In this document: positions 1 through 64,000 of the stretch, piece after piece
Layout: each line of letters opens with the position of its first letter
How positions within the stretch are numbered: position 1 is the stretch's first letter
Assembly: GCA_965221155.1 (NCBI GenBank)
Contig: OZ244869.1
Span: 2,584,772 to 2,648,771 of the forward strand
Length of the DNA stretch: 64,000 nt
DNA from: an uncultured Candidatus Binatia bacterium
GTDB taxonomy: Bacteria; Desulfobacterota; Binatia; UBA9968; JAJDTQ01
Direction of reading: 5' to 3'
Program-made: the position numbers and the translations under genes
The notes under the pieces: generated by a model
The model's database searches: none
What the model saw: the letters and a program-made list of their open reading frames with translations, nothing else
What the model was told of the DNA's origin: nothing

Positions 1-22
1 AGAGCTCTTCGTTCCGTCAACC

Positions 23-1093
23 CTAGGGTGACCGGGGAAAGAATTTGATCCGTTCTTTCGGCAAGGTGACGTACACGCGGTCTTCCATCGGCGCCTTGTT
101 CATGGTCTTGAGCTGCAACACGACCCCGGCAACGCGCACCTCGTGAACGAACTGATCGCCGAGGAACGTACGGGACACCAGTTCCCCCTCGAACTCGTTG
201 TCGCGCCCGGTAGGCGTGGAGCTTACCTCCAGCTCTTCGGGCCGGATGCCCAAGGTGCCGGTGAGGCCCGGCTGATCCGCTCGTAGGGTCTTGAGGCTGC
301 CCATCGTTGTCGCGATGGTCCCGCCCGCGGCCGTCTCCGCATCCAGCCAGTTGATGGAGCCGAAGAACTCGGCCACCACCCGATTCGTCGGCCCTTCGTA
401 GAGTTCTTCGGGCGCGCCGACGGAGACGATGGCGCCCAGGCTCATGACCGCGATGCGGTCCGCCACCACCATGGCTTCGACCTGATCATGGGTCACGTAC
501 AGCACGGTGATGTTGAGGCGTTTGGCCAGGTCGCGGATCTGGCCCCGCATATCTTCTCTCAGCCGCGCGTCCAGGTTGCTGAGGGGCTCGTCCATGAGCA
601 ACAGTTTGGGATTCACCGCCAGCGCCCGCGCCAAAGCCACTCGCTGCTGCTGGCCGCCGCTCAGCAGCGGCGACGGCCGGTCGGCGTAGTCTTCCAGTTG
701 CACCAGCTTCAGGGACTCGTAGACCCGTTCCCGCACCAGGGATTTGGCGATCTTCTTCCGCCCGCGCGTCAGCGGCAATGCCACGTTCTGGAAGACGGTC
801 ATATGGGGCCAGATGGCGTAGGACTGGAACACCATGCCGATCTTCCGGTCCTCGGGCGGCGCGCAGATTCCCCGGTGTCCGGAAAAAACCGTGGCGCCGT
901 CGATCTCGATCTCTCCGGCATCCGGCATTTCCAGGCCGGCCACACAGCGCAGCAGCGTCGTCTTCCCGGAGCCGCTCGGGCCCAGGAGCACGAAGAACTC
1001 GCCTTCGGCGACTCCCTGTGTGACGCTGCCGAGGGCCTCTACCTCGTTGCCGCCGACTCTGAAGACTTTGCGCAGATTCTTGACTTCAAGCAT
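23..1093 (-). CDS. ABC transporter ATP-binding protein (PotA/MalK-type NBD with C-terminal TOBE-like domain)
   Basis: Walker A GPSGSGKTT, ABC signature LSGGQQQRVALARAL, Walker B LLLMDEP, H-loop VTHD. C-terminal ~120 aa extension typical of importer ATPases. No permease in window. Confidence 0.9.
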   Translation of the reverse strand: MLEVKNLRKVFRVGGNEVEALGSVTQGVAEGEFFVLLGPSGSGKTTLLRCVAGLEMPDAGEIEIDGATVFSGHRGICAPPEDRKIGMVFQSYAIWPHMTVFQNVALPLTRGRKKIAKSLVRERVYESLKLVQLEDYADRPSPLLSGGQQQRVALARALAVNPKLLLMDEPLSNLDARLREDMRGQIRDLAKRLNITVLYVTHDQVEAMVVADRIAVMSLGAIVSVGAPEELYEGPTNRVVAEFFGSINWLDAETAAGGTIATTMGSLKTLRADQPGLTGTLGIRPEELEVSSTPTGRDNEFEGELVSRTFLGDQFVHEVRVAGVVLQLKTMNKAPMEDRVYVTLPKERIKFFPRSP

Positions 1094-1114
1094 GAAGGTC
1101 TCCGGAACGAGTCT

Positions 1115-1948
1115 CTACCGGATCGGATGGCGCGCCAGGAAGTCCTGCAGTGCCGTCAGGGCGCCGGTGCCGTCCCAGAAGGTCATGTGCCGGACCCCGG
1201 GTATGAGCGCCAGCTCGGCCCCGGGTATGGCCTGTCCCAGTAACCGCGCGGTGCCCACCGGGGTGCTGCCGCGCCGCTCGACCTCGTCGTCCTCGCCGCA
1301 AAGCACCAGTGTCGGCACCTTGACCTCCGGGGCCGTGGCCAGGGCATCCCAGGTCAGACGGGCGAGCTCGTGGCGGCGAAACATCTCCACCGTGGACTGT
1401 CCCGACCACAGGGAATTCGACAGGGCCGCGGCGGCTTCGCGGTTGGCGTGATAGAACGACGGGTTGAACGCCATGCCGTCGTTGTCCACGTGGGATCGTA
1501 TGTATTGCTCGAAGCCCATTTCCTGGATCTCCCGGTGTGCATCGGAAGACAGTTCCCGTGGGTCGCCGCCGAGGGTCCTGGACCCGGGGCCGCTGGCAGA
1601 CATGGTGAGCGTGGCCACGAGGTCAGGCCGCTGGATGGCCAGGCACTGGAGGATCTGGCTCCCCATGGCGAAGCCCACCACGTGGCAGCGCGAGATGCCG
1701 AGATGCGCCAACAACGCGGCGCAGTCTTCGGCGAACTGGCTGACGGTGTAGCCGTCCTCGGGTTGGCTGCTGCGGCCGGTGCCGCGGCAGTCCATGATGA
1801 GGGTCTCCCAGGTTGGGCTCAGGGTGGGCACCACCTGGAGCTTCCACGGATCCAACGGCCACCACGACGCGGGCACGAACAGCACGGGCTCTCCGGCTCC
1901 TTGCCGCTCGTAGTAGATTTCCAGTTCGTCCAGTTTCGCCATGGGCAT
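1115..1948 (-). CDS. alpha/beta-hydrolase fold protein (3-oxoadipate enol-lactonase-like); nucleophile-elbow reads VGFAMGS (Ala at the Ser position)
   Basis: 277-aa ORF with the fold-typical layout: 'LFVPASWW' strand, elbow pentapeptide 'HVVGFAMGSQ', C-terminal His region 'GVRHMTFWD'. Elbow aligns to PcaD-like 'VGLSMGG' with Ser->Ala. Confidence 0.65.
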   Translation of the reverse strand: MPMAKLDELEIYYERQGAGEPVLFVPASWWPLDPWKLQVVPTLSPTWETLIMDCRGTGRSSQPEDGYTVSQFAEDCAALLAHLGISRCHVVGFAMGSQILQCLAIQRPDLVATLTMSASGPGSRTLGGDPRELSSDAHREIQEMGFEQYIRSHVDNDGMAFNPSFYHANREAAAALSNSLWSGQSTVEMFRRHELARLTWDALATAPEVKVPTLVLCGEDDEVERRGSTPVGTARLLGQAIPGAELALIPGVRHMTFWDGTGALTALQDFLARHPIR

Positions 1949-2064
1949 TTTCAGGTCTCCGTCGTTCCTCTCCGCCTCGGGACGGTCACACGGGCGCGTC
2001 CGAAACCCGCCCTGCCTTTGTCACGCTGTCCCGAGGATAGGCACCTATGGGCGCGTTCGCAAGC

Positions 2065-3333
2065 CTAATTGCGACGCTTGCCGGCGGCGGGCGCGTCGGA
2101 GCGCAGGAGCTCGAGGATCTCCTTCCGTGGAAACCCGTCCACGCGACGCTGCTTATTATTCTGATAGTCTCGTATGGCGGCGCGGGTCTTGGGGCCGATG
2201 ATCCCGTCTATCTCGCCGATGTCATACCCGCGCGCCGCCAGAAGGCGCTGCAGCTCCTTGCGCTCCGGCTCGGTGATGGGGTCGATGCCGCCGGGCCAGG
2301 CGAGGGCTTGTTCCTCTCCCCGCAACCGGTCCGAAAGGTGTCCCACGGCAAGAGCGTACTTGTGGGCCGGGTTGTAGCGCAGGATCGAGCGGAAGTTCCG
2401 GCGCAGCAGGAAGGCCGGCCCGTCGGCGCCCGCCGGCAGGTCGAGGTAGGCGCGATCACCCGCGTGCGGGAAGGTCTCGCCGTCCGTGCGCCGCAGGCCC
2501 AGCCGCTGCCATTCACGGATGGCCCTCTCGTGCTTGCGGCCCGCCAGCCCCGCGTCGAAGCGTTCCGGGAGAAGGACCTGATGGCCCCACGGCCGGCCCG
2601 ATATCCACTTGTTCCCGCGCAGATAGTTGGCGGCGGACGCCAACGCATCCTGCGGCGTGTCCCAGATGTCGCGGCGGCCGTCGCCGGTGTAGTCCACCGC
2701 ATAGGCGGCGTAGCTGGTGGGGATGAACTGGGTGTGCCCCATGGCCCCCGCCCACGAGCCGGTCATACGGTCGAGGGTGATGTCGCCCGCCTTCAGGATG
2801 TCGAGGGCCGCCAGCAGTTGGGAGCGTCCGAATTCGGCCCGGCGTCCCTTGTAGGCGAGGGTGGAGAGCGAGCGAATCACTTTGCGCTTGCCGCGCAGCT
2901 TTCCATACAGCGTTTCCATGCCCCAGATGGCCGCCAGCACGTGACGGTCCACGCCGTACCGCCGCTCGATGCCCTCCAGGTCCGCCGCAAACTCGGACAG
3001 CTTGCGGCGCCCTTCCTTCACCCGCGTATCGGTGATCACCAAGGCCAGATAATGGGATGCCGGCAGCACGAACTCGGGCTGGCGGTTGTTTCTCTCGATG
3101 ACTTCGGGGTCGGGGGTGAGGCCGTGGAACGCCCGGTCGTAGAGGGCCACCGGAATGCCGCGCCGGCGCGCCACCGTACGGAACTCCTCGACGAACTTCC
3201 GATAGGCCGCCTGATCGGACGTCAGCGGTTGCGCCGCGGAAGCGCTCGCCACCTCACCGGCGATCACGCCGGCCAGGAAGAAGGCCGCCGCCAAACCCGT
3301 GCCGATCTTCATTCCCCTGCCCATGGCGGACAC
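2065..3333 (-). CDS. lytic murein transglycosylase (MltB family) with C-terminal peptidoglycan-binding domain
   Basis: N-terminal signal peptide MKIGTGLAAAFFLAGVIAGEVASASA. MltB-like core. C-terminal PG_binding_1-like repeat 'LLAARGYDIGEIDGIIGPKTRAAIRDYQ'. Confidence 0.8.
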   Translation of the reverse strand: MSAMGRGMKIGTGLAAAFFLAGVIAGEVASASAAQPLTSDQAAYRKFVEEFRTVARRRGIPVALYDRAFHGLTPDPEVIERNNRQPEFVLPASHYLALVITDTRVKEGRRKLSEFAADLEGIERRYGVDRHVLAAIWGMETLYGKLRGKRKVIRSLSTLAYKGRRAEFGRSQLLAALDILKAGDITLDRMTGSWAGAMGHTQFIPTSYAAYAVDYTGDGRRDIWDTPQDALASAANYLRGNKWISGRPWGHQVLLPERFDAGLAGRKHERAIREWQRLGLRRTDGETFPHAGDRAYLDLPAGADGPAFLLRRNFRSILRYNPAHKYALAVGHLSDRLRGEEQALAWPGGIDPITEPERKELQRLLAARGYDIGEIDGIIGPKTRAAIRDYQNNKQRRVDGFPRKEILELLRSDAPAAGKRRN

Positions 3334-3345
3334 CGTATTTCCGGA

Positions 3346-3516
3346 CTAGGTGAACAGCTTGACGATGATGGCGATCAGGCCCCCCAGAATGGTAAGAGCG
3401 CCCCACGCCATCTTGCTTTCCAGCTTGGATATGTCAGCCTTGGTCGCGAGATGCGGCAGAGTCGTTTCAAAGGCCGTCTCCAACCGGGTCATGCGTTCCT
3501 CCACGCCGTTTGCCAT
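3346..3516 (-). CDS. small membrane protein, XhlA-like (N-terminal coiled coil + C-terminal TM helix); hypothetical
   Basis: 56-aa product from internal ATG: 'MANGVEERMTRLETAFETTLPHLATKADISKLESKMAWGALTILGGLIAIIVKLFT'. Sits immediately upstream of and co-directional with the transglycosylase. The longer 90-aa ORF start is unlikely. Confidence 0.3.
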   Translation of the reverse strand: MANGVEERMTRLETAFETTLPHLATKADISKLESKMAWGALTILGGLIAIIVKLFT

Positions 3517-3711
3517 GCCGTGTCTCCTGGCGGTCACTTTGACCGCTGTTGCCGTGAAAATCAACAGAACCTCGTGACATCGTGCCCGTCGCCACCTGTT
3601 TGCCCAACGAAACCGCACTGGCTATATTTGGGGCTGCGTTACCTTCCGCCGGCTCAGCGCCTTAACTCAGTGCCATAGACTTCGCCACAACATACGAGAG
3701 GAGAATTCACC

Positions 3712-4572
3712 ATGCCCAGACCGCGCCCCATCCAGTGGCCGGACAACGCCAAGATATGCGTCACTTTCATCATTCCGTGGGAGGTGTGGCCGGACAACTA
3801 CGCCACCCGGGGCTCGCTGCAACGGGTCAGCCATCCGCTGCCGCCGGACAACGCCGTCTTCAAGCAGAACATGGCCGCCGTCACCGAGCGCGAGTACGGT
3901 GACCGGGTGGGCATCTGGCGCATCATGGACATGTTCGAGCGCCACAACCTCAAGGTTACCTTCCTGATGAACGGCAAGAAGGTGGAGCAGTTCCCGGACG
4001 AGGTGAAAGAGTTCCAGGCCCAGGGGCACGAGTTTTCCTCGGAGTGCTACGAGCACGAATACGCGTTCATGTACACCCGAGAGGAAGAGCGGAAGTCGAT
4101 TCAGGACACGGTTGCCGCCTTCAAAAACGTGCTCGGGGCGCCTCCGACGGGCTATCTGTCACCCGGTCACGCCTCCACCAACAACACCCTGGATCTGGTG
4201 GCGGAAGCGGGTTTCGTGTGGTGGGCCGACCCACTCAACTCGGACGTTCCCTATACGGTCGAGGCCGGAGGCCGGAAGGTCGCCGTGGTGCCCTACAACG
4301 TGCCGGGGTGCAACGACTACTCCACCTACGGCGGCGGACGTACGCCCAGAGACCTGCTTCAGATCATGAAAGACCAGTTCGACTACCTCTACTGGGAGGG
4401 CGAGCAGGGGTCGCCGAAGTTTTTCGCGTTCAACCTCCATCCGTTCGTTTCCGGCGTGCCGTACCGGACCAGGATCGTGGACGAGTTCATCAAGTACGCC
4501 AAGGGCTTTTCCGACGTCTGGTTCGCCAGGAGGATCGAGATCGCCAACTGGATCCTGGAGCAGGGCTACTGA
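3712..4572 (+). CDS. polysaccharide deacetylase family protein (PuuE/chitooligosaccharide deacetylase-like)
   Basis: 286-aa product with NodB-like region 'KVTFLMNGKKVEQFPDEVKEFQAQGHEF'. RBS-like GAGAGGAG upstream of ATG at 3712. Confidence 0.7.
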   Translation: MPRPRPIQWPDNAKICVTFIIPWEVWPDNYATRGSLQRVSHPLPPDNAVFKQNMAAVTEREYGDRVGIWRIMDMFERHNLKVTFLMNGKKVEQFPDEVKEFQAQGHEFSSECYEHEYAFMYTREEERKSIQDTVAAFKNVLGAPPTGYLSPGHASTNNTLDLVAEAGFVWWADPLNSDVPYTVEAGGRKVAVVPYNVPGCNDYSTYGGGRTPRDLLQIMKDQFDYLYWEGEQGSPKFFAFNLHPFVSGVPYRTRIVDEFIKYAKGFSDVWFARRIEIANWILEQGY

Positions 4573-4584
4573 TACCCCTGCTCG

Positions 4585-5349
4585 TCAAGACTTCAGGTCC
4601 TGCGGGCGCTGCTGAAGCGAAACGGCGCTGTGGCTGCCGAACTCGATGGTCTTGCCGTACAACCCGCGCGCGGGGTCGCTGAGAAGGAAGGCCGCCACCG
4701 CGGCCACTTCCGAGACCGAAAGGGTTTCGCCGCCGCGCGCCGGCCTGGAGTCCGCGCGCGGCGGGTCCTTGTCACCGGTGGTCCGCAACACCGGCGCGGG
4801 TTTCAGTACGTTCAGGGTCACGTTTTCCCCGACCACCTCCGTCGCGACGGATTGAAGCCACGCTGGCAGTGCGGCGCTGGCGACCGAGTCGAAGTGTCTT
4901 TCGGCGGCGGTCCCCGGGATCGGCCAGGGCACCATCCAGAGCACCCGGCCCCACTGCCGGCGCTGCATGCCGGGCAGGAGCGCTTCCGTTGCGGCCTTGA
5001 AGCGCAGGAAGCCGTTGTCGAGCCGGGCTCTCCAGGACAGCGTGGGCTGGTCCTCCTGCAACGTGCGCCGGGCGATGCCGAACAGTATGTCGATGGCGCC
5101 GAAATCGGCGATGACACGGTCCATCAGGGCGGCGGCCGACGGTTCGTCCCATGCGTCCAACCGGTACCCCACGGCCTTGACGCGGCCCGCCGCCGCGGCC
5201 TCGGCCGCGACCTTTCGCGCCGCCCATTCCTTGCGGGCGCACACCGCCACGTTGGCGCCCTCGGCCGCCAACGCCCCTGCTACGGCTCGGCCGATTCCCC
5301 GGGACCCCCCGAAGACCAGTGCGCTTTTTCCCTTGATGCCGAGATCCAT
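4585..5349 (-). CDS. SDR family oxidoreductase (short-chain dehydrogenase/reductase)
   Basis: Rossmann motif 'KSALVFGGSRGIGRAVAGALAAEGANV' (TGxxxGxG). Start moved to internal ATG (MDLGIKGK...), giving a typical ~254-aa SDR. Confidence 0.85.
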   Translation of the reverse strand: MDLGIKGKSALVFGGSRGIGRAVAGALAAEGANVAVCARKEWAARKVAAEAAAAGRVKAVGYRLDAWDEPSAAALMDRVIADFGAIDILFGIARRTLQEDQPTLSWRARLDNGFLRFKAATEALLPGMQRRQWGRVLWMVPWPIPGTAAERHFDSVASAALPAWLQSVATEVVGENVTLNVLKPAPVLRTTGDKDPPRADSRPARGGETLSVSEVAAVAAFLLSDPARGLYGKTIEFGSHSAVSLQQRPQDLKS

Positions 5350-5499
5350 GGCCGTCAAGAACGCGTGAGCCGCAAGAGGCCTTCCAGCGCCACCAACAGC
5401 GCGTAGTGCGCCAGCAACAGTGCGTAGCGGGTCAGCAACCACAGGCACCGTCCCGCCAAAGGGATGATCCCGCGGCCGCGTTGCGACTTGTCCAGTGAC

Positions 5500-7776
5500 C
5501 TATCCATTACGCGCCTCCATCTGCTGTTGCCCGGTGAGCACCGGCGGATGTTCGCCCGCCAGGTCCTGGGCCAGCTCCACATCCCTGCGCACCATGTCTG
5601 CAAAGTAACCGTCGCCCCGGCCAAGCTCCGCGGGCGTGCCTTGCTCCTCGATCTTCCCGCGCTGCATGCAGATGACGCGGTCCGCGTAACGCAGCGCGGA
5701 CAACCGGTGGGCGATGACGATGATCGTCCGCCCCTGGGCCAGCGCGCGAATGTTTTCCTGGATCCGAGCCTCGTCCTGCTTGTCCACCGAGCTGGTGGCT
5801 TCGTCCAGAATCAACACGCTTCGCCAATGGAACAGCGCCCGGGCCAGTGCCAGACGCTGTCGCTCGCCGCCCGAGAGAAGTGTCCCGCGGGCGCCGACCC
5901 GGGTGGCATAGCCCTTGGGCGTCTGCGTGGTGAACTCGTGGGCGCACGCCGCCTTGGCCGCGGCCGTGACCCGGGCCATGTGGTGCTGACCCGGTGCCAG
6001 GGCGATGTTGTCGGCAATGCTGCGCCGAAAGATGGGATAGTCCTGCTCTACCGTGCCGATGTGACTGCGGATCCAGTCGGGGTCGACGACCGCGGCGTCC
6101 GCGCCGTCCAGGAGGATGCGCCCTTCGGTGGCGAGGTAGAGTCTCTGGATCAGGCGGCCGACGGTGCTCTTCCCCGAACCCGATGGACCGACGATGCCTA
6201 CGGTCTCGCCGGGTTTGATCTCGAACGTGACGCCGTCCAGAGCGTTTCGGCTTCCGTCCGGGTAGCGGAAACGCACGTCCTCGAAACGGACGGCGCCCTT
6301 GAAGGAAGGAAGCCGGACGAGATGTCCGCTCTGGCGTTCCGTGGGTTCGTTGAGCACGGTTCCCAGCTCCTTCACCAGGCCGCGCAGCCGGGAAAAGTCA
6401 TAGGCGAACAGGCACAGACGCATCATGGGCTGGGAGAAGCGCATGTTCACCAGGTTGACCGCCACGAGCTGCCCCAGGGTGAGTTGCCCGTCCAGCACCA
6501 TGGAGGCTCCAAACCACAGCAGGCCCGCGGTGCCCAACCGGTTCACGAACTGGTTGTACTGAGTCATGGACTCCCGCAGATTCTGGGTGTCCTCTTCGGA
6601 CGACACCGTCTCATCCACCCGTTGGGTGAGGAAGGCTTCCTGGGCATGCTCCTCATGCATGCCCTTCACGGTCTCGATGCCGTTGAAGGTATCGAGCACG
6701 GCTTCGTTGCTCTCCCGCCGGCTGCCCTTGGTTCGCCGGCTCCATCGCTGGAAGGTCGGCATCACCAGGAACGCCGGGGCGACGTAAAGGGGCAGGCAGG
6801 CCAGAATGACCATGGACAGGGTGAAGCTGAAGTTCAGCATCAACCCCAGGAACACCAGCACGAAGAAGATGTCCACGAACACGAACACCACGGCGTTGGT
6901 GAGGAACCGGCGCAGGTGCTGAAGCTCTTCGATGCGGGAAAGGGTCTCGACCGCGGTGTTCTGGAGGTAGAAGGCCGCGGGAAGCTCCAGGGAGTGGCGG
7001 ATGAGCCTTGAGAGCAACGTGCGGTCCATGGCCCGCACCGCGTGACGCAGGGCTTTATGGCGGGCAACGCGGAGGACGGCCTCGAAGGCCAGAAAGAATA
7101 GCAGACTCACGATGATCACGTCGAGGGTGGCGGCGCCGCGATTGGATATGACCTTGTCGATGATGATGAGGAAGGCGAAGGGGTAGATGTAGCCCAGGAG
7201 GTTGACGAAGAAGGACGCCGCCACCAACGGCCCGAAAAGCGCTTTGTTGTTCAGGAGATGCCCGGCGATGGACCGCACCGTGAAGGTCTGGTGCTCGGCG
7301 TCCGCCGTCTTTGTGGGGATTGCGGCCGCGCTGCCGCAGTCCTCCACGAAGGCCGCGCGCCGCGCGGCCCCGGCGTTGCCGGAGCGCGGATCTATCAGGT
7401 AGACGTTGTCGTCGTCGGCGCCCGCGACAAGGGCGAACCGGCCGTCCCCGCGCCGCACCAGGACCGGTGCGGACAGGTGGCGCCAGTCCTCCGGGCTCAG
7501 AGTCTTGACCTCGAGAGCGAGGCCGGCACGAGCGCCGCACTTCACCGCGGCGTTCAGATCGAGGGTTTTTGCCTCGGTGAGATGGTGCAGGATCTCGCCC
7601 CGGCTCGTTCGGAGTCCCTGTCCGGCGCACAGGAACAAGAGGCATGCCACGGCGGATGCGGCAGGGTCCCCGACGCCGGCCGGCGGTTGCTTCGGGGGAT
7701 CGGGATTGCCTGCCCGGCCGGCGAGGCCGCCCGCCAACCTGTTGCCGTCAGCCACGGCTCTCGTCCCGGAGATCAT
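5500..7776 (-). CDS. ABC exporter with N-terminal peptidase-C39-like domain, 6-TM domain and C-terminal NBD (bacteriocin/RiPP-type or T1SS-type exporter)
   Basis: N-terminal ~150 aa aligns to C39 (Cys region 'SAVACLLFLCAG'). The expected His region reads 'GDGRFALV', i.e. Arg where catalytic His is expected. Central TM block, then NBD with GPSGSGKST, LSGGERQRLALARAL, LILDEATSSVD. Overlaps the 3' end of the DUF2063-like gene. Confidence 0.85.
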   Translation of the reverse strand: MISGTRAVADGNRLAGGLAGRAGNPDPPKQPPAGVGDPAASAVACLLFLCAGQGLRTSRGEILHHLTEAKTLDLNAAVKCGARAGLALEVKTLSPEDWRHLSAPVLVRRGDGRFALVAGADDDNVYLIDPRSGNAGAARRAAFVEDCGSAAAIPTKTADAEHQTFTVRSIAGHLLNNKALFGPLVAASFFVNLLGYIYPFAFLIIIDKVISNRGAATLDVIIVSLLFFLAFEAVLRVARHKALRHAVRAMDRTLLSRLIRHSLELPAAFYLQNTAVETLSRIEELQHLRRFLTNAVVFVFVDIFFVLVFLGLMLNFSFTLSMVILACLPLYVAPAFLVMPTFQRWSRRTKGSRRESNEAVLDTFNGIETVKGMHEEHAQEAFLTQRVDETVSSEEDTQNLRESMTQYNQFVNRLGTAGLLWFGASMVLDGQLTLGQLVAVNLVNMRFSQPMMRLCLFAYDFSRLRGLVKELGTVLNEPTERQSGHLVRLPSFKGAVRFEDVRFRYPDGSRNALDGVTFEIKPGETVGIVGPSGSGKSTVGRLIQRLYLATEGRILLDGADAAVVDPDWIRSHIGTVEQDYPIFRRSIADNIALAPGQHHMARVTAAAKAACAHEFTTQTPKGYATRVGARGTLLSGGERQRLALARALFHWRSVLILDEATSSVDKQDEARIQENIRALAQGRTIIVIAHRLSALRYADRVICMQRGKIEEQGTPAELGRGDGYFADMVRRDVELAQDLAGEHPPVLTGQQQMEARNG

Positions 7777-8533
7777 TGCCGTTCACCAGTACGAGGCCCT
7801 GGGTCGCAAGGCGTTTGATGAGGGCGACGCGGACGTTGTCGTCGGGTCCGGCTTCCTCCGACGCCAGCGGTGACCATTCCATGGAGCGTTCCAGCAGTGC
7901 GAAGGCCTCCGGCGCGAGCTCCAGCACCATGGGTTGGCGCCGCCCGCGCGAGGCCAGGACGGCGAGGCACACGGGTCGTTGGGCCACCGGCTCGCCGGAC
8001 CGGCCGGGCTCGAACAAGGGCCGCACATCGTACCTGCAACGCACCAGAACGGCACAAGGGTGGGTGCGGTACCACAAGTCAACCGAGGGTTGCGGGCGCG
8101 CCGCCAGGGCCTCGCTTTCCATGGCCGTGGGGCGAAGTGTCCGCGCCCCTGCCATAGCCAGCTCGATACCCGCGACGTCGACGGCCCATGCCGGCGTCGG
8201 CGGTTTCTGGGCGGCGCGTTTCAGAAAATGGCCGAAGAAGCCCTTGGCGTCCGGGTAGCGTTCATAGGTCCTGGGCGGACATGCGGACGCGAAGTCGCGT
8301 GTGAGGGCCGTGAAGCCGTGACCGAGCAGGGTCGCGGTGCGTTCGAAGGTCTGGCGGATTCGGTTCATTCTCTTGCTGTAGGAGAACTCCGCTTCCAGCC
8401 AAAGCCGTCGGATGTCCATGCCCTCGAGGTCCGAATCAAGGCCGGCCGACCCGAGGTCCCGGGTGCCGAAGATGAAGGCATGGCTGGTCAGATGACGCAG
8501 TAGGCTGGTCTGGGTGTCAATGAGTCTGCGCAT
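7748..8533 (-). CDS. MNIO partner protein, DUF2063-like (putative; TglI/MbnC/BufC-position gene)
   Basis: 261-aa ORF overlapping the DUF692 gene stop by 17 nt (translational coupling), the position always occupied by the DUF2063-type partner in MNIO operons. Family call rests mainly on synteny and size, not on a motif I can verify. Confidence 0.45.
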   Translation of the reverse strand: MRRLIDTQTSLLRHLTSHAFIFGTRDLGSAGLDSDLEGMDIRRLWLEAEFSYSKRMNRIRQTFERTATLLGHGFTALTRDFASACPPRTYERYPDAKGFFGHFLKRAAQKPPTPAWAVDVAGIELAMAGARTLRPTAMESEALAARPQPSVDLWYRTHPCAVLVRCRYDVRPLFEPGRSGEPVAQRPVCLAVLASRGRRQPMVLELAPEAFALLERSMEWSPLASEEAGPDDNVRVALIKRLATQGLVLVNGNDLRDESRG

Positions 8534-9401
8534 GGCTTGCGGACCTCTCTTTCATGGTGGCTTTCTGTGTTTGCCGGCGGAGACGCGCCACGTCCGCCAA
8601 GAGATCGTCGCCCTGTTCGAAGTCGTTGTCGCGCTCCAGGATCACCGTTTCCGGCCGCTGCCGGTGAAGGGTGCGTTCCAACAGCTCCAGTGCCTGCTCC
8701 GGCACCGGGTGGCTGTGGTTGTCGGCGTGGAACGGCGCGTCGAGATAGGGCCGGTGAATCAACGGTCCGCCGGCCGCGTGAACACCGGTCACCACACCGG
8801 CAGGCAGTTGGTCCAGAAACCCGTGCGGGTCGATGCCGTGGTTCTTGGAGTTGACGAACAGGTTCTCCACGTCCAGCAGCATGCCCACCCCGGTCTCCTG
8901 GAACAGCAAGTTGAAGAACTCCGCGTCGCTCATCTCCCCGTCCGGGAAATCGAAGACGTAGGAGATGTTCTCGATGGAGAACGGTACCGGCAGACGGGCC
9001 TGGATCCGCTCGATCTTGGGGATCAGCATGTCCGCGGCGGCGCGGGTCTTGGGCAACGGCAGCAGGTTGGCGATGTCGATGCCGGGCACCTTGGTCCATG
9101 CCAGGTGCTCGCTGTAGGACGGGATCTTGAGATCCTCGATGGCCTCGGCCACACCGTCCAGGTACGTTTCGTCAAGGGGCGCGTCCGTGCCGATGGAAAG
9201 TCCCACTCCGTGCAACACCAGCGGAATTCTGTCCACCAGGTTGAGGATCGCCTTGCGCGCGTATTCGCCGCCCTTGATGTAGTGGTCCACGGTAATCTCG
9301 AGCACGTCGAACCGATGCAGGTTGGCCAGCGTCCACTTGGCGATGGGAACGCGGAAACCGATGCCGATCAGGGGTGACGGGGATGAGAACGAAGTGTCCA
9401 T
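8517..9401 (-). CDS. DUF692 / MNIO-family enzyme (multinuclear non-heme iron oxidative enzyme; MbnB/TglH/BufB-like)
   Basis: N-terminal 'LIGIGFRVPI...FDVLEITVDHYIKGG...IPLVLHGVGLSIGT' matches DUF692 hallmark blocks (GlGlR, EihsEny, HGvslSlGs). TIM-barrel size (294 aa). GGGAGG RBS 5 nt before ATG. Confidence 0.8.
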   Translation of the reverse strand: MDTSFSSPSPLIGIGFRVPIAKWTLANLHRFDVLEITVDHYIKGGEYARKAILNLVDRIPLVLHGVGLSIGTDAPLDETYLDGVAEAIEDLKIPSYSEHLAWTKVPGIDIANLLPLPKTRAAADMLIPKIERIQARLPVPFSIENISYVFDFPDGEMSDAEFFNLLFQETGVGMLLDVENLFVNSKNHGIDPHGFLDQLPAGVVTGVHAAGGPLIHRPYLDAPFHADNHSHPVPEQALELLERTLHRQRPETVILERDNDFEQGDDLLADVARLRRQTQKATMKERSASHAQTH

Positions 9402-9619
9402 GAAGCCTCCCGTGCCAAAGCAGGATTGTTGTCTCGACGGGTGCTACCCGTGGTTCGGTTGTACGCGTCGAGCCTCCGCGGGCGTCGCGTTCGTGGTTCG
9501 AACTGCGACGCCTTACACAGATACTAATCGTTCGGGCGGCCCTGAACTTTAGCGTCCGACGGGGTGGGAGGCACAATTTTGCGGCAGGCTGGTGTTTGTG
9601 TTTTCTTTGTGGCACCGCC

Positions 9620-9775
9620 CTCCGACTCCCTCTCCCTTTGGGAGAGGGTTGGGGTGAGGGAACCTCGTGGCACGCCGGCTGGGGTTAACGGCAGGGGATG
9701 GGAGGGGCAGGGTTGTTGGGGGCCCTCACCCGGCCTTCGGCCACCCTCTCCCAGGGGGAGAGGGGTTGAGATTGG
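9620..9775. repeat. ~155-bp intergenic palindromic element, family D (CTCTCCC...GGGAGAG arms), copy 1
   Basis: Reverse complement matches 29095-29260 nearly end-to-end: 'cctctcccnnngggagagggtggccgaaggccgggtgagggc...ccctcaccccaaccctctccc'. Internal inverted repeats. Confidence 0.8.
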
Positions 9776-9814
9776 GGAAGCCGGGGCGGACCTTGGGTCG
9801 AACGGCGGCGGCGG

Positions 9815-10828
9815 TCAGCTATCGAGGTCCATGCCCACGACCCTTGCGGGGTTCCGGGTGCAGACGGTGTGGAGCTCGTCCTGGGTCAGGCCGAAGGCCT
9901 CCATGTACCCCCGGATGAGGCGCATGGCTTCCACGGAGTCGGGGAACAGCGGCTCGCCGGCGTCGCTGGACAGGGCGAAGTGCTCCACCCCCACCTCGCG
10001 GATGGTGTTGTACATGATCTGAGGATCGACCCCCAGCAGCGGCGACAGCTCGTCGAAGGTGAAGTTGAACAGCACCCCCAGTGGGGCCAGTTCCTTCATC
10101 TGTTCCACCGACACGTCGAGAAAGGGGCTGTAGGGGTGGTCGATGACCATCCGGGTGAGGCCGAGCCTGGCTCCCTCCTCGGCGATCTTGAAGATCTCCT
10201 CGTGGGTGGGATGGCCGAAGAACAGCGCCACGTCGCGCTCCGCGCACAGGCGGATGACGTCCCGCACCTCGGGCTTGAGCTCACCCGATTCGTCGACATT
10301 GTAGTGGCCGTACTCCAGCGCCTTTTCCCAGGACATGGGGCCCACCCAGCCCTTCGCATCCATGTCGTGCTCGAGGAGGGAGCGCCGGCTCCCCACCGTA
10401 TGAATCGTGTTGGCGTGGTTGAACACCGGAAGCCACAGGGCGATGACCCCTTCGTCGAGGGCCTGCTCCGCCAGACTGGCGGACACCGGCTCCTCCTGCC
10501 TGCCGCACACGAAACCGGCGAACAGGCGTACCGGCGTTACGCCCTCCGGCTCGGCCCAGCCGTCGAGCTGCTGCTGGAGCTCGCGGGCCGCGCGGCCGGC
10601 GTTTCCGATGATGGACTTGAACAGGATGCCCTTCATCTCGGCCCGGGAGGCCTTCTTCACCAAGTCCATGGCGTCCTGCTGGCCCGCGTGGGCGTGACAG
10701 TGGATGTCGATGGCGTCCTTGACCTTGATGTGGTCGGGGTGGACCACGCCCGGCTTGTATTGCGTGCGCGCCGCGTAGGAGGTGACACACCGTTCCTGGG
10801 TCCGCGTCGAAACAACGTTCTCGCTCAT
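9815..10828 (-). CDS. metal-dependent hydrolase, amidohydrolase superfamily (TIM barrel)
   Basis: Start reassigned to ATG at 10828 (MSENVVSTRT...) preceded by AAGGGAG RBS. His-rich N-terminal motif 'DIHCHAHAG', Asp/His-containing C-terminal blocks. The 462-aa ORF-track version has an implausible Arg/His-rich N-extension. Confidence 0.55.
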   Translation of the reverse strand: MSENVVSTRTQERCVTSYAARTQYKPGVVHPDHIKVKDAIDIHCHAHAGQQDAMDLVKKASRAEMKGILFKSIIGNAGRAARELQQQLDGWAEPEGVTPVRLFAGFVCGRQEEPVSASLAEQALDEGVIALWLPVFNHANTIHTVGSRRSLLEHDMDAKGWVGPMSWEKALEYGHYNVDESGELKPEVRDVIRLCAERDVALFFGHPTHEEIFKIAEEGARLGLTRMVIDHPYSPFLDVSVEQMKELAPLGVLFNFTFDELSPLLGVDPQIMYNTIREVGVEHFALSSDAGEPLFPDSVEAMRLIRGYMEAFGLTQDELHTVCTRNPARVVGMDLDS

Positions 10829-10913
10829 CGTTGATCTCCCTTCATCACGGGCCGGGATCGGACGACGGGGACCGCGTCGGATACGGCTGGCCGTGCATTG
10901 TGATAACATGGCC

Positions 10914-10946
10914 ATAGTAGACCCTCGAAACTCGAAACGAAAGAGG
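10914..10946 (+). promoter_or_regulatory. conserved 5'-leader motif (copy 1) upstream of yeeE/yedE-like gene: atagtagaccctcgaaactcgaaacgaaagagg
   Basis: Near-identical ~33-nt sequence recurs at 15297-15329 upstream of the LLM gene (atggtagactctcgaattccgaaacgaaagagg). Ends in the RBS. Confidence 0.45.
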
Positions 10947-10960
10947 AGAGTACCGTCCCC

Positions 10961-12004
10961 ATGTTCGAGACGCTCGGATTCCAGCACGTCACTCCGCTCC
11001 AGGCGTCCGTGGTGCTGGGCCTTGTGCTCGGCGCCGTGTACGGCGCGCTGGCGCAGCGCACCGGGTTCTGCCTCCGCCGCAGTCTGGTCGGAGACCGGAA
11101 CGAATGCCTTCCGGCGCTCGGCGTCTGGGCCATGGCATCGGCGATGGCGATTGCCGGGACCCAGGGGGCGGTGGCCGCGGGAGTGGTCTCCTTCGACGCG
11201 CACCGGTTCCTCGCGCCCGACCTTCCCGTCGTTGCGGTCCTGGTGGGCGGCGCGCTGTTCGGCGCCGGGATGGTGCTCAGCGGCGGCTGCGTCTCACGTC
11301 TCGCGGTTCTTTCCGGCGCCGGCAACCTGCGGGCGGTCCTTGTCCTGGTGGTCTTCGCGATTGTCGCCCACGCGGCGATGAAGGGAGTGCTGGCGCCGTT
11401 GCGCTCGGCACTCGCCGGGATAACCGTTGACCCCGGTGGCGTGGTTGCGCTGACCGCACTGCCCGGCGGGGCCGTCTGGGCCTGGAGTCTGGCGCTCGCC
11501 GCCGCGGTCCTGGCGTTGCGTTCCGGCGCGTCGCGTCGCCACCTGGTGATGGCTGCGCTGATCGGGCTCCTCGTGCCGCTGGGATGGGTCGGGACCGGTT
11601 TTGTCCTCCAGGACGGCTTCGACCCCTTGCCGCTGCAGTCCCTGGGATTTACCGGGCCCACGGCCGACACCCTGTTCTGGACCATGGCGGCCACCGCCAT
11701 TCCCGCGGGATTCGGAACCGGTCTTGCAGCCGGCGTGGTGGCCGGAAGCGTTGCCGCTGCGGTTTCCGCGGGCGAGTTTCGCTGGGTCAGCCTGGAAGGG
11801 CCGCGGCAGACCGGCCGGTACCTTGCGGGCGCCGCGTTGATGGGAACGGGCGGTGTCCTGGCGGGTGGTTGTACGGTGGGGGCCGGACTGTCCGGTGTGT
11901 CGACCGCGAGCATTGCCGCGATCCTGGCGCTCACGGCGATGGTGACGTCGGCAAGGATCGCGGGAAGATTTCTAGCCCAGGAGCCGACGCGGACAGTGGC
12001 CTAG
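10961..12004 (+). CDS. YeeE/YedE family sulfur-compound transporter (thiosulfate transporter TsuA-like)
   Basis: 347 aa, ~9-10 TM helices, two repeat halves each with the conserved Cys-containing loop (QRTGFCLRRS ... GGCTVGAG). Confidence 0.8.
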   Translation: MFETLGFQHVTPLQASVVLGLVLGAVYGALAQRTGFCLRRSLVGDRNECLPALGVWAMASAMAIAGTQGAVAAGVVSFDAHRFLAPDLPVVAVLVGGALFGAGMVLSGGCVSRLAVLSGAGNLRAVLVLVVFAIVAHAAMKGVLAPLRSALAGITVDPGGVVALTALPGGAVWAWSLALAAAVLALRSGASRRHLVMAALIGLLVPLGWVGTGFVLQDGFDPLPLQSLGFTGPTADTLFWTMAATAIPAGFGTGLAAGVVAGSVAAAVSAGEFRWVSLEGPRQTGRYLAGAALMGTGGVLAGGCTVGAGLSGVSTASIAAILALTAMVTSARIAGRFLAQEPTRTVA

Positions 12005-12181
12005 GAGCCTGCGTCACAAATACGCTTATGAATCTGCGGGTCCTTTTGGCCGTCGGCTGCGTTGCTCTTCCTCGCGTGGTGCACGCCACTGCTCGTCCTG
12101 AGCGTAGCGAAGCGGAGTCGAAGGACGCCTTGCCGACAACCAAAATGCCCTCGCAGATTCATAAGCGTATTTGTGACGCAG
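12005..12181. repeat. MITE-like element, family F: 28-bp terminal inverted repeats CACAAATACGCTTATGAATCTGCG flanking ~120 bp that contains a family-C palindrome
   Basis: TIR at 12005-12033 and inverted at 12153-12181. Second copy in opposite orientation at 25856-26026. Confidence 0.8.
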
Positions 12182-12220
12182 GACACTAGGAGCCTGCGCC
12201 GCAGGAACCCGGCATCCGAT

Positions 12221-12345
12221 GTAGGGGCGGGTTTCAAACCCGCCCGTGCCCGCACGGCGCTGCCGGCCGATACAGGCTCCTAGGCGACTGGAACGCGGAC
12301 TGCCCGGACGAGGCATGTAGGGGCGACCGGCCGGTCGCCCCCACG
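12221..12345. repeat. REP family A unit (GTAGGGGCGGGTTTCAAACCCGCCC) plus variant palindrome GTAGGGGCGACCGGCCGGTCGCCCC
   Basis: 21-bp perfect palindrome GGGCGGGTTTSAAACCCGCCC preceded by GTAG. Variant core also at 35342-35369. Confidence 0.8.
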
Positions 12346-12395
12346 GGATTCCGCCGTGGCGTAGGGCCTCTAAGAGCCTGTCCGCTCCCTCACCA

Positions 12396-13700
12396 TCAAC
12401 CGAAAATGTCCTTGGAAAAGCCCGCGTACCAGCCGAGCGATTCCTTGTAGGTCGCCTTGCGCAACTCTGCGCTCTCTCCGGTCTTCGATATGAAGCCGTC
12501 CGTCTTGGCGATCTTCTCGTCGGTGGCCTTGTAGGAGGCGCCGACCTTGACCCCGTCATCGGTTTCGATAAGCGACCAGCAGGTGTTCGAGAAGCGCGCC
12601 GGAAACACCTTCGAGCCGGTCAGCGCCCCTCGCACCGCCATGGCGCACACCTTGGCCTGGCTGTTGGCGGAAAACCCGGACTTGGGCATGTCGCCCTGCT
12701 GGGAGGCATCGCCGAGGACGTGGATGTTGTCATCCGCCCGGCTTTGCATGGTATGCGGCACCACCGGGACCCAGCCGGCCTTGTTCGTGAGCCCGGCAAC
12801 CGCGGCGATGCGCCCCGCCTGTTGCGCCGGAATCACGTTGCAGACGTCCACCTTGGTCACCTCGCCGTCGATCACCACCTCCATGGACCCCGGGCGCACT
12901 TCGACCTTGTCGCCGCCGAAGTCCGGGCCGACCCGCTCGATCATGCTGGGATAGTGGCGCTGCCAGCCGTCCTCGAAGAGCCCTTGCTTGGAGAACTTCG
13001 CCTTCGGGTCGACGATCAGGATCTTCGCCGTGGGATTGGTCTGTTTCAGCGCGTGGGCGACCATCGAGATCCGTTCGTAGGGTCCCGGCGGGCAGCGGAA
13101 CGGGTTGGGCGGCGCCACCATGCAATAGACCCCGCCCTTCCGCATGGCCGCTACCTGCGCCTTGAGGAGCTGCGTTTGCGAGCCCGCCTTGTAGGCGTGC
13201 GGCATCCGGTTCTGCTGCGACAGGTCCCAGCCGCGAACCGAGCCGGGGCGGAAGTCGATGCCCGGCGACAGGACGAGCCGGTCGAAGGGGAGGCTGCCGC
13301 CGCCCGCGAGCCCTACCGTCCGGCGGTCGTGGTCGATGGAGACGGCCCAGTCGTGAACCACATTGATGCCGTAGGTCGCCGCAAGGGTCCCGTAGCTGTG
13401 CCCGAGGGACGCGAACTCACGGAAACCGCCAAGGTAGAGGTTCGAGAAGAAGCACGAGTAATAGTGCCGGGTGGGTTCCACCAGGGTCACATCGATGGCG
13501 CCTTTCGAATCCTTCGCGATGTAGCGCGCGGCGGTCGCGCCGCCGGCGCCGCCGCCGATCACCACCACCCGCGGGCGGCTCTGCCCGAGCACGGGACCCG
13601 CCCACAGCGCGGTGGAAACCCCGATGGTTGACGCAAGGAAACGCCGCCGGGTCATGCCTGTTTTTTTGTTCTGCTCTTTCACGATGCCCCTCCTTCTCAT
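12396..13700 (-). CDS. fccB: flavocytochrome c sulfide dehydrogenase, flavoprotein subunit (FccB/SoxF-like)
   Basis: Tat motif TRRRFLAST. N-terminal FAD fold 'VVVIGGGAGGATAARYIAK'. Overall FCSD architecture (434 aa). ATGA start/stop overlap with upstream cytochrome gene. Confidence 0.85.
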   Translation of the reverse strand: MRRRGIVKEQNKKTGMTRRRFLASTIGVSTALWAGPVLGQSRPRVVVIGGGAGGATAARYIAKDSKGAIDVTLVEPTRHYYSCFFSNLYLGGFREFASLGHSYGTLAATYGINVVHDWAVSIDHDRRTVGLAGGGSLPFDRLVLSPGIDFRPGSVRGWDLSQQNRMPHAYKAGSQTQLLKAQVAAMRKGGVYCMVAPPNPFRCPPGPYERISMVAHALKQTNPTAKILIVDPKAKFSKQGLFEDGWQRHYPSMIERVGPDFGGDKVEVRPGSMEVVIDGEVTKVDVCNVIPAQQAGRIAAVAGLTNKAGWVPVVPHTMQSRADDNIHVLGDASQQGDMPKSGFSANSQAKVCAMAVRGALTGSKVFPARFSNTCWSLIETDDGVKVGASYKATDEKIAKTDGFISKTGESAELRKATYKESLGWYAGFSKDIFG

Positions 13701-14419
13701 GGAACGCCGAGCGATCGGCCAAAATACGTCGCGAGCGCGGCGATCTCCTCGTCTGACAAACGCCTGGCGATGGTCTGCATCGCCGCGTGCCGCCGGTTGC
13801 CGTGTTTGTACGCCTGTAGCGTTATCACGAAGTCATCGACCGGCCAACCCGTTATGGAGGGAATGCCTTCGTCGACGCCGTCCGCCCGGTGACAAGTGGT
13901 GCACTCGCTCGCGAGATAGGCGCCGTATTCGGGGTCTCCCCGGATCGCGAGGAGTTGCGGGTCGAGTTCGTATTCGGCCGCGGTCATGGTCGGTTCCGCC
14001 GCCGGAAGCCCGGGCCGGGCGCCGGAAAGGGTACGCAGCCACGCCACCAGATCCGCCCTGTCGCCGGGCGCGGCCATGCCGTCATAGCTCATGCGCGACC
14101 GTGGCACCATCTTCCGCGGGTTCGCCAAAAAGGGGTCCAGCGTCTTCTCGGTCCAGACCAGCCCGCCGGCGCCGGCCTTCCTCATCGCCGGAGAGTAGCG
14201 GAAGTCCCGGAGCGAACCGGCCCGGCGGCCGAATACGTCGTTCAGGTGCGGACCGATCCGGTGCTGCGCGCCTTGGCCCGCCTGATGGCAGCGCTTGCAT
14301 TGCTGGTAGAGCGCGTTGCCGCGCCGCGGGTCCGCGCCTGGGGCTCCGGTGGCGACGAGAACCGCGAGAAGAGCCGAGGCAAGCATCGCGAAACCCGCGG
14401 GTTTCGTGATGCGCCTCAT
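13697..14419 (-). CDS. fccA: diheme cytochrome c (flavocytochrome c cytochrome subunit FccA-like)
   Basis: Start reassigned to ATG 14419 (MRRITKPAGFAMLASALLAVLVATGAP signal peptide). Two CxxCH motifs (CKRCHQ, CTTCHR). Confidence 0.75.
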   Translation of the reverse strand: MRRITKPAGFAMLASALLAVLVATGAPGADPRRGNALYQQCKRCHQAGQGAQHRIGPHLNDVFGRRAGSLRDFRYSPAMRKAGAGGLVWTEKTLDPFLANPRKMVPRSRMSYDGMAAPGDRADLVAWLRTLSGARPGLPAAEPTMTAAEYELDPQLLAIRGDPEYGAYLASECTTCHRADGVDEGIPSITGWPVDDFVITLQAYKHGNRRHAAMQTIARRLSDEEIAALATYFGRSLGVP

Positions 14420-14441
14420 TCGGCCTCGGGATTCGGGAACG

Positions 14442-14780
14442 TCAGGATCTGACCTCGACCCGCCTGCTGAGACGGTATACGGAGCCATCGTCATCCACCC
14501 ATTCGAATTCCATCTCGCCCGACTCCTGGACGGCCATCTCGAAACTGAAGTACGGGTCGGCGGACACCGCCCGCTCGAGATCCACGGATATCGTCTCCTC
14601 CCCATTGTAGCGGGCCACGAACCGGTTGATGATCCGGCGAGGAATTCGTTTCCCCTCACGGTCGAGGCGGAGCCCGGTATGCATGGGATGGGTGATCCGG
14701 GTCCTGACCGTGAAGGGAACGCCCACGGACACCGACTTCGGCAGTTTCACGCGCGGCCTGGGTTTCGCCATTCCATTCAC
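14442..14780 (-). CDS. soxZ: thiosulfate-oxidation carrier complex protein SoxZ
   Basis: 112 aa. Blocks 'ITHPMHTGLRLDREGKRIPRRIINRF...NG...AVSADPYFSFE...ESGEMEFEWVDDDGSVY' match SoxZ consensus (ISHPMESG..DGK.IPR.IINRF...NPYF.F...SG...F.W.DDDGSVY). Confidence 0.8.
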   Translation of the reverse strand: MNGMAKPRPRVKLPKSVSVGVPFTVRTRITHPMHTGLRLDREGKRIPRRIINRFVARYNGEETISVDLERAVSADPYFSFEMAVQESGEMEFEWVDDDGSVYRLSRRVEVRS

Positions 14781-15206
14781 CTAGCAACCGCCCGCCGTCA
14801 CCTTGATCGAGCGGGAGGTCACCCGAAACGTGCCGTCGGCCATTTCCGCAACGGCGATCAGCCTCTGGCTCCGGGCCAGCCGGATACGGGTCGACGCCGC
14901 GGGCGTGATCCACTTTCCAAAGGTAAAGACGGCGACGCCGGGACTCGGATTGCTGTCCGCGAAAACGGCGATGCGCCGGGCGCCTTCGGCGGAGACCCGG
15001 ACCGGCACGGCGCCGCCGTTGTCGGCGATCTCCGGGGCTTCGATGCGGACACCGCCCTCGACCGGCACCGCTCCCTTGGTGAACGCCGCGATGGCCCGCG
15101 AGGTGTCGGTGGATGCCCGGACGAGGCGGACGGGAAGGAACGCGGCTGCGGACGCCGCAAGCGTCGCGCCGGCGAAAGCAAGTATGTCCCTGCGGGTAAG
15201 GTCCAT
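14781..15206 (-). CDS. soxY: thiosulfate-oxidation carrier protein SoxY
   Basis: Tat signal MDLTRRDILAFAGATLAASAAAF. C-terminal carrier-cysteine motif ...VTAGGC-COOH. 1-nt gap to soxZ. Confidence 0.8.
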   Translation of the reverse strand: MDLTRRDILAFAGATLAASAAAFLPVRLVRASTDTSRAIAAFTKGAVPVEGGVRIEAPEIADNGGAVPVRVSAEGARRIAVFADSNPSPGVAVFTFGKWITPAASTRIRLARSQRLIAVAEMADGTFRVTSRSIKVTAGGC

Positions 15207-15296
15207 GTTCGTCACCAAAAAAAACTACCATGAGGCACGGAAGGGGTCCATCGGCCGGAGCCCCTCCCTGCTTGCCGCGCGCCCCGATCCCTTCTA

Positions 15297-15329
15297 ATGG
15301 TAGACTCTCGAATTCCGAAACGAAAGAGG
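15297..15329 (+). promoter_or_regulatory. conserved 5'-leader motif (copy 2) upstream of LLM gene
   Basis: atggtagactctcgaattccgaaacgaaagagg, about 30/33 identical to copy 1 at 10914-10946. Confidence 0.45.
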
Positions 15330-15336
15330 GGTAATC

Positions 15337-16329
15337 GTGAAATTCGGCCTGTTCATCATCGGAGACAGCGACCCGGAGCTCGGGCACGACCTCAAGGGCT
15401 ACTACGAGCGGATGCTCGAGCAGGTCCGCTGGGGAGAGTCCCTGGGCTACGAGTGCTTCTGGTTCGGCGAGCACCACTTCGACTTCCACGGCATCATTCC
15501 GTCGCCCACGGTGCTCATGTCTGCCGCGGCCGCGTGCACCGACTCCATCCGACTGGGCGTGGCCGTGGCGCTGCTACCCTACCGGGACCCCGTGCTCACG
15601 GCCGAGGAGTACGCCATGGTCGACGTGCTGAGCGGCGGCCGGCTCGACTTCGGAGTCGGGCGGGGCACCCCACCGGAACTGGTCGGCTTCGGCGTCAAGG
15701 AGGACAACCGGGACCGGCTTGTGGAGAGCCTCGAAGTCGTCGAGATGGCCTGGCGGGAAGGGCGAGTGTCCTATCAGGGACAGTTCCACCACATCGACGA
15801 CGTGTCCCTGAACGTGCTCCCGGTCCAGCGGCCCTTGCCGCCGGTGTACTTCGCCGCCCTGAGCCAGGGCTCCTACCAGGTGGCGGGGGAGAAGGGCTAT
15901 CCCATCATGGGCATCCCTTTCGCGAGCTGCAAGGACATGGCCGAGGTCAAGCGCAAGGTGGCCTTCTACAAGGAAACGCTGAGCCGATCCGGCCACGCCC
16001 CCGACGCGCTGGACGTGGCCCAGTGCATCCACACCCATGTGGCCGAGTCCGACGAGGCCGCCCGCCGCCGCGCCCGCCCCGCCATGAGCCGCTACTACGA
16101 AATGCGCAAGAGCGTACGGCCCCGGAGCTACGACGAACTCGACCGGGCACGCATGCTGATGGTCGGCGGCCCCGCGCGCTGCTTGGAACAGATCGAGGAA
16201 ATCGCCGACACCGGCACCAACTACATCATCTTCTCCATGAACTTCGCCGGCCTGGAACAGAAGAGCATTCTGGAGTCCATGGCGATGATGGCGGAGGAGG
16301 TGCTGCCGAAGGTTGCCGCGCGGAAGTAG
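15337..16329 (+). CDS. LLM-class flavin-dependent oxidoreductase (luciferase-like monooxygenase)
   Basis: GTG start after GAGGGG RBS. 'MKFGLFIIGDS...GYECFWFGEHHF' N-terminus typical of the LLM TIM-barrel family. 330 aa. Confidence 0.85.
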   Translation: MKFGLFIIGDSDPELGHDLKGYYERMLEQVRWGESLGYECFWFGEHHFDFHGIIPSPTVLMSAAAACTDSIRLGVAVALLPYRDPVLTAEEYAMVDVLSGGRLDFGVGRGTPPELVGFGVKEDNRDRLVESLEVVEMAWREGRVSYQGQFHHIDDVSLNVLPVQRPLPPVYFAALSQGSYQVAGEKGYPIMGIPFASCKDMAEVKRKVAFYKETLSRSGHAPDALDVAQCIHTHVAESDEAARRRARPAMSRYYEMRKSVRPRSYDELDRARMLMVGGPARCLEQIEEIADTGTNYIIFSMNFAGLEQKSILESMAMMAEEVLPKVAARK

Positions 16330-16376
16330 GACACGCCCAACACGCTCTTGGCGGTGGCTCCCTTGACGTGGGCGAC

Positions 16377-16820
16377 TTAGGAATCTTGGGACTTTGGGGC
16401 ACTACGAGGCAGAACCCGATAAACAGGTATTGTCAGAACCGGCATAGACATCCGGGCCATCGACGCCTGGACATATTCGCGCCAATAGGGCCAGGCGTTG
16501 AATACGGCGTTTACTTGGCCAAACTCTTCCAACTCCTCAGTCGAGAAACTCTCGTCGCTCGGAAGTTGATATGACAATTCAAAGGCTCCGCGAATTTCTA
16601 CCAGCGTTTTCTCTTCGTCGGTTTCGTTGTGTCCGCTGAGTTTGAAGTCCGCCTTGACCAACAGTAAGTTGTCCTGTTGTGTGACGGCCGTGGTATACGA
16701 GGTCTTCACTTTGACGTTTTCTTCGGATTCGGATGGTCGCACGAAGGAGCGAAAACTCCCTTCGCAGAGCCTCACGTCGTCGATCTCTACGACCGAAACC
16801 AACCTTGACAGATTAGCCAT
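16377..16820 (-). CDS. SecB-like chaperone of a toxin-antitoxin-chaperone (TAC) system
   Basis: 147 aa. Block pattern parallels E. coli SecB (e.g. 'NAVFNAWPYWREYVQASMARMSMPVLTIPV' vs SecB '[29 protein letters not shown]'). Lies in the low-GC island, 7 nt after the antitoxin gene. Confidence 0.6.
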   Translation of the reverse strand: MANLSRLVSVVEIDDVRLCEGSFRSFVRPSESEENVKVKTSYTTAVTQQDNLLLVKADFKLSGHNETDEEKTLVEIRGAFELSYQLPSDESFSTEELEEFGQVNAVFNAWPYWREYVQASMARMSMPVLTIPVYRVLPRSAPKSQDS

Positions 16821-16827
16821 TCAGGAT

Positions 16828-17202
16828 TCACGCCGCCAAGGCTTGTTCTTGGTCTAAGGCACTGTCCCCGAAGTCTTGGGTCAGCATGACGGTGGACCGG
16901 GGACGAGTTCCGGGCGTCCACAAAAATTCCGACTCAAGCCGATTTTCGGGTGTCAACCAGAAAACAGGACGCATCGACAATGCGGTAGCGACATCCGCAA
17001 CCGTCCTGAGGGTCAGGTTCCGGCCGCCCCCAAGTATCTGGGACACGTAGCCCGGTGTACGACCCAGACGCCGGGCCAATTCCGCTCGAGTCACCCCAGC
17101 ATCATCAAGGACCCGTGTGAGTGTCTCGGTCACATCCAAGATCAGTTCTTCCTGCCGAACTAGACGGTCAAAGTCTTCATTGTCGTTTGCGTATATGGCC
17201 AT
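16828..17202 (-). CDS. HigA-like HTH (XRE) antitoxin with C-terminal chaperone-addiction-like extension
   Basis: HTH 'VTRAELARRLGRTPGYVSQILGGGRNLTLRTVADVA'. ~45-aa C-terminal tail beyond the HTH domain, as in TAC antitoxins. 5-nt gap to the toxin gene. Confidence 0.65.
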   Translation of the reverse strand: MAIYANDNEDFDRLVRQEELILDVTETLTRVLDDAGVTRAELARRLGRTPGYVSQILGGGRNLTLRTVADVATALSMRPVFWLTPENRLESEFLWTPGTRPRSTVMLTQDFGDSALDQEQALAA

Positions 17203-17207
17203 GGGTG

Positions 17208-17576
17208 CTACTCCCGGAAATGGCTATTGAGGATGTTCGCCGCGCGGTCTAGATCACGACTCTTATGTTGGTCGCGTTTCTTTTTGAGGCCGCTAGCAAC
17301 CACGAACTCTCGTGTCGGCGAAAATGCCCCGATAAACCGGATCTGAAACCTCTTGATCTCCCACAGTGCAATTCCCTGCCGCACGTCAAGCTTTTTGAAT
17401 TGCTCCTGAGACTCGATCCGGCCAAAGTCAGCCAATCGATTGAAGGTTGCTTGGACTCTGGCGCGCTCACGATTGTCCAGTTGCAAGAAGAATTCTTGGG
17501 CGGAGCTCTTTCCCGGCTTGTCGACCGCCCATAGAACTTCACCCCACGCACCTGATGCTGCAAACGGAATCTTCAC
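17208..17576 (-). CDS. HigB/Gp49-like (RelE/ParE superfamily) toxin
   Basis: 122 aa. Pattern 'W.V....GK.S.QEFF..L....RA.V...F.RL...G........ALWEIK.FQ.RF....S...FVV..G.KKKR' resembles the Gp49/HigB family (M. tuberculosis HigB1-type). First gene of a 3-gene minus-strand operon. Confidence 0.55.
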   Translation of the reverse strand: MKIPFAASGAWGEVLWAVDKPGKSSAQEFFLQLDNRERARVQATFNRLADFGRIESQEQFKKLDVRQGIALWEIKRFQIRFIGAFSPTREFVVASGLKKKRDQHKSRDLDRAANILNSHFRE

Positions 17577-17735
17577 ACCAAGGACTACATTGTTTATATA
17601 TAACTAAACTGGAGGTCAAGGACAATAGGGAGAAATAGGTTTTATCCTACAACCTGCGTGGCGACGGCTAAAACGGCAGCCTTATAAGTTACGCTTAGCG
17701 CGTCCCTCCCCTTTTTTACAACCCTGGGAGGGCCG

Positions 17736-19016
17736 TCAGCGCATCAGCCCCGGCAGCCAGATGGCGATGGGCGGGAACAGCATGACCAGGGCGAGGGCGA
17801 TGATGTTGATGAGCACGAAGGGGATGACGCCGCGGTAGATGGCGCCCAGGGTGACATCGGGCGGCGAGACTCCCTTGAGGACGAAGAGGTTCATGCCGAA
17901 GGGCGGGGTGATGAGCGACAGCTCGATGTTCACCATGGTGACGATGGCGAACCACAGGGGGTCGAGGCCCAGGGAGCGGATCACGGGGAAGAAGATCGGC
18001 ACGGTGATGAGCATGATGGAGATGGGCTCCATGAATGCCCCCATGATGAGGATGACGATCTGCATGCTGGCGATGATGAGCCACGGTGACACGGCCATCT
18101 CGGTGGCGAACGTCGAGAGGCCCATGGCGGCGCCGGAGTGGGCCAGGATCTGGCTGAAGGCGGTGGCGCTGGTGACGATAAGCAGGGCGAAACCGGAGAC
18201 CTCCACGGTTCCCACCAGTGCTTTCCGAAGGATCTCCCACGACAGGCGCCGGTAGGCCACACCCAGGAAGAAGGCTCCGGCCACGCCCATGGCGGCGGAT
18301 TCGCTGGGGGTGGCGATGCCGAAGAAGATCGATCCCAGGACCACCAGCACCAGCACCACCAGCGGCAGGAAGTACTTGAGCGCGGCCAGGCGCTCGCTCC
18401 AGGTGACCTTTTCGATCTCCACCGCCGGGGCGAGTTGCGGCCAGATGGTGCAGGCGACGACGATGTAGCCGAAAAGGAGTGTTGCCAGCAGGAGCCCCGG
18501 CAGGATCCCGCCGATCAGCAGGTCGCCCACCGAGAGCTGACTGATGCCGCCGAAGATGACCATGAGCGCGCTGGGCGGGATCAGCACGGCGAGGCCGCCG
18601 GAGGTGGCCAGGGTGCCCACGGCCAAACCGGTGTCGTAGCCTTGCTTGCGCATCTCGGGGATCAGGATCGTGCCCAGGGTGGCGGAGCTGGCCATGCTGG
18701 AGCCGCTGCCGGCGCCGAAAGCCGTTCCCGCCAGCACCGCCAGCACCGCGAGGCGCCCGGGAACCGCGCCCAACCACTTGCCGATGGAGTTGATGGCTAG
18801 GGCGGCGAGGCCCGAGTGGAGCACCAGCTCACCCATGAGGATGAACAGCGGCAGGGCGATGAAGGAGAAGGTCCCGACGCTCGTGAAGCTGCTCAAGGCC
18901 ACGGCCTGGAGCGCGCCCGTACCTACCAGCACGTAGAGGAACACGAGGTTCAGGACACCGAACGCGAACGCGATGGGGATGCCCGACGCCATCAGCAGGA
19001 TGAGGGCGCCGAACAT
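17736..19016 (-). CDS. dctM: TRAP transporter large permease subunit DctM
   Basis: Start trimmed to ATG 19016 (MFGALILLMASGIPIAFAFG...), ~426 aa, 12+ TM. The 544-aa ORF-track version reads through the dctQ stop in another frame. Confidence 0.85.
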   Translation of the reverse strand: MFGALILLMASGIPIAFAFGVLNLVFLYVLVGTGALQAVALSSFTSVGTFSFIALPLFILMGELVLHSGLAALAINSIGKWLGAVPGRLAVLAVLAGTAFGAGSGSSMASSATLGTILIPEMRKQGYDTGLAVGTLATSGGLAVLIPPSALMVIFGGISQLSVGDLLIGGILPGLLLATLLFGYIVVACTIWPQLAPAVEIEKVTWSERLAALKYFLPLVVLVLVVLGSIFFGIATPSESAAMGVAGAFFLGVAYRRLSWEILRKALVGTVEVSGFALLIVTSATAFSQILAHSGAAMGLSTFATEMAVSPWLIIASMQIVILIMGAFMEPISIMLITVPIFFPVIRSLGLDPLWFAIVTMVNIELSLITPPFGMNLFVLKGVSPPDVTLGAIYRGVIPFVLINIIALALVMLFPPIAIWLPGLMR

Positions 19017-19048
19017 AACGATCAGAACGATCCACCACTCGATGATAA

Positions 19049-19564
19049 TCAGAGGCCCCCTTCCCCGGGCGTGAGCGCCGCGGGCGCGCGCGACCCGGCA
19101 AGGATCCTGAACACGAAGGCGAGGCCCAGCCATGCGGCCCCGATGGGGATGATGACCAGCACCGGGAACTTCGGGAAGTTGAGCGCGGTGGAAAACCTGT
19201 ACCCGTTCTCGAACGCATGCCACGCCACCGCCCAGGCCTGCCACGTCAGGACGACGCAGTAAATGAGGCCGAGGACGTCGGTCACCACCCGCAGCCGACG
19301 TTGCGGCGCCGGCTTGAGCCGCACGGTCACAAGCTCGACCTTCACGTGGTGGTCGTTCATGAGGATCCACGCGGCAGGAACGAAGGTGAGATACACCAGC
19401 AGGTATTCGTTCATGTCGATGACCCAGATGGTGGGGGCGTGGAAGAGCAGGCGCGCGAAGACGTCATAGAGAATGGAGACAACCATCACCACGACGAAGG
19501 CGGCGGAGACGTAGCTCAGCACGTGGTTCGCCTTGTCAAAGGCGAGGTTCAGGGTCTTGAACAT
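19049..19564 (-). CDS. dctQ: TRAP transporter small permease subunit DctQ
   Basis: Start at ATG 19564 (MFKTLNLAFDKANHVL...), 4 TM helices, ~171 aa. Immediately upstream of dctM. Confidence 0.75.
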   Translation of the reverse strand: MFKTLNLAFDKANHVLSYVSAAFVVVMVVSILYDVFARLLFHAPTIWVIDMNEYLLVYLTFVPAAWILMNDHHVKVELVTVRLKPAPQRRLRVVTDVLGLIYCVVLTWQAWAVAWHAFENGYRFSTALNFPKFPVLVIIPIGAAWLGLAFVFRILAGSRAPAALTPGEGGL

Positions 19565-19644
19565 TGGGGGAGTCGTGGGCGGCGGCTGCCGGCCGGCCAT
19601 ATCACACAGACCGGCAGCCGCGCTTCACGTCCGGACGGCCCGGA

Positions 19645-20661
19645 TCAGTTGTAGGGCGCCAGGGCCTTCTGGAGCCGCGCTCCGAAGTCGGGCGATTGCT
19701 TGAGCAGGTCGGCCCAGTAGGCGTTGCGGGCGTCGGTGAGCCGCTTCTTGGCGGCGTCGTCGACCTCGATGAGCTTCATGCCGTTGGCCTGCAGCTTCTT
19801 GATCGAGTTCTGATCGGACTGATGGTAGTAGTTGAGGACCTCCGCCTCCATCGCCAGAGACGTCTCCGTGAGCACCTTCTTCACCGCATCCGGCCACTTG
19901 TCCCAGGCCCGCGTGGCGACGTAGATGCCGCCGGGCGAAAGCTGGATGGGCGTGGAGATCATGGCCTTGTAGACGTCCCGTTCACCGAAGCTCCAGGCAT
20001 CGTCCGGCGCCCGGTAGGCTCCGTCCACGACACCGCGCTGCAACGCCGTGTAGAGCTCGTTGGCCGGGATGGTCTGGGGAGAGCCCCCGAGAAACTGGAT
20101 GGCTTTCGCGTCCTGGGCGCCGGATGCGCGGATCCGCTTGCCCTTGAGACCGTCGAGGCTGGTGATGGGCTTGGCCATCAGGAAACGGAACCCGGTTCCG
20201 CCCACCGTGATGCCGACGAAGCGCACGCCCGATTTCTTGGCGTAGGCCTCATTGATGATCTCCAGGGCGCCGCTGTTGCGCAGGGCCTCCAGGTAACGCT
20301 TCAGGTTGGTGGGGGCGATGAGATACATGGCCGCGGCTTCAATGGTCTCGCCCACGTAGTAGGCGCCCGCGGAGTGGGTCATGTCCGCGATGCCCGTGCG
20401 CAGCGCCTGAAGCTGCTCGAACGCCGGGGCCACCTCGGGCCCGCCGAGGAGGCGGATATGCACCACGTCCTTGCCGTTCTTGTTCACACGTTCGATGTAC
20501 TTCTTGTACATGAGGTCGCAGTTGCAACTCAGGGGCCAGGCCGCGATGGCGCGGATCACCACAGGCTTCGCATGGGCTGGCGCGGCGGCGGTCAGGGTCC
20601 ACAGGGGGACGGCCAGCAGGAGGGCGAGCAGAGAGACTCTCAGACAGGGTTTCATACGCAT
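19645..20661 (-). CDS. dctP: TRAP transporter substrate-binding protein DctP family
   Basis: Signal peptide MRMKPCLRVSLLALLLAVPLWTLTAAAPAHA. DctP-type SBP length and blocks. Upstream of dctQM in same orientation. Confidence 0.85.
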   Translation of the reverse strand: MRMKPCLRVSLLALLLAVPLWTLTAAAPAHAKPVVIRAIAAWPLSCNCDLMYKKYIERVNKNGKDVVHIRLLGGPEVAPAFEQLQALRTGIADMTHSAGAYYVGETIEAAAMYLIAPTNLKRYLEALRNSGALEIINEAYAKKSGVRFVGITVGGTGFRFLMAKPITSLDGLKGKRIRASGAQDAKAIQFLGGSPQTIPANELYTALQRGVVDGAYRAPDDAWSFGERDVYKAMISTPIQLSPGGIYVATRAWDKWPDAVKKVLTETSLAMEAEVLNYYHQSDQNSIKKLQANGMKLIEVDDAAKKRLTDARNAYWADLLKQSPDFGARLQKALAPYN

Positions 20662-20685
20662 CTTGTACCTCCGGTTATGCTCCGT

Positions 20686-21186
20686 TCAGATCGCCTCGTA
20701 GGGATAGCGCTTCACCTTCGCCATGTTCTTGCCCTCGATCCGAATCAGCTTGGTGGTGTCGGTGCGATAGGGCGAGTGCAGGTCTCCCTCGTTGTAGAGA
20801 TGCGCCATGCCCGGCTTGAGGGTGTACGTGCGCAGCTTGCGGGCCTTGCCTTTCTTCCCGTCGTCCGCGGGCTCGACCTTCTCCCAGTCGGTCATCTCGG
20901 TCTCGCCCGCAGCCTGGCCGTAGATGGCCCAGGCGGGACCGTGGTCGTGGGGGTTGCTCCCCTTGGCGCCTTTGTTGTGGTGGGCCAGGATGCAGAAACC
21001 CAGTTCGGGATCCTCGTAGATCACCTTGCGTTCGGGTTGGTCCTCTTCGATGTGCGTATTGACGAACTCCTCGTCCCGGCACATCTTCTCGACCAGCGAA
21101 ACCACCTTCTGGCGCCCTTCGGGTCCGGGCTCCGCCTTGAGAATACGATGACAATCCGTAGCGAACTGCTCCAACGTTCGGCTCAT
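20686..21186 (-). CDS. cupin-fold metalloprotein, cysteine-dioxygenase-like (putative)
   Basis: 166 aa. Cupin motif 1 'ILAHHNKG...HDHGPAWAIYGQAAGE', motif 2 'LKPGMAHLYNEGDLHSP' (3-His pattern). Confidence 0.4.
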   Translation of the reverse strand: MSRTLEQFATDCHRILKAEPGPEGRQKVVSLVEKMCRDEEFVNTHIEEDQPERKVIYEDPELGFCILAHHNKGAKGSNPHDHGPAWAIYGQAAGETEMTDWEKVEPADDGKKGKARKLRTYTLKPGMAHLYNEGDLHSPYRTDTTKLIRIEGKNMAKVKRYPYEAI

Positions 21187-21308
21187 GATACGACTCCTTC
21201 AAACCTAACTCGGGGCCATCCATACGGTCCCGAGGAAACTTGTGGATGCAACCCTTCTACGCCTTCCCCCGCGAGAGTGTCAAGCCGAGGCTCAACTTCC
21301 CCTGCACC

Positions 21309-21400
21309 CGTCATTCCCGCGAAAACGTGTGTGTGAAAACTCAATTCGAGAGAGGCAACGGCCCCCGAAATCGTCATTCCCGCGAAAGCGGGAATCCAGG
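21309..21400. repeat. tandem palindromic repeat family E (unit core GTCATTCCCGCGAAAGCGGGAATCC), 1.5 units
   Basis: Same ~60-bp unit 'cgtcattcccgcgaaa(a/g)cg..tgtgt.aaaac...gagaggcaacg.cccccgaaa' recurs as a longer array at 63038-63360. Confidence 0.75.
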
Positions 21401-21437
21401 CGGGGTGGGGCGGGCGGTCCGGGACCGGGAACCCCTC

Positions 21438-22430
21438 CTACTCCGCCCACCCCACGATGGGCGTGAACAGGCTTTCCAGCGGCGGCCGTGGTTCCGCCAC
21501 GAACGCCTGCTCCACGAGATACTGCATGAACGTGTCCAGGCTGGCGCGGTTGGCTTCCACCCCGTAGGGGTAGGGGTCGCCGCCGAACAGCTCGCGGATT
21601 TCGTCCAGCTCCGCGTTCAGCCACGGAACCATGTACGCCATGGCACCCGTGAAGCTCATGTGGTCCAGTGCCCATGCCTTGGCCGCCTGGAAGGCCTTGA
21701 ACATGCTCTCGGCGATCCACGGATGCCGGACGTGCAACTCCTCCCGCATCACGATGGTGTGCATGATGGGAAAGATGCCGGTTTCCCGGAAGTAGTCCCG
21801 TTCAACACGCCGGTAGTAGGGGAAGAGCCTGCCGATGGCCGGATGGCTGCCCAGGGCGTCCGGTTGCCGGGCGCCGAGGTAGGCGGCGATGTCGCCTTCC
21901 ACCAGCAGGTCGTTGATGGACTTGTCCGCCGGCGCCGGCTCGATGTCCACGGTGCCGGCGGGCCGCAGGTCCATCTCGTCGTCCGGCGGCCGCGGCGTGT
22001 TGACGCCGCCCTCCACCCAGCGAATGGAGGAGAGGTCTACGCCGTGCCGGTGCTGCAGGATGCCGCGGATCAGCACGGCCGCGGTCTGGCCGTACTCTTG
22101 AACCCCGACGCGTTTGCCGTTGAGGTCCTTGGGCTCGGCGATACCCTGGTCCCGGTTCACGTATATGTAGGCGTGGCGGAAGAGCCGCGACGGAAACACC
22201 GGCAGCGCGATGAACGGGAACGAGCCCCGGGACCGCCGGGTCAGGTAGGTGGAAAGTGACATCTCGCACAGGTCGAAAGCTTTCGTCTTGACCATTCGGG
22301 AGAAGATCTCCGGCGGCGACTGGATCTGCAGGCAGGTGACGTCGATGCCCTCCGGCTGGACGACGCCTTTGGCGATGGCTTCGACCCGGTCATACGGCCC
22401 GGTGGCCAGGGTCAATGACAGATTTCCCAA
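21438..22430 (-). CDS. PhtD-like / NMT1-THI5-like fold protein (family commonly annotated '4,5-dihydroxyphthalate decarboxylase'), paralog 1
   Basis: 330 aa, no signal peptide. Shares blocks with paralogs at 28057-29067 and 42763-43737 (e.g. 'AIPVFPSR.F', 'GKR.GV.EYQQTAA', 'FPIMH.V'). Confidence 0.6.
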   Translation of the reverse strand: MGNLSLTLATGPYDRVEAIAKGVVQPEGIDVTCLQIQSPPEIFSRMVKTKAFDLCEMSLSTYLTRRSRGSFPFIALPVFPSRLFRHAYIYVNRDQGIAEPKDLNGKRVGVQEYGQTAAVLIRGILQHRHGVDLSSIRWVEGGVNTPRPPDDEMDLRPAGTVDIEPAPADKSINDLLVEGDIAAYLGARQPDALGSHPAIGRLFPYYRRVERDYFRETGIFPIMHTIVMREELHVRHPWIAESMFKAFQAAKAWALDHMSFTGAMAYMVPWLNAELDEIRELFGGDPYPYGVEANRASLDTFMQYLVEQAFVAEPRPPLESLFTPIVGWAE

Positions 22431-22507
22431 GATTGTTTCCTCCGTGATATAGGTTTCCTGCAGCCGACGGGTGCCTCAAGACCCGCCGGCGAATCGGACA
22501 GGGATCG

Positions 22508-23440
22508 ATGGACGTATACGGATCGTCGCGCCGGGTGCCGGATCATTGCGATATTGTTGACGGGCTGGGCCGCGAGCAGCGGCGCGGCCTGCTGCAGCGC
22601 TCCGATCTCAAGGGCCTTCTCCACCTTGCCGCCCATCTGGCGGCGCTCGGGGTCACCGGCTCCCTCATCGCGCTCAAGGCGCCCGGCTGGCCGGTGCTGC
22701 TGCCGTTCCACGGCATCCTGCTGGTCTTCCTGTTCTGCCTGCAGCATGAGGCGGTGCACAAAACGCCGTTCCGCAGCGCCGGGCTCAATGCGGCGGCGGC
22801 CTGGGGCGCCGGGCTTGTCAGTGTGTTGCCGCCGGTCTGGTTTCAACATTTCCACATGGATCATCACCGCTACACCCACGATCCGGCGCGTGACCCGGAG
22901 CTGGCCCGGCCGTTGCCGCGGTCGAAGGCCGGCCTCGCCTGGTATCTTGCCGGCGGCCCTTACTGGTGCGGCCAGATGCGCACGCTGCTGGTCAACGCCG
23001 CCGGTCTGAACCGCGACGCTTTCATCCCGCAGCCGGCGCGGGCCGCGGTGGCGCGGGAAGCCCGTTTGTTCCTCGTTATCTACCTCGCTGCCGCGGCGGT
23101 TTCGATCTTCTTCGGCACCGCGGCCCTGTTGTGGCTCTGGCTGCTGCCGGCGCTTCTGGGCCAGCCCTTCCTGCGCCTCTATCTGCTCGCCGAGCACACC
23201 GGCTGCCCTCATGTATCCAACATGCTGGAGAACACGCGCACGACTCTCACCACTCGGCTGGTGCGTTTTCTCGCCTGGAACATGCCCTACCATGTCGAGC
23301 ACCACACCTATCCGGCCGTGCCGTTCCACAAGCTGCCCGCGTTCCACGACGTCCTTCGCGACCATCTGACCGTCACCGCAAACGGCTATGTTGCCGCGAC
23401 GCGGGCGACGACCGCCGCCGTTCTGCGCGGGGCAGCGTGA
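22508..23440 (+). CDS. fatty acid desaturase family membrane protein (di-iron, His-box)
   Basis: Three His boxes: HEAVH, HMDHHRYTH, HVEHH. Multiple TM helices. Start codon uncertain (possible alternative start). Confidence 0.75.
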   Translation: MDVYGSSRRVPDHCDIVDGLGREQRRGLLQRSDLKGLLHLAAHLAALGVTGSLIALKAPGWPVLLPFHGILLVFLFCLQHEAVHKTPFRSAGLNAAAAWGAGLVSVLPPVWFQHFHMDHHRYTHDPARDPELARPLPRSKAGLAWYLAGGPYWCGQMRTLLVNAAGLNRDAFIPQPARAAVAREARLFLVIYLAAAAVSIFFGTAALLWLWLLPALLGQPFLRLYLLAEHTGCPHVSNMLENTRTTLTTRLVRFLAWNMPYHVEHHTYPAVPFHKLPAFHDVLRDHLTVTANGYVAATRATTAAVLRGAA

Positions 23441-23702
23441 GGGCGGCATCGTTGTATTCGTGGCTTGCCTTTCCGTCCGCAATCTCGCGATGATCCTCCC
23501 GTGACCCCTCAATCGCGGCCTTCAGGCTCATTTCCCATTGGCAGCCCTCATTTTGCATCGGCCCCGTGCAGCCGATATGATGCGGCGCACATGCGGTAGG
23601 ACCACGGGCGGCAACGGCCCGTGGAGTTCGAGGCAGCTTTTCAAAGTCGGGTTGAAACTGCAAGCTTCAACCCCGGCGCCCATCGGGAGGTCTTGCAGGC
23701 AT

Positions 23703-24692
23703 ATGGAATTCAGTGTTCACAGTCCCAACGGCGGCATGAAGGAAGTGTCCCGGATCCGGGAACGGGTGGTGCGAGCGGAGCAGCTCGGCTTCGAGGGTGT
23801 GTACTTGGGCTCAAGTCAGCTCAGCACCCCGGAGCCTTTTCAGGTGCTGGCCTGCTGCGCCGTGGCCACGAGCCGCATAAAGCTCGGCACGGCCGTAACC
23901 AACATGGTTTACCAGGAGCCCACGGTTCTGGCCGGCTCGGCCGCGACCTTGAGCGAGATCTCCGACGGCCGGGCGGTGCTCGGACTCGGCACCGGCGACG
24001 GCCCGGTGTACGCCATGGGCCGGAAGGCCACCCGGCTGAAGGAGTTCGAGGAAGGCATCCGTACCATCCGCATGTTGCTGCAGGGCGGCGTGCTGGAGAC
24101 CCCCACGAGCCGCGTGCGGGTGAACTACCGGCTGGTGCCGGTGCCGGTGTACCTGTCCATGGAAGGCCCACGGGGGCTGCGGCTGGCGGGGCGGGTAGCC
24201 GACGGCGTGTTTCTGGGCAGCGGGGTGGAGCCCCGGGCCGTGGGCTGGGCGCTGGCGCGTATCGCGGAGGGAGCGGCCGAGGCCGGGCGCTCGCCGGACG
24301 AGATCACTACTCTCGCCGCCGGCATGGTGTGCATCAAGGAAGACGGGGACGAGGCGCGCCAGATCGTGCGCCGCCGCCTGGCCAACCGCGCGCACCACAA
24401 CTTCCAGGCCACCGTGGAAACCGTGCCCGAGGAGGAGCTTGCCGCCGTCAAGAAGTTCATGGACGCCTTCGACCAGTCCAAGCCCATGGAGGAACGCTCC
24501 GACCCGGCGTTGATCACCGACTATCTCGTGCGGCGCTTCGCCATTGCCGGCACGGCCAAGGAGTGCATCGCGCGGCTGGAGGAACTGTCGGACGCCGGCG
24601 TCGGGCGGGTGATGCTGACCCCCGCCCGGGCCGTTTACGAGGAGACGGTGGAGGCGCTGGCCAGGGAAGTGATGCCGGAGTTTCGGGGTTAG
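23703..24692 (+). CDS. LLM-class (F420/flavin-dependent) oxidoreductase
   Basis: Start at ATG 23703 after GGGAGG. Luciferase-like TIM-barrel blocks (GFEGVYLGSSQL..., 'RAVLGLGTGDG'). Confidence 0.85.
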   Translation: MEFSVHSPNGGMKEVSRIRERVVRAEQLGFEGVYLGSSQLSTPEPFQVLACCAVATSRIKLGTAVTNMVYQEPTVLAGSAATLSEISDGRAVLGLGTGDGPVYAMGRKATRLKEFEEGIRTIRMLLQGGVLETPTSRVRVNYRLVPVPVYLSMEGPRGLRLAGRVADGVFLGSGVEPRAVGWALARIAEGAAEAGRSPDEITTLAAGMVCIKEDGDEARQIVRRRLANRAHHNFQATVETVPEEELAAVKKFMDAFDQSKPMEERSDPALITDYLVRRFAIAGTAKECIARLEELSDAGVGRVMLTPARAVYEETVEALAREVMPEFRG

Positions 24693-24835
24693 CGCCGTCC
24701 CGGTGGAAATCGCCCACGCCGTGAGCGATATTCGCCCAGGTGATGGGCGATATGCATTGCCTGCCTCGGTTCGCTGGAGTTTCGGACGTGAGGGAGAAGG
24801 GTAGGCTTTTGTCGAGCCCGAAGGGAAGCCGGTCC

Positions 24836-25849
24836 ATGCGATTCTACGTAAACATCCTTTCCACCTACTACCCCGACCTCGACCCGCCCTACGGGGTCTA
24901 CTACCGGCAGATGCTGGAACAGATCGAGCTGGCCGAGGAGTTGGGTTTCGAATGTTTCATGTTCAACGAGCACCACTTCCTGGGTTATGGCGGCCTCATC
25001 GCCAACCCGGCGGTGATGCTGGCCGCGGCGGCTGCCAGGACATCCAGGATCCGCCTGGGCCCCTGCATCGCCATTCTGAGCGTGCGGCACCCCCTTCAGG
25101 TGGCCGAGGACTACGCCATGGTGGATGCCGTCTCGGGCGGACGGCTGGAGTTTGGCATCGGGCTCGGCAACACGGCGCTGGACTACCGGGTTTTCGAGAC
25201 GCCGCAAGCAGAAGGACGCGCGCGGTATCAGGAGGCCCACGACGTCATCGTCAAGGCATGGACCCACGACCGCTTCAGCCACGAGGGGGAGTTCTGGAAG
25301 TTCGAGGAGATCACCCTCTATCCGCGGCCCGTGCAGCAGCCGTTGCCGGTGATGTGGGTGGCAGGCACCTCGCCCGAGGGACTCGGATGGGCCGGCCGCA
25401 AGGGCTATCACATCATGACCGTGGGCCATCCCCATCCGCCGGACAAGGTGCGCGCGGGCGTGGAGGCTTGGCGGGAAGGACTCGTGGCCACGGGACGCGA
25501 CCCCAAGGACTACCACTGCCAGTACCACCTGCGCACCTACGTCCACGAGAAAGCCGCGACGGCGCAGGAGATCGGACAGCAGGCGATCTCACGCTACGAG
25601 GCGATCTCACGGATCCAGCGCAAGGCGCCGCTGCCGCCGGGCTACGTGTACGACTGGAAGGGGATGCTGGAAACCGGACGCAACCTCTACGGCGACCCGG
25701 ATCAGTGCATCGAGATCATCAACAACGCCCGCCGCCACTACGACTTCGACACCCTGACCCACAACTTCAACTTCGGCGGCCTGCCGCACGAGGATGTCAA
25801 GAAGTCCATGCGCCTCTTCGCGCGGGAAGTCATGCCCGCGTTCCGCTAG
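24836..25849 (+). CDS. LLM-class flavin-dependent oxidoreductase
   Basis: Start at ATG 24836. 'LGFECFMFNEHHF', 'RLEFGIGLGNTALDY'. 337 aa. Confidence 0.85.
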   Translation: MRFYVNILSTYYPDLDPPYGVYYRQMLEQIELAEELGFECFMFNEHHFLGYGGLIANPAVMLAAAAARTSRIRLGPCIAILSVRHPLQVAEDYAMVDAVSGGRLEFGIGLGNTALDYRVFETPQAEGRARYQEAHDVIVKAWTHDRFSHEGEFWKFEEITLYPRPVQQPLPVMWVAGTSPEGLGWAGRKGYHIMTVGHPHPPDKVRAGVEAWREGLVATGRDPKDYHCQYHLRTYVHEKAATAQEIGQQAISRYEAISRIQRKAPLPPGYVYDWKGMLETGRNLYGDPDQCIEIINNARRHYDFDTLTHNFNFGGLPHEDVKKSMRLFAREVMPAFR

Positions 25850-25855
25850 TGTGGT

Positions 25856-26026
25856 GTCTCACAAATACGCTTATGAATCTGCGAGGGCATTTTGGTTGTC
25901 GGCAAGGCGTCCTTCGACTCCGCTTCGCTACGCTCAGGACGAGCAGTGGCGTGCACCACGCGAGGAAGAGCAACGCAGCCGACGGCCAAAAGGACCCGCA
26001 GATTCATAAGCGTATTTGTGAGACAC
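25856..26026. repeat. MITE-like element family F, copy 2 (inverted relative to copy 1)
   Basis: TIRs 'cacaaatacgcttatgaatctgcg' at 25860-25884 and inverted at 25997-26021. Internal family-C palindrome 'ccttcgactccgcttcgctacgctcaggacga'. Confidence 0.8.
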
Positions 26027-26067
26027 CACACTAGGCTCTTGTATCGGCCATAGCGCGGTCCGGGAAC

Positions 26068-26162
26068 GGGCGGGTTTGAAACCCGCCCCTACATCGGATG
26101 TCGGATGCGGAGGCCTACGAGGCCCGATGAGCCAGTGTAGGGGCGGGTTTCAAACCCGCCCG
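26068..26162. repeat. REP family A inverted pair (GGGCGGGTTTGAAACCCGCCCCTAC ... GTAGGGGCGGGTTTCAAACCCGCCC)
   Basis: Two 25-bp palindromic units in inverted orientation separated by ~45 bp. Confidence 0.85.
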
Positions 26163-26196
26163 TTCCCGGACCCACTGCCCCGCTCGGGACAGGCTC

Positions 26197-27189
26197 CTAA
26201 AGATTGACTCGCGCCATGCCGTCGGGCGGATAGCGGTCGCCCGCCGCCGCGCCCGGCGGGAACGCGGCATCCAGCGCGGCCATGTCTTCCGCCGTCAGGG
26301 CGATGTCGATGGCCTTGAGGTTCTCTTCGAGGTGGGTGCGCCGCTTGCAGCCGGGAATGGGAAACACGTTGCCGCCCTGGGCCAGCACCCAGGCGATGGC
26401 GATCTGCGCCGGCGTCGCTCCGTGCGCGTCGGCGATCTTCCGGATCGCGGCAACGCGTTCGCGGTTGGCGGCGGCGTTCTCGTCCGAAAAGCGTGGAAAC
26501 TTGTGCCGCAGGTCGCCCTCCGGCAGCGCGTCGCGTCCGCCGACGGTACCGGCCAGGAACCCGTAGCCCAGCGGTGCGTAGGCCATCAGCCCGAGGCCTA
26601 GTTCGTCGCACGCCTCGAGATGTCCGCCTTCGACGTCGCGGGTCCAGAGCGAGAACTCGAACTGCAGCGATACCAGCGGATGGGCCTTCATCGCCCGGCG
26701 CAGGGTCCCGGGCGCGGCTTCCGAGAGGCCGATGAATCGGGTCTTGCCTTCCTCCACGAGCCGGGCCATGGCGCCGACCGATTCTTCGATCGGTACGGTG
26801 GGATCCACCCGCGACATGCAGAGCGCATCGAGCGTCTCGATGTCGAGATTCTTGAGGCTGGTTTCACAGATCAGGCGCAGCCGGTCCGGTGTGCCGCTCC
26901 CTTGAGCCAAGGACGAGCCGTCGTTCGCGCGGACGGTGCCGGTCTTGGAGTGGATGAAGACCTTCCCGCGCTTTCCGCCCTTCAGCGCCTCGCCGATGAG
27001 CCGGTGGTTATGCCCCTGGCCATAGCTGGCAGATGTATCCAGCAGCGTCACGCCGAGTTCGATGGCGCGGTGGATGGTGGCGATGGATTCCCCATCGTCG
27101 CCCGCACCGTACGCCCCCGACATGGAAAAACAGCCGAGCCCGATGCGCGACAGCTTCTCGCCGGTATTGCCGAAGATGGCGCTTTCCAT
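26197..27189 (-). CDS. aldo/keto reductase family oxidoreductase
   Basis: 330 aa. AKR blocks 'LGCFSMSGAYG', 'LLDTSASYGQGHNHRLIGEAL', C-terminal 'IPGCKRRTHLEENL'. Confidence 0.9.
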   Translation of the reverse strand: MESAIFGNTGEKLSRIGLGCFSMSGAYGAGDDGESIATIHRAIELGVTLLDTSASYGQGHNHRLIGEALKGGKRGKVFIHSKTGTVRANDGSSLAQGSGTPDRLRLICETSLKNLDIETLDALCMSRVDPTVPIEESVGAMARLVEEGKTRFIGLSEAAPGTLRRAMKAHPLVSLQFEFSLWTRDVEGGHLEACDELGLGLMAYAPLGYGFLAGTVGGRDALPEGDLRHKFPRFSDENAAANRERVAAIRKIADAHGATPAQIAIAWVLAQGGNVFPIPGCKRRTHLEENLKAIDIALTAEDMAALDAAFPPGAAAGDRYPPDGMARVNL

Positions 27190-27199
27190 GGGATGGATC

Positions 27200-27985
27200 C
27201 TATCGGTCCGCGGATAGCAGGACCTTTTTGAAGAACTCGATTACGTGTTCGCGGGATTTCTCCGCGGCCTTACGATCCCACCGCATGATTCGACCGCCGG
27301 GGCTCTTGTTCACCAATTCCTTGTCGAATCCGTGATGTGCCCCCTTGAAGTAGACGACGGTCACGTTCGTATGCAATTCCCGAAAAACGTCGCACCTGTC
27401 CGGATCCGTAAACTCGTCCGCTGTGCCGAAGAGTATCAGTATCGGAACATTGGGCAAGTTCACTCTGCGGCTCCGTGTGCAGCCGCCATAGATCCCAACA
27501 TAGGCCGCGAAGGCTCGCTCATCGCTTTCCAGCCAGCGTTGCTGAGAACTGAGGCGGGCCAGACGCAGCGCCATCCCGGCGCCAAAGGACCATCCCATGA
27601 CTCCGATACGCTCTCCGTCCACGTCGGGGCGTTGTCGAAGCAGCCGCATTGCCTCGTATCCTACCGGTATGAAGCGGTCCATCTTCGGCCGGTTGCGGCG
27701 GCTGGTGTAAACGCCGCTCTTGGTGTCGACGACAAAGGTGCCGATCCCGGCCGGTAAAAGGCGAGAGCGGTAAAATCCCTGACGCTGGTCGACGCCGTCG
27801 GTCCCCGGCAGCATGACCACCACCGGTGCGGGCCGGGTGCCCTTTTCCGGCAGGTTCAACTCGCCGGAAAACTCCCGTCCGTCGAATCCGTCGACGACGA
27901 ACCGGACCGACTGACCGTGTGCCAGGGTGGAGAAGAGTACGAACCACGTAATGCACACGATACTCGAAATCATCCTGTGCAGCAT
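27200..27985 (-). CDS. dienelactone hydrolase family alpha/beta hydrolase (secreted)
   Basis: Signal peptide. Nucleophile elbow 'GVMGWSFGAG'. His in 'GAHHGFD'. Confidence 0.75.
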   Translation of the reverse strand: MLHRMISSIVCITWFVLFSTLAHGQSVRFVVDGFDGREFSGELNLPEKGTRPAPVVVMLPGTDGVDQRQGFYRSRLLPAGIGTFVVDTKSGVYTSRRNRPKMDRFIPVGYEAMRLLRQRPDVDGERIGVMGWSFGAGMALRLARLSSQQRWLESDERAFAAYVGIYGGCTRSRRVNLPNVPILILFGTADEFTDPDRCDVFRELHTNVTVVYFKGAHHGFDKELVNKSPGGRIMRWDRKAAEKSREHVIEFFKKVLLSADR

Positions 27986-28056
27986 GGGTGTCCTCTACTT
28001 CAGTTTGGACATTCATGGCCGGAACGCTCCCTGAGGCGTGTCTGGCACTGGTCCGT

Positions 28057-29067
28057 TCAGAGATCCAGGGTACTCGGTGCGAAAACCTCTTCCAGCGCGA
28101 GCTTGCGCGGGGTGAGCATCTGCTCGAAGGAGTAGTCGATGAGGGTCTGGAGCATGGCGGCGTTGTCCCGGATGCCGTAGGGGAAAGGGTCCCGGCCGAC
28201 GATGGAACGGGTCTGTTCCAGGTACGCCGGGCCGAAGAAGAGGTCCGACGGGATGGCGGCCGCCAGCCGCTCGTACCAGTGCTCCTTGGCCTTGGCGAAG
28301 GCCGCGAACAGGTTGAAGGCGAGCCAGGGGTGCTTCTCGTGGACGTCCCCGCGGATCACGTAGCAGTGGTTGATGGGGACGAACCCGTGGGCCTGCACGT
28401 AGCGCCGGCCCTCGGCCGGCATGTCCGGGAAAAGCGGCCGCACCGCGTCGGCGTCGCCCTCCCGGCGGTCGTGGGTGGACCGGTCGATGACGTTCCGCTC
28501 GGCGTGGAAGGCGCTCAGCACCATGGCCGCGTCGAGCTCCCGGTCGACCAGCATGGAGATCAGGCTCTTGTCCTTCGGGATGCGGTGGAAGCGGATCCCT
28601 TCCGGCGGGGTGAACCCGGTGGCGCCGCCGTGGCTCAGCTCCTCGCTGCGCTCCATGTACCAGTCGACGCCGTACTGGGACACGCCGAAGTCGTGTTCCA
28701 GGGTGCCGCGGGTCCACAGCGCCGCGGTCTGCTGGTACTCGCCCACGCCGATGCGCTTGCCCGCCAGCTCCCCGGCATCCCCGATGCCGGAATCCGTGTG
28801 GACGTACAGCGCCATGTGCATGAAGCGCCGGGACGGGAACACGGGGATGGCCACCATGTCGTGGCCACGGGACTTGGCGATGAGCAGAGACGACATGGAC
28901 ATCTCGGCGATGTGGAACTCGCCGAACTTGAGTTGCCGCCAGAACGTCTCCGACGGGTGCGAGTGGCTCCATACGAGGTCCACCCCCTCCACCGGGATGG
29001 TGCCGTCGAGGAGCGCGGCGATGCGTTCGTAGCTGCCGGAGATCAGGCTGAGTTCGAGTTTCTTCAT
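28057..29067 (-). CDS. PhtD-like / NMT1-THI5-like fold protein, paralog 2
   Basis: 336 aa. Conserved blocks with 21438-22430 and 42763-43737 ('VAIPVFPSRRFMH', 'GKRIGVGEYQQTAALW', 'GFVPINH'). Confidence 0.6.
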   Translation of the reverse strand: MKKLELSLISGSYERIAALLDGTIPVEGVDLVWSHSHPSETFWRQLKFGEFHIAEMSMSSLLIAKSRGHDMVAIPVFPSRRFMHMALYVHTDSGIGDAGELAGKRIGVGEYQQTAALWTRGTLEHDFGVSQYGVDWYMERSEELSHGGATGFTPPEGIRFHRIPKDKSLISMLVDRELDAAMVLSAFHAERNVIDRSTHDRREGDADAVRPLFPDMPAEGRRYVQAHGFVPINHCYVIRGDVHEKHPWLAFNLFAAFAKAKEHWYERLAAAIPSDLFFGPAYLEQTRSIVGRDPFPYGIRDNAAMLQTLIDYSFEQMLTPRKLALEEVFAPSTLDL

Positions 29068-29094
29068 GGTCGGACGCCGTCGCTACGATACAGA

Positions 29095-29260
29095 TCCCTC
29101 TCCCTCTGGGAGAGGGTGGCCGAAGGCCGGGTGAGGGCGCCCCAACAACCCTGTCCCGCCCATTGTTCCCCAATTCAACGGGCCGCTTGCAACGGATACC
29201 CTCACCCCAACCCTCTCCCGGAGGGAGAGGGGGTCGGAGGCCATTGTCGGAGCAAGACCC
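29095..29260. repeat. family D palindromic element, copy 2
   Basis: Reverse-complement match to 9620-9775. Confidence 0.8.
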
Positions 29261-29261
29261 G

Positions 29262-30362
29262 TTACTGGGGCGTTACACAGGTGGTCAGCACGGACGGAAG
29301 CTCCGGCAGCACCGGTTCCCAGGAGTCGCCGCGGTCGCGGGTGACGTAGAGGGCGCCCGTACCTCGAGCCTTGGGATCGAACCCGAAGCCGCGGGAGCCG
29401 TCCCCCATGGCGGCGAAGACCGTATTCGGGTCTTCAGGGTGACGCTGCAGCGTCCATGGCATGTACGGCATCATCTCGGCCATGCCGTTGGTGGCGTTGC
29501 GCCAGGTTACGCCGTCGTCATCGCTCAGCATGATCACGCCGTGGGGGTTGGTGCTCTCGCCGCGCCAGACTCCCGGGGAACCGCGCCCGCCGCACACCAT
29601 CATCCGTCCGCCCGGCAGGAAGAACCAGTCGTGGGTGTAGCTGTACTTCTCGGTGTAGCCCCACGGCATGCCGTCCTCGACCCGGCGCCACTGGCGTCCG
29701 CGGTCGTCGCTGCGGAAGAAACCCCGTGCGCAGGACACGTAGTAGCGGTCCTTGCTGCCCGGATAGTTGCAGAGTTGGTGCATGTCGAGGTAGTCGATGC
29801 CCGCGCTGGCGTCTTCCCAGGTCTTGCCGCGATCCTCGGTGCGTACCACGCCGCCGTGCTCCAGCGGCATCAGTATGAGATCGGTGTCATCCGGATGGAT
29901 GAAGATGTTGCAGATGTGCGGGAACTGCACGCCGACGTACGGTCCCGGGACGCACCATTGGTTCTGGACCTCCTCGGGCATCTGTTGCAGGCTTTCGAGG
30001 TTCTCCCAGGTGTCCCCGCCGTCCTCGCTGCGCATGAGCTGCACCGGCCCAAGTCCGGCATAGACCACGCGGTCGTCGTGAGGATCCACCGCGAAGCAGC
30101 GGGTGTCACCTTCGAAGACCTTCTTCCAGCTCTTGCCGCCGTCGTCCGTGCGGTAGCCGCCGTCGAAGGGCACGGCGGCGAAGACGCGCTCGGGCCGGGT
30201 CTTGCAGCCTGCCAGGCCGTCCACGGTCTGTCCCGGAAAATGCTCGGCGCACGCCTCCAACCCACCGCCCCGGTTCTCATACACGGTGAGCCCACCATTG
30301 AACGCCACGTAGAAGCGGAGTGAATCGCGCATCGGTTTGTCCTCCTCGTTTCTCTGATTCAA
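29262..30362 (-). CDS. BNR/Asp-box repeat beta-propeller protein (sialidase-fold / Ycf48-like)
   Basis: Six S/T-x-D-x-G-x-(T/S)-W Asp-boxes: TDDGGKSW, SEDGGDTW, TEDRGKTW, SDDRGRQW, SDDDGVTW, TRDRGDSW. Confidence 0.6.
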   Translation of the reverse strand: MNQRNEEDKPMRDSLRFYVAFNGGLTVYENRGGGLEACAEHFPGQTVDGLAGCKTRPERVFAAVPFDGGYRTDDGGKSWKKVFEGDTRCFAVDPHDDRVVYAGLGPVQLMRSEDGGDTWENLESLQQMPEEVQNQWCVPGPYVGVQFPHICNIFIHPDDTDLILMPLEHGGVVRTEDRGKTWEDASAGIDYLDMHQLCNYPGSKDRYYVSCARGFFRSDDRGRQWRRVEDGMPWGYTEKYSYTHDWFFLPGGRMMVCGGRGSPGVWRGESTNPHGVIMLSDDDGVTWRNATNGMAEMMPYMPWTLQRHPEDPNTVFAAMGDGSRGFGFDPKARGTGALYVTRDRGDSWEPVLPELPSVLTTCVTPQ

Positions 30363-30367
30363 TCGGC

Positions 30368-30514
30368 GCCCTTCGACTCCGCTTCGCTCACGCTCCGCTA
30401 CGCTCAGGACGAACGGTAGAATGTCCTTCAGCCGTTGGGACGAACGGGAAAATGCCCCTCAACCGTTCGTCCTGAGCGTAGCGGAGCGCCAGCGGAGCGA
30501 AGTCGAAGGACGCC
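30368..30514. repeat. REP family C inverted pair (CCTTCGACTCCGCTTCGCTACGCTCAGGACGAAC ... GTTCGTCCTGAGCGTAGCGGAGCG..GAAGTCGAAGG)
   Basis: ~145-bp hairpin-capable element filling the entire gap between two convergent/tandem genes. Related copies at 50978-51095 and inside family-F MITEs. Confidence 0.8.
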
Positions 30515-30520
30515 ATCCCC

Positions 30521-31774
30521 CTAGCGCGGCGCCACCAGAATCTCTTCCCGTGGAAAGTGGTCCATGATCTCGGCGCCGTCCTTGGTCACCACCACCATGT
30601 TCTCCAGCCGCACGCCGCCCACGCGGGTTTCGCCCTCGCGGCTCTCGATGGCGATGGTCATGCCCTCCTCGAACTCCTGCGGGTACTTCAGGGACCACTG
30701 GCGGTTGATGATCGGGATGTCGTAGTTGGTGCTTCCCTGGGTGAGGCCGATGCCGTGGGCGATCTCGCTGGCGAGCACCTCGCACTCTTCCTCGTAGCCC
30801 CAACTCGTCGCGGGCGGAAAATGCTTGGCGGCGTCGGCCGTGGTGTTGCCCGGCTTGATGGCGTCGATGACGCCGTCGATGCTGTCCCGCACGCGCTTGT
30901 ACCAGTCCTGCTCCTTGGCGTTGGGTTTCCTGCCGACGATGAAAGTCCGGTAGGTGCACGTGGCGTAACCCTGGTAGGTCAGGCCGCAGAGCGAGCCGTA
31001 CAACAGGTCGCCGGTCTGCAAAAGCCGGCTGGACTGATGGAAGCCGCGGTCGAAGGTCGTGGGTCCGGAGCGCCAGCCTCCGGGCGGGGCCGACTCCGCG
31101 CCCATGTCGTAGCCGGCCTTGGTGGCCACGCCCGAGAGGTCGGTATCGCGCACGCCCGGCTTGGCGGTCTCCCAGATGCGGTACCAGACGCCTTCCACGA
31201 TGGCCGCCGCGGTCTTGAGGCATTCGATCTCGTCGTATGTCTTGATCTTGCGGATCTCCTTCATCACCAGGCTGAAGTCCACGAGGTTCTTGACGCCGGC
31301 GTTGGTGAGGGCTTCGCGCGCGATGCCGTCGAAGGCGCTGAAGCCGATCTTCTCGTTCAGCAGGCCCCGGCTCTTGAGTTCGTCGTGGATGTCGGCGGCG
31401 AACTGCCGGGCCTCGTCCTTGGCCGCCTCGATGCCGCAGGCGGCGGTCAGCCAGGCCCGTGCCGGGCGCCATTCCTTGATCCAGGGCGCCTGATCCGGCA
31501 TCTGGTGGAAGTGGCCGCTGTGCTCGTACATGATCGGGTCGTGGTCGGCGAAGAAAAGCGTGTAACGGCACATGGGGTAGTTGAAGCCCTTGAGGCCGGT
31601 GAGGTAGCGGATGTTCGCCGAGTTGGCTTCCAGCAGCACCGGGATCCCGTGCTCGCGCATGATCCGCTTGGCCCGCTCGGCGCGCTCGCGGCGCAAGCGG
31701 TCCGTGTTCAGCCGTTCCTGCCAATCCGATATCTCGTTGCCGTACGTGAGCTTGGATGCGTACCGTGGTGCCAT
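30521..31774 (-). CDS. M24 family metallopeptidase (Xaa-Pro aminopeptidase/creatinase-like)
   Basis: 417 aa. N-terminal creatinase-like domain + C-terminal pita-bread domain with metal ligands (D...D...H...E...E pattern, e.g. 'HGIGLTQGS', 'ESREGE'). Confidence 0.8.
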   Translation of the reverse strand: MAPRYASKLTYGNEISDWQERLNTDRLRRERAERAKRIMREHGIPVLLEANSANIRYLTGLKGFNYPMCRYTLFFADHDPIMYEHSGHFHQMPDQAPWIKEWRPARAWLTAACGIEAAKDEARQFAADIHDELKSRGLLNEKIGFSAFDGIAREALTNAGVKNLVDFSLVMKEIRKIKTYDEIECLKTAAAIVEGVWYRIWETAKPGVRDTDLSGVATKAGYDMGAESAPPGGWRSGPTTFDRGFHQSSRLLQTGDLLYGSLCGLTYQGYATCTYRTFIVGRKPNAKEQDWYKRVRDSIDGVIDAIKPGNTTADAAKHFPPATSWGYEEECEVLASEIAHGIGLTQGSTNYDIPIINRQWSLKYPQEFEEGMTIAIESREGETRVGGVRLENMVVVTKDGAEIMDHFPREEILVAPR

Positions 31775-31944
31775 GTAAGAAACCTCCTTTGGTGGCTGTG
31801 GGAATCAGGGGTCTATCCCACCAGGGCGGGTCGGAAACCCGCCCCAACATGCCCATATGAGCCGGTCCTTGTCAAGGTTCGGGCGGGGTAATAGGATGAG
31901 CCGAAGCCCGATGCGGCAGCCACTAACGAAGGAGGGAACGGAAG

Positions 31945-32976
31945 GTGACGAAATACCGCGCCATCGATGCCGACGGCCACGTAATGGAGCATCCCGGGGA
32001 GATCAAGGAGTTCCTGGAGCCGCCGTACGACCGCCTGCCCTGGACCGTCTACTCCTTGTTCCCCAGCGTGGACGGCTTCGTCCGCGGCTTCTCGCGCCTC
32101 ACCGACGACGACGATCCGGATGCCGGCCGATGGCTGGAGTTTCTCGACCGCTGCGGCATCGAGACCTCCTACCTGTATCCGTCGGTGGGCCTGACCGTGG
32201 GCCTGATCCAGGACCGGGACTATGCCGCGGTCATCTCGCGCGCCTACAATCGCTGGATCCATTCCAAGTTCATGCAGGCCAGCGAGCGCCTGCGCGCCGT
32301 GGCGTTGCTGCCGGTCCAGAACCTGCCCGAGGCGGTCACGGAGCTTCGCGCCGCGGTGACGGAGTTGGGCATGCCGGGGGCGATGTTGCCGTCGGTGACG
32401 GCAGCCGGCAAGCACTACGGCCACCGCGACTATGACCCGCTCTACGAGGAGGCCCAGCGCCTGGGCTGCTGCCTGGCCATCCACGGCGCCGTGAGCCAGC
32501 ATATCGGCATCGACAACTCCGACAACCTCTTCAAGACCATCACGCTGGAGCACCCGGTGTCGCAGCTCATCCAGTTCACCGACATGATGACGGAGGGGGT
32601 CTTCGAGCGCTTCCCCGACCTCCGCTTCGCCTTCCTGGAAGCGGGCGCCGGCTGGGTCCCCTACATGATGGACCGCATGGACGAGAACTACGAGCGGCGC
32701 GGCAAGCGCTGGTGCCCGGTGTTGACCAAACGGCCCAGCGAGTACGTGCGTTCCGGGAACGTCTACGTCAGTTGCGAGGTGGAGGAGAAGACCCTGCCCA
32801 CCGCGCTGCAACTCGTAGGCGAGGACCGGATCTTCTTCGCCTCGGACTATCCCCACGAGCGCCACAAGGGCGAGTTCTACGGCGACATCGACGAGCTGAA
32901 CGCCCGGGAGGACCTCTCGGACGCGCACAAGCACAAGGTGCTCTACGCCAACGCCGAGCGGTTCTACAACGGTTGA
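31945..32976 (+). CDS. amidohydrolase-2 family protein (ACMSD-like metal-dependent hydrolase/decarboxylase)
   Basis: 'AIDADGHVMEHP' N-terminal H-x-H-like motif. 'FASDYPHERH' C-terminal Asp/His block. 343 aa. Confidence 0.8.
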   Translation: MTKYRAIDADGHVMEHPGEIKEFLEPPYDRLPWTVYSLFPSVDGFVRGFSRLTDDDDPDAGRWLEFLDRCGIETSYLYPSVGLTVGLIQDRDYAAVISRAYNRWIHSKFMQASERLRAVALLPVQNLPEAVTELRAAVTELGMPGAMLPSVTAAGKHYGHRDYDPLYEEAQRLGCCLAIHGAVSQHIGIDNSDNLFKTITLEHPVSQLIQFTDMMTEGVFERFPDLRFAFLEAGAGWVPYMMDRMDENYERRGKRWCPVLTKRPSEYVRSGNVYVSCEVEEKTLPTALQLVGEDRIFFASDYPHERHKGEFYGDIDELNAREDLSDAHKHKVLYANAERFYNG

Positions 32977-33021
32977 GGAAGGCGGCCGAGGGTAGAAGCC
33001 GACAGGAGGAGGAATTCCATC

Positions 33022-33471
33022 ATGCCGAAGGTTTCTTCATTGGGTCATATCGGCCTGACGGTCCACGACATCGAGCGCTCCAAGGCCTTCTACCGGGACG
33101 TGCTTGGGCTGACCGTCAGCGACGAAAGCGACACCGGCACGGTCTTCATGACCGCCCAGGAGCGCCATCAGGAGCACCACGAGCTCCAGTTGCGCCCGGG
33201 CCGGGAAGACGGCGGGAACCTCATCCAGCAGATATCCTTCCGGTGCGAAAGCCTGGCCGAGTTGAAGGCGTTCCACCGCGATTTCCTGGAGCGCGGCGTC
33301 CCCATCGAGCGCGTCGCCAGCCACGGCAATGCCGTCGGCATCTATTTCGCCGATCCCGACGGCAACACCGTCGAAGTGTACTGGCCCACCGGCATCGACT
33401 GGCCGCAGCCGTTTCGCAAGCCGGTCGATCTGACCCAGGCGGATGACGTTATCTTGGCCAATCTGACCTGA
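33022..33471 (+). CDS. VOC family protein (glyoxalase/bleomycin-resistance/extradiol dioxygenase fold)
   Basis: 'LGHIGLTVHDIERSKAFYRDVLGL' beta-alpha-beta-beta-beta module. 149 aa. Confidence 0.75.
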   Translation: MPKVSSLGHIGLTVHDIERSKAFYRDVLGLTVSDESDTGTVFMTAQERHQEHHELQLRPGREDGGNLIQQISFRCESLAELKAFHRDFLERGVPIERVASHGNAVGIYFADPDGNTVEVYWPTGIDWPQPFRKPVDLTQADDVILANLT

Positions 33472-33564
33472 CTCGCGCAGGGAGGATCAACGCCTTCCTA
33501 TCCGCTCCTTGCACCTCGATCATTCAGTGTTGTCGTGATGGTGAGCCTATGCCATCATGCTGGA

Positions 33565-33822
33565 ATGATACGCACCCAAGTACAGTTGACGGAGCAGCAA
33601 CACTTGCGCTTGCGAGCGCTTGCGGCGGAGCGGGGATTGTCTATCTCGCAGCTTGTGCGCGACGGAGTGGACAACGTTCTTGCCCAGATCGAACAGGGAG
33701 CACAGAGCCAGAGGGCGCAGCGTGCAATTGCCGCGGCCGGGCGATTCCATTCCGGGCGGAGCGATGTCGCTCGTCGTCATGATGATTATCTCGTCACTGC
33801 CTATGAAACATCCGAGGAATGA
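33565..33822 (+). CDS. vapB: ribbon-helix-helix antitoxin (VapB-like)
   Basis: 85-aa product from internal ATG (MIRTQVQLTEQQHLRLRALAAERGLSISQLVRDGV...). ATGA overlap with downstream PIN gene. Confidence 0.55.
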   Translation: MIRTQVQLTEQQHLRLRALAAERGLSISQLVRDGVDNVLAQIEQGAQSQRAQRAIAAAGRFHSGRSDVARRHDDYLVTAYETSEE

Positions 33823-34232
33823 CGAATCCAAAGAATGACGAGGTCTTTGTTGACACATCCGCGTTCTACGCCGTACTGGACGCGGACGACGAGGCGCATG
33901 CCCAGGCAAGCACGGAGTGGCATGGATTGATTGATGGCCGGCGGTCGCTGGTCACTTCGAACTACGTGTGCGTGGAGACGAGCGCTCTCGTTCAGGCACG
34001 CCTCGGGATGGACGCCGTCCGCGCCCTGTTCCACGATGTCCTGCCGATGGTGACGGTGGTGACCGTTGACGAGACGGTTCACACGAATGCTGTCGCGACC
34101 CTGCTGGGAGCCAATAGACGGGATCTCAGTCTGGTCGACTGCGCGAGCTTTGCCGTGATGCGTCAGCGTGGAATCGTCTCGGCGTTTGCATTCGACCGGC
34201 ACTTTGCCGAACAGGGCTTTGGGTTCGCGTAG
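33819..34232 (+). CDS. vapC: PIN-domain ribonuclease toxin VapC
   Basis: 'VFVDTSAFYAVLDADDEAH' N-terminal acidic PIN motif. 137 aa. 4-nt overlap with antitoxin. Confidence 0.75.
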   Translation: MTNPKNDEVFVDTSAFYAVLDADDEAHAQASTEWHGLIDGRRSLVTSNYVCVETSALVQARLGMDAVRALFHDVLPMVTVVTVDETVHTNAVATLLGANRRDLSLVDCASFAVMRQRGIVSAFAFDRHFAEQGFGFA

Positions 34233-34424
34233 GACACTCCACGTAGTCGCCATGACCTCCTTGTTGGCGAAATCCATCCTGTCCATTTCCGAGAGTGTCT
34301 TGGTTTCCTGCCGTCGGGCGTCACCACACAGGACTTCACGTAACGCGGCGGCGATAGTCTCTTCGACGGAAGACGTTCCCAGCACGCGGCGCGCCTGTTC
34401 GATCAGATCGTCATCGATGTCAAT
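34233..34424 (-). pseudogene. decayed second copy of the 34970-35179 vapB antitoxin gene (5' end replaced by a REP-B element, stop codon lost)
   Basis: Nucleotide-level similarity to 34970-35179: 'YIDIDDDLIEQARRVLGTSSVEETIAAALREVL..DARRQE' vs 'SVDIDDYLIEQVRGVLGTSSIKETIDSALREVLRVDARRQE'. No start codon. Read-through into antisense of vapC creates the spurious 194-aa ORF 33801-34385. Confidence 0.45.
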
Positions 34425-34504
34425 GTAGGTCGGATTAGCCGAAGGCGTAATCCGACTCGGTATACTGGCGGCGTGTCGGATTACGCTTCGCTAATCCGAC
34501 CTAC
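34425..34504. repeat. REP family B inverted pair (GTAGGTCGGATTAGCCGAAGGCGTAATCCGAC ... GTCGGATTACGCTTCGCTAATCCGACCTAC)
   Basis: Two GTAG-initiated palindromic units in inverted orientation. Same family at 41163-41239, 49844-49964, 61423-61500, 61598-61677. Confidence 0.85.
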
Positions 34505-34546
34505 GGGGTGCTGGCAGTCGCGGTGGCGTCCTGCAGTCGGCAGAGG

Positions 34547-34954
34547 TCATAGGGAGCCCCGGCGGGCAACCCACTCCACGTCCTGGGTGGTGACTGTTGC
34601 TATGGTGTCGAAGTCCGAGTCGTAGTGGAGAACCGTCATGCCGGCCGTCTCTGCCGCGGCAGCGATGATCAGGTCTGGTATCGGCAGCCGGTGCCGGCCC
34701 CTCTGGGCGAGTAACCCCTGGACCTCGACCGCCCGCCGGAAGGTTCCGTCCGTCAATACGACTCTTTGATACGCGAATTCGCGTCGAGCGCGAGTGCGCA
34801 CGTGCTCGGCGTAATTCCGCGTAGAGTAAAGAACCTCAAGATCAATGATCGCGCAGGTGGCGGCCTCGCCCGATTCGATGATGGGCGCGATTCTCGCCCA
34901 GACTCTTGGATGTTCCATGCGCGCCAGCGCGCTCTTGTCGATCAGGTAGGGCAT
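34547..34954 (-). CDS. vapC: PIN-domain toxin VapC (second copy)
   Basis: 'MPYLIDKSALARME...' PIN fold with conserved acidic residues (D6, E..., D...D). 135 aa. Downstream of vapB in same orientation. Confidence 0.75.
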   Translation of the reverse strand: MPYLIDKSALARMEHPRVWARIAPIIESGEAATCAIIDLEVLYSTRNYAEHVRTRARREFAYQRVVLTDGTFRRAVEVQGLLAQRGRHRLPIPDLIIAAAAETAGMTVLHYDSDFDTIATVTTQDVEWVARRGSL

Positions 34955-34969
34955 CGGACAGGGACGCGT

Positions 34970-35179
34970 TCACGAGCGCCAGGCCTTGGCCATGACGTCC
35001 CTGTTGGTAAGGTCCATCCCGTCCATTTTCGCGAGTGCCCGGATTTCCTGTCGACGAGCGTCAACGCGCAGGACTTCACGCAACGCGGAGTCGATGGTTT
35101 CTTTGATGGACGACGTTCCGAGCACGCCACGCACCTGTTCGATCAGATAGTCATCAATGTCAACGCTGGTTTTTCTCAT
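34970..35179 (-). CDS. vapB: VapB family antitoxin
   Basis: 69 aa 'MRKTSVDIDDYLIEQVRGVLGTSSIKETIDSALREVL', typical mycobacterial-type VapB. 15-nt gap to vapC. Confidence 0.7.
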   Translation of the reverse strand: MRKTSVDIDDYLIEQVRGVLGTSSIKETIDSALREVLRVDARRQEIRALAKMDGMDLTNRDVMAKAWRS

Positions 35180-35341
35180 GCGGGACCTCCGACGCCTTTA
35201 GAAGCGAGATATCAGGAAACCTCACTACACTATATCCAACCGTATGAGAAAATGGTATCGGCGCAGGCCGAACTGGCCAAAGGCGTGAACTGACTTGTAG
35301 GCGTACAGGCCGCTCTGGCAGTCTACGCGACGTCAGATCCC

Positions 35342-35369
35342 GTAGGGGCGACCGGCCGGCCGCCCCTAC
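35342..35369. repeat. REP family A variant unit GTAGGGGCGACCGGCCGGCCGCCCCTAC
   Basis: Same variant core as 12317-12345. Confidence 0.7.
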
Positions 35370-35401
35370 GCTCGCTACAATTCGACTGCTCGGGCAGGCT
35401 C

Positions 35402-37648
35402 CTAAGATTCGTGCAGCGCCGCGTACACCTTCTCCGCGGTGAGCGGCAGGTCGTAGACGCGGGCGCCCACGGCGTCGGCCACGGCGTTGGCGATGGCGGC
35501 GGCGGTGGGCACGTTGGGGAGCTCGCCGATGGCCTTGCCCTGGAAGGGGACGGGGCCTTCGCCCTGCTCGACGAACACGGTGTCGAGCCTGGGGATGTCC
35601 TTGGCGCAGGGCAGTTTGAAGTCACCGAGGTTCAGGGTGGTGATCTTGCCGTCGGACATGGGGTTGTCTTCCATCAGCGCGAAGCCCACGCCGTTGACCA
35701 CGCCGCCGTCGATCTGGCCCTGGTAGGTCAGGTGGTTCAGGATCCTGCCGGAGTCGTGGGCGGTGGTCATCCGGGTGACCCGCACCTGGCCGGTTTCCGG
35801 ATCCACTTCCACCTCGGCGATCTGGGCAGCGAACGACGTGATGGGCGGCTGGCCTTCGGGCGCGAAGATCGTGTCGTGGTGAAACGACCCGCCCGCCTCG
35901 GCGATGGCCGCCTGGGCCACCTCCGCGAACGACAGCTCGCCACCCTCGGGGGCGGCGAAGCGGCCGTCCACCCGGCCTATCTTGTCGGGCTGGCAACCCA
36001 GTTTCCGGGCGGCGCACTCCACGAGTTTCTCATGGACCTCCCGGGCGGCCTTGTGGGCGGCGTGGCCGGTGGTGTTGGTGGACTTGCTGCCGCCGGTGCC
36101 GGGATCCCAGGGCGAGTTGTCGGTGTCCTCGACCCGGATGCGAATGGTCTCGGGCGCGGTGCCCAGGGTCTCGCTGACGATCTGCACGATGGCGGTGTGG
36201 ATTCCGGGCCCCACGTCGGGCACGCCGACGAGGACCGTCACCGTGCCGTCTTCATCGAGATCGATGCCGGCGTTGGCGTTGCCGCCGCCGGCGCCGCGCT
36301 CATAGAGGGCGATGCCGCGGCCGCGGTTGGGTCCGGGCGTACTCTTGCGCCATCCCGACGCCTCCACGGCCTTTTCCAGGGTTTCCTTGGCCAGGATGCC
36401 GTCCCACTTGGCGCCCAGCGGCGAGGTGTCGCCGGGGTCCAGCAGGTTGTGTAGCCGGAAGTCCACGGGATCGATGCCCATCTCCCTGGCGATGTGGCCC
36501 ATCTGCGACTCCACGGCGAAGACGATCTGCGGGCTTCCTGGGGTGCGGGTCTGGGTGCACGGGACCTGATTGGTGTAGGCGCACACGGTCTCGATGCGGA
36601 TAGCCGGCACCCGGTAGTAGCTGGCGAGCCGCTTGGCGCCCAGCACCGTGATCTCCGGGTTGGCCTTCCAGGCGGCGTAGGCGCCGCCCGCGAACGTGAC
36701 CTTGCCGTCGACGGCCGTGAGGGTACCGTCGTTCGTGACCCCGACGCGCAGGGTCACGATGGCCGGATGCCGGTGGGCGGCGGTGGCGATCTCCTCGGTG
36801 TAGGTGAGGACCATGCGCACCGGCCGGCCCGTTTCCTTGGCCAGGAAGTAGCACACCGGGGTGTCTATCATGGAAGCCTTGCCGCCGAAGTCCCCACCCA
36901 CCGAAAGGATGTGGACGTTGACCTTCTCGGGCTCGATCTCGAGGTCCTGGGCCAGCCGGTTCTTGAGCGCGAACGGCCCCTTGTTGGAGGCCCACACCTC
37001 CACGTTGCCTGACGAGTCCACCGCCACGGTGCAGGAGTGGGGCTCCAGGTAGCCGTGGTGCGCCAGTTGCGTGGCGAAGGTGTTCTCGAACACGCGGTCA
37101 GCGTTCGCGAATCCGCCGTCGACGTCGCCGTTCTGCCAGATGCTGTGGGACTGGACGTTGGGCCGGTCCGGGTCCACGCCCTCGGCCAGCGGCGGCGCGT
37201 TCTTGTAGTCCCGCGGCGCGTCGTGGAGCGCCGCTGTGCCGGGCTTGACCGCCTCCAGCGGGTCGTAGACACCGGGAAGCTCCTCGTAGTCCACGTCGAT
37301 GAGGCGTAGCGCCGCATCGGCGATCTCGGGCGTGTCCGCGGCCACCGCGGCCACCGGATCGCCCACGAACCGGACCTTGTCCGTCGCCAGCACCGGCATG
37401 TCCTTCATGCGCAGTCCGACGTACACCTCGGGCAGGTCAGAGCCGGTAAGAACGGCGTGGACGCCCGGCAGCGCCTTGGCCGCGGCGGTATCGATCTTGC
37501 GAATTCGCGCATGGGCCAACGGGCTGCGAAGGACCTTGGCATAGAGAGATTCGGGTATCGGCAAATCCGCGGCGTAGCGCGTGGCGCCGGTGACTTTCTC
37601 CGCGCCCTCGATGCGGGGCATGGGCATTCCGATTGTTTGATAGGACAA
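35402..37648 (-). CDS. xanthine dehydrogenase family molybdopterin-binding (large, CoxL/XdhB-like) subunit
   Basis: 748 aa. Aldehyde oxidase/xanthine dehydrogenase a/b hammerhead and MoCo-binding blocks ('GDFGGK', 'GGAYAAWK', 'EGQPPITSFAAQIAEVEVDPETGQVRV'). No adjacent small (2Fe-2S) or medium (FAD) subunit genes. Confidence 0.85.
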   Translation of the reverse strand: MSYQTIGMPMPRIEGAEKVTGATRYAADLPIPESLYAKVLRSPLAHARIRKIDTAAAKALPGVHAVLTGSDLPEVYVGLRMKDMPVLATDKVRFVGDPVAAVAADTPEIADAALRLIDVDYEELPGVYDPLEAVKPGTAALHDAPRDYKNAPPLAEGVDPDRPNVQSHSIWQNGDVDGGFANADRVFENTFATQLAHHGYLEPHSCTVAVDSSGNVEVWASNKGPFALKNRLAQDLEIEPEKVNVHILSVGGDFGGKASMIDTPVCYFLAKETGRPVRMVLTYTEEIATAAHRHPAIVTLRVGVTNDGTLTAVDGKVTFAGGAYAAWKANPEITVLGAKRLASYYRVPAIRIETVCAYTNQVPCTQTRTPGSPQIVFAVESQMGHIAREMGIDPVDFRLHNLLDPGDTSPLGAKWDGILAKETLEKAVEASGWRKSTPGPNRGRGIALYERGAGGGNANAGIDLDEDGTVTVLVGVPDVGPGIHTAIVQIVSETLGTAPETIRIRVEDTDNSPWDPGTGGSKSTNTTGHAAHKAAREVHEKLVECAARKLGCQPDKIGRVDGRFAAPEGGELSFAEVAQAAIAEAGGSFHHDTIFAPEGQPPITSFAAQIAEVEVDPETGQVRVTRMTTAHDSGRILNHLTYQGQIDGGVVNGVGFALMEDNPMSDGKITTLNLGDFKLPCAKDIPRLDTVFVEQGEGPVPFQGKAIGELPNVPTAAAIANAVADAVGARVYDLPLTAEKVYAALHES

Positions 37649-37710
37649 CGTTCACCTCCGGTTCGCCTATTCTACGGATGCAGGAGCCTGCGCCACAGGG
37701 CGACGAGGGT

Positions 37711-37783
37711 GTAGGGGCGGGTTTCAAACCCGCCCGCAGTTAGCGCCATGCGAGCGCGGGCGGGTTTGAAACCCGCCCCTACT
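37711..37783. repeat. REP family A inverted pair
   Basis: GTAGGGGCGGGTTTCAAACCCGCCCG ... GGGCGGGTTTGAAACCCGCCCCTAC. The second unit overlaps the stop codon of the downstream gene. Confidence 0.85.
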
Positions 37784-38864
37784 AGTTCAGTATCCCGGCC
37801 GCGTTCTCGCCCAGGATCTTGCGCTTGTTCTCTTCGGTCAGCTTGTCACTCTCAAGGATGGGCCGGGTCACCTCACCGGGAGGGGAGGAGTCCCAGTGCG
37901 GCGTGTCCGTGGCCAGCACGAGGTTGTCGTCGCCGAGCATCTCCACCGCCACTTCGAAGTGCTCGTCCTCGAACGGCTCGCAGCCGACGTACACCTGCCG
38001 CATGAAGTACTCGCTCGGCTTCATCTTGAGCCAGGGCACCAGGTGGGGCAGCTTCTCGTGGTGCTCGTCCATGCGCCCCAGCCACCACGGCATCTGCGAG
38101 GCGCCGGTTTCCAGGCATACCAGGTTCAGCTTGGGAAACCGTTCCAGTACGCCGCCGCAGATGAACGTCATCATGCACACCATGGACTCGAAGACGCGCC
38201 CGACCATGTGGGAGAAAAAGAAGTTGTCGGCGAACCGTTCCTGGCCCATGGACTCGTGCTTGGTGTCGTGGATGATAATGGGCCAGTGCAGGTTCTCCAA
38301 CTCGGCGTAGATGGGGTCGTAGTACGGGTCCCACCACTGGCGGCCCGCCACCGGCACCGCTTTCATGTTGAGGGCCGTGTTGCCCATCTCAGCCATGCGA
38401 TGTAGCTCCTTCACCGCCAGGTCCACGTCCTGCAGCGGGACCACGCCGGCCCATTGCAGGCGCTCCGGAAACTCGCCGGCGTACTGCCGCATGTAGTTGT
38501 TCTGGGCACGGCAATAGGCCGCCGCCAGCTCGGGGTCTTCGGGAAACCACACCAGGTCCAGCGCCGGCGAGTTGGGCGAGAGCACGGCCACGTCGATGCC
38601 GTCCTTGTCGAGGTTCCGCACGCGGCCCCCGGCCACGAGGTCTTCCGCCTTGTGCCATTCGGGCTTCTCGCCGCTCTGCCGGGTGACCTCCGAGCCCACC
38701 ATGATCCGCGAGCCCACCAGGGTCTTGCGCCTTTCGTCGGGTTTCGTCGGAAGCGGGCGGGGTAATTGATCCCTCCACTCCTCCTCGATGCAGTGCTTCC
38801 AGTTGCCCACGTCTCCCACCAGATGGCTGTCTAGGTCGATGACCTTGGTACCGTTGATGGCCAT
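37782..38864 (-). CDS. amidohydrolase-2 family protein
   Basis: Start reassigned to ATG 38864 with perfect AGGAGG RBS (MAINGTKVIDLDSHL...). 'ATDTPHWD' C-terminal block. 360 aa. Confidence 0.8.
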   Translation of the reverse strand: MAINGTKVIDLDSHLVGDVGNWKHCIEEEWRDQLPRPLPTKPDERRKTLVGSRIMVGSEVTRQSGEKPEWHKAEDLVAGGRVRNLDKDGIDVAVLSPNSPALDLVWFPEDPELAAAYCRAQNNYMRQYAGEFPERLQWAGVVPLQDVDLAVKELHRMAEMGNTALNMKAVPVAGRQWWDPYYDPIYAELENLHWPIIIHDTKHESMGQERFADNFFFSHMVGRVFESMVCMMTFICGGVLERFPKLNLVCLETGASQMPWWLGRMDEHHEKLPHLVPWLKMKPSEYFMRQVYVGCEPFEDEHFEVAVEMLGDDNLVLATDTPHWDSSPPGEVTRPILESDKLTEENKRKILGENAAGILN

Positions 38865-39120
38865 GGTATTCCTCCTGTTTGAATGGTAGCCGCACGGGCT
38901 CGGCCTGGGGCCGGACCGGTGCAATTTAGCCGAAATGGGCGGTGAGCCGAGAACAACACGGGTCATGGTGGCCCGATTCCGCGGGACAGGCCGCTAATGT
39001 TCCATAGCTCTCCTGGACGGGCAGTTCAAGGGATGGCAGACTGCCCCGGACAGGCTCCGGGGCCTGTTCCCGCGGCCGGCGAACGACTCGCCACGCCCCG
39101 ATCATGACCGGAGGCCATCC

Positions 39121-40071
39121 ATGCTTTTTCTCAAAGAGACGCCGGTGGAGACCATCATCCCCATGCCTCAGGCCATCGAGGCGGTGGAGGAGGCCCTGGC
39201 GGAGGCCTCCCGCGGCAACGCCGTGGTGCTGCCGCGCCGGCGCATCCATCACGGCAACCGGATGTTGTTCGGCGTGCTGCCGGGCTCCTTCAAGGGGGCC
39301 ATGGGAGCGTATCTTCAGACCGACCGGGACCGCGCCATCCATCACGAGACCGTGATCCTCTACAGCGTCGAGACCGGCGAGCCGTTGATGCTGTTCCAGG
39401 ACTGCTCCATCAACGAGCTTCGGACCGGCGCGGCGGGCGGCGTCGGTGCCAAGCACCTGGCCCCGCCGGACGCCCGCCGGGTGGCGGTCATCGGTAGCGA
39501 GAAACACGCCTTCACCCAACTCCAGGCGGTGTGCGCGGTGCGCCCCATCGATACCGTCAGGGTCTTCAGCCCCGCGCCGGCGCACCGAAGTCGGTTCGCT
39601 GACCGCGTTCGCGCCGGTCTGGGCCTGGAGGCTACGGCCACGGACAGCGCCGAGGCCGCGCTGGAGGGCTCGGACATCGTCATCACCGCCACCAACGCCC
39701 AAAGCCCGGTCTTCGAAGGCAGCGGCCTTCGGCCCGGGATGCACGTCACCTCCATCGCCAACGGCGACAAGACCCGCATGCGCGAGGAGATCGACCGGGA
39801 CACCATGAGGCGGGCAGCCAGGGTCTGCATCACCTCGAAGGCGACCGTGCAAACCAACGAGAGCGACATATTCCGCGCGGTTCGGGACGGCGTGCTCACC
39901 TGGGACGGCGTGTGCGAACTGGGAGACGTGATCCTCGGAAACGCCCCCGGCCGCACCGCGCCGGACGAGATCACGCTGTTCAAGCTTCAGGGGCTGGGGA
40001 TCATGGACCTTGCGTTGGGGTTGCGGGCGTACGAGGCGTTGAAGGACTCGGCTTCGGTGCAGCGGATCTAG
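39121..40071 (+). CDS. ornithine cyclodeaminase/mu-crystallin family protein
   Basis: 316 aa. Rossmann 'VAVIGSEKHAFTQLQAV', family-typical N- and C-terminal blocks. Confidence 0.85.
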   Translation: MLFLKETPVETIIPMPQAIEAVEEALAEASRGNAVVLPRRRIHHGNRMLFGVLPGSFKGAMGAYLQTDRDRAIHHETVILYSVETGEPLMLFQDCSINELRTGAAGGVGAKHLAPPDARRVAVIGSEKHAFTQLQAVCAVRPIDTVRVFSPAPAHRSRFADRVRAGLGLEATATDSAEAALEGSDIVITATNAQSPVFEGSGLRPGMHVTSIANGDKTRMREEIDRDTMRRAARVCITSKATVQTNESDIFRAVRDGVLTWDGVCELGDVILGNAPGRTAPDEITLFKLQGLGIMDLALGLRAYEALKDSASVQRI

Positions 40072-40157
40072 TGTCCTGTCCCACATTGAAGTTGACAAAT
40101 CTGCCGGTCTTTTCGCCGCCGGCGGCGTTGCTCTTCCTCGCGTGGTGCCGGCCACAC

Positions 40158-40304
40158 GGGCGGGTTTGAAACCCGCCCCTACAAGTCATCGCGCCTTGCG
40201 ACGACGAAAATCCTGCGCATCTTCGTATTTGTAGAACGCAACACTAGGAGCCTGCGCCACAGGAACCTGACATCCGATGTAGGGGCGGGTTTCAAACCCG
40301 CCCG
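40158..40304. repeat. REP family A inverted pair flanking ~95 bp (MITE-like)
   Basis: Units at 40158-40183 and 40279-40304. Internal segment similar to that of 44609-44763. Confidence 0.85.
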
Positions 40305-40309
40305 TTCCC

Positions 40310-41104
40310 TCACCGCCGCTTCAGCCGCAGGATCTCCCGCCGGACCATCTCCTGCCAGGACGCGCCGGGGCGGTCGGTCCAGTTGCCGGGCAGGTCGATG
40401 ATCTGTCCTTTCTGCTTGAAGGCGTGGGCGCGGCCCAAGGCGTCGGCCAGCAGCGACTCGTGCAGGCGGCTCGCGCGAGGCCGGCCGAAGGTGCGGCCCA
40501 CCGGGTTGTCCACACACACGGCCCTGGGGGGCTTGACCCGCTCCACCAAGTCCCGCACGGTACCGATCAACAGCGTCGGTACGCCCAGGCTCTCGACTAC
40601 GTTGGCGACGAGACTCACGGTCTCGTGGCAGTAGGGTCAGTAGGGGACCATGACGGCGAGGTCCACGTGCATGGCCGTGAGCTTGCTTGCCAACTCGGGC
40701 GCCAGGCGTTCGGTGATGGCCTCGTGGTCGGTGATGCCGCCGTAGATCGAGAAGTGGGCGCGAGCCGCGCTGCCGATGACGCCCTTTTGCGCCAGTTCCC
40801 GCAGCGCCCGCCTGGGCAAGACCACTTCCGCATCCCTGCGCGCGTCGGCGCCCACCGGAGATCGATGGTCCACGCACAACTCAACTTCCGGATCGGAGAC
40901 GATGCGGCGGTAGCTGGCGTCGCCCAGGGTGGGGAAGGCGCGCTGGTTCGGTTGGCGGATGGCAGCGCTGGTGAGGAGGCTCACCCGCATCTCGCGCAAC
41001 GGCTTGGCCAGCGGCTGCCACGCGATCTTCGGCGTGCGCCGGAGCTTGCGCGCCGGACCCGGGGCCGCGTGCTGTGCAAGGATAGGCAGATAGTCAAGAG
41101 CCAT
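40310..41104 (-). CDS. GrdB/PrdB-like reductase selenoprotein candidate with in-frame TGA (codon 157); alternatively a nonsense-disrupted gene
   Basis: Two ORF-track pieces (40637-41104 and 40310-40618) are in the same frame, separated only by TGA at 40637-40639. Context '...MVPY-U-PYCHETVSLVANVVESLGVPTLLIGTV' gives a U-x-x-C motif. A 7-bp stem / 5-nt loop hairpin begins 10 nt after the TGA. GGGGGAGG RBS before ATG 41104. Confidence 0.5.
40608..40626 (-). promoter_or_regulatory. SECIS-like mRNA hairpin (ACGAGAC-CGUGA-GUCUCGU) 10 nt downstream of in-frame UGA
   Basis: Perfect 7-bp stem with GU-containing apical loop at bacterial-SECIS-like spacing. Confidence 0.4.
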
Positions 41105-41162
41105 GGCGGTTCCTCCCCCGCGGACCTTTCACCCGTGCATGTTTCTCTCGCGCCTCTTCACG

Positions 41163-41239
41163 TAGGTCGGGTTAGCCGAAGGCGTAACCCGACTCCCCCC
41201 GCCCCCCGTGTCGGATTACGCTTCGCTAATCCGACCTAC
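41163..41239. repeat. REP family B inverted pair
   Basis: GTAGGTCGGGTTAGCCGAAGGCGTAACCCGAC ... GTCGGATTACGCTTCGCTAATCCGACCTAC. Confidence 0.85.
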
Positions 41240-41328
41240 AGGGAGCGAAGCAACCGCGGACCGAACCGGAGCAACCCCGGACCGGAGCCGCTACGTGGAA
41301 CGCCTCGCGGCAACTTCGCAGCCTTGCT

Positions 41329-41766
41329 TCAGCCGCCTTGTCCGTTCTGGGTCACGTACACCGGTCCGCCCTTGCCGATGCGCTCGCGGTCTTCCCGGGG
41401 CAGCTCCTTGAGGTCTTTCCGGAGCTCGTAGTTGATGTGCTTGATGTCCTCGGACGGACCCGAGCGGTTGCCCATGAGGATCATGGGGCCAGTGCCGGTG
41501 TTCTCGAGCTGGTAGAAGTCGCCGCCGTGAATGAGCGCCGCCATGCCCGGCTTCATGACCGCCTTGCCGCCGTCGGGAAAGTGCATGGTGCACTCGCCTT
41601 CGATGACGTAGAAGCTCTGGTCCGCGTTGTGGCAGTGCATGTCGTCCCTGTTGCCGGGCTCGGGATAGACGTGCACCCAACTGTGGAACCGCTTGGTGTT
41701 CATGACGACTTCGCGCTTCTTGTCCTTGTGCGCCTTCTCGATCAGATCCATGACTTGTATGGCCAT
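41329..41766 (-). CDS. cupin domain protein
   Basis: 145 aa. Cupin motifs 'HCHNADQSFYVIEGE' and 'PGMAALIHGGDFYQLEN'. Confidence 0.7.
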   Translation of the reverse strand: MAIQVMDLIEKAHKDKKREVVMNTKRFHSWVHVYPEPGNRDDMHCHNADQSFYVIEGECTMHFPDGGKAVMKPGMAALIHGGDFYQLENTGTGPMILMGNRSGPSEDIKHINYELRKDLKELPREDRERIGKGGPVYVTQNGQGG

Positions 41767-41840
41767 GTCGTTCTCCCTTCCAAAAAAACCAGTTTCAACC
41801 GTGCTTGCCGTTCAGCGCATCAAACCTGTAGCACCGTCCC

Positions 41841-42629
41841 TCAGGCGGCCCGTTCCCACTTGTCGACGTCCACCTCCCAGCCCTTGGTCTGGGACAGGTC
41901 CAGGGCGTTGTCTTCGGGGTCGCGGAAGCGGAACTCCGCGTAGGGGCGGTTGGCCGGCCGGGCCTTGACCGCCACCACGGGGCCCAGCTCGTCCAGCGTC
42001 TTGGCCAGATCGCTGACCAGAAATCCCATGTGGTTGACGCCGAAGCGGCGCTCGTGGCCTTCGGTGGAGCTGAAGAACGGGTGGATGGCGAGGTTGGTGG
42101 AGCCGTCGCCGGCAAAGCGGTTGAGCTTGCCCTCGCGCCGCCTTACGTAGCTGCTTTCCACCTCCCGGAGCCCCAGCACCTGGACGTAGAAGTTGAGCAT
42201 CATCTCCGGGTCCAGGGCATTGAAGGCGACGTGGGCCACCCGCGGAAACCCGCGTTCCTCCTCGACCCCGAAGCTTCCCTCCGAGAGCGTCACCGGGTTG
42301 CATTCCGGATCGAAGATGCGGATGGCGCCGTGGTGAACGTCCTTTGGTTCGGTCACCACCACCCCTCTGGGGTTGAACTTCTGATAGCGCGCCCGCACCT
42401 CGCCGAGATTGTCCACCTGCAAACCGATGTGGTGCAGGCCGCGCCGCGTGTGGAATTCACCGAGGGCCTGCCGCTTGCGGAACAGGGTGAGGTTGTAGAG
42501 GCCGTCGGTGAGGGAGACGTCTCCCTCCGCAGAACGTCCCAGTTCCTTCATCTCGAGGTACTCGGTGTAGAAGCCCGCCAGCGCGTCCGGGTCGCGGCTC
42601 ATGGCGGCGACGTAGCGAATTATGGCCAT
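41841..42629 (-). CDS. VOC family protein, two-module (glyoxalase/extradiol-dioxygenase-like)
   Basis: 262 aa. Two beta-alpha-beta-beta-beta modules ('HHIGLQVDNL', 'NHMGFLVSDL'). Confidence 0.7.
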   Translation of the reverse strand: MAIIRYVAAMSRDPDALAGFYTEYLEMKELGRSAEGDVSLTDGLYNLTLFRKRQALGEFHTRRGLHHIGLQVDNLGEVRARYQKFNPRGVVVTEPKDVHHGAIRIFDPECNPVTLSEGSFGVEEERGFPRVAHVAFNALDPEMMLNFYVQVLGLREVESSYVRRREGKLNRFAGDGSTNLAIHPFFSSTEGHERRFGVNHMGFLVSDLAKTLDELGPVVAVKARPANRPYAEFRFRDPEDNALDLSQTKGWEVDVDKWERAA

Positions 42630-42762
42630 GTCCTTCCCTCCGTTGGACCGTGATCGGCGTCCATCATGTTTGGCTCTGCGGAGATCGTTAGTGTATAGTC
42701 TCGATCCGTATCACGCTGCAACCCGTTGCAGGCCACTACGTACGAAGGAGGCAAGAGACATC

Positions 42763-43737
42763 ATGCCGGATCCCAGATTGAGCATAGCCCTGTCCCACTA
42801 TGACAGGCACGTGCCGCTGTTCGATGGAAGCGTAACCGCGGAGGGATTGGACCTGGAGGTGTTGGAGGTAGGCCAGTCGCACCCGCTCAGGCACGGCGAC
42901 AGGCGCCACGAGCGCATGCTTCGGGACGGCGAGTTCGACATCGCCGAGCTTTCGTTGTCGTCCTACCTCATCTCACAGAGCCGCGGCATGCCCATCAAGG
43001 CCATACCCGTGTTCCCGCGCCGCCTGTTCAGCCTGTCGCAGATGTGGGTCAACGTCGACGCCGGCATCGAGTCGCCCAGGGACCTCATCGGCAGGAACGT
43101 GGGGCTCAGCACTTTTCAGACCACTCTTTCCGTGCTCGCCAAGGGAGACCTGCAATCGGAGTACGACGTGCCGTGGCGCGAGATCAACTGGGTCATCGAC
43201 CGGCCCGAGGCCCTGCCCATCAAGGCGGAAGGGGTGAGCATCCGCTACCTCGAAAAGGGCGAAAGCATCGGCGGCATTCTGGAGCGGGGCGAGATCGACG
43301 CGTTGATGATGCCGCATCCGCCGGACGAGGTGGTGAACGGCTCGGACAAGATCCGGCGCCTGTTCCGTGACGCCCGCGGCGAGGAGCTCAAGTACTTCCG
43401 CAAGAACGGCTTCTATCCCATCATGCACGTCGTAGCGTTCAAGAACGAGGTGCTGGAGCAGCATCCCTTTGCCGTGGAGAGCGTCATGAACGCTTTCGAG
43501 AAGGCCAAGGTGGCCTGCCGTGAGTACTATGCGGATCCCAACTGGTCCAGCCTAGCCTGGACCAGGCACCTCTACGAGGAAGAGAAGGACCTGCTGGGCG
43601 AAGACTATTGGCCCTACGGGCTCAAGCGCAACCGCGCCAACCTGGAGCGCTTCATGGGCTACTCCCAGGACCAGGCGCTCATGGACAAGACCGTGACGGT
43701 GGAGGAGCTGTTCGTCGAATCGACCCTCGACTCGTGA
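42763..43737 (+). CDS. PhtD-like / NMT1-THI5-like fold protein, paralog 3
   Basis: Start at ATG 42763 after GAAGGAGG. Shares 'KAIPVFPRRLFS', 'GRNVGLSTFQTT', 'FYPIMHVV' blocks with the other two paralogs. Confidence 0.6.
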   Translation: MPDPRLSIALSHYDRHVPLFDGSVTAEGLDLEVLEVGQSHPLRHGDRRHERMLRDGEFDIAELSLSSYLISQSRGMPIKAIPVFPRRLFSLSQMWVNVDAGIESPRDLIGRNVGLSTFQTTLSVLAKGDLQSEYDVPWREINWVIDRPEALPIKAEGVSIRYLEKGESIGGILERGEIDALMMPHPPDEVVNGSDKIRRLFRDARGEELKYFRKNGFYPIMHVVAFKNEVLEQHPFAVESVMNAFEKAKVACREYYADPNWSSLAWTRHLYEEEKDLLGEDYWPYGLKRNRANLERFMGYSQDQALMDKTVTVEELFVESTLDS

Positions 43738-43831
43738 GATGATCAGGCGTCGGCGCGGCCCCATGCCGGGGTACCGCCGGCGTCTGCGACACAGGCCGCA
43801 CTCCGCGGCGACCCCATCCAGTCGATAACCC

Positions 43832-44506
43832 ATGGCGACACATCAGGAGATCGGCGGCGTTTCCGATCAGGAGTTCGTCGAGCGCATGGTGGCGCGCTAT
43901 CCCCGCCGCTTCAACGACGAATACTGGTCCGTCTTCAAGGCCAACGTGGGACGGCATCTTCCCGCCGAGCCCAGCATCGTGGATCTGGGCTGTGGCCCGG
44001 GACTGTATCTGCGCGACCTCTCCGAACGCCACCGTGGCAGCCGGTTGTACGGATTCGACGCCACGCCGGCCATGATCGACCACGCCCGGCAGTTGCGCTA
44101 CCAGGGCGCGGCGCCCACGCTGGCGGTGCAGGACGTGGAAGAGGAGCCGTTGCCGCTGGACCCCGGCAGCGTGGACTTGGTGTCCATGACCGCGCTGCTC
44201 CATTTTCTGGATGACCCGTTCGCCGTGTTGTCGGAGGTGCGGCGGGTGCTTCGCCCCGGGGGCCTGTTCCTGCTCGACGACTGGGTCCGCATGCCCTTGG
44301 CGGAGTACATCCGCACCCGGCCGCGCGACCGGGACGAGACAGTGGACAAGAGCCGCAGGCGTTGGCTCCGCCTCTTCCCCATCCACAACAAGTACACCGT
44401 GGCCGACTGGAAGTGGCTGCTCGCGGAAGCCGGCTTCTCCCTGGTCTCAACGGTCCAGATCCGGCCGCAGTCGCAGATCTTTGTGGCCGTGACGCGTGGT
44501 CTGTAG
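43832..44506 (+). CDS. class I SAM-dependent methyltransferase
   Basis: Motif I 'IVDLGCGPGLYL', motif post-I 'GFDATPAMI'. 224 aa. Confidence 0.8.
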   Translation: MATHQEIGGVSDQEFVERMVARYPRRFNDEYWSVFKANVGRHLPAEPSIVDLGCGPGLYLRDLSERHRGSRLYGFDATPAMIDHARQLRYQGAAPTLAVQDVEEEPLPLDPGSVDLVSMTALLHFLDDPFAVLSEVRRVLRPGGLFLLDDWVRMPLAEYIRTRPRDRDETVDKSRRRWLRLFPIHNKYTVADWKWLLAEAGFSLVSTVQIRPQSQIFVAVTRGL

Positions 44507-44608
44507 CAGAGGAGTCGCTAGTGTGGTGTCCCACGTAATCGTTTACAAATCTGCTGGTCGTTCTTGCCGTCGGCTGCGTTACTCTTCCTCGCGTGGTGCC
44601 CGCCACAC

Positions 44609-44763
44609 GGGCGGGTTTGAAACCCGCCCCTACAAGTCATCGCGCCTTGCCGACAACAAGAAATCCTGCGCATCTTTGTAAACGCTTACGTGGGACACCA
44701 CACTAGCAACGGGACTTTTGTTGTCGTGTGACGACCTTGTAGGGGCGGGTTTCAAACCCGCCC
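44609..44763. repeat. REP family A inverted pair flanking ~105 bp (MITE-like)
   Basis: Units at 44609-44633 and 44738-44763. Internal sequence homologous to the 40158-40304 element. Confidence 0.85.
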
Positions 44764-44823
44764 GCGTACCCGCTACCACGCACGCCTGAGTGGTTGTGAG
44801 CCGTGGTCGCTGGCCGCGTCGAA

Positions 44824-45864
44824 TCAGCGTGAGTTCTTGCCGTTGTCGGCTTTTTCGCGATAGAGCCCGAGCATTTCCAGGAGGGGACGGTCCGTGGTGG
44901 AGAATAGGATCGCGGGTTCGCTGTCCGAACTGTTGATGTGGCGGTGCCAGCTCCAGTTGGGGACGACCATGAAGTCTCCCTCTTCCCACGCCATCTCCGT
45001 ACCCTCCACTTCGACGACCCCCGAGCCGCTGAAACCATGGCACAGGTGGTTGGCGGTGTGGCGGTGGGGCAAGGTGCGTTCTCCGGGGTCGAGCATCTGG
45101 ATCCAGCACGAGAACGTGGGGAATGTCGGCCCCCCCGTGGCCGGGTCGCGGTATTCGAGGCAGCGCCCGTCGTAAGGGCTCTTGTCCTCGGCAAGCATCT
45201 CTTGGAGAGCGGGCAGGGTCTCTCGCCACTTGTACACCATCCGTTTGGGGCTCCTGCCCGGAGGCGCGAGGTTCCCTGGATTGCGAACGGTGGTGTCCGT
45301 GGCGCTGTTGAAGAGTTTGACGTCTTCGGCGGGGTGCGGCTCCTGGAACATCGTGCGGAGCATCGCCATCACACCCACGTCGAGGGCGTCGATCCAGACC
45401 GCATCCCGATCGGATTCGTTGATGTGGTTGTGCCAGCTCCAGTTCGGCTGAACAACCAGGTCGCCTCGTTCCATGACGCACTTCTCGGCATCGGTGATGG
45501 TGTAGGTATCCTCCCCGCCTTCGAGAATGAAACGCATGGCCGCCGCGGTGTGCCGATGGGCGTAGACCGCCTCGCCGGCCTTGACCAACTGCACCGCCAT
45601 GACCAGCGTGTTGCTCGTCCGCCCGGCGGTATCCGGATGGACCAGTGTGATGGCTCTTCGTGACCCCTTGAAATTCGTGGGCACGAGCCTTGCCGCCGCG
45701 TCCAGTCCCTCACGGATCTTGGACCATTTCCAGAGCTTGGGCGCGCCGAAAGGTCGAGGCTCGACGAAGTGCCTGTCTTCACCGACCCACAACCCCTGCA
45801 TCGATTCGCTTTCAAGCAGGTCGTCCAGCGTCTTCAGGTCGGTTATCTGTCCGGTGTTCGCCAT
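44824..45864 (-). CDS. gentisate 1,2-dioxygenase-like bicupin ring-cleavage dioxygenase
   Basis: 346 aa. Two cupin halves, N-terminal half with 'AHRHTAAAMRFILEG', C-terminal half with 'PHRHTANHLCHGFSGSG'. Confidence 0.8.
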   Translation of the reverse strand: MANTGQITDLKTLDDLLESESMQGLWVGEDRHFVEPRPFGAPKLWKWSKIREGLDAAARLVPTNFKGSRRAITLVHPDTAGRTSNTLVMAVQLVKAGEAVYAHRHTAAAMRFILEGGEDTYTITDAEKCVMERGDLVVQPNWSWHNHINESDRDAVWIDALDVGVMAMLRTMFQEPHPAEDVKLFNSATDTTVRNPGNLAPPGRSPKRMVYKWRETLPALQEMLAEDKSPYDGRCLEYRDPATGGPTFPTFSCWIQMLDPGERTLPHRHTANHLCHGFSGSGVVEVEGTEMAWEEGDFMVVPNWSWHRHINSSDSEPAILFSTTDRPLLEMLGLYREKADNGKNSR

Positions 45865-45895
45865 TCGAGCTTTCCCGAGATCGGACCGGTCCCCG

Positions 45896-47023
45896 TCACT
45901 GCAACTGCGGCATCACCTCTTTGTGGAAGAGGTTCAGGGACGCCATGACCTTGTCGTGAGGAAGGTTGCCGATGTGGAACATTCCCATGAAGTGATCGGC
46001 GCCCACGTCGCTCATTTGTTCGTTGAGTTGCCGGGCGACCGTTTCCGGGCTTCCAGCCAAAATATATCCTACCTTGCCCAGGTCCTCCCAGCTAAGCGTC
46101 GAGAAGTCGTACCGTTCGCGATTCTCCTCGCGGAAATAGTTGAACGACTTGTCGGTGTAGAGGGCTTCCCTGACCCGCGCGCCCTCCGCACTGGCTGTCT
46201 GCTTGAACCCGCGATTGAGGAGAGTGAAGAAATAGCGTAGCGCCGGTTCCGCCGCTTCGCGCGCCTTCTCGTCCGTTTCGCCCACATAGATGTGCCGGCA
46301 CAGAATGAATTGTTCGGGATCGGCTTCCCAACCCCCGTCTTGGGCCACTTTGCGATAGTAGTTGAAGGTATCCTCGATCTGGCTGGTGGTCTGGTACACC
46401 TGGGCAATCGGGAGACGGCGTCCCGCGCACCACTCGACGGACTCGGCGCTCCGGGCGGCGATCCAAATGGGCGGGTGGGGCTGCTGGACGGGGCGGGGCC
46501 ACGTGGCGCAGTTCTCCAGATGGAAGAACTTGCCGCGGTAGCTCCAGGTGGGCTCGGTCCAGGCCGTCATGATCAATTCAAAGGCCTCTTCGAAACGCCC
46601 GCGCGACTCCTTCGGGTCGATGTTGTACCAGAGGTATTCGGGAGGGATGCCCCGCACGAAACCCGCGATCAGCCGGCCTCCGGACATGCAGTCGACCATG
46701 GCGTACTCCTCCGCCACCCGAACCGGGTGGTGACGAAGCGGCAAGACGTTACCAAGTACGCCGATCTTGATCGTACTGGTTCTCTGGCTGAGTGCCGCGG
46801 CAACCAGGTTGGGCGACGGCATGGTGCCATAGGCGCTGTAGTGGTGCTCGTTGAAGAGAACCCCTTCGAAGCCGAGCTGTTCGCAATGCTCCATCTCGTA
46901 GAAGTGTTCTTCGTAATTGCGACTGCCCTCGGCCGGATCGAACAGATTGCTCGGCAGCGGTGTGCCCGGGATGTCCATAGGCACATGCGGATAGGCGAGA
47001 AGGTCGAAGTTGTATATCTTCAT
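45896..47023 (-). CDS. LLM-class flavin-dependent monooxygenase
   Basis: Start at ATG 47023 (MKIYNFDLL...). 'LGFEGVLFNEHHYSAYG', 'RLIAGFVRGIPPEY'. 375 aa. Confidence 0.8.
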   Translation of the reverse strand: MKIYNFDLLAYPHVPMDIPGTPLPSNLFDPAEGSRNYEEHFYEMEHCEQLGFEGVLFNEHHYSAYGTMPSPNLVAAALSQRTSTIKIGVLGNVLPLRHHPVRVAEEYAMVDCMSGGRLIAGFVRGIPPEYLWYNIDPKESRGRFEEAFELIMTAWTEPTWSYRGKFFHLENCATWPRPVQQPHPPIWIAARSAESVEWCAGRRLPIAQVYQTTSQIEDTFNYYRKVAQDGGWEADPEQFILCRHIYVGETDEKAREAAEPALRYFFTLLNRGFKQTASAEGARVREALYTDKSFNYFREENRERYDFSTLSWEDLGKVGYILAGSPETVARQLNEQMSDVGADHFMGMFHIGNLPHDKVMASLNLFHKEVMPQLQ

Positions 47024-47103
47024 CGGTCCCCGTTTCAACAAAGCGGATTGGAACCACTACTAGTGGCTATCCATTTGTATATGAGCGTGTACATTACAAG
47101 GCA

Positions 47104-47772
47104 CTACGCATAGCTCTCGTAGATGCTGTCGAATTTGCCCAGTTTCAGACGCACCGTATGCGCCGCGGCTTCACGCACCAACTGCTGTTCCCGGGGTGTC
47201 TCGGCCATGCGAGCGATCACTTCGGAGGCCATCGCGGTGTGCTCCTCATCCGCCACCATGTGAACCGTGAAAAACTCGCAGGCTTCGTCTCCAAGGCCGT
47301 AATGCTTCCGCGCGTGGTTGTTGAACTCCTCCGAATAGCGGCGGACCATGCTCTCGTCCACCAGGGCTCCGACACGGTTTTCCGCCGGTGAGCCCAACAG
47401 CATGCCGTGGATCATGCGGCTCGTGTGTATCAGGCAGCCAAAGACCGGTGTGGCCGTCGTGAAGTCCTCTTCGCTGAGCCCCAGCGCCAGCCCGAAGCGT
47501 TTGGCCAGATCGGGATGAGTCCGCTCTTCCTCGAACTGGTACGAAAAGTGGTTGTAGAGTCGGTCGTCGTGGGCGTTCTTGACCATGCACAGGGCAAAGC
47601 CCTTCAACAGGACAATGTTGTGCAGGTAGTGCTGCAGCGACCACCCCTGGAGTCTCCGCACCGAGAGTTGCCCTTCCCTAAGCTCGGAGAAATAGCGACT
47701 CTCCATCAGTCGCTGGATTCCGGGCTCGATGATCTCGTCGGCGATCGAGTCGACGAAGGCTTCGTTTGTCAT
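47104..47772 (-). CDS. TenA/PqqC-like (heme-oxygenase-like fold) protein
   Basis: 222 aa all-helical. Blocks 'QHYLHNIVLLKGFALCM', 'EEERTHPDLAKRF', 'VHMVADEEHTAMA', reminiscent of the TENA/THI-4/PQQC family. Confidence 0.6.
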   Translation of the reverse strand: MTNEAFVDSIADEIIEPGIQRLMESRYFSELREGQLSVRRLQGWSLQHYLHNIVLLKGFALCMVKNAHDDRLYNHFSYQFEEERTHPDLAKRFGLALGLSEEDFTTATPVFGCLIHTSRMIHGMLLGSPAENRVGALVDESMVRRYSEEFNNHARKHYGLGDEACEFFTVHMVADEEHTAMASEVIARMAETPREQQLVREAAAHTVRLKLGKFDSIYESYA

Positions 47773-47919
47773 GGTAACTGCCTTACTTCGAACCCTTCAG
47801 GCGTGTCAACAGAGACGAATCCGATCCCCGAATGGCGCTTGGACCGCGGGCAGCGGCGCATGCGTTGCGGTTGACAATGGTTCTGGCGCCATCGTAGTGT
47901 CCGGAAATTCAACGGGTTC

Positions 47920-47936
47920 CGTGTTTCTCGAACACG
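47920..47936 (+). promoter_or_regulatory. perfect inverted repeat CGTGTT-tctcg-AACACG ~18 nt upstream of tctC RBS (operator-like)
   Basis: 6-bp arms, 5-6 bp spacer, located between the putative promoter region and the AAGGGAGG RBS. Confidence 0.25.
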
Positions 47937-47953
47937 TGCCAAGGGAGGTGTCT

Positions 47954-49015
47954 ATGAACGGCAAATCTGGAGCACCAACCAGAGTAGCCCTTTTCACTCT
48001 TGCAGTCGCCCTCTGCGTAGGGCTTCACCTCGGGACAACGGCGCAAGGGGCAACGGCCCCGTTCTACGAAGGCAAGACGATCAAGATCGTCGTCGGCCTC
48101 AACCCGGGAGGCGGCTTCGACACCTTCGCGCGTATCCTGGCCCGGCATCTGCCGCAGTACATACCGGGCAAGCCCAGGTTCATCGTGCAGAACATGCCTG
48201 GCGCAGGCAGCCTGGTAGCAGCCAACCGAGTCTACGCGGAACAACCGGGCGACGGGCTTACCATCGTCAACTTCGCCACAGGAATTATACTGCAGGCCTT
48301 GATGGGAGATCCGGTGGTCAAGTTCGACCCCATGAAGTACATGTTTTTGGGTGATCCCTCCCTTCCGGCCCTGCCAAGGGTGCTGTGGGTCCGGGGCGAC
48401 CTGCCGATCCATACGCTCGCGGACCTGAAAAACAGGAAAGAACCCCTTGCCGTGGGGGCAACGGGTGTCGGCCAGTCCGCCGCCATCATGGGTGAGTTCG
48501 AGCGTTCTCTTGGCCTCAACGTCAAGGTGGTCGTCGGGTACAGGGGCTCCACCGGCATCCTGGCGGCGTTGGAACGGAAAGAGCTGGAGGGCATGAACCT
48601 GTCCCTCCATTTCGTTCAGGACCGTTACGGTCACTTCATCGAGAACGGTACCATCCGGCCGTTCCTGGCTATAGGGGATAGTCCACAGGCGCCAGCACCG
48701 CCGGGAGTGGCGACGTTGAAGGACTTGACCCTCAGCTCCGACCAGCAGAAGCTTGCCGATTTCCTGATCCAGAGTTGGAGCACCCTCCGCCTGTACGCGG
48801 TTCCGCCGGGGACGCCGCAGGATCGATTCAACGTCTTGCAGGAAGCCTTCCTCAAGGCCCTGGCCAGCCCCAAGTTCATCAGCGAAGCCAAGCGCCAGGG
48901 CATCAGAGTCGCCCCACGCTCGGGGAAGGATGTCGCCCGGATCATCAGGCTCATGACCGAGGCTCCACCGAAGATCGTGGACCAATACAAGCAGTTCCTT
49001 GGCCTGAAGCGATAG
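47954..49015 (+). CDS. tctC: Bug-family tripartite tricarboxylate transporter substrate-binding protein (TctC-like)
   Basis: Signal peptide. 'KIVVGLNPGGGFDTFARILARHL', 'MPGAGSLVAAN' Bug-family blocks. No tctAB in window (orphan Bug receptor). Confidence 0.8.
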   Translation: MNGKSGAPTRVALFTLAVALCVGLHLGTTAQGATAPFYEGKTIKIVVGLNPGGGFDTFARILARHLPQYIPGKPRFIVQNMPGAGSLVAANRVYAEQPGDGLTIVNFATGIILQALMGDPVVKFDPMKYMFLGDPSLPALPRVLWVRGDLPIHTLADLKNRKEPLAVGATGVGQSAAIMGEFERSLGLNVKVVVGYRGSTGILAALERKELEGMNLSLHFVQDRYGHFIENGTIRPFLAIGDSPQAPAPPGVATLKDLTLSSDQQKLADFLIQSWSTLRLYAVPPGTPQDRFNVLQEAFLKALASPKFISEAKRQGIRVAPRSGKDVARIIRLMTEAPPKIVDQYKQFLGLKR

Positions 49016-49150
49016 GAGCAAACCCGGAGAACGCCGCGAACCTTGTCCGGGACGCCCTGCCCATGAGGGTTTGGTTGACGCTGGCCGCGTAGGTTGCTAT
49101 CAAATTGCGGCAACCAATCCGAGCCGGAACGTTCCGGACAGGGAGCTCTC

Positions 49151-49798
49151 ATGGACAGTCGCGAATTTGCCAAGAAGGTTCAACAGCGGGTGGCCGAGTT
49201 CTGCAAGGGGCTGGACGACAGGCTCCCTGCCTACAGCTATATACCGCTCACCACCGACGAGATGCGCATCAAGGTGATGCAGAGCCGTCTTTTCAACGAA
49301 GTGCGCGCCGCCGAGGTCTTCGGCACTTGGCTCAAGACCACGCCGCAGGTTGAGATCAAGGCCATTCTTGCGGAGGCCATCTACGAGGAGTTCGTCCACG
49401 CGGAGTATCTCTCGGAAGCCTTGAAGAGCAAAGGGGCCGTTCCCTACGACTACAAGCCGGTACCCGCCCAGATGGCGATGTTCAACGGGTTCGAGGCGCT
49501 GACGGACACCTGTGAGCGCATCGCCGCGTTCCCGTTCGCCGGCGAGGGCGTGGCCGACTACCTCATCGGCAAGAGCCTCCAGGCCGGCACCGTGCCCGAG
49601 TGGGTCACCGGCCCCTACCAGAAGATCCACGAAGACGAGGAAGAGCACGGCAACTATCCCTTCGATCTGCTCGTCAAGTACGCCACCACTGCCGAGATCC
49701 AGGACCGCGTCGTGCGGGCCGTGGAGATGAGCCTCATGCTCCGGCGCCAGTACTTCGACAATCTCGACCGCTGGGTGTACCAGGATAGCTGGTTGTAG
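49151..49798 (+). CDS. ferritin-like di-iron carboxylate superfamily protein
   Basis: Start at ATG 49151. Two E-x-x-H-like motifs ('EEFVHAEYL', 'HEDEEEHG'). All-helical. Confidence 0.5.
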   Translation: MDSREFAKKVQQRVAEFCKGLDDRLPAYSYIPLTTDEMRIKVMQSRLFNEVRAAEVFGTWLKTTPQVEIKAILAEAIYEEFVHAEYLSEALKSKGAVPYDYKPVPAQMAMFNGFEALTDTCERIAAFPFAGEGVADYLIGKSLQAGTVPEWVTGPYQKIHEDEEEHGNYPFDLLVKYATTAEIQDRVVRAVEMSLMLRRQYFDNLDRWVYQDSWL

Positions 49799-49843
49799 TT
49801 GGCGGCCGAAGCCCATCCCGGCTTCAACCCGAGACTGCGGATT

Positions 49844-49964
49844 GTCGGATTACGCTTCGCTAATCCGACCTACGCGTTGCGGACGGGAGTCCTGGTCGTA
49901 GGGGGTTGCGGGCGGCGGGCTTGAGCGCCCGGCAGTAGGTCGGATTGGCGAAGCGTAATCCGAC
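49844..49964. repeat. REP family B pair in outward-facing arrangement
   Basis: GTCGGATTACGCTTCGCTAATCCGACCTAC (49844-49873) and GTAGGTCGGATTGGCGAAGCGTAATCCGAC (49935-49964). Confidence 0.85.
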
Positions 49965-49985
49965 AATCCGAGATCCGACAGACCA

Positions 49986-50918
49986 CTAAGGCAGTAGCAG
50001 CCCGGACTGCAGCAGCGCCCGGCGGATGCGTTCGCGCTCGTCGTCGCTGATGCGTTTGAGGGGCGGGCGCACGACGGCCTTTTTGATGCGTCCCAGGAGC
50101 GCCAGGGCCTCTTTCATGCGGTTGTGCATATCCACGAAGGGCGGCGCGTAGAACACCTCTACCAACGGGGCCAGGCGGTCGTTGAGGCGGCGGCAGGCTT
50201 CCAGGTCTTCGGCCTGGACCGCCCGGAAGAGTTCGGCGTGCAGATCGGCGGTGACGCTTCCCATTCCAGAGATGGAGCCGTCCGCGCCCAGCACGTAGCT
50301 CGCGAACAGGGACATGGTGTAGCTGCTCAGCATGGCCACGGGCCGGCCGGTGCCGCGCAGTGCCCGGAGGTTGGCCTCCAGGGCCACCATGTCGTTGCTC
50401 CAGTCCTTGACTCCCACCACGTGAGCGATTTCGGTCAGCCGCGCCAGAGTCTCGGGAGCGTAGCCGATGCCGCTTGCCGGAGGGTACTCGAACACGATCA
50501 GCGGCAGGTCGGTGGCGTCGGCGATGGTCTCGAAGTGGGTGACGGCCATCTCCGGCCGGAGCTGGGCGCCCCACATGAAGAGCGTCGGCGGAAAGATCAG
50601 GAGCCCGGACGCGCCCTCGGCCTTGGCGTCCTTGGCAAGCTCGGCGGCTTCGAGGGTGTTGTCGGTGTAGATGCCGGCGATGAGTTCCACGCGGTCGCCG
50701 ACCTCGTCCGCGGCCAGGGCCAGCGCCCGGCGCCGTTCCTCCCGATCCAGGGACGACACTTCACCGGCATGGCCGTTGCACACGATGGCGCTGACGCCGT
50801 CCACGGCGGCCAGCCAGGACAGGTGCCTCCGGTAGTTGACCTCGTCGAATGACAGGTCCTCGTTGAACGGCAGCAGATTGGCCGGGATGGCGCCGCTGAA
50901 GCGAAGTGTGCTGCTCAT
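49986..50918 (-). CDS. dihydrodipicolinate synthase/N-acetylneuraminate lyase family aldolase
   Basis: Start at ATG 50918 with AGGAGG RBS. Schiff-base lysine context 'VVGVKDWS'. 'GASGLLIFPP'. 310 aa. Confidence 0.85.
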   Translation of the reverse strand: MSSTLRFSGAIPANLLPFNEDLSFDEVNYRRHLSWLAAVDGVSAIVCNGHAGEVSSLDREERRRALALAADEVGDRVELIAGIYTDNTLEAAELAKDAKAEGASGLLIFPPTLFMWGAQLRPEMAVTHFETIADATDLPLIVFEYPPASGIGYAPETLARLTEIAHVVGVKDWSNDMVALEANLRALRGTGRPVAMLSSYTMSLFASYVLGADGSISGMGSVTADLHAELFRAVQAEDLEACRRLNDRLAPLVEVFYAPPFVDMHNRMKEALALLGRIKKAVVRPPLKRISDDERERIRRALLQSGLLLP

Positions 50919-50977
50919 GGTACACCTCCTGCACGCCAACTATAGAGGCCCGGAAGCTCGCAGACAAGGCCAACGGA

Positions 50978-51095
50978 CGTCCTTCGACTTCGCTCCGCTT
51001 CCTTCGATTTCGCTCCGCTCAGGACGAACGGAAAGATGGCCCCACAACCGTTCGCCCTGAGCGTAGCTCGGCCCGGCCGAGCGAAGTCGAAGGGC
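50978..51095. repeat. REP family C inverted pair
   Basis: 'tccttcgacttcgctccgct...ctcaggacgaacg' ... 'cgttcgccctgagcgtagc...gaagtcgaaggg'. Confidence 0.8.
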
Positions 51096-51132
51096 CTGTC
51101 CTGAGGTTGTCGAAGGGCCCATCACAAACAAA

Positions 51133-52722
51133 TCAGTGCGTGTAGAATATCTCCTGGTACCGCGCAATCGCCGCGACCGATGCCTCACGCTCCTGCGCCG
51201 TCGGGTTGCGGGGGTCGCGCGCCTTGGGCAAGCGCCCCAGGCGCAGCATGGCCGCGCGCAGCAGCACGCGCGCTTTGGTCGCGTCCAGGTTGCTCCCTTC
51301 GATGGTCAAGTCGTTGGGATTGGAGGGCAGGGCGCCCTCCGGATCGCCCCGGCTCACCCGCACCACCGGCATGCCGTTGTAGGCGGCAATGGCGAGCGCG
51401 GCCATCTGACTATGGAGTGCTGAGCCGGTGCCCGCGGCGCCCTCCAGCACGAACCCGTGAAACCGGGGCGCGCCCGGTTCCGCCGACCCTTCCTGTGCCA
51501 GCCCGCGTTCGATGCGCGCCATGATGTCGACTTCCACCTCCGGGTCCGCCGTGTCTTCCTCCGCCATGTAGTGGCCGTACTTCACGACGTGGACCGGCGC
51601 AATGGCCTCCCCGCGTAGCGAGCCATCGTCATCCTTGATGCGGATGCTCGCCGCGTCGGGGCTGTCGCCGTACTCCTGAAAGGTGACCTCGGCGGGCAGG
51701 TGCCCCACCGCAAGTTCGGACGTGCCCGTCGTCCGGTACGCGGGACGGAACCACACGCGTACCTCATCGCACGCGCTGCCGAGGACGCCGCCGTGGCCGC
51801 CGGTGGCGCGGTAACCGCCCGGACGGGCATCGCCCTTCTTGAACGTGCGCGCCGCGAATATCTGCTCGTCCACGATCCCGACCGCGCCCAGCCCCGTCCC
51901 GAGGCCGGAGGCGATATAGCGCGCCGCGTCAACGAGGTTGCGGTCGCCGTCGTTGGCGAGCGCCCCGTGCGGACGTTGCGACGAGATGCCCACGAAGGGC
52001 AGGGCGGTGTCCAATACCAGGCTTAACCAGTAGAGCGTCTCCTCCACGTGCGGGCTGCCTTCCAGCCAGATGAAGCCGTCGTAGCGCCCCGAGTCGATGG
52101 TCTGCTGGACGATGTTGACCGCGCGGGCCATGGCGGTATTGGGCGGGAACTTGCCGAGGGGCCGGGGGCTGTACGGGAAGAAGTCGCGCCCTCCCGCCTC
52201 ACCCTGCTTTGTGTAACCCGCCGGAGGAAGCACGCGCACGAAATCGTACTCCGCGAGCCGGTCCAGCTCGCTCGCCGCACCGTCGTGGCCGCGCCCACTC
52301 AACCCGCGGTCGATCTCTTCGAACAGCCGCGACGCATCGGGGAAGAATGTTTGTCTCCCGCCGTAGCCGATGTCCGGGTTCCGCAGGTCGGCAGCCTCGA
52401 AGGGCGTGCCGTCCTCGGAGCCGTCGGCGCGGCGCGCCATGTAGGGCAGCAGAAACGCGCCATCCTCCGGGCGCAACTCCACCTCGTAGTAGGGCTTCCC
52501 GTCGTCGTGGTAGACCTCGGCGGCGTCGGACTCCAACGGGTGCGCGCTGAACTTCTCGATACGCACCCGTACGGGTTCGTGCAGGCGCTGCGGAACGAGG
52601 TGGTCAAACCGCCCGTCCAGTTGTTCGCCTGCTGCTCGCCCCTTGTTGCTCGTCACCAGCGCGGGTGTATTGGCGATGGTGGCGCGCGGTCCCGAGAACA
52701 CCGCTATGCGTGGCTTGGACAT
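51133..52722 (-). CDS. asparaginase family protein (atypically long, ~529 aa)
   Basis: Start at ATG 52722 with GAGGAG RBS. N-terminal 'PRIAVFSGPRATIANTP' resembles the asparaginase TGGTIAG threonine loop. C-terminal 'GFVLEGAAGTGSAL...GMPVVRVSRG' resembles the second asparaginase domain. Large insertion between. Confidence 0.55.
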   Translation of the reverse strand: MSKPRIAVFSGPRATIANTPALVTSNKGRAAGEQLDGRFDHLVPQRLHEPVRVRIEKFSAHPLESDAAEVYHDDGKPYYEVELRPEDGAFLLPYMARRADGSEDGTPFEAADLRNPDIGYGGRQTFFPDASRLFEEIDRGLSGRGHDGAASELDRLAEYDFVRVLPPAGYTKQGEAGGRDFFPYSPRPLGKFPPNTAMARAVNIVQQTIDSGRYDGFIWLEGSPHVEETLYWLSLVLDTALPFVGISSQRPHGALANDGDRNLVDAARYIASGLGTGLGAVGIVDEQIFAARTFKKGDARPGGYRATGGHGGVLGSACDEVRVWFRPAYRTTGTSELAVGHLPAEVTFQEYGDSPDAASIRIKDDDGSLRGEAIAPVHVVKYGHYMAEEDTADPEVEVDIMARIERGLAQEGSAEPGAPRFHGFVLEGAAGTGSALHSQMAALAIAAYNGMPVVRVSRGDPEGALPSNPNDLTIEGSNLDATKARVLLRAAMLRLGRLPKARDPRNPTAQEREASVAAIARYQEIFYTH

Positions 52723-52963
52723 CGAATCATCTCCTCTATGAATTCCGACCAGTGCGCGCCCGTCAACGATGCGGCGGCGGTGAACATGCCCTGTCACGGC
52801 CACCAGCAGTGCCGGTCTTGGAGCGTCCTGGTCATGGTTCACCTCCTACTCGGCAACTATAGTGGCCGCAACGTTGGCGGACAAGGACAAACCGTGGAGA
52901 CCGGCGTGGCGGTAAGTGATTACGGTCTTGCCAAGCGACAAGAACTTGGATATCATTCGCCAT

Positions 52964-53383
52964 ATGGCGCAAGCGGTATTTGTCTCGCACAGCATACCTC
53001 CTAGTCCCGCGGAGATCAGCGACGCTGAAATGGGTGCCATGCTCCGCGCTTTCTTCAATCTGACGGAGCGTTGGCAGCTCAATGACCGCCAGGCGCGAAT
53101 TCTGTTGGGAGATCCCGCGGCGCGGACCTACGCGCGCTGGAAAGCCGGAAAGCTGGAACCGTCCCGTGTCTCGCGGGACACGCGCGAGCGCCTATCCATG
53201 CTGATGGGCATTCACAAGAGCCTGCGCCATCTGTTCCGTGATCCGTCGCGGGGCTACGAATGGCTGCGCAAGCCCAACCAGGTGTTTGGCGGCGCATCCG
53301 CGCTGGACCGGTTGCTGGCAGGGTCCATCCCGGATCTGGCGGCGGTGCGGGCGTATCTTGACGCGGAACGCGGCGGTTGGTGA
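52964..53383 (+). CDS. Xre/MbcA/ParS-type antitoxin (DUF2384-like) of a RES-Xre toxin-antitoxin pair
   Basis: C-terminal toxin-binding-domain-like region 'RWQLNDRQARILLGDP...GASALDRLLAGSIPDLAAVRAYLD'. Start codon uncertain. Overlaps the RES gene start (GTGA). Confidence 0.6.
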   Translation: MAQAVFVSHSIPPSPAEISDAEMGAMLRAFFNLTERWQLNDRQARILLGDPAARTYARWKAGKLEPSRVSRDTRERLSMLMGIHKSLRHLFRDPSRGYEWLRKPNQVFGGASALDRLLAGSIPDLAAVRAYLDAERGGW

Positions 53384-54078
53384 TCCCACGCCTGAGCCGG
53401 GTTCGCTGGCGGCGGACGTACCGTCTGATCCGGACCGTTTACCCGCCCGTGGACCTTTTCGAGGACATCGCAGACCCGGCCGATTGGCAACTGTTGGCCG
53501 AGGCCGAAGCCAAGACCAACCCAAGAGTGAGAGATGAGATCGGAGCCATCCATCTGGTCCCTCCCGCGCGCCGGGTTTCCGGCCCCGGTGCCGGTTGGGT
53601 GATGGCGCCGTTCTGTCACGTCTCACGTGATCGGCCGAGCCGGTTCAGCGACGGCAGCTACGGCGTTTACTACGCCGGCAGCCGCTTCGAGGTGGCGCTG
53701 GCCGAAACAGTGTACCACTTCGGGCGTTTCATGGCGGCGACGGACGAGGAACCGGCCACCGCGGACTACCGGGAACTCGTCGGTCGCATCGACGCGGAAC
53801 TGCACGACCTGCGCGGCGAGGGAGAATTCCGTACCGCGCTCGACCCCGACGACTACACCGCCGGACAGCCACTGGCCGTGGCACTGCGCGAAAACCATGC
53901 AAGCAACGGCATTGTCTACCCGAACGTCCGCTACCCTCGTGGTCAAGCCGTGGCCGCGTTCTGGCCCGATGTGGTCGGAATTCCGATCCAGGCCCGGCAT
54001 CTGTGCTACCGCTGGGACGGCCGACGGGTGGATGCCTGGCTCGTCTACGGTGAGGAGAACTGGCGGCTCTTGGCTTGA
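53380..54078 (+). CDS. RES-domain toxin (MbcT/ParT-like NAD+-targeting toxin family)
   Basis: R-x-S-x-E signature 'RFSDGSYGVYYAGSRFEVALAE' plus downstream 'YPNVRY'. ~232 aa. Confidence 0.75.
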   Translation: MIPRLSRVRWRRTYRLIRTVYPPVDLFEDIADPADWQLLAEAEAKTNPRVRDEIGAIHLVPPARRVSGPGAGWVMAPFCHVSRDRPSRFSDGSYGVYYAGSRFEVALAETVYHFGRFMAATDEEPATADYRELVGRIDAELHDLRGEGEFRTALDPDDYTAGQPLAVALRENHASNGIVYPNVRYPRGQAVAAFWPDVVGIPIQARHLCYRWDGRRVDAWLVYGEENWRLLA

Positions 54079-54157
54079 TCAGCCGCCGTTCCCGATCCCG
54101 GATCAAGTCAGTGAAGACGGGAGAAGAGGCCGCGCTTCTACGTAGCGCCCGGCACGC

Positions 54158-54307
54158 GGGCGGGTTTGAAACCCGCCCCTACAAACCATCGCGTTTGGCC
54201 GACGACACAACGTCTTTCGCACCTTCACAAATGTACTGAGGGAGGGGACACCAGGATCCTGCGCCGCGGGAAAACGAGCGTGTAGGGGCGGGTTTCAAAC
54301 CCGCCCG
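54158..54307. repeat. REP family A inverted pair flanking ~100 bp (MITE-like)
   Basis: Units at 54158-54182 and 54282-54307. Confidence 0.85.
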
Positions 54308-54339
54308 CGCTCGCACCGCGCTGTCGGTGATACAGGCTG

Positions 54340-55263
54340 CTAGAACGCCACCCGCCCCTCCGCCCACGCCCGAATCAGGTGGTGGGCGATGGCCACCGGG
54401 TCCGGGACGCGCAGGTTCGGGTTTCCCCCGGCCAAGGCGGACACCACCTCGTCCCGGGTGAACCATTGCACGTCGGTCATCTCCTCGTCGTCCTTGGCGA
54501 TGTCGGTGGTGAGGGCCTTGCCGTGGCAGCCGATCATCAAGGACGAGGGGAAGGGCCAGGGTTGGGAGGAGTGATAGCGCACCTCGCCTACCTGTATTCC
54601 GGCTTCCTCCTTCACCTCCCGCCGGACGGCTTCCTCAATGCACTCGGCCTGGTCGATGAAGCCGGCCAGGGCGGAGTAGCGTCCGGATCGGGCCAGCCGT
54701 CCGCGGGACTGGCCCAGCAAGGCGCGCTCGCCGTCGGTGATGACCATGATGGCCACCGGGTCGGTGCGGGGAAAGTGCTCGGTATTGCAGGCGGTGCACT
54801 TCCGCACCTGGCCGCCGCGCCCCTGCTCGGTGGGGCCGCCGCACAGGCCGCAGAACCGGTGCCGGCGGTGCCAATCCACCTGGGCCTTGCTCTGGGCCAG
54901 GATGCCCACGTCCTGGGGCGTTAGCTGCGCGGCCGCGGCCCGGGCCTCGACGAAGCTCCAGGGCTCTTCCAGGTTCAGCTCCTGGAGCGGCTCGGAGAGC
55001 GCGGAGACGTCCACCGCGAAGTGGGCGGCGCCGTCCATGAGGCCGAGAAAGACCGGCGGGCCGTCGAGGCCCAGCCTTTCGATGTCCGCGGGCTCCACCC
55101 ATCCAAGCTCAGCGTTGGAGCCGTTCCGCAACAGGAGGTCGAGCTGCCACAGCGGCAGGAAGCGGGAACGGGGGTCCCGGGCCGCCCGCGTGAGCCAGTC
55201 TTCATCCCGGCGCTGCACGTCGCCCCGGTCCAGGGGATTGCCGGAAAAAACGTGTGTCGTCAT
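54340..55263 (-). CDS. nudC: NAD+ diphosphatase NudC (Nudix hydrolase with zinc ribbon)
   Basis: Start at ATG 55263. Zinc ribbon 'CGLCGG...CTAC'. Nudix box 'GFIDQAECIEEAVRREVKEEAGI'. C-terminal 'QWF' motif. Confidence 0.85.
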   Translation of the reverse strand: MTTHVFSGNPLDRGDVQRRDEDWLTRAARDPRSRFLPLWQLDLLLRNGSNAELGWVEPADIERLGLDGPPVFLGLMDGAAHFAVDVSALSEPLQELNLEEPWSFVEARAAAAQLTPQDVGILAQSKAQVDWHRRHRFCGLCGGPTEQGRGGQVRKCTACNTEHFPRTDPVAIMVITDGERALLGQSRGRLARSGRYSALAGFIDQAECIEEAVRREVKEEAGIQVGEVRYHSSQPWPFPSSLMIGCHGKALTTDIAKDDEEMTDVQWFTRDEVVSALAGGNPNLRVPDPVAIAHHLIRAWAEGRVAF

Positions 55264-55325
55264 GCTCGAATCTCCAGTGTCCTGCAACATCCAAATCGGG
55301 TTTTGCATGTTGCGGGACACCTCAT

Positions 55326-57563
55326 CTATACGAGTCCCCAGGTCCGCCGCAACCACCATTCCGCCGCCAGCAGCAGGACCGCGAGGGTAAACAGGAGCGG
55401 CTCGTTCCAAAGCGCCACCCGGCTTCTCGCCACGATGCTCGACGGCGCGGCCCGCTCCATCCTCTGTTCAAACTCCGACCAGTGGGCGTCCGTCAGGGCG
55501 CCATGGGTGGCGAACATGCCTTGGCTGCGCCCGGCGACGGCTTCCAGCAGCTCCGGTCTCGGCCGCCCGTCATCGTTCTCCTCCGACGGTAGCGCCACGA
55601 GGAAGTTGGCGGCGGCGTTGCCCAGGGGTTTGCCGGCCGACGCTGCCCGAACCTCGATGCGGTGGGATCCTTCGAGACGCGGCGTGAACTCGGACCGATA
55701 CTCGCCGGACTGCTCGGTGACCGCGGCCTCCAGCGGCGACTGCTCACCCTCCGGTCCGGTGACCACCACCTGGAGGGTTGGGTCCCTGGCCGGGGCATGG
55801 TCGTCCTGCAACACCCGGATGTGGAACTCCAGCTTCTCGCCGGGCCGGCGGGAGCCCCCCACCGCCAGGATCTGCACCTGGTCGAAGGCGGGTTCCCGTG
55901 CCAGCCAGCGTACGCCGTTCCGAATCAGCTTCAGATGAATCTGGGGGTTCTGGTTACGGCCCACCGCGTCGAAGTTCCAGCGCCAGAGGTCGTCGCTGGT
56001 GAACGCCAGCGTTCGTCCCTGACCGTACCTGCCCACCGACAGCAGGGGCGCCTCGCGCCCGCGGACCTGGGCCGAAAGCAGCACCTCGCCGCTGGCTCGC
56101 GCCACCTCGTTGAGGGTGGTCAGCGGCGGCAACGCACGCCAGGCTTCCTCGTTGGCAACGGGGTCGGCGAAGACCCGCGTCAGGGGGTGGGCCTTGCCCG
56201 CGGGCGTCAGGGCGGCGCGCGCGGCGATGCCGGTCTGGAAGACCCCGCGGCCGTCGAGCTTCACCGGCAGCACCGGGGTCAGCGCCGTCTCATGGTATCC
56301 GCCCGGATCGAAGGCGCGGGCGCCGCCGAACATGGCGATGCCGCCGCCGTCACGTACGAAGTCCCGCATGTTCTCGAAGTAGATCGGGTTGAAGTAGGTG
56401 CGGTGCGAGAAGTCGTCAAGAATCAGCACGTCGAAGTTCTTGAGCTCCTCGACGAAGATCTCGTCGATGGGGAAGGGAATCAGGCTCAACTCGTTCTCGT
56501 GCACGTCCACCACGTCGCTGGGGGTGCGCAGGAAGACGAACGAGACCAGCTCCAGAAACGGGTCCTGCTTGAGCGCGAACCGGAGGAACCGGTAGTTCCA
56601 CGAGGGCGACCCCGATAGGGTCAGCACCCGGATCTTGTCCCGGCGCACCTGCATCCGGAACGCCTTCCGGTTGTTTCCGGCAATGCTCTCGCCCCCCTGC
56701 TCGGGCAGCGTCACGGTGAAGCCGTGGGCGCCCAGCTCCCGCGGCGTGTAGTTGAGGGTCACGCGGTTCTCGTAGGCGTCGCGGTCGATGGTGATGGGAT
56801 GGGTGGAGATGAGGTTCCGGCCGAGGTTGAAGTAGAGCGGCACCTCGACGCCGGCCATGCCGTACGCCTGAATGGTGAAGTCGATGGCGATGGCACGTCC
56901 GCGAAAGGCCAGCTCCGGCGCCCGGAGGCCGGCGATGCGCAGGTCCTTGAAGCCTTCGGCCTGCCCCACCGCGATGGCGAATACCGGCGTCGGGTGGCCG
57001 GAGAACTTGTCCAGCGCACCGGCGGGGTTGACGATGCCGTCGGACAGGACGATGACGCCGGCCGCGTCCGGCTCGTTTTCGGTCACCTGCTCCAAGGCGC
57101 GGAAAAGCCGGCTGGCATCGCCCTCCGGGGCCGCGTCCGCGAGCGCATCCAGCTCACGGGGGGTGGTTTCGCGGCCGAAGGCGTAGAGCTTGAGGTCGTA
57201 TTTCCCCGCCAGTCCCTGGGTCAGTCCCGTGGCCGCGAGCACCGCCTTGGCGGCATCCAGCCGGCTGGCGTCGCCGCGGCCGGAGGACAGCCCCATGCTC
57301 TCGGACGTGTCCAGCAGCACCACCAGCGGGCGGCGGAGCGACGTGGGTTCCTCCACCGTACGCGCCGGACCCAGGAGAAACAGCAGCAGCAGGGCGTAGA
57401 CCACGGCCCGCAGCAGTGTCAGCAGCGACGCCTTGCGGGCCCCCAGGCTCCTGTGCAGGAACCGGAACTGATGCACCAGGAAACCCGCCGCGGCCAGCGC
57501 CAGCACGGCCGCCAGCCACCACGGAACCCCGCCGCCCAGAACGATGTCCGATAACCCTGCCAT
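55326..57563 (-). CDS. large membrane-anchored VWA-domain protein (BatB-like / glutamine-amidotransferase-like C-terminal region)
   Basis: N-terminal TM helices. MIDAS-type VWA 'LVVLLDTSESMG'. ~450-aa C-terminal region. Terminal TM helix. Last gene of the DUF58-VWA-DUF4159-VWA operon. Confidence 0.5.
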   Translation of the reverse strand: MAGLSDIVLGGGVPWWLAAVLALAAAGFLVHQFRFLHRSLGARKASLLTLLRAVVYALLLLFLLGPARTVEEPTSLRRPLVVLLDTSESMGLSSGRGDASRLDAAKAVLAATGLTQGLAGKYDLKLYAFGRETTPRELDALADAAPEGDASRLFRALEQVTENEPDAAGVIVLSDGIVNPAGALDKFSGHPTPVFAIAVGQAEGFKDLRIAGLRAPELAFRGRAIAIDFTIQAYGMAGVEVPLYFNLGRNLISTHPITIDRDAYENRVTLNYTPRELGAHGFTVTLPEQGGESIAGNNRKAFRMQVRRDKIRVLTLSGSPSWNYRFLRFALKQDPFLELVSFVFLRTPSDVVDVHENELSLIPFPIDEIFVEELKNFDVLILDDFSHRTYFNPIYFENMRDFVRDGGGIAMFGGARAFDPGGYHETALTPVLPVKLDGRGVFQTGIAARAALTPAGKAHPLTRVFADPVANEEAWRALPPLTTLNEVARASGEVLLSAQVRGREAPLLSVGRYGQGRTLAFTSDDLWRWNFDAVGRNQNPQIHLKLIRNGVRWLAREPAFDQVQILAVGGSRRPGEKLEFHIRVLQDDHAPARDPTLQVVVTGPEGEQSPLEAAVTEQSGEYRSEFTPRLEGSHRIEVRAASAGKPLGNAAANFLVALPSEENDDGRPRPELLEAVAGRSQGMFATHGALTDAHWSEFEQRMERAAPSSIVARSRVALWNEPLLFTLAVLLLAAEWWLRRTWGLV

Positions 57564-57569
57564 TTTCTT

Positions 57570-58337
57570 CTACTGCGTGAGCCGCCGGCGGATGAACGGC
57601 ACGTGGATCAGATCCTGCTTGTAGTTGCCGGTCATGGCGTAGAGGATCAGGTTGACGCCGAGGTGGAAGGCGTCGCGCCGCTGCTCTTCGCCGTTGGGAA
57701 TACACGGGTGGCTCCAGCGACCGAGCCCGTCCCGTTCCCAGGCACCCGCCAGATCGTTATGGCAATACACCACCGGCGTGGTCTCGCCGAGCTGGATGCC
57801 CTCGAGGTAGGAGCTGGTGTCCACGCGGCCGCCCACCCGGCGGAGCAGGTAGTAGCTCCGCAGCAGCGCGTGGGTCAGGGGGATCTTCCGCATCTCCCGG
57901 CCGGGGAGCACCCGCCTCATCTCCGCGCGGAAACGCCGGTCGAAGCCGTATCCCAGTTGCCCCAGGGTATTGTCGGCCAGCAGGAACCCGCCGAAAGAGA
58001 GGAACCGCCTCAAGTTCGAGATTTCATCCTCGGAGAACGGCTGAAAATCGTACTTGCCGGCCATGTAAAGAAACGGGAACGAGAACAGCTCGGGGTCCGT
58101 CAGCCCCACCACCCGGCGTTCCGGGGCCGCCACCACGCTGGTGCGGCGCATCAGCTCCTCCATCAACGGGGTCGCGGCCCGGGGCCGCGGGTCCCAGTCG
58201 CCGCCGCGGTAGCGCACCTGCGCGAAGACGAACTGGATCCGCTGCGCGGGTTCCGCCGCTGGCAGCGCCGCGGGCAGCCCCCAGGCGGCGGTGGCGGCGG
58301 TTCCCACGAGACCTTGCAGGAACCTTCGCCTATTCAT
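57570..58337 (-). CDS. DUF4159-like protein with Tat signal
   Basis: 'MNRRRFLQGLVGTAATAAWG' twin-arginine signal. 255 aa. 8-nt overlap with upstream VWA gene. Confidence 0.45.
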   Translation of the reverse strand: MNRRRFLQGLVGTAATAAWGLPAALPAAEPAQRIQFVFAQVRYRGGDWDPRPRAATPLMEELMRRTSVVAAPERRVVGLTDPELFSFPFLYMAGKYDFQPFSEDEISNLRRFLSFGGFLLADNTLGQLGYGFDRRFRAEMRRVLPGREMRKIPLTHALLRSYYLLRRVGGRVDTSSYLEGIQLGETTPVVYCHNDLAGAWERDGLGRWSHPCIPNGEEQRRDAFHLGVNLILYAMTGNYKQDLIHVPFIRRRLTQ

Positions 58338-60384
58338 AGTTTCGTTGCCCCAGCCAGCTCTCGAACAGCAGCGTCAGGATCAACACCACCACCAGCGCCA
58401 GCGCGAGATCGGTTCGCGTCCCGCCGCCGGCCAGCGCGCCGGCGGACAGCACCTCATGGTTCACGGGCCCGAGTTTTTGTTGCAACTCGTCCGCGGTCAT
58501 GCGCTCCAGGCGCGATTCCGCGGGCGGAGGATTCACCGCGTACAGGGCGGGCAGTTCCAGGTCTCCGCCGGGAGATACGACCCGGTAAACCCCCGCGAAG
58601 TGATTGCCGTCAAAGGTCCCGGAAGCCTTGCCGTCGACGGGCGCCAGCGTGACCTCTCTCTCCGTCAGGTTCGGATCCACCACCCTGACTCGCTTGCCCG
58701 CGTGGGCCGCGGCGGCAGACCACCGTTTCGCCGTGCCCGCCGTGATGCCGGCGTCCATGGAGCCGGTGTCGCCGCCGGCGATGTGGGTCACCAGGGACTG
58801 AACCAGCGGCACGTAGCCGGTCTTCAGCGGCAGGTTGTTCCAGGCACTGTCCGCGGTGGAGGTGAGCAGGAGAACGCGGCCCTTGCCGAGCTTCTTCTCC
58901 ACCAGCAGCGGGGCGCCGTTGCTCAGCCGCATCAAGGTGCGCCCGCCGGTGGGCGTCACCTCGAAATAGGACGATACCCGTGCCGACCGTAACGAGTCCA
59001 GCAGGCGCTGGTCACCGAAGGGCTCCAGGGCGGGGTGCGTGAGATCCACCTCGCCCACGGTGACGTTCCGGTCCAGGGGCACCCGCTGCCGTTGCCCGAG
59101 AGGGCCAGGAAGGAGGGGAGAGGCGCCGCGCCACAGCGTGCGGTTGTAGTCTTCCGCGATGATGCGGTCTCCCAGGGACAGCAGCAGGCCGCCGCCTCTC
59201 TCGACGAACGCCGCGAGCCTGGCAACCAGGGCCGGCGGCAGGGTAGTGACATTGGCCAGCACCATGACCTGATAGCCTTCCGGGTCCACCCGGCCCACCG
59301 CGCCGGGCAGGATGACCTGCGGCAGCAGCACCGAGCTCGCGACGTCGCCGGTGGGGTTCAGTGCCCGGCTCAGGAAGAACGTCTCGCTGGCCACCAGCGA
59401 CCTTTGGGGGTCTCCGTCCACCAGCAGGATGTTCAACCGGTCCCGGGTGTGAAGGGTGAAGTGGTGCCGGCGGTTGCCGGCGAATCCGTCGCCGTGGAGC
59501 GAAACGTAACCGGTATGGCTCCCCGGCCGATCCAGACTGAACCGGAAATCGACCGTCAACTCCGAATCGGCCGGCAGGGTCACTTGCTTCTCATCCCGCA
59601 CCTTGCCGTCGAGGGTGAGGCGGGCGGCCACGTCCGGGATGGCAATGGCCGTGAAGTTCACCAGCTTCGCCGCGATCCCGAGGTCCAGTCCCGGAGCGAC
59701 ATGGGAGGTGCGGGGCTCAAGGCTCTTGATGGTGGCGCTGGGGGAGGTTTCGGACGAGCCCACGGTGACGATCTTGACGGGGACGGTGGGATCGTACTCG
59801 CCCACGGCCGGGAGCGAAAGGCGGTCCCAACCCGGCAATCCCAGGTCGGTGACCACCCATATCGCCTTCTGCCCGCCGGCGTGCCGCAGCAGTCCGTAGC
59901 CGGTGCGAAGCGCGCCCGTGAGGTCGGCGCTGCCGGCAGTGACTACCAGGGGCGCCAGATCCTTGAGGGCGGCCTCCCGGGGATCCTTGAAACGCGGCTC
60001 CCCGCGGCCGGCCGGATTGGTGGCGATGAGGGCCGCCCGGTCGCTATCTTCCAACGCCTCCAGGATAAGGGCCGCGGCCTGCTTGGCTTCCTTGAACGGC
60101 GCACCGTCGTCGCGCACCTGCATGCTGAGCGAATTGTCCACGATGATGGCAGTGGAAAGCGGCGCCCCCCGGGCCGAGAGCCCTACTCCGGTCTCCCGCA
60201 ACGGATGAGCCATGAGCAACACGAGAAAGATGATCGCCAAGGTCCGGACCGCCAAAAGAAGCCAGTTTCGCAGGTTGTAGGTGCGAGCCACGCGCCGTTG
60301 CGAGATGAGCACGAAACGCACCGCGGGGAAGCGCAGGCGTTTCTGCTGCCGCCGGTTCAGCAGGTGGATCACCAGCGGTATCAC
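58330..60384 (-). CDS. BatA-like VWA-domain membrane protein (aerotolerance-operon type)
   Basis: N-terminal BatA_N-like 'MIPLVIHLLNRRQQKRLRFPAVRF' with 2 TM. VWA 'AIIVDNSLSMQ'. C-terminal TM. Confidence 0.7.
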   Translation of the reverse strand: MIPLVIHLLNRRQQKRLRFPAVRFVLISQRRVARTYNLRNWLLLAVRTLAIIFLVLLMAHPLRETGVGLSARGAPLSTAIIVDNSLSMQVRDDGAPFKEAKQAAALILEALEDSDRAALIATNPAGRGEPRFKDPREAALKDLAPLVVTAGSADLTGALRTGYGLLRHAGGQKAIWVVTDLGLPGWDRLSLPAVGEYDPTVPVKIVTVGSSETSPSATIKSLEPRTSHVAPGLDLGIAAKLVNFTAIAIPDVAARLTLDGKVRDEKQVTLPADSELTVDFRFSLDRPGSHTGYVSLHGDGFAGNRRHHFTLHTRDRLNILLVDGDPQRSLVASETFFLSRALNPTGDVASSVLLPQVILPGAVGRVDPEGYQVMVLANVTTLPPALVARLAAFVERGGGLLLSLGDRIIAEDYNRTLWRGASPLLPGPLGQRQRVPLDRNVTVGEVDLTHPALEPFGDQRLLDSLRSARVSSYFEVTPTGGRTLMRLSNGAPLLVEKKLGKGRVLLLTSTADSAWNNLPLKTGYVPLVQSLVTHIAGGDTGSMDAGITAGTAKRWSAAAAHAGKRVRVVDPNLTEREVTLAPVDGKASGTFDGNHFAGVYRVVSPGGDLELPALYAVNPPPAESRLERMTADELQQKLGPVNHEVLSAGALAGGGTRTDLALALVVVLILTLLFESWLGQRNYE

Positions 60385-60431
60385 CGCGGTGATCAGGGCT
60401 GCGAGGTACAGGGGATAGAGGAATCCCAGGG

Positions 60432-61322
60432 CTACTTCCTCCAGCTCAAGTAGCTGACCAGGGCCTGGTCCAGCGGCGTGGCCGTGGAGACCAGTTGATA
60501 GTCGATGGCGTACTCATGACAGCCCGACCTGAGGGTATCGATGTGGTCGGTCACCACCCGTCGATACTCGGCCTGGATGGCCTTGGGGTCCGCCGTGACC
60601 CGGAGGCCCGGGTCTTCGATGTCCTCGAACCGGGTGTTGCCGGAGAAGGGGAGGGTGAGCTCCGCCTCGTCCATCAGGTGGAAGACCAGCACGTCGTTGC
60701 CCTTGTAGCGGAACATGCGCAGCCCCTGAAGCACCGACTCGGCGTCGTCCAGCAGGTCCGAAACCAGCACCACCAGGCCCCGCCGCCGGATGCCGCCGGC
60801 CACCTCCCGCAGGATCTTGCCCACGTCGGTGTCGCCCCGGGTGGTCTCGGATTCGAGGCGCTGCAGCAGCTCCACCATGTAGCCGCGGGTCGCCCTGGGC
60901 GGCAGTTGCGAATCGATGCGGTCCGAGAAGGTGGTCAGGCCCGCGGCGTCCTGCTGCCTGAGGATGAGGTAGGCCAGCGACGCCACCAGGATGCAGCCGT
61001 AGTGGAACTTGGTGACGTCGCCCGACGCGTAGTCCATGGAGCCGCTGACGTCCAGCAGCAGGTGGGTCTTGAGGTTGCTCTCGTCCTCGAATTCCTTGAT
61101 GAAGTAGCGGTCCAGCTTGCCGAGAGCTTTCCAGTCGATGCGGCGGATCTCGTCGCCGGGGGAGTATTCGCGGTGCTGCTCGAACTCCACGCTGAAGCCC
61201 TTGGCGCGGCTCCGGTGGAGGCCCGCCATGACCCCTTCCACGACCCAACGCGCCTTCAGGTGCAGGTTCGAGAGCCTAGCCAGCACCACCGGGTCGAAGT
61301 AGCTTTGTTCAGGGGTCGCCAT
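60432..61322 (-). CDS. DUF58 domain protein (MoxR-associated VWA-like)
   Basis: 'EFEQHREYSPGDEIRRIDWKALGKLDRYFIKEFE' DUF58 signature region. 'LLLDVSGSMDY'. 296 aa. No MoxR AAA+ gene adjacent. Confidence 0.75.
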   Translation of the reverse strand: MATPEQSYFDPVVLARLSNLHLKARWVVEGVMAGLHRSRAKGFSVEFEQHREYSPGDEIRRIDWKALGKLDRYFIKEFEDESNLKTHLLLDVSGSMDYASGDVTKFHYGCILVASLAYLILRQQDAAGLTTFSDRIDSQLPPRATRGYMVELLQRLESETTRGDTDVGKILREVAGGIRRRGLVVLVSDLLDDAESVLQGLRMFRYKGNDVLVFHLMDEAELTLPFSGNTRFEDIEDPGLRVTADPKAIQAEYRRVVTDHIDTLRSGCHEYAIDYQLVSTATPLDQALVSYLSWRK

Positions 61323-61422
61323 GAGCGCCGAAGCGGTAATGGAATACGGCGTCAGTTAACCACCTTATCAGGGTGAACTCAAGGCGGCCGATGAGGCCGA
61401 TGACCCACGTTTTTGTTCCACG

Positions 61423-61500
61423 TAGGTCGGGTTAGCCGAAGGCGTAACCCGACACCGCACTGCGGCCCTGTGTCGGATTACGCGTCGCTAATCCGACCTA
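61423..61500. repeat. REP family B inverted pair
   Basis: GTAGGTCGGGTTAGCCGAAGGCGTAACCCGAC ... GTCGGATTACGCGTCGCTAATCCGACCTA. Confidence 0.85.
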
Positions 61501-61597
61501 TCCGGGACCGGAACGTAGCGTGAAATGATCCTGGCACTTCTCTCTTGCCGGTGTCCTGCTTCGGGATCCGTATGCTAAGATGCGCGGCAGTGTCCAC

Positions 61598-61677
61598 GTA
61601 GGTCGGGTTAGCCGAAGGCGTAACCCGACACCACACCGCGGCCCGGTGTCGGATTACGCTTCGCTAATCCGACCTAC
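61598..61677. repeat. REP family B inverted pair (second, ~100 bp downstream of the first)
   Basis: Near-identical to 61423-61500. Confidence 0.85.
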
Positions 61678-61740
61678 GGGGACTTGGGGAAGGGACGAGG
61701 GCACGGCATCGAGGCATGGGCACACGGGGCGTATCAATTC

Positions 61741-62952
61741 GTGAAACCAAACAGCAGACTTCGCGCCATCGGCAGGGATCGATTGGTGCTGTTGGGCTAT
61801 ATCACCGGCGGGCATTTCGCCGTGCACTGGTTCGGCCAGCTCTTTCCCATGATCCTGCCACCCGTGAAGGTGGCGTTGCATCTCAGCCACGTCCAGGTGG
61901 GGTTTCTGAGCACCATGCGGGAGCTTACCACCGGGCTCATGAACCTGCCCGCGGGGTTTCTGGGAGACCGCTTGGCGCGTCATCGACCCGCGATCCTGTC
62001 CTCGGCCCTGCTTGCCTTCGGGGTAGCATACCTCACCTTCGGACTGGCCCCCGGCTACCTGTACGCGCTGGCCGCGGCGGGGCTGGTGGGAGTCGGCATT
62101 GCGCTCTGGCATCCCACGGCCATGGCGTCGCTGTCCGCCCGCTTCCCGGAGCACCGCGCCACGGCATTCGCCATCCATGGCATGGGCGCGACCGTGAGCG
62201 ACACGCTCACGCCGCTGGTGGTGGGGATCCTGTTCGGCCTGTATCCCTGGCGCCAACTCATGGCATTGCAGCTTCTCCTCGCGGTGCTCTTGGGCATCCC
62301 TCTGTGGCGGGGATTGCGGGGCATCTTCGGCGGGCCGGCACCAGCCACCGGGGCCGCCGGCGCACAGTCGTCGGGCCTGGGAGAGTTCCTGCGAAATCCC
62401 AACTTCCTCGGCATGGCACTGGCCAACGGCTTCATGAACACCGGGCGCGTCCTGGTCATCACCTTTTTCCCGATCTACGTGCAGGAGACCCTGGGCTACG
62501 ACTCCACGGGACTGGGCTACTACTACATGCTGCTTCACGTGATGGGCACGGTGTCGCAGCCGATCCTCGGTTACCTGTCCGACCGTCTGGGCCGGAAGGG
62601 GGTGCTGTTGCCGGCGTTCGTGGCGCTGGGCGTGCTCTACACCCTGATCCCGCTGGTGCGGCCGGGAATTCCCCTGGGAGTGGTGGTGACCCTCATCAGC
62701 CTGTTCTTCTACACCCTGACCAACATCACCGCCGCCGCCATCGTGGACGTGGCCGGCTCGCGCATCCAGGCCACCTCGCTGGGCATCACGTTCCTGTCCA
62801 ACAGCCTGTTCACGCTGCCCGGCCCGGTCATCGCCGGATACTTGATCGGGCTCTACGGCATGGGCTCGGTGTTCTACTTGTCCGGGGGTGCGCTGCTGGC
62901 GGCCGCGGTCGTGATCATCCCGTTGCGGCTCTACCGGGGCTCGGGACGGTGA
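61741..62952 (+). CDS. MFS transporter
   Basis: 12 predicted TM helices. MFS motif region 'GFLGDRLARHRP'. Start tentatively GTG 61741, because the longer ORF begins inside the REP-B element. Confidence 0.75.
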   Translation: MKPNSRLRAIGRDRLVLLGYITGGHFAVHWFGQLFPMILPPVKVALHLSHVQVGFLSTMRELTTGLMNLPAGFLGDRLARHRPAILSSALLAFGVAYLTFGLAPGYLYALAAAGLVGVGIALWHPTAMASLSARFPEHRATAFAIHGMGATVSDTLTPLVVGILFGLYPWRQLMALQLLLAVLLGIPLWRGLRGIFGGPAPATGAAGAQSSGLGEFLRNPNFLGMALANGFMNTGRVLVITFFPIYVQETLGYDSTGLGYYYMLLHVMGTVSQPILGYLSDRLGRKGVLLPAFVALGVLYTLIPLVRPGIPLGVVVTLISLFFYTLTNITAAAIVDVAGSRIQATSLGITFLSNSLFTLPGPVIAGYLIGLYGMGSVFYLSGGALLAAAVVIIPLRLYRGSGR

Positions 62953-63037
62953 GAGTGGCCGCTCCCGTCATCACCATGGAAGTAGTCCGCGAATTCCGGC
63001 ATCGCGTCGGTGGGGAAATGGCACGGAGCCTCGGAAA

Positions 63038-63360
63038 TCGTCATTCCCGCGAAACAGGGTGTGTCAAAACTCCATCCGGGAGAGGCAACGCCGCCCGAAA
63101 ACGTCATTCCCGCGAAAGCGGCTGTGTCAAAAGGCCAACTTCGGGGTACGGAAGGCCAATCCGTCATTCCCGCGAAAGCGGGAATCCAGGGGTGGAGGAG
63201 GGGTGCGGCGGCATGCTGCCTCGCCCCCGCCCCACCTGGATTCCCGCTTTCGCGGGAATGACGGAGGGGGCGCGGGAATGACGGATTTGAGGCGTCAGCG
63301 CCCCAGTCGTACCCAAGGATGGCGTTTTCACGCGGCCTGTTTCGCGGGAACGACGGATTC
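63038..63360. repeat. array of family E palindromic repeats (GTCATTCCCGCGAAAGCGGGAATCC cores) in direct and inverted orientation
   Basis: At least three direct ~60-bp units (63038, 63099, 63161) followed by inverted partial units (63238-63284, 63340-63360). Homologous to 21309-21400. Confidence 0.75.
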
Positions 63361-63408
63361 GGGGAGTCGGCCGTTGTTCGAAACGGATGACGGGGTGCGG
63401 AGCGGATC

Positions 63409-64000
63409 ATGATCTGCTGGTCGCCTGCCACGGGAGACATGACGCTGCCGCGCGAGGCGGTGCATGTGTGGCGTGCCGGTACGGAGGTGCCGGCGTCGCG
63501 GCTGGCGCCCCTGTACGATCTCCTGGCGCCCGACGAACGGGCCCGGGCGGATCGGTTCCACTTCGAGGAAGACCGGCGGCGGTTCGTGGTGTCCCGTGGC
63601 GTGCTGCGAACGATCCTGGGGCGCTACCTGGCGGTGGAGCCTGCTGCCATCGCGTTCCGTTACGGCGTCCACGGCAAGCCGTCACTTGCGGGAACCGGGG
63701 ATCCGCGCGGAGTGCGCTTCAATTTGTCCCATTCGCACGGCCTGGTTTTGTACGCCTTCGCGTTCGACCGGAAGGTGGGCGTCGACGTCGAGTATATGCG
63801 CCCGAACGTCGACATCGCGGGGCTGGCCGGGCGCTCCTTCTCGCCCGCCGAGGCGCGCGCCCTCGCGGCTCTCCCGGCCACGCAGCAGCGGGAAGCGTTC
63901 TTCGACTGCTGGACCCGGAAGGAGGCGTACGTAAAGGCGCGAGGTGAAGGGATCTCCCTGGGCCTGGACCGCTTCGATGTGACGCTGGGACCCGGGCAGC
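63409..64000 (+). CDS. 4'-phosphopantetheinyl transferase (Sfp-type), 3'-truncated by window end
   Basis: Translation from ATG 63409 gives 'FNLSHSHGLVLYAFAF...GVDVE' and 'WTRKEAYVKARGEG' (PPTase motifs 2 and 3). No stop before position 64000, so it is absent from the ORF track, which lists two wrong-frame ORFs here. Confidence 0.75.
   Translation, partial: MICWSPATGDMTLPREAVHVWRAGTEVPASRLAPLYDLLAPDERARADRFHFEEDRRRFVVSRGVLRTILGRYLAVEPAAIAFRYGVHGKPSLAGTGDPRGVRFNLSHSHGLVLYAFAFDRKVGVDVEYMRPNVDIAGLAGRSFSPAEARALAALPATQQREAFFDCWTRKEAYVKARGEGISLGLDRFDVTLGPGQ

Follow-up and report, generated by a model that had tools for sequence, protein, structure and literature searches.

A precursor-less MNIO and exporter operon of Candidatus Binatia, best read as a reduced RiPP-like cassette whose precursor may be encoded in trans

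The MNIO enzymes (multinuclear non-haem iron oxidases) are yielding unusual peptide chemistry at a fast-growing rate; "orphan" operons of this kind are common and hard to interpret. One of them lies in the 64-kb stretch of Candidatus Binatia DNA analysed here (the window), and it raises the question of what an MNIO with no precursor gene beside it could act on. The ORF listing gives three co-directional genes on the minus strand, the MNIO first, then a partner protein and then an ABC exporter (Table 1), exactly where the preliminary description had placed three overlapping genes. [quoted passage not shown] Features of the operon and its surroundings, in window coordinates.
Feature	Position	Strand	Basis or remark
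SDR (short-chain dehydrogenase/reductase), retained cassette member	4585..5349	-	adh_short and adh_short_C2 matches
50-codon ORF (MDRSLDKS...), scar of deleted hlyD	5355..5507	-	start/stop overlap with ABC gene
HlyB-kind (type I secretion) ABC exporter, 758 aa	5500..7776	-	ABC_membrane E=1.2e-34; ABC_tran E=1.4e-29
Non-catalytic C39-like domain, exporter N-terminus, ~residues 37-150	7327..7668	-	Peptidase_C39 sub-threshold
MNIO partner, 261 aa; helical DUF2063-like N-domain and winged-helix RRE-like C-domain (modelled)	7748..8533	-	AlphaFold2/Foldseek
MNIO (PF05114), 294 aa	8517..9401	-	Pfam E=3.4e-72
Conserved upstream element	9481..9552	-	alignment of 16 upstream regions
Palindromic unit pair CCCTCTCCC-NNN-GGGAGAGGG	9628-9648 and 9744-9764	.	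"family-D" repeat of the preliminary description

The MNIO assignment made earlier is well founded, as the PF05114 profile (MbnB_TglH_ChrH) scores 243 bits (cut-off 25), and residues 12-276 cover profile positions 2-260 of 263, that is, the whole TIM-barrel domain. The best NCBIfam models are BufB (NF050167, 199 bits against a cut-off of 310) and HvfB (NF003818, 180 bits against 360). By these profile scores BufB and HvfB are the closest relatives, although the enzyme falls outside both equivalogs, each score lying far under its curated cut-off. Similarity to MbnB of the methanobactin pathway is only weak (42.8 bits against 325). Among solved structures the nearest is 3BWW (E=2.1e-37) and the second-best is TglH (E=1.4e-17), and TglH, from the pearlin pathway, is a more distant relative of the enzyme than the HvfB type. 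The candidate metal-site residues H64, H99, E144, D177, N180, H208, D227, H229 and E256 each reach at least 99% invariance across 111 MNIO family members, and they line up with the equivalent 3BWW motifs. For sites 1 and 2, we take the ligands to be those of the MbnB structures. The N..D.H triad is the counterpart of the HvfB site-3 residues N175/D242/H244 (preprint), and 3BWW and HvfB are 72% identical (preprint).

The partner has no Pfam or NCBIfam match at E<=0.01, and DUF2063 (PF09836) gives 13.6 bits, sub-threshold against 27.2, with 21.3 bits for the best relative. Its AlphaFold2 model (pLDDT 86.3, pTM 0.82) is matched in Foldseek by TglI (8hi7_A, E=1.3e-6) and by the DUF2063 protein NGO1945 (3dee, E=7.5e-5), while MbnC is a marginal fold match (E=0.39). 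The earlier label "DUF2063-like" is therefore right at the level of the fold and wrong at that of the profile, and PME-type 1 (DUF2063) is excluded by the sub-gathering PF09836 score. Only 96 homologues were found, each at least 38% identical. The PME-type 2 partner has been defined by a gene after that of the MNIO, no DUF2063 signature and a structure akin to NGO1945/TglI (PMC12452194). With its gene order, missing signature and modelled 3dee/8hi7 fold, the partner of the window is of this type.

The best NCBIfam model for the exporter is type_I_sec_HlyB (TIGR01846, 545 bits, below the subfamily cut-off of 725), and the best single-chain solved match is likewise HlyB (7sgr). Its ABC motifs read as intact in the sequence, and the gene has an alternative GTG start at 7755. 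The N-terminal domain had been called C39-like, which is true of its likeness and untrue of catalysis. The Peptidase_C39 model reaches 19.2 bits against a cut-off of 22, R113 aligns opposite the catalytic His96 of ComA with a gap opposite H83 of HlyB, and the Cys-equivalent position is Ser or Thr in 14 of 14 aligned family members. In the window this residue is putatively Ser41, placed by alignment to an HlyB sequence, residues 50-317 of which appear in a separate alignment. Since both catalytic Cys and His are missing, the domain is not a double-glycine leader peptidase, and the bacteriocin-processing C39 type is excluded. A non-catalytic N-terminal C39-like domain is common to HlyB and this exporter, and it seems dispensable, as about half of the exporter orthologues lack it. 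No HlyD-type membrane fusion protein, TolC-type channel, S9 peptidase or TauD is encoded within the window, and no outer-membrane component was found at any locus examined. The gene families bear out the claim of a dedicated exporter joined to the MNIO and partner module, and the literature searched holds no report of an HlyB-type exporter with an MNIO, in agreement with the earlier view that described MNIO systems lack one.

The spacer 5' of the MNIO gene (9402-9814, 413 bp) holds no Cys-rich ORF, nor does any intergenic stretch of the window. A few Cys-dense hits occur in other parts of the window, but they come from GC-rich coding DNA read in the wrong frame and were rejected as precursors, and tblastn with the precursor family of the relatives (see below) finds no homologue in the 64 kb (best E=0.18). 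The absence of a precursor upstream of the MNIO, reported in the preliminary description, thus extends to the whole window. Two of the explanations offered there can be set aside. A precursor displaced by the repeat is contradicted by repeat-free orthologous loci (for example L001 and L005), whose spacers of ~190 bp are likewise without a precursor; a precursor with a non-canonical start is contradicted by the spacer, which shows no conservation as coding sequence. The sole small coding-strand ORF of the spacer (49 aa, GTG start) reads across the repeat. The same palindrome pair recurs at 29096/29211 (4 matches in the window, 0.03 expected), and the two-unit element (9628..9764) is outside the system. 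Closer to the gene, the conserved upstream element contains a promoter-like CTAAAGTTCAGG..GATTAGTATC (9520-9552) and a GC hairpin, GGCGTCGC/GCGACGCC (9481-9512), in the probable 5' leader. The motif is kept in the syntenic loci among the 16 aligned regions, while the stem sequence differs. The element has no Rfam match and no match to the sigma-70 consensus, and we infer a putative promoter with a leader hairpin.

The operon is kept at about 22 syntenic Binatia loci, always preceded by a DUF6282 gene, with the three ORFs intact and MNIO identities of 77-96%; the nearest complete relative of the window genome is OZ253480 (L003). A precursor gene is found at none of the ~22. The dN/dS of the MNIO, partner and ABC genes is 0.17-0.41, which indicates that the genes are maintained, although values of about 0.25-0.4 amount to no more than moderate constraint. 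At non-syntenic loci, a full cassette runs precursor, (S9 peptidase), MNIO, partner, ABC, HlyD, TauD dioxygenase and SDR, and it is complete with an adjacent precursor in L018, L037, L038 and L040. Partial or variant cassettes with a precursor are L016, L025, L029 and L030. At these loci the precursor gene lies inside the cluster, as in a RiPP biosynthetic gene cluster, and in the window it does not. In the full cassettes the ABC protein is HlyB-type with a non-catalytic C39-like domain, the partner is TglI/DUF2063-like, TauD is of the Fe/2-oxoglutarate dioxygenase type, and the HlyD-family gene overlaps the ABC stop codon. The paralogous cassettes have a Cys-Gly-repeat precursor and no DUF6282.

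From this cassette the window retains MNIO, partner, ABC and SDR, plus a scar of hlyD. The ATG of the 50-codon ORF overlaps the ABC stop codon as ATGGATAG, and both this overlap and the MDRS start are those of the complete-cassette hlyD (MDRSRRRA...); over a stretch of 24 nt the identity to L012 is 92%. The scar is kept in at least 10 HlyD-less loci, but its protein sequence is not conserved, a hydrophobic stretch being replaced in L004 and L006. The SDR of the window is 66% identical to the SDR after TauD in the paralogous cassette L020, and an SDR has the same cassette position in L018, L037, L038 and L040. Comparison with the cassettes shows that hlyD and tauD were deleted in the lineage of the window; a scar remains, and the locus has no precursor gene. 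The three genes do not make up the entire system; they derive, by deletion, from a cassette which has up to eight genes, the additional ones being precursor, S9 peptidase, HlyD-family membrane fusion protein, TauD dioxygenase and SDR. The operon is best read, from gene content and order, as the reduced, chromosomal version of a mobile RiPP-like cassette that is larger elsewhere.

The system had been described as lacking a recognisable precursor, which is correct for the locus and not for the family. The Cys-Gly-repeat proteins of the relatives have a leader of about 30 residues (..PW.LD..DLDLE[IV]HG; P16, W17, L19, L26, E29, H31 and G32 invariant) ahead of a (Cys-Gly/Cys-Ser)n core; their C-termini vary, and they have no Sec signal peptide and no Lys-Cys motif. 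Many have long variable C-terminal domains, some M15-peptidase-like. The family is rare, with 26 representatives among 1.84 billion proteins. At at least 8 independent loci its gene stands directly 5' of (S9 then) MNIO on the same strand. According to PMC12452194, Cys-rich proteins without a signal peptide beside an MNIO and a PME-type 2 partner are the pattern for MNIO substrates, precursors without a signal peptide being those that accompany PME-type 2 partners.

Precursor genes of this family also stand alone (L031, L035, L036, L039). The stand-alone precursor P0220 lies ~241 kb from the reduced operon L009 on the same 4,998,810-bp chromosome; the locus, Cupin_2 / precursor(s), S9 peptidase / ADH_zinc, is found again in L035 and L036, and L039 is a further orphan precursor. 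In OZ243984, the operon L006 is built as in the window (C39-like domain, no HlyD or TauD), with a precursor ~130 kb off (L016). The link between reduced operon and stand-alone precursor is thus drawn from co-occurrence in one complete chromosome and from synteny of the orphan loci. Among the four explanations first considered, a precursor in trans is the one favoured by these separate loci. A routinely orphan pair in orthologous loci had been named beforehand as evidence against a RiPP-type system, and the ~22 syntenic loci are indeed orphan; because stand-alone precursor loci in related genomes, one of them sharing its chromosome with a syntenic operon, account for this, a RiPP-type role is not refuted.

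Several known systems resemble the present one in part. The captophorins combine an MNIO, a PME1 partner and a Cys-rich precursor of DUF2282, Lys-Cys or Cys-Lys type (PMC13097082). Like the present system, they (bufferins BufABC, oxazolin HvfABC, fontiphorin FonABC) have an MNIO gene followed by that of a two-domain partner and Cys-rich Cys-Gly substrates. However, the partner of the window fails the DUF2063 model and is not PME1, and uninterrupted (Cys-Gly)n tracts without Sec signal peptide or Lys-Cys motif stand in place of their EGKCG or DUF2282 motifs, so captophorin membership is excluded. Their export is by Sec, whereas an ABC/HlyD system is predicted here, and TauD, SDR and S9 peptidase genes are additions in the present cassettes. 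No DoxX gene occurs in the Pfam lists of the complete cassettes fetched. The pearlin pathway to 3-thiaglutamate of Pseudomonas syringae (TglHI) also has a precursor without signal peptide, and TglI is the best structural match of the partner, but its substrate has a single C-terminal Cys in contrast to the multi-Cys repeat here, and no peptide-aminoacyl-tRNA ligase (PEARL) gene was seen in the present system. In the methanobactin system (MbnABC), MNIO and partner modify Cys in a cytoplasmic precursor that bears a leader, and the product is exported, as is proposed here; the methanobactin precursor is 25-30 aa long, 2 of its Cys are modified, and a MATE pump carries out the export. From HlyB/HlyD/TolC type I secretion, the cassettes differ in their substrate, which is not of RTX type and carries an N-terminal leader. 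The bioinformatic group "adjamnio-I" comprises 100 sequences, 122-293 aa in length, which have 8-21 Cys and no family signature and occur in the gene order precursor, MNIO, PME-type 2 (PMC12452194, Antoine et al. 2025, Table 2). By this description of length, Cys count and gene order, the Cys-Gly-repeat family may be the same group. The main text of that paper has one passing "transporter" and none of the terms "ABC transporter", "HlyD", "TauD", "type I secretion" and "C39", and the paper does not mention split loci.

We consider it rather likely that the locus belongs to a split system, in which the reduced operon modifies and exports a Cys-Gly-repeat peptide encoded in trans. The precursor would be supplied from a second locus, its conserved leader would be bound by the RRE-like domain of the partner, and the Cys of the Cys-Gly dyads would be oxidised by the MNIO. 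MNIOs of the BufB/HvfB/FonB type yield 5-thiooxazoles with a preference for the Cys-Gly dyad (PMC13097082). As the MNIO of the window is closest to the BufB/HvfB type, the product is probably, by analogy, of thiooxazole type, a 5-thiooxazole or a related heterocycle or thioamide. The SDR, and TauD where a locus has it, might add further tailoring; a peptidase would cut off the leader, and secretion would proceed via the ABC exporter with a membrane fusion protein and an outer-membrane channel from elsewhere in the genome.

The losses described above could also mean that the operon is a decaying remnant of a mobile cassette which, deprived of precursor, membrane fusion protein and dioxygenase, makes no product now. 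The missing hlyD and tauD, the scar, the loss of the C39-like domain in half of the orthologues, the lack of any precursor in cis at the syntenic loci and the paralogue L016, where a truncated ABC/HlyD adjoins a transposase, would all fit. We regard this as unlikely, for the three ORFs are whole in ~22 genomes across that span of MNIO identity (77-96%) and under constraint, the metal-site residues are invariant and the ABC motifs intact, and a stand-alone precursor locus is kept in related genomes. It is hardly probable that the substrate is instead local, be it DUF6282, the 50-aa product of the scar ORF or else a small molecule that is no peptide, with the ABC protein exporting what is made from it. 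DUF6282 is constantly ahead of the operon, the scar ORF recurs across loci in translational coupling with the ABC gene, and published abstracts indicate that known MNIO chemistry is widening beyond Cys; however, the paralogous cassettes do without DUF6282 and have a Cys-Gly-repeat precursor, the scar protein varies, and the modelled fold of the partner is a peptide-binding, RRE-like one. To our knowledge, every characterised MNIO acts on a peptide or protein, which counts against a small molecule.

The Cys-Gly-repeat proteins might, finally, be co-located type I cargo (metallothionein-like or toxin) while the MNIO targets something else. Their long C-terminal domains resemble a secreted effector more than a classical RiPP, and gene context, not biochemistry, ties them to the MNIO. 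This is quite unlikely given the recurrent position of the precursor gene 5' of the MNIO, the conserved leader ahead of the Cys tract, as recognition by the partner would need, and the published substrate pattern cited above. A wider proposal may be made, which we regard as tentative and somewhat doubtful: Binatia and related uncultured bacteria would have a new type-I-secreted class, in which an MNIO turns 8-20 uninterrupted Cys-Gly dyads into a contiguous poly-thiooxazole/thioamide tract. Its interchangeable C-termini (M15-peptidase-like, Gly/Ala-rich membrane-active, or none) would give a polymorphic-effector architecture on RiPP chemistry, and the system would be splittable, one conserved "orphan" enzyme/exporter operon, as in the window, serving distant precursors.

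The orphan state of this operon can be explained in concrete terms, by deletions from a mobile cassette together with a separate conserved precursor locus, and precursor-less MNIO loci are worth keeping in genome mining. A leader motif together with a (Cys-Gly)n core now defines the candidate substrate family, which is open to direct testing. If the reading is true, the product would leave by an ABC/HlyD type I route with a C39-like domain, which the literature searched has not linked to MNIO products; and if all Cys were converted to heterocycles, the result would be a metal-binding or bioactive polymer of unusual density.

The three overlapping co-directional genes reported in the preliminary description are present on the minus strand. 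Their overlaps are 17 nt and 29 nt and their third-position GC of 0.79–0.85 is gene-like, while pairwise dN/dS is 0.17–0.41 for the MNIO, partner and ABC genes, which are therefore maintained. The profile search identified the first product as an MNIO (PF05114, E = 3.4e-72). Among solved structures, 3BWW is closest to it (E = 2.1e-37) and is itself 72% identical to HvfB; TglH (1.4e-17) and MbnB (5e-6) come next. The NCBIfam ranking is BufB, HvfB and then, far behind, ApyH, ChrH and MbnB, all below the equivalog cut-offs, and the window MNIO is not a member of any of these equivalogs. Nine candidate metal-site residues are at least 99% invariant in 111 MNIO family members.

The partner protein has no family match in Pfam or NCBIfam at normal thresholds, and its DUF2063 score is 13.6 bits against a cut-off of 27.2. 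A predicted model obtained with 37 homologues (pLDDT 86, pTM 0.82) consists of an N-domain made of helices and, after it, a domain of beta-sheet plus helix. Its only significant matches to solved structures are TglI (8hi7_A, E = 1.3e-6; 8hci_A, E = 1.1e-4) and the DUF2063 protein NGO1945 (3dee, E = 7.5e-5), with MbnC marginal. The proposed DUF2063 family thus fails at the profile level but holds at the level of the predicted fold, which fits the "PME-type 2" partners, the class without the DUF2063 signature (Antoine et al., 2025, PMC12452194).

The third gene encodes an ABC exporter. It scores best with the HlyB-type type I secretion model (545 bits against a cut-off of 725), and its Peptidase_C39 score of 19.2 stays below the threshold of 22. 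Searched alone against the PDB, the N-terminal domain gave no significant match; its alignment to the C39-like domain of HlyB was seen only with the query extended into the membrane domain. In this alignment R113 lies opposite His96 of ComA, and no residue lies opposite the HlyB/C39 histidine. The catalytic-Cys position is Ser/Thr in all 14 aligned exporter family members. Equivalents of both His and Cys are absent, therefore the domain is non-catalytic, and a double-glycine leader peptidase is ruled out: the exporter is C39-like, by a sub-threshold match, but not a peptidase. The domain is wholly missing from about half of the orthologous exporters, which measure 599–650 aa compared with about 755 aa for those carrying it. 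Its loss is independent of HlyD/TauD presence, and all four combinations were found, implying either recombination or more than one loss.

Three genes come after the ABC gene in many syntenic loci, and also in paralogous copies elsewhere in those genomes; they encode a membrane fusion protein of the HlyD family (~445 aa), a dioxygenase of the TauD/TfdA type (~330 aa) and an SDR. A scan for Cys-dense ORFs found a putative precursor gene upstream of the MNIO gene, or of an intervening S9 peptidase gene, in L016, L018, L025, L029 and L030, and the same upstream gene is present in three more contigs (L037, L038, L040). The complete cassette, an architecture observed directly, is precursor, (S9 peptidase), MNIO, partner, ABC with C39-like domain, HlyD, TauD, SDR, (S9 peptidase). 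Distant relatives retain the MNIO, partner, ABC and HlyD core, with accessory enzymes swapped, among them a class IV aminotransferase, an M17 peptidase and a glycosyltransferase; the partner of L029 is 38% and the MNIO of L030 61% identical to that of the window. Genes for TrwC relaxase, phage-type integrase, transposases and GpA terminase-like proteins neighbor the cassette in several loci. This suggests that the cassette is mobile, apparently carried by mobile elements. In the genome OZ243984 there are three MNIO copies of the window MNIO's family.

Coordinates of features in the window and in loci of related genomes
Feature	Location	Strand	Remark
SDR	4585-5349	-	cassette gene retained in the window
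50-codon ORF MDRSLDKSQRGRGIIPLAGRCLWLLTRYALLLAHYALLVALEGLLRLTRS	5355-5507	-	starts on ABC stop codon, ends 6 nt before SDR start
ABC exporter	5500-7776	-	758 aa
C39-like domain	7327-7668		absent from ABC genes of L001/L005, L008-L011, L013-L015, L017, L019, L021-L024, L026
Partner	7748-8533	-	261 aa
MNIO	8517-9401	-	294 aa
Spacer	9402-9814		413 bp, upstream of MNIO
Motif CTAAAGTTCAGG-N14-GATTAGTATC, then GC-rich hairpin	9481-9552	-	upstream of MNIO, conserved in syntenic loci
Palindromic units CCCTCTCCC-NNN-GGGAGAGGG, first pair	9628-9648 + 9744-9764		
Palindromic units, second pair	29096-29116 + 29211-29231		
DUF6282 ORF	9815-11203	-	462 aa as listed
Sulf_transp	10961-12004	+	Pfam match
Flavocytochrome c sulphide dehydrogenase	12396-13700		~90% identical to annotated orthologue
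SoxY/SoxZ-like genes	14442-15218		inferred from L001 annotation
Mobile-element neighbors	L038 1-2869 + 16987-18183; L018 6026-8083; L020 8550-9503; L002 11789-12943		
Membrane protein	L039 8361-8864		predicted, 167 aa, directly upstream of precursor P0223
Free-standing M15-like protein	L002 6468-7325		285 aa, upstream of MNIO copy

Read against the complete cassette, the window operon is, by its sequence, a deletion derivative. Between the ABC stop and the SDR start there are only 150 bp, and this interval holds the 50-codon ORF. The ATG of the ORF overlaps the ABC stop in exactly the same way as that of hlyD in complete cassettes (ATGGATAG), and its product begins with MDRS, as HlyD does. Neither the ATG nor the stop codon of the ORF varies across at least 10 HlyD-less loci, while the protein sequence drifts, and the ORF reads as a remnant of the hlyD 5' end. 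The 64-kb window has no homologue of the precursor, S9 peptidase, HlyD or TauD.

The nearest genomes are uncultured Candidatus Binatia MAGs (MNIO of L003, 96% identical), and about 22 loci share the order FCSD, sulphur transporter, DUF6282, MNIO, partner, ABC, ..., SDR, polysaccharide deacetylase, lytic transglycosylase. The operon adjoins a sulphur-oxidation neighborhood (10961-15218). No functional tie of these genes to the MNIO is evident, because paralogous cassettes lack that context, and DUF6282, missing from those cassettes too, is ruled out as a system member. The listed DUF6282 ORF is over-extended and overlaps the divergent sulphur-transporter gene; its domain begins at residue 163, its orthologues have ~336–365 aa, and from the sequence its true start probably lies near 10825–10900.

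The preliminary description had found no precursor gene upstream of the MNIO gene, and the spacer indeed contains no credible small ORF; likewise, none of the ~22 syntenic loci has a Cys-rich ORF or a precursor-family homologue. Displacement of the precursor by the repeat had been offered as one cause. The two units of each pair lie ~116 bp apart, the two pairs are identical (four matches in the window, 0.03 expected), and the orthologous spacer of L003 carries several tandem copies. It appears to be an intergenic repeat of REP/MITE-like type with no connection to the operon, and displacement is ruled out, since repeat-free orthologues (spacer ~190 bp) are also precursor-less. A non-canonical start, another suggestion, proved wrong. 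The sole coding-strand candidate of at least 20 aa passes through the repeat and is not conserved; clustering of the stop-to-stop ORFs that lie between genes in 27 loci gave only repeat-derived or off-frame families; and the upstream-region alignment shows, instead of a coding signal, a promoter-like motif and a variable hairpin. The stem letters of the hairpin differ among genomes with pairing kept, and the element may be a promoter with a structured 5' leader, though the Rfam scan of the spacer gave nothing meaningful for it, and a scan for sigma-70 promoters and terminators yielded no sigma-70 consensus match or other informative signal.

A precursor in trans was the suggestion that stood. 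The 77-aa precursor P0220 is located alone on a 4,998,810-bp chromosome that also carries the reduced operon L009, ~241 kb away if both records share coordinates. This orphan locus, placed between Cupin_2/EutA/PALP and ADH_zinc genes, recurs in L035 and L036, both with an added S9 peptidase and the latter with two tandem precursors. A further orphan, P0223 in L039, has a Gly/Ala-rich, hydrophobic C-terminus; the predicted membrane protein next to it may be a candidate immunity-type partner. L033 has a precursor next to an HlyD homologue, within whose gene the contig ends, and MNIO is absent from the 8.5 kb upstream. In OZ243984, the window-type operon L006 is accompanied by a precursor ~130 kb off, beside two further MNIO copies (L016). 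A putative precursor in trans, with the system split over two loci, is thus demonstrated in relatives, and the window operon is presumably half of such a split system.

The putative precursors, whose existence and position are observed, comprise a leader (for example MQLHDDAGQSSSITTLWVLSPRDDDLDLEVHG) and a (Cys-Gly/Cys-Ser)n tract (for example CGCGCGCGCGCGCGCGCGCDCGCSSCCCGCG), with an acidic spacer leading to a C-terminus that varies. When 1.84 billion proteins were searched exhaustively with a HMMER profile, only 26 representatives emerged; a word-indexed homologue search gave at least six matches. With the same profile, JGI metagenomes gave one partial locus (L034) and viral contigs none. 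M15/Hedgehog-like C-termini (SGTxGxH..HYSGxAxD..HIHxEYD; more fully SGT[DE]GxH..HYSGxAxDxR..HIH[IV]EYD) end P0234, P0238, P0239, P0242 and P0244, and the C-termini of P0224, P0227, P0229 and P0231 are Gly/Ala-rich and hydrophobic. Some precursors outside the M15-like group combine such a stretch with a terminal NDESFxKAxETLLVVH, and the stand-alone forms of 72–77 aa have short tails. The same M15-like end occurs in the free-standing protein of L002, which matches Peptidase_M15_3 weakly and below threshold. Judged by sequence, the C-termini seem exchangeable, a trait shared with polymorphic toxins.

Beyond the identities and folds of its parts, the system would work, by analogy, like known MNIO RiPP pathways. 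The RRE-like domain of the partner would bind the conserved precursor leader and the MNIO would oxidize Cys of the Cys-Gly dyads; BufB/HvfB/FonB-type MNIOs make 5-thiooxazoles, and FonB prefers Cys-Gly (PMC13097082). TauD and SDR may tailor the product, the S9 peptidase may trim it and the ABC/HlyD system may export it. The system matches the published rule that precursors without signal peptide pair with PME-type-2 partners (PMC12452194). It lies outside the captophorin class as defined, which requires a PME-type 1 partner (with the DUF2063 signature) and Lys-Cys, Cys-Lys or DUF2282 precursors (PMC13097082). Adjamnio-I (100 sequences, 122–293 aa, 8–21 Cys; order precursor, MNIO, PME-type 2; Antoine et al., PMC12452194) may, compared by description, be the same precursor family. 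The literature searched on Cys-Gly repeats returned only papers on DNA repeats, and that on MNIO gave no link to type I secretion, HlyD, TauD, C39, prolyl oligopeptidase or Binatia, in line with the initial view that a C39-like exporter is foreign to described MNIO systems.

The original observation is therefore confirmed and its interpretation partly supported, with family assignments right in spirit. The window would represent one half of a split system, and the less informative one. The variable C-termini hint, speculatively, that the product is a secreted effector of polymorphic type and not a simple metallophore, and the window's family is an uncharacterized MNIO RiPP variant whose substrate is striking and whose export route is unusual.

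Follow-up and report, generated by a model that had tools for sequence, protein, structure and literature searches.

GTAG-tagged REPs, REPINs, and BIMEs of E. coli, Pseudomonas, and Stenotrophomonas (PMC3733652, PMC3116915) carry a GTAG tag and a GC-rich hairpin, occur as HH and TT inverted dimers that form long hairpins, and lie outside genes, mostly 3' of them and no more than 20 nt from stop codons, where the GTAG end can provide a TAG stop. All of these traits were also found at the locus presented here, although the host differs in being an uncultured member of the Binatia, for which no REPs were described in the literature searched. BIMEs join Y and Z REPs, and one of the families at this locus, REP-B, likewise forms dimers of two slightly unlike arms. 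One account of REPIN-RAYT systems (PMC5581495) describes them as mostly vertically inherited and lineage specific, whereas the exact REP-A and REP-B sequences found here are common to several phyla. In a further class, the CGTC-1 REPs, the CGTC tag is followed by a stem of 8 bp whose first bases are AT, the loop has 4 nt, and the unit ends in CCA; these REPs occur mostly as HH dimers, and the literature reports no dedicated transposase for them (PMC3733652). IS630-family elements duplicate TA, and IS630 prefers a TA within CTAG, as stated in PMC2170065, citing Tenzen and Ohtsubo 1991.

The window, a 64-kb stretch of a Binatia-class chromosome (65% GC) analyzed in full, contains at least six families of small noncoding palindromic repeats, which fill positions 12005 to 12390 and about 17 further intergenic gaps (Table 1). 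Self-BLAST of the window recovered approximately 3.1 kb (3,095 bp) of repeat DNA, 100% of which was located in gaps between composition-called genes; repeats made up 41% of intergenic bases and occupied 18 gaps. Convergent gaps were occupied in 7 of 9 cases, codirectional gaps in 10 of 41, and divergent gaps in 1 of 10, in line with the surplus between convergent genes reported initially. All named motifs occurred far above chance, with zero matches in shuffled controls, and these counts, together with self-BLAST, bear out the initial annotation of intergenic gaps filled with repeat families. Most of the positions that it gave were also confirmed; the family A copies at 35.3 kb and 12317 belong to a separate variant, A2, and an A-like copy at 31824 had been missed. 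Dimer spacers, given there as 60 to 120 bp, measured 12 to 105 bp. Every inverted dimer of families A, B, C, and E had a hairpin z between −6.5 and −13.8, as did the two folded copies of F, and folding of family D was weaker.

These elements are probably of three kinds rather than one: GTAG-tagged REPs (A, A2, and B), a CGTC-1 REP (E) with untagged dimers (C and D), and an IS630-family MITE (F). An explanation by three mechanistic kinds of palindromic repeat, with the mobilizers and targets proposed below, is likewise the one that we favor as likely. A reading of all families as REPs moved by RAYTs was not supported: F was assigned to the IS630-family MITEs and E to the CGTC-1 REPs, and C and D are untagged. 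The repeats are ordinary in kind; their density, mixture, and pace of change are unusual. That they are artifacts of assembly or binning has next to no probability: short-read assemblies do collapse at repeats, and one Logan contig terminates within REP-A, but several long-read assemblies of relatives, made independently, have the same families at syntenic positions, and REP-A is present in closed chromosomes, in the isolate genome of Lamprocystis purpurea DSM 4197, and on a Gloeothece plasmid. The artifact reading is refuted by these independent assemblies.

Table 1. Positions of the palindromic repeats in the 64-kb window
Feature	Position	Strand	Details
Family D palindrome	9619..9764		Arms CCCTCTCCC-N3-GGGAGAGGG plus GGGTGAGGG; z −2.7
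F copy 1	12001..12189	-	189 bp; CTAG at 12001-12004 and 12186-12189; C cassette 12091-12126 (-)
G-type unit	12186..12283	+	98-bp imperfect palindrome CTAGGAGCCTG...CAGGCTCCTAG; centre is REP-A 12221-12245; dG −53.5, z −3.7
REP-A2 hairpin	12317..12344	+	GTAGGGGCGACCGGCCGGTCGCCCC; conserved 3' flank to ~12385
Family E	21309..21410	+	CGTC half-site 21309; full hairpin 63 bp on (21372-21397)
F copy 2	25846..26034	+	Perfect 38-bp TIRs; C cassette 25909-25944; DNA dG −74.8, z −13.7
REP-A TT dimer	26031..26200		26068-26092 (-), 26137-26161 (+); GTAG inward; G-type flanks
Family D, second copy	29096..29240		z −4.8
Family C inverted dimer	30365..30514		150-nt hairpin; dG −109.8, z −13.8
REP-A-like hairpin	31824..31848	-	GTTGGGGCGGGTTTCCGACCCGCCC; divergent gap; conserved in L002 and L006
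REP-B HH dimer	34425..34504		GTAG outward; B1 arm + B2 arm; z −8.3
REP-A2 perfect palindrome	35342..35405		GTAGGGGCGACCGGCCGGCCGCCCCTAC at 35342-35369, then G-type end CAGGCTCCTA
REP-A HH dimer	37680..37786		37711-37735 (+), 37758-37782 (-); z −8.6
F copy 3	40068..40247	+	Degenerate TIRs; REP-A cassette 40158-40182 (-)
G-type unit, right-truncated	40244..40309	+	REP-A 40279-40303
REP-B HH dimer	41162..41239		In 224-bp gap; z −7.0
F copy 4	44518..44706	+	REP-A cassette 44609-44633 (-); DNA dG −60.1, z −12.0
REP-A singleton	44739..44763	+	Also at orthologous L002 site, 1 mismatch
REP-B TT dimer	49845..49965		60-bp spacer; dG −95.7, z −12.8
Family C inverted dimer + extra partial unit	50976..51125		Dimer 50976-51095; z −6.5
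Partial F (right half) fused to G-type unit	54141..54343		REP-A 54158-54182 (-), 54282-54306 (+)
Two REP-B HH dimers	61422-61501, 61598-61677		176 bp apart; divergent gap; z −6.9
Family E cluster	63034..63355		Half-sites 63039, 63102, hairpin 63162 (+); mirrored by 63251, 63271, 63343 (-)
REP-A exact copies	12221+, 26068-, 26137+, 37711+, 37758-, 40158-, 40279+, 44609-, 44739+, 54158-, 54282+		25-mer match

Families A, A2, and B are 20- to 40-bp imperfect palindromes whose 5' GTAG, or a near variant of it, is unpaired, as GTAG-tagged REPs are defined, and many of them are extragenic inverted dimers, another trait of this class (A and B all intergenic, z −6.9 to −12.8). The GTAG tags had been recognized initially, and the CGTC tag of family E had been overlooked. 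REP-A consists of GTAG and the stem GGGCGGGTTT/AAACCCGCCC, and the 11 exact copies of its 25-mer in the window include one TT dimer, one HH dimer, and three juxtaposed pairs. REP-A2 has the stem GGGCGACCGG/CCGGTCGCCC after its GTAG and takes the variant form GTAGGGGCGACCGGCCGG(T/C)CGCCCC at its two positions. The fold of the TT dimer of REP-A at 26031..26200 had a dG of −97.7 and a z of −11.7. REP-B (GTAGG + TCGG(A/G)TTA...TAA(T/C)CCGA) was represented by four exact consensus matches and by 10 arms in total, which form five dimers in the window. The dimer at 34425..34504 abuts a vapB paralogue truncated at its 5' end (34249-34430, minus strand), as had been claimed from the sequence. Known GTAG REPs differ from REP-A in Binatia in that the latter is embedded in a 98-bp G-type unit or in the IS630 MITE. 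When annotated plasmids were compared for a parent element of the G-type flanks, the match was limited to the REP-A core. The G-type unit was not classed as an IS630 MITE, as its ends are CTAG in this genome only and CTGG or CGAG in other Binatia.

RAYT genes were sought by tblastn and profile HMM in the window, eight syntenic loci, and twelve 8-kb blocks, about 330 kb of Binatia DNA in total, and none was found; a regular expression for HUH, WQxRF, and YIxxNP missed even loci with RAYT-like genes. Among the best 120 protein matches to the REP-A-type RAYTs, no Binatia RAYT was recognized, nor was one among those to the REP-B-type RAYTs. ORFs at indels in two syntenic loci (L003 14518-15366; L005 2935-3828 and 4096-4950) were considered as hidden transposases and dropped, having no Pfam or NCBIfam match.

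The same hairpins are associated with such enzymes elsewhere. The exact 30-mer arm of REP-B was found in at least 120 metagenome stretches, and in four of these, inverted REP-B hairpins stand on either side of a RAYT gene; its product matched the NCBIfam model REP_Tyr_transpos (NF047646) at 189 bits against a cutoff of 80. The exact REP-A 25-mer turned up across many phyla, in at least 115 genome stretches, four of them with a Y1_Tnp gene (Pfam, E ~1e-8) for which REP_Tyr_transpos was the best NCBIfam model. The best solved relative of its product by profile was E. coli TnpA_REP (4ER8), and the predicted fold was that of a Y1 HUH transposase. Identical hairpins lie next to RAYT genes in other organisms, and in Binatia no RAYT has yet been seen in the 330 kb covered. 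The proposal that the GTAG ends mark RAYT-mobilized REPs is partly supported, by the flanking RAYTs in other organisms.

By analogy with E. coli TnpA_REP, the GTAG and its 8- to 12-bp GC-rich stem, mostly in inverted dimers that would form 80- to 130-nt hairpins like those of REPINs and BIMEs, may be the substrate of a RAYT-type Y1 HUH enzyme that would bind the single-stranded hairpin and read the GTAG. Cleavage and rejoining beside the GTAG would then disperse the units, and mobilization of this kind may have operated in the present genome. The RAYT and the IS630-family enzymes are presumably encoded elsewhere in the 4- to 5.7-Mb genome or have been lost.

Hairpins of the GTAGGGGC type adjoin a RAYT-like Y1 gene in all eight loci for which DNA was available, and a copy is also located inside the gene. 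The centres of the internal copy and of the extragenic copies around the gene covary in seven of the eight loci; at the exception, L249, the internal centre is TCTCAGA and the flanking copies have TTTCAAA. The in-gene hairpin, GTA GGG GCG GGT TTC AAA CCC GCC CCT AC, encodes the peptide VGAGFKPAPT, which was present in at least 83 of 108 clade members, with tandem copies in some, and was predicted to form a disordered loop directly after the HUH strand. The exact REP-A palindrome is scattered across genomes of many phyla, often as a single copy and also within unrelated ORFs. Outside Binatia, 52 of 121 REP-A copies were perfect palindromes, and 6 of 103 REP-A blocks had a GC content below 50%. 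It is conceivable, if rather doubtful, that a very large, cross-phylum clade of RAYT-like Y1 enzymes has REP-A as its cognate hairpin and carries that hairpin in frame within the enzyme gene itself. A widespread clade of this sort may be new. If it is real and undescribed, the intragenic copy could be a master copy that is protected or a site through which the enzyme regulates itself. The identity of REP-A and REP-B across phyla would then reflect either horizontal spread of REP-RAYT pairs or extreme constraint imposed by the enzyme, and either option would depart from vertically inherited, lineage-specific REPIN populations. Capture of REP hairpins as the core of an IS630 MITE in Binatia would further open to a Y1-type substrate a second way to spread, driven by a DDE enzyme. 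The identity across phyla offers REPIN-RAYT research one test case for the coupling of REP sequence, enzyme specificity, and horizontal transfer, and a clade with the hairpin in its own gene would offer a second.

Family E consists of three full hairpins and about six half-sites at 21.3 and 63.0 to 63.36 kb. Its unit, CGTC-ATTCCCGC-GAAA-GCGGGAAT-CCA (at 21372 and 63162 on the plus strand and 63238-63263 on the minus strand), corresponds exactly to the CGTC-1 definition, and family E is accordingly assigned on its sequence to the CGTC-1 REPs of the Neisseria dRS3 type. The central HH dimer (63155-63270) forms a 116-nt hairpin (dG −99, z −10.6). Compared with dRS3 in NIMEs of Neisseria and with alphaproteobacterial CGTC repeats (PMC3733652), family E has the same tag, AT-initial stem (ATTCCCGC), loop, tail, and HH dimers, and it is likewise not associated with a transposase; the difference is that it occurs outside the Proteobacteria, in Binatia. 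It is also clustered, with half-sites 60 to 63 bp apart, much as dRS3 units are interleaved with other repeats in NIMEs.

Families C and D were classed as palindromic dimers without a tag. Family C matches with one mismatch were found at 12091 (minus) and 25911 (plus), and the dimers at 30365-30514 and 50976-51095 are more diverged than these two units. The former dimer lies 6 nt away from the TAG that ends the minus-strand gene 30521..31774; it is absent in L002, and L006 has a single unit. Family C was considered as a CGTC REP and rejected: CGTC is present, but a unit on its own does not form the hairpin that the definition requires. The second D copy is shared with the orthologous site of L006, and another sequence is present in L002.

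Family F was annotated from its termini (TGTGGTGTCTCAC) and target sites as an IS630-family MITE with CTAG/TA target duplication and not as a REP. It is noncoding and 180 to 189 bp long, and it occurs in the window as four full copies and a partial one, with more in L063, L011, and L125. Its TIRs measured 31 to 38 bp rather than the 28 bp reported at first. The interior is a long palindrome around a 36-nt central cassette, which is a C or a REP-A unit; enclosure of C units, as initially described, was found for 12001-12189 and 25846-26034, with a REP-A unit instead in 40068-40247 and 44518-44706. In REPs nested in Anabaena variabilis (GTAG-15) and Halothiobacillus neapolitanus (CGTC-1 dimers), the REP is likewise central in a longer inverted repeat (PMC3733652), but those outer palindromes were not assigned to a transposon family, and the outer palindrome here can be assigned to an IS630-type MITE with insertion polymorphism. 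All four full F copies are bounded by CTAG. At copy 4, the filled site GAGTCG-CTAG-[185 bp]-CTAG-CAACGG contrasts with the empty site GAGTCG-CTAG-TAACGG in L002; duplication of TA and of CTAG is indistinguishable here, since CTAG is itself palindromic. An IS630-type DDE transposase would move the element (~185 bp) in trans, and the element would insert at the TA of a CTAG site and duplicate it.

The end of F, CTAG-TGTGGTGTCTCACAAATA, shares 21 of 22 bases with that of an IS on a P. veronii plasmid, CTAG-TGTGCTGTCTCACAAATA, which the IS has at each of its two inverted ends. This match is short (22 nt, BLAST E ~1); it is persuasive only because, in two independent elements, it falls exactly on the termini of the IS and the flanking CTAG. 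The P. veronii IS (L247) is complete and CTAG bounded, with a 355-amino-acid ORF identified as an IS630-family transposase by NF033545 at 266 bits against a cutoff of 100, and a P. syringae plasmid (L246) carries a second IS630-like ORF (3102-4040) inside the same terminus. In a further organism (L125), F termini enclose an unrelated interior without any REP. Relative to IS630/Tc1-mariner ISs and their MITEs (ISY100; PMC2170065), F is alike in its ends, in TA-in-CTAG insertion with duplication, and in being a short (~185 bp), noncoding, multicopy element whose interior varies among organisms. It differs in its palindromic interior centred on REP-A or C, and so in the nesting of two mobile kinds, and in a main target that appears to be CTAG made by TAG stop codons. 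For an autonomous partner, tblastn of the window, eight syntenic loci, and twelve 8-kb Binatia blocks (~330 kb) recovered no IS630-family transposase. Correia elements of Neisseria are MITE-like, about 100 to 155 bp long with 26-bp TIRs, duplicate TA, are intergenic and abundant, and are cotranscribed with their neighbors. We know of no transposase identified for them. F is likewise an intergenic MITE but has no sequence similarity to them, and its termini point to IS630.

An origin of F from the IS5 family, with duplication of 4 bp (CTAG, YTAR), is very improbable. The duplication can be read as 4 bp, G-type ends abut TTAG as well, which fits YTAR, and an IS5-like transposase gene is located about 60 bp from the matching terminus on the P. 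syringae plasmid. The MITEPsy1 TIR was taken as typical of IS5-type ends generally. CTAG fits an IS5-type target equally well, and IS5-derived MITEPsy1 duplicates CTAG or YTAA, but the ends of F are unlike the MITEPsy1 TIR GGAAGGTCTGAAAAAGCC (PMC3189936). Moreover, in both plasmids the terminus faces inward to an IS630-family ORF: the P. veronii IS is complete, and on the P. syringae plasmid the terminus separates the IS630-like ORF, inside, from the IS5-like gene, outside. Assignment of F to the IS630 family is therefore preferred.

The same observations bear on whether every family, with F among them, consists of REPs or REPINs moved by RAYTs. Such a single origin would account for the GTAG tags and inverted dimers of A, A2, and B, the RAYTs flanking identical hairpins in other organisms, and the central position of REP-A in F and G-type units. 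It is very unlikely, given that the TIRs of F match IS630-family ends and that CTAG/TA is duplicated between filled and empty sites. To our knowledge, Y1 transposases (IS200/IS605) give no target duplication, unlike what was found for F. The interior between F termini in L125 contains no REP, C and D have no GTAG, and E belongs to the CGTC REPs, a class without known transposase association (PMC3733652). The division into RAYT-type, CGTC-1 or untagged, and IS630-type elements is retained.

CTAG was observed 26 times in the window against 82 expected, a threefold depletion, and 11 of the 26 sites are at element ends (binomial P ~1e-7). Stop codons overlap element termini in seven cases. The left CTAG of F copies 1, 2, and 3 contains the TAG stop of the plus-strand gene 10961..12004, the plus-strand gene 24740..25849, and the OCD-family gene 39121..40071, respectively, and the same CTAG stop context was found at the repeat-free orthologous site of L009 for copy 3. 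The minus-strand gene 54340..55410 has its TAG stop within the terminal CTAG at 54340-54343. The end CAGGCTCCTA overlaps the TAG stop of the minus-strand gene 26197..27189 at the right of the REP-A TT dimer and that of the minus-strand gene 35402..37648 at the G-type end of the A2 palindrome. The overlap at 37782 that had been pointed out initially was borne out as one of the seven: the minus-strand gene 37782..38966 ends in a TAG whose third base is also the G of the second GTAG in the HH dimer, and relatives read TAA or TGA there. Half of the genes end in TAG, and with CTAG depleted, the available CTAG and TTAG sites would therefore mostly be stops and the ends of resident elements, which are the likely targets. 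Insertions would consequently pile up just 3' of genes, nest side by side, and overlap or donate stops, and scarcity of targets may explain both the nesting and the stop codon overlaps. In a CTAG-poor, TAG-stop-rich genome, a CTAG-targeting MITE would be channeled to where genes or earlier insertions end, a testable reason for clustering.

No T-run followed the REP or dimer hairpins, as an intrinsic terminator would have, and terminator-like sites between 25 and 45 kb were at chance level (13, versus 11.5 ± 2.5 expected); none of these was a REP hairpin or dimer, and three were on small substems in the arms of F copies 2 and 3. The repeat hairpins are not canonical intrinsic terminators. Rfam gave no match at the gathering threshold and, at E ≤ 0.1, only a spurious miRNA-precursor match on the long E hairpin. 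When transcribed, the hairpins would probably act as 3'-end barriers, mRNA stabilizers, or modulators of translation termination. That they are mainly host-selected RNA 3'-end structures, not mobile at present and repeated through convergence or ancient duplication, is unlikely. RNA-level roles of REPs have been inferred in the literature (PMC3733652), the bias to the 3' sides of genes is strong (convergent gaps above all, 0 to 20 nt from stop codons), and the A-like hairpin at 31824 is kept across relatives, with substitutions that make only G.U pairs. Against this, T-tracts are absent and terminator-like sites are at chance level, close relatives have unrelated families or nothing in the same gap, F shows a clean insertion polymorphism, and the 11 REP-A copies are identical over 25 nt, which indicates recent spread. 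Mobile elements therefore remain the preferred reading.

Relatives with flanking OCD proteins 87 to 96% identical carry different families in the same orthologous gap, and the comparison of presence and absence that had been recommended revealed polymorphism, with one F site filled in the window and empty in L002. The one clean empty site was that of F copy 4; for A, B, C, D, and E, no target-site signature was readable in the relatives, as the whole spacer differs at most gaps. At 40.1 and 41.2 kb the entire spacer differs, with no simple insertion, and the gap with the REP-B dimer 41162..41239 is just 2 bp in L002 and L009. Intergenic regions are the fastest-changing part of otherwise syntenic Binatia genomes, and these uncultured, environmentally widespread bacteria carry dense, mixed populations of classic bacterial minirepeats, which break short-read assemblies, alter gene ends (stops and a truncated antitoxin gene), and part formerly abutting genes. 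At the site of the REP-B TT dimer 49845..49965, L002 has the left arm only. The REP-A copy at 44739 is common to L002 and is therefore older than the adjoining F insertion (44518-44706).

The intergenic repeats of the window are elements of known kinds in a new host, where they are unusually dense, mixed, and dynamic. Self-BLAST of the window (65% GC) identified 24 blocks of repeated DNA that totaled 3,095 bp, and 41% of all intergenic bases were repeats. All substantial blocks were intergenic in a composition-based gene call, and nearly all gaps longer than ~180 bp were filled with repeats. The motifs quoted in the initial annotation were all recovered, far above chance (0 matches in shuffles). 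A motif search of the window returned 11 exact copies of the family A 25-mer; family B had four exact consensus matches and a total of 10 arms. Family C was represented by two copies at one mismatch and by diverged dimers at 30.4 and 51.0 kb, family D by two copies of ~146 bp each (self-BLAST), and family E by three full hairpins plus half-sites. The previously noted placement between convergent genes was borne out, with repeats in 7 of 9 convergent, 10 of 41 codirectional, and 1 of 10 divergent gaps. The gap at 12005-12390 was flanked by convergent genes for a Sulf_transp (sulfur-transport family) protein and a flavocytochrome c sulfide dehydrogenase flavoprotein (10961-13700).

Eight syntenic loci of relatives (L002 to L009), from independent long-read assemblies, contained the same repeat families, so the repeats are not artifacts. 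Homologs of the OCD-family gene (39121-40071) were 81 to 96% identical and were located on 4- to 5.7-Mb contigs of MAGs labeled "Candidatus Binatia" or "Deltaproteobacteria bacterium"; the chromosomes of the same relatives were also labeled Candidatus Binatia in the genome scan. A Logan short-read contig (L001) carrying an identical OCD gene terminated at position 2396, inside a REP-A core, indicating that such repeats fragment short-read MAGs of this lineage.

All inverted dimers of families A, B, C, and E formed long hairpins that were nearly perfect (z, -6.5 to -13.8). The two copies of F that were folded reached z values of -13.7 and -12.0; folding of family D was weaker (z, -2.7 and -4.8). 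With dimers named after Di Nocera et al. (PMC3733652), family B formed four head-to-head dimers (GTAG ends outward, 12- to 17-nt spacers), each combining a B1 arm (loop CCGAAGG) with a B2 arm (loop CGAAG), and one tail-to-tail dimer. Family A formed one tail-to-tail (26.1 kb) and one head-to-head (37.7 kb) dimer, plus three pairs ~100 bp apart that were juxtapositions. REP-A was never naked in the source lineage, being found within a conserved G-type unit of ~98 bp (CTAGGAGCCTG...REP-A...CAGGCTCCTAG) or at the center of F. The central cassette of F was exactly 36 nt long between identical flanks (GGCAAGGCG ... GTGGCG.GCACCACGCGAGGAAGAG); two copies had a C unit there, and two others had a REP-A unit.

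Family F was misassigned in the initial annotation and is an IS630-type MITE, as identified by its termini and a target duplication. The filled site at 44.5 kb (GAGTCG-CTAG-[TGTGGTGTCC...GGACACCACA-CTAG]-CAACGG), compared with the empty orthologous site in L002 (GAGTCG-CTAG-TAACGG), showed F to be a discrete insertion at CTAG with duplication of the target. REP-A at 44739 was common to L002 and is thus older than the neighboring F; the tail-to-tail "dimer" at 44.5 kb is only apparent, F with its own REP-A core having landed beside a resident REP. Because CTAG is palindromic, TA and CTAG duplications are indistinguishable at such a site, and F could also be read as originating from an IS5-type element that duplicates 4 bp (PMC3189936). 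That origin is less likely, given that the terminal 22 nt of F matched both inverted ends of an insertion sequence on a Pseudomonas veronii plasmid at 21 of 22 bases. This complete, CTAG-bounded 1.17-kb element had a single ORF encoding an IS630-family transposase (NF033545, 266 bits; cutoff, 100) with Pfam DDE_3 and HTH domains. A second IS630-like ORF lay just inside the same F-type terminus on a P. syringae plasmid, and a 54%-GC contig carried a 150-bp element with F termini and an unrelated interior. Members of the IS630 family target TA, which is duplicated on insertion (PMC2170065); a preference of IS630 for TA within CTAG is mentioned there with reference to Tenzen and Ohtsubo 1991. No IS630 transposase gene was found by tblastn in the Binatia DNA examined (window and Binatia loci).

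CTAG was threefold depleted in the window (26 observed versus 82 expected), and 11 of the 26 sites were element ends (P ~1e-7). Among 60 called genes, stop codons were TAG in 29, TGA in 28, and TAA in 2, the sixtieth ORF being cut by the window end; a TAG share of 29/60 is unusually high for DNA of 65% GC. Seven stop codons overlapped element termini (12002, 25847, 26197, 35402, 37782, 40069, and 54340), including the one at 37782 to which the initial annotation had drawn attention. There, the relatives had TAA or TGA and the window had TAG, whose third base was the G of the REP's GTAG, so that the stop comes in part from the element, as already noted in the literature for GTAG REPs (PMC3733652). 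The CTAG stop of the OCD gene was also present at the repeat-free orthologous site in L009, which indicates that the element targeted a preexisting stop. Scarcity of CTAG may have directed F to the ends of genes and to the terminal CTAG of units already in place, and nesting would follow.

Family E, whose CGTC tag had been overlooked, agreed in every point with the CGTC-1 definition in the literature (PMC3733652); this class includes Neisseria dRS3 and has no known transposase association (PMC3733652). Half-sites (CGTCATTCCCGCG) 60 to 63 bp apart led into a full hairpin (21309-21397 and 63034-63355), and at 63 kb they were mirrored on the other strand around a central dimer to give a ~320-bp palindrome. 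These spaced, mirrored half-sites resemble Neisseria dRS3/NIME mosaics. A single unit of family C had no internal hairpin, and only dimers of such units formed hairpins; family D was a two-armed palindrome.

The GTAG families had been ascribed to RAYTs. A genome-collection scan with the exact REP-A 25-mer returned at least 115 stretches (chance expectation, ~0.001; 2 x 5.96e11/4^25) from Binatia and many further phyla; closed chromosomes and the isolate Lamprocystis purpurea were among the sources. Four of these stretches contained a Y1_Tnp gene, for which the best NCBIfam model was REP_Tyr_transpos at 71 to 78 bits (cutoff, 80). Members of this clade were labeled "REP element-mobilizing transposase RayT" by JGI, the clade profile best matched E. 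coli TnpA_REP (4ER8) among solved structures, and the top 30 matches of an AlphaFold model (pLDDT, 86.6) were only Y1 HUH transposases. Hairpins of the GTAGGGGC type adjoined the RAYT-like gene in all eight loci with DNA (four from the REP-A scan and four further), and the hairpin center covaried between intragenic and extragenic copies in seven. The exception, L249, had the internal center TCTCAGA versus flanking TTTCAAA; exact copies of REP-A lay on either side of its gene, at 47 bp upstream and at 12 bp downstream. A metagenome scan with the exact B2 30-mer returned at least 120 stretches, four of which contained classical RAYTs (NF047646, 189 bits) with inverted REP-B hairpins on both sides; their closest named relatives among the matches listed were from Marinobacter. 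The exact hairpins are thus associated with RAYTs in other organisms, and we infer such an association for the source lineage, although no Y1 gene was found in the window or syntenic loci. Two protein searches gave no RAYT on recognized Binatia chromosomes among the matches listed.

Hosts of REP-A included Dehalococcoidia, Anaerolineae, Deinococcus, Rubrobacter, Oscillospiraceae, Planctomycetota, Patescibacteria, and the Lamprocystis isolate; outside Binatia, REP-B was found in Marinobacter-like Gammaproteobacteria. The REP-A 25-mer and the REP-B2 30-mer were each common, as exact sequences, to Binatia and distant phyla. Among the matches listed, 52 of 121 non-Binatia REP-A copies were perfect 29-bp GTAG...CTAC palindromes, mostly single per 8-kb block.

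At least 83 of 108 members of the RAYT-like clade contained the peptide VGAG(F/L)KPAPT in a single loop, in tandem copies in some. This peptide is the REP-A palindrome translated in frame; its segment (residues 99 to 109), directly after an HUH strand, was disordered and was the sole internal low-confidence region of the AlphaFold model. Neither the REP-A sequence nor the peptide was described in the literature searched. The clade with intragenic REP-A was very large (proteins P0121 to P0240). The palindrome was also in frame in an unrelated 85-amino-acid hypothetical ORF (…DLIVGAGFKPARTKD…) on Gloeothece verrucosa PCC 7822 plasmid NC_014502, where GC-rich REP-A in visibly AT-rich surroundings looks like a self-contained mini-insertion.

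Coordinates of repeats, genes, and compared gaps
Feature	Sequence	Position	Strand	Remark
F element	window	12001-12189		carries C unit
98-bp unit	window	12186-12283		REP-A at center
A2 hairpin	window	12317-12344
F scaffold segment	window	12044-12133
F scaffold segment	window	25890-25990
F scaffold segment	window	40110-40199
F scaffold segment	window	44561-44650
PIN-domain gene	window	33819-34232	+
PIN-domain gene	window	34547-34954	-
Intact vapB	window	34989-35180	-
Clade gene	L121	6412-6987		hairpin center GGTTTCAAACC
Clade gene	L056	646-1263		hairpin center GGTTTCAAACC
Clade gene	L017	4463-5035		hairpin center GGTTTCAAACC
Clade gene	L079	1415-2062		hairpin center GGTCTCAGACC
Clade gene	L250	3893-4531		hairpin center GGTTCCAAACC
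Clade gene	L252	2192-2749		hairpin center GGGTTTATAACCC
RAYT-like locus	L253			hairpin center GGGTTTATAACCC
Clade gene	L249	10001-10555
85-amino-acid ORF	L248 (Gloeothece plasmid)	2330-2587
Gap	window	29.1 kb		window, D; L002-L005, replaced; L006/L008, D shared
Gap	window	30.4 kb		window, C dimer; L002-L005, absent; L006/L008, single unit
Gap	window	37.7 kb		window, A dimer; L002-L005, G singleton; L006/L008, C-like unit; L009, nothing
Gap downstream of OCD gene	window	40.1 kb		window, F and G; L002-L005, family E; L006/L008, one D arm; L009, 55 bp, no repeat
Gap	window	41.2 kb (41105-41328)		window, 224 bp with B dimer; L002-L005, 2 bp; L009, 2 bp
Gap	window	49.9 kb		window, B dimer; L002-L005, single arm; L006/L008, E-like remnant; L009, D-like fragment

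The vapB paralog at 34249-34430 (minus strand) had lost its first six codons, with a REP-B arm exactly at the breakpoint, and was 80% identical to intact vapB over 182 nt. Its frame was open through the REP, without ATG, GTG, or TTG. The reported truncation by REP-B stands as a 5' truncation; the missing end was not beyond the dimer, so the site was rearranged, with the REP at the junction, and is not a simple insertion. The syntenic loci either lacked the toxin-antitoxin cluster (33819-35180) or had it in rearranged form.

Repeat content differed between relatives at each gap compared (see table). At 41.2 kb, the flanking genes abutted, start next to stop, in L002 (12009-12012) and L009 (11801-11804); in the window, the ATG of the downstream gene (minus strand) is immediately preceded by GGAGGAACCGCC, a new Shine-Dalgarno-like sequence brought in with the spacer. 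T-tracts were absent from the hairpins, terminator-like sites occurred at chance level, and no Rfam family matched. Mobile DNA is the best explanation of the elements; their position would also be compatible with the RNA-level roles that have been proposed for REPs, such as 3'-end protection and effects on translation termination. An A-like hairpin in a divergent (promoter-side) gap (31824-31848) was conserved in L002 (~3215) and L006 (~5185), and C-to-T changes in each arm of the L006 copy only turned G-C pairs into G.U. Such conservation may point to a constrained role of this hairpin, at the RNA level or otherwise, unlike the copies with fast turnover.

Follow-up and report, generated by a model that had tools for sequence, protein, structure and literature searches.

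What is encoded by the AT-richer DNA that separates two convergent genes in this stretch, and how did it come to lie there? The stretch analysed here, 64 kb in total and called the window below, contains a luciferase-like monooxygenase gene (LLM gene, 15337-16329, plus strand) facing dctM (17736-19016, minus strand), and the DctM protein has its closest named match in a Candidatus Binatia (77% identical). The preliminary description placed an AT-richer block of 1.4 kb at 16330-17715, between the 3′ ends of these genes. A low-GC islet is indeed found at this site, but alignment to related contigs extends its edges to roughly 16310-17735, the first lying within the final ~6 LLM codons and the second at the stop codon of dctM. 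GC content averages 0.649 over the window (sd 0.027, 1426-nt windows) and falls to 0.538 in the islet, which ranks 1 of 1252 and is the lowest 1.4-kb stretch of the 64 kb, a dip well outside what chance would give in this window. The same contrast is seen at third codon positions, with a GC3 of 0.61 in each islet gene compared to 0.91 in the LLM gene and 0.93 in dctM. Three open reading frames, all on the minus strand, were confirmed at the coordinates first reported: a 122-aa toxin with a GTG start (17208-17576), a 124-aa antitoxin (16828-17202) and a 147-aa SecB-like protein (16377-16820). The spacers of 5 nt (TAG CACCC ATG) and 7 nt (TGA ATCCTGA ATG) between them were also confirmed by direct reading. 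Taken as a whole, the three genes very probably make up a type II toxin-antitoxin-chaperone (TAC) module, a tripartite system of the HigB(Gp49)-HigA(XRE)-SecB-TA type, horizontally acquired and located at a junction with variable cargo.

The toxin, of the RelE superfamily, matches the Pfam model Gp49 (PF05973) over positions 1-88 of the 90 in the profile. The score of 27.0 bits is marginal, exceeding the cut-off (23.9) by only 3 bits. The profile built from its family matches the HigB toxin of Streptococcus pneumoniae (6AF3, E=5e-5), while a PDB search with the single sequence returned nothing above noise. In the alignment, K75, R80 and K99 correspond to the catalytic residues R68, R73 and K92 of S. 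pneumoniae HigB (PMC9098466), and basic residues thus fill all three catalytic positions. These residues are conserved across the family together with the core F60, the catalytic positions being nearly invariant. Both lines agree with the Gp49/HigB-like assignment made at the outset. It is important to note that this GTG-start gene was overlooked by the gene caller in four related contigs.

The second protein passes the cut-offs of two helix-turn-helix models (HTH_31 with 30.5 bits, HTH_3 with 24.1 bits) and matches solved HigA antitoxins, such as that of P. vulgaris (4MCX, E=1.8e-6). The NCBIfam model TIGR02607 (antidote_HigA) gives 21.9 bits, below its curated cut-off of 47.7. The protein is therefore predicted to be an XRE-HTH antitoxin related to the HigA structures, and not the TIGR02607 equivalog. 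In the AlphaFold2 (AF2) model, a helix at residues 6-35 precedes the HTH at 39-74, after which the pLDDT drops to 60-40 (53-60 at residues 81-100, below 50 at residues 99-124). The last ~45 residues, which had been described as a C-terminal tail, are accordingly predicted to be disordered (residues ~80-124; 16831-16965, minus strand), and they form a candidate chaperone-addiction domain (ChAD). The tail is rich in aromatic residues (W82, F93, W95, F109), does not reproduce the W-x-R-x3-Y core of the Mycobacterium tuberculosis ChAD and, with the exception of one conserved Trp, is variable among homologues. These homologues fall into a long form (122-168 aa) and a short form (88-121 aa) that lacks the tail.

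The antitoxin ends in ...EQALAA, and its terminal Leu-Ala-Ala (16831-16839, minus strand) is a candidate ClpX-type degron. Two aliphatic C-terminal residues are present in 31 of 41 syntenic antitoxins versus 1 of 26 toxins and none of 56 chaperones, and an Ala-Ala or Val-Ala end is found in 65/85 long-tailed antitoxin homologues versus 0/35 short ones. Degrons have been demonstrated experimentally for the Val-Ala of M. tuberculosis HigA1 and the Ala-Ala of CmdA (PMC8165232; bioRxiv 10.1101/2024.02.24.581848), and the enrichment in the long antitoxins matches a ClpX degron of this kind. A long tail combined with an Ala-Ala or Val-Ala terminus may thus provide a simple sequence rule for spotting chaperone-addicted antitoxins.

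For the protein encoded by the third gene, the family profile (A1) matches M. tuberculosis Rv1957 (5MTW_C) over nearly its full length with E=3e-9. The AF2 model (pLDDT 85.8) contains four strands and a long helix, and Foldseek places 5MTW first (TM 0.78/0.83), followed by the SecB structures 1QYN, 1OZB and 1FX3 (canonical SecB, TM ~0.70); the best 19 PDB matches consist of 5MTW and then E. coli and Haemophilus influenzae SecB, with query-normalised TM values of 0.67-0.78. On the other hand, the Pfam SecB model (PF02556) does not match the 147-aa protein at E<=1 and weakly matches only 3 of 51 family members (best E=0.0026), no NCBIfam model matches it, and an hhalign comparison of its family with E. 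coli SecB gives a probability of 3.6% with the PYxRE...P.L motif alone aligned. The protein is hence predicted to be SecB-like by the Rv1957 profile and the fold, and lies outside SecB as Pfam delimits it. The HMM search proposed in the preliminary description was thereby borne out for the Gp49 and HTH models, which exceed their cut-offs, and not for the SecB model, so that its SecB-like third gene stands by profile and fold and not by Pfam. That description had also tied its reading to a match of this gene with SecB-like profiles; taken literally, the missing Pfam match speaks against the reading, and the Rv1957 profile and the fold countervail. With respect to function, the ChAD is held in Rv1957 by D27, R29 and A153-L157 (PMC6377645), which align with D15, R17 and S125-M126-P127-V128-L129 of the islet protein; P127 and the adjacent T130 hardly vary. 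The residues of the ChAD pocket thus have predicted counterparts in the 147-aa chaperone. The SecB-TA clade to which it belongs comprises ~4,700 clusters at 50% identity.

Upstream of the toxin gene, a promoter-like element was read from the sequence on the minus strand (17593-17619), composed of TTGACC (17614-17619), a 15-nt spacer and TATAAA (17593-17598), and it is overlapped by a 10-bp palindrome, TTATATATAA (17594-17603, minus strand), which is a candidate operator. The element is weak evidence, since its 15-nt spacer is missed by the sigma-70 consensus scan, which covered spacers of 16-18 nt and found no promoter at the islet. The promoter-like region is kept in the related contigs L059-L062. 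These otherwise collinear contigs lack a 95-nt segment that separates the candidate TAC promoter from the stop codon of dctM (17631-17725, no strand assigned; columns 56-150 of alignment A2). The segment was considered as a repeated element, a reading that was rejected because no second copy was found in the window or the related loci compared, except in the identical contig L057. A terminator scan returned just weak intragenic terminator-like sites.

Regarding the origin of the islet, strains whose flanking genes are 89-95% identical carry other cargo at the LLM-dctM junction. The LLM protein falls in a 90% cluster of 117 sequences. The states observed are the TAC module, a HepT/MNT toxin-antitoxin (TA) pair with a 430-aa protein, Cys-rich secreted proteins, a membrane protein, and a 312-aa protein. 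The suggested inspection of this junction in relatives thus showed that the TAC islet is absent in some of them; however, an empty site was sought and not found, every relative examined having other cargo there. The low GC3 and the different cargo in close relatives support the horizontal acquisition initially proposed, the islet being accessory DNA apparently derived from a lower-GC donor, and the predicted TAC module sits in a strain-variable accessory hotspot. There are no tRNA genes in the 64-kb window, and therefore no tRNA-linked integration site, and Rfam detects no RNA family across the whole window. A repeat search across the islet found neither direct nor inverted repeats that flank it convincingly, so there is no transposon or integron signature, and phage structural, integrase and replication genes are absent at the islet.

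The association of the three genes is not limited to this locus. They lie next to one another in 18 of the 19 closest genome loci as well as in more distant ones, and many genomes from several phyla show the toxin-antitoxin-chaperone synteny. Related chaperones of the same clade sit downstream of MqsA, HicB, HigB-like and DUF6932 TA pairs, the antitoxins of which likewise end in LAA, LVA or MAA; one relative on an Acinetobacter plasmid, annotated as SecB, adjoins an MqsA antitoxin. A chaperone-family scan of the genome contigs gave no match above 61%. At least five contigs carry the three ORFs in intact form, and their dN/dS relative to a 93-97% identical allele is 0.25-0.32, a test based on only 10-15 substitutions per gene. 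The dS of the islet lies below that of the flanking DNA. The order of the genes, the tight spacers, the Gp49 toxin, the tailed antitoxin and the Rv1957-like chaperone all agree with the Rv1955-57 architecture originally recognised.

Other explanations have to be weighed against a TAC module. One is that a two-gene HigBA pair simply lies beside the general export chaperone SecB of the Sec pathway, unrelated to the TA pair. This is very unlikely: a spacer of just 7 nt separates the chaperone gene from the antitoxin gene, the low GC3 is common to all three genes, the chaperone accompanies this TA pair across phyla and four other TA families besides, no chaperone gene is found at the LLM-dctM locus of relatives without the islet, and the best match in both sequence and fold is the TA-dedicated Rv1957 instead of SecB. 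The co-occurrence of the putative degron with long antitoxin tails points in the same direction. What can be said for a general SecB is that the fold also fits the canonical protein (TM ~0.70), that in the alignment the islet protein has acidic residues (E20, E75) at two of three positions in the acidic cluster that binds SecA (PMC6377645), and that TAC chaperones described in the literature are able to substitute for E. coli SecB (PMC6377645).

A remnant that is decaying or has been domesticated, with intact ORFs, a toxin inactive like M. tuberculosis HigB2 and HigB3 and no current function, is quite improbable. Chromosomal TA modules are often inactive, HigB2 and HigB3 being examples (PMC9098466), the Pfam score of the toxin is marginal, and the few substitutions per gene leave the selection test with little to count; against this stand the intact ORFs of at least five contigs, a dN/dS of 0.25-0.32, a conserved promoter region and the family-wide conservation of K75, R80, K99 and F60. 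Almost no probability is given to a prophage or plasmid regulatory remnant, in which a Gp49-family protein would accompany a Cro/CI-like lysogeny repressor with no TA module at all. The Pfam name of the toxin family ('phage derived protein Gp49-like') invites this reading, the antitoxin matches many phage repressor PHROGs and the chaperone matches phrog_16879 (E=6e-16), yet the toxin has no PHROG match, the islet lacks the phage genes, tRNA and flanking repeats searched for above, and the architecture and the features of the tail fit a TAC module.

How would such a TAC module work? Toxicity, chaperone addiction and a role in phage defence are inferred here by analogy. The three genes, given the short spacers seen in the sequence, would form one operon. 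The toxin would be a ribosome-dependent mRNA endonuclease, as suggested by the alignment of K75, R80 and K99 with RelE/HigB catalytic positions, and the antitoxin would neutralise it by means of the HTH core and the N-terminal helix. The antitoxin would probably also repress the promoter. The aromatic-rich tail ending in Leu-Ala-Ala would render the antitoxin a ClpXP substrate, or prone to aggregation, unless held by the SecB-like tetramer. If other unfolded clients drew the chaperone off, the antitoxin would be lost and the toxin would arrest translation. In the HigBAC system of E. coli, it is the major tail protein of a phage that diverts the chaperone (bioRxiv 10.1101/2024.02.24.581848). 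As a counterpoint to the ClpXP step, HigBAC is a TAC that does not need ClpXP.

A broader proposal, put forward tentatively and with rather low confidence, is that the LLM-dctM junction may be a defence/TA hotspot that swaps cargo with no recognisable integrase, tRNA or repeat, and that the TAC module may be an anti-phage sensor in which a phage structural protein titrates the chaperone and so exposes the Leu-Ala-Ala to ClpXP. If this were true, the near-universal Ala-Ala or Val-Ala end of long-tailed antitoxins would imply that TAC modules of environmental phyla are by default triggered through ClpXP. The different cargo at one junction in near-identical strains provides a natural system for the study of TA/defence cassette swapping without mobility genes. 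Since the SecB-TA clade is invisible to Pfam SecB and NCBIfam, and the toxin was missed by the gene caller in four related contigs, such modules are likely under-annotated in environmental genomes.

Work on TAC systems in M. tuberculosis goes back to 2011, and phage defence by such systems in E. coli was shown in 2022-2024. The class being established, the islet adds another member and not a principle, together with a junction that holds different accessory genes in relatives. Among the known systems, the closest solved toxin is that of the two-component Gp49-type pair HigBA of S. pneumoniae (PDB 6AF3/6AF4; profile E=5e-5), in which, besides the catalytic residues, the core F90 aligns with L97 of the islet toxin; unlike the islet, this pair has neither a chaperone nor a ChAD tail. 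CmdTAC/PD-T4-9 shares a SecB-like chaperone, which PADLOC matches weakly to PD-T4-9_C (E=3e-4), and an antitoxin with an Ala-Ala end that is ClpXP-dependent in CmdTAC (PMC11618068). In contrast, its toxin CmdT is an mRNA ADP-ribosyltransferase whereas that of the islet is of the Gp49/HigB type, the antitoxin families differ too, and neither the islet toxin nor the antitoxin matches the PD-T4-9 models. An assignment of the islet to CmdTAC (CmdT + CmdA + CmdC) was rejected, with only the chaperone matching, and weakly.

The M. tuberculosis system Rv1955-Rv1956-Rv1957 (HigB1/HigA1/SecB-TA) has the same T-A-C gene order, a Gp49-type HigB toxin with a long C-terminal helix region, and an XRE-HTH antitoxin with a disordered C-terminal extension and an aliphatic dipeptide at its end (Val-Ala in HigA1, Ala-Ala in the islet). 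Rv1957 is the best match of the islet chaperone both in sequence (E=3e-9) and in fold (TM 0.78-0.83), and its D27, R29 and L-P-P-L-T segment correspond to D15, R17 and M-P-V-L-T. Nonetheless, the islet chaperone shares only ~20% identity with Rv1957 and has fewer residues (147 vs 181 aa), the antitoxin tail of the islet has W95 and other aromatics in place of the W108-x-R110-x3-Y114 core, and the host of the islet is an uncultured high-GC environmental bacterium. The HigBAC system of E. coli NT1F31 (Mets et al., bioRxiv 10.1101/2024.02.24.581848) combines, like the islet, HigB, HigA and SecB-TA on accessory mobile DNA. Its ChAD is longer (96 aa, compared to the ~45 aa of the islet tail), has four spaced aromatics and ends in Leu-Pro rather than Leu-Ala-Ala, so that HigBAC is independent of ClpXP. 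The E. coli system is prophage-borne and proven to act against phages, whereas an anti-phage role of the islet is putative. In this system the chaperone recognises the aromatics of the disordered ChAD (bioRxiv 10.1101/2024.02.24.581848), and HigBAC can serve as a model of how titration of the chaperone triggers a TAC module.

The three minus-strand genes that occupy a low-GC islet (about 16310-17735) of the window are supported as a toxin-antitoxin-chaperone (TAC) module of the HigB(Gp49)-HigA-SecB-TA type, an already known class, here in an uncultured, high-GC host. This reading had been proposed in the preliminary description, and the protein families, the folds, the residues of the pocket for the antitoxin tail (ChAD, for chaperone addiction), a disordered aromatic tail ending in Leu-Ala-Ala, and the conserved synteny agree with it. 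The toxin ORF (17208-17576, GTG start, 122 aa), the antitoxin ORF (16828-17202, 124 aa) and the chaperone ORF (16377-16820, 147 aa) lie exactly where they had been placed, and re-reading returned the same spacers of 5 and 7 nt, an operon-like layout. A promoter-like TTGACC-15 nt-TATAAA and the palindrome overlapping it, TTATATATAA, are conserved in close alleles; neither passed the consensus promoter scan and both are only candidates.

The third gene, described initially as SecB-like, keeps this designation on the basis of fold and of similarity to Rv1957, the chaperone of the Mycobacterium tuberculosis (Mtb) TAC (Rv1955-Rv1956-Rv1957), and loses it with the curated models: the protein has no match to Pfam SecB at E≤1 and none in NCBIfam, and only 3 of 51 family members reach Pfam SecB (best E 0.0026). 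Sequence similarity to canonical SecB is marginal. When the family was aligned by hhalign with E. coli SecB, PYxRE...P.L alone was aligned, with a probability of 3.6%, which does not count in favour of the assignment. The sole phmmer match among PDB sequences is Rv1957 (5MTW_C, 'SecB-like chaperone'; E=1.3e-3), which the 51-sequence family profile reaches with E=3e-9 over positions 6-135. The AF2 model (pLDDT 85.8, pTM 0.78) comprises four antiparallel strands and, after them, a 30-residue helix, and Foldseek against PDB ranks all four chains of 5MTW at the top (E=3e-9 to 2e-8; TM 0.74-0.78 by query, 0.79-0.83 by target), then E. coli and Haemophilus influenzae SecB (TM about 0.70), with nothing else close. 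In Rv1957, the ChAD peptide is held by D27 and R29 of strand 1 and by A153 and L154-P155-P156-L157 after helix 1 (Guillet et al., PMC6377645). Judged by alignment, these pocket residues are conserved in the window chaperone, with D15, R17 and S125-M126-P127-V128-L129 at the corresponding positions; P127 and T130 are almost invariant across the family. PD-T4-9_C, the PADLOC model of the CmdTAC chaperone, is matched weakly (3e-4), and the phage protein family phrog_16879 is matched as well (6e-16).

The toxin had been described as Gp49/HigB-like, which was borne out by a Pfam Gp49 (PF05973) match of 27.0 bits (cut-off 23.9) covering profile positions 1-88 of 90. A single-sequence search of PDB found nothing; a profile of 21 syntenic toxin homologues (A3) matches Streptococcus pneumoniae HigB (SpHigB, 6AF3) over almost its full length with E=5e-5. 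Allowing for the 20-residue tag on the 6AF3 chain, native SpHigB numbering was read from the A3 alignment, in which K75, R80, L97 and K99 of the window align with R68, R73, F90 and K92. SpHigB R68, R73 and K92 have been equated with R68, R77 and K95, the catalytic residues of the Mtb TAC toxin, and both proteins are 'Gp49-like' with a long C-terminal helix (Mansour et al., PMC9098466). R80 and K99 do not vary within the family, and K75 hardly does. Because the residues at the catalytic positions align and are conserved in the family, the toxin looks catalytically competent.

The antitoxin scores above the cut-offs of HTH_31 (30.5 vs 27 bits) and HTH_3 (24.1 vs 23 bits), its best solved relatives are HigA antitoxins (e.g., 4MCX, E=1.8e-6), and it stays below the NCBIfam HigA equivalog cut-off (21.9 vs 47.7 bits). 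An AF2 model built with 44 homologues has a long N-terminal helix (6-35) and an HTH (39-74) of good confidence; from residue 81 on, the means per ten residues are 60, 53, 40, 42 and 43, and confidence is <50 throughout residues 99-124. The C-terminal tail of ~45 residues already noted after the XRE-type HTH is therefore real and predicted to be disordered. Among syntenic antitoxins it is the protein's most variable part, with one Trp kept; this is W95 in the window, where the tail also has W82, F93 and F109 and ends in ...EQALAA. In locus-derived proteins, two aliphatic C-terminal residues are found in 31/41 antitoxins (AA 21, VA 8), 1/26 toxins and 0/56 chaperones. Likewise, among the 120 closest homologues within a 5.8-billion-protein collection, an AA or VA terminus is present in 65 of the 85 long forms (at least 122 aa), as opposed to 0 of the 35 short forms. 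That this rule holds family-wide in long-tailed antitoxins is of modest added interest. MqsA- and HicB-type antitoxins adjoining the same chaperone clade end in MAA, LVA or LAA.

A scan with one genome per species gave 56 loci with chaperone relatives, mostly in Vicinamibacterales and other Acidobacteriota, Binatia, Planctomycetota, Actinomycetota and Dormiibacterota. Toxin and antitoxin homologues lie directly upstream of the chaperone on the same strand, mostly in the order T-A-C, in 18 of the 19 closest loci, and several distant loci have the same adjacency. Where no window-type toxin and antitoxin were detected, other TA families stand upstream: an MqsA-type antitoxin with a small upstream toxin, HicB, a HigB-like PF05015 protein or DUF6932 with an HTH antitoxin, or a divergent Gp49/HTH pair. 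The nearest plasmid relatives bear the annotation 'preprotein translocase subunit SecB'; one of them lies behind an MqsA-family antitoxin gene on an Acinetobacter plasmid of 7.4 kb. The chaperone clade is large, since searching exhaustively with the profile yields 4,697 clusters (50% identity) at E≤1e-3, of which 2,547 at E≤1e-10; it is TA-dedicated, modular and SecB-like, in agreement with the published TAC literature (PMC3581621, PMC5105189), and its escape from curated SecB models adds some modest interest. Three acidobacterial loci (L007, L011 and L015; about 2900-4460 in each) carry the same three families in the order A-T-C. A 291-aa relative in Vicinamibacterales (P0280, L008:4001-4876), with about 140 extra residues C-terminal to the SecB-like domain, could be either a fusion or a read-through.

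The islet lies between two convergent genes, a luciferase-like monooxygenase (LLM) gene (15337-16329, plus strand, PF00296) and that of a TRAP-transporter DctM subunit (17736-19016, minus strand, PF06808; extent set from its homologues, which have 426 aa), whose closest named homologue is 77% identical and belongs to Candidatus Binatia. The compositional contrast reported before is strong: 300-nt windows across the block have a GC of 0.50-0.59 vs about 0.65 outside, the 1426-nt block (GC 0.538) is the lowest among 1252 windows (mean 0.649, sd 0.027), and GC3 is 0.61 in each islet gene vs 0.91 in LLM and 0.93 in dctM. Flank alignments lose homology at the dctM stop codon and inside the last ~6 LLM codons. 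In relatives L063-L065, clearly orthologous LLM (89-90%) and DctM (93-94%) enclose other DNA without the module. Horizontal acquisition into a variable junction, as initially suggested, is well supported by the foreign composition and by this different cargo; the expected absence of the island was confirmed in so far as the module is missing between orthologous flanks, although no truly empty site was found among the relatives examined. Neither integrase, tRNA nor flanking repeat is present at the islet.

The alternative cargo comprises two paralogous Cys-rich secreted proteins (L063:4082-4888; also L064), a 148-aa membrane protein (L065:6046-6492), a 430-aa protein with a nucleotidyltransferase (MNT)/HepT-type TA pair (L143:5188-7124; also L144 and L145), and a 312-aa protein (L146:4885-5823). 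L143-L146 belong to the same 90% LLM cluster. The MNT protein matches PADLOC PDC-S09 (5e-24); neither Pfam nor PADLOC gives a match for the 430-aa or the 312-aa protein. LLM and DctM identity across strains with different cargo is 89-95%, and such swapping at one junction among near-identical strains is again of modest interest. The far side of the LLM gene also varies by lineage (window 13697-15218 vs L059:9596-12711): a 145-aa twin-arginine-signal protein is found in the window, L057, L058 and L063-L065, the window having in addition a cytochrome c and a protein of 112 aa, and DUF6282 and MbnB/TglH-family genes are found in L059-L061 and L143-L146.

Copies of the module, identical or 93-97% identical, occupy the same junction in six other contigs (L057-L062). 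Compared with L059, the toxin has a dN/dS of 0.32, the antitoxin one of 0.25 and the chaperone one of 0.29 (10-15 substitutions each). Nucleotide divergence is 3.1% (37/1188) in the islet genes vs 5.4% (122/2274) in dctM plus LLM (chi-square about 9, p about 0.003), and dS is 0.05-0.09 vs 0.16-0.17. This lower divergence suggests that the islet arrived after the strains had split, or was then exchanged between them. A 95-nt segment between the dctM stop codon and the TAC promoter (17631-17725), with a CCCTCCC...GGGAGGG inverted repeat immediately past that stop, is shared with the identical contig L057, missing from the otherwise collinear L059-L062, and without a second copy elsewhere in the window. 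In all four of L059-L062 the GTG-start toxin is absent from the stored gene calls, its ORF being intact and 93% identical to that of the window (7246-7614 in L059, L060 and L062; 7135-7503 in L061); an annotation may thus show an antitoxin-chaperone pair where a TAC module lies. Within L062:8493-13943, LLM is broken into 81- and 156-aa pieces, after which come genes for a nucleotidyltransferase, for a GmrSD_N+HNH protein and for a type I HsdR-like protein (DEAD/ResIII/EcoEI_R_C), so that a defence island abuts the TAC.

By analogy with the systems of Mtb and E. coli, ribosome-bound mRNA would be cleaved by the toxin; the antitoxin would neutralise the toxin and autoregulate, and its tail would be destabilising unless bound by the SecB-like tetramer. 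Loss of chaperone protection would expose the antitoxin to ClpXP and free the toxin, and a phage structural protein may act as the trigger. In Mtb HigA1, the Val-Ala end is a ClpX degron inside the ChAD, and the Ala-Ala end of CmdA, the CmdTAC antitoxin, confers ClpXP dependence on CmdTA, while E. coli HigA ends in Leu-Pro and is ClpXP-independent; aromatic ChAD residues anchor the chaperone (W108 and Y114 in Mtb; W128, F158, F188 and Y214 in E. coli) (PMC8165232; bioRxiv 10.1101/2024.02.24.581848). Although the W-x-R-x3-Y core of the Mtb ChAD is absent from the window tail, this tail, as far as its sequence indicates, fits the ChAD/degron type in kind.
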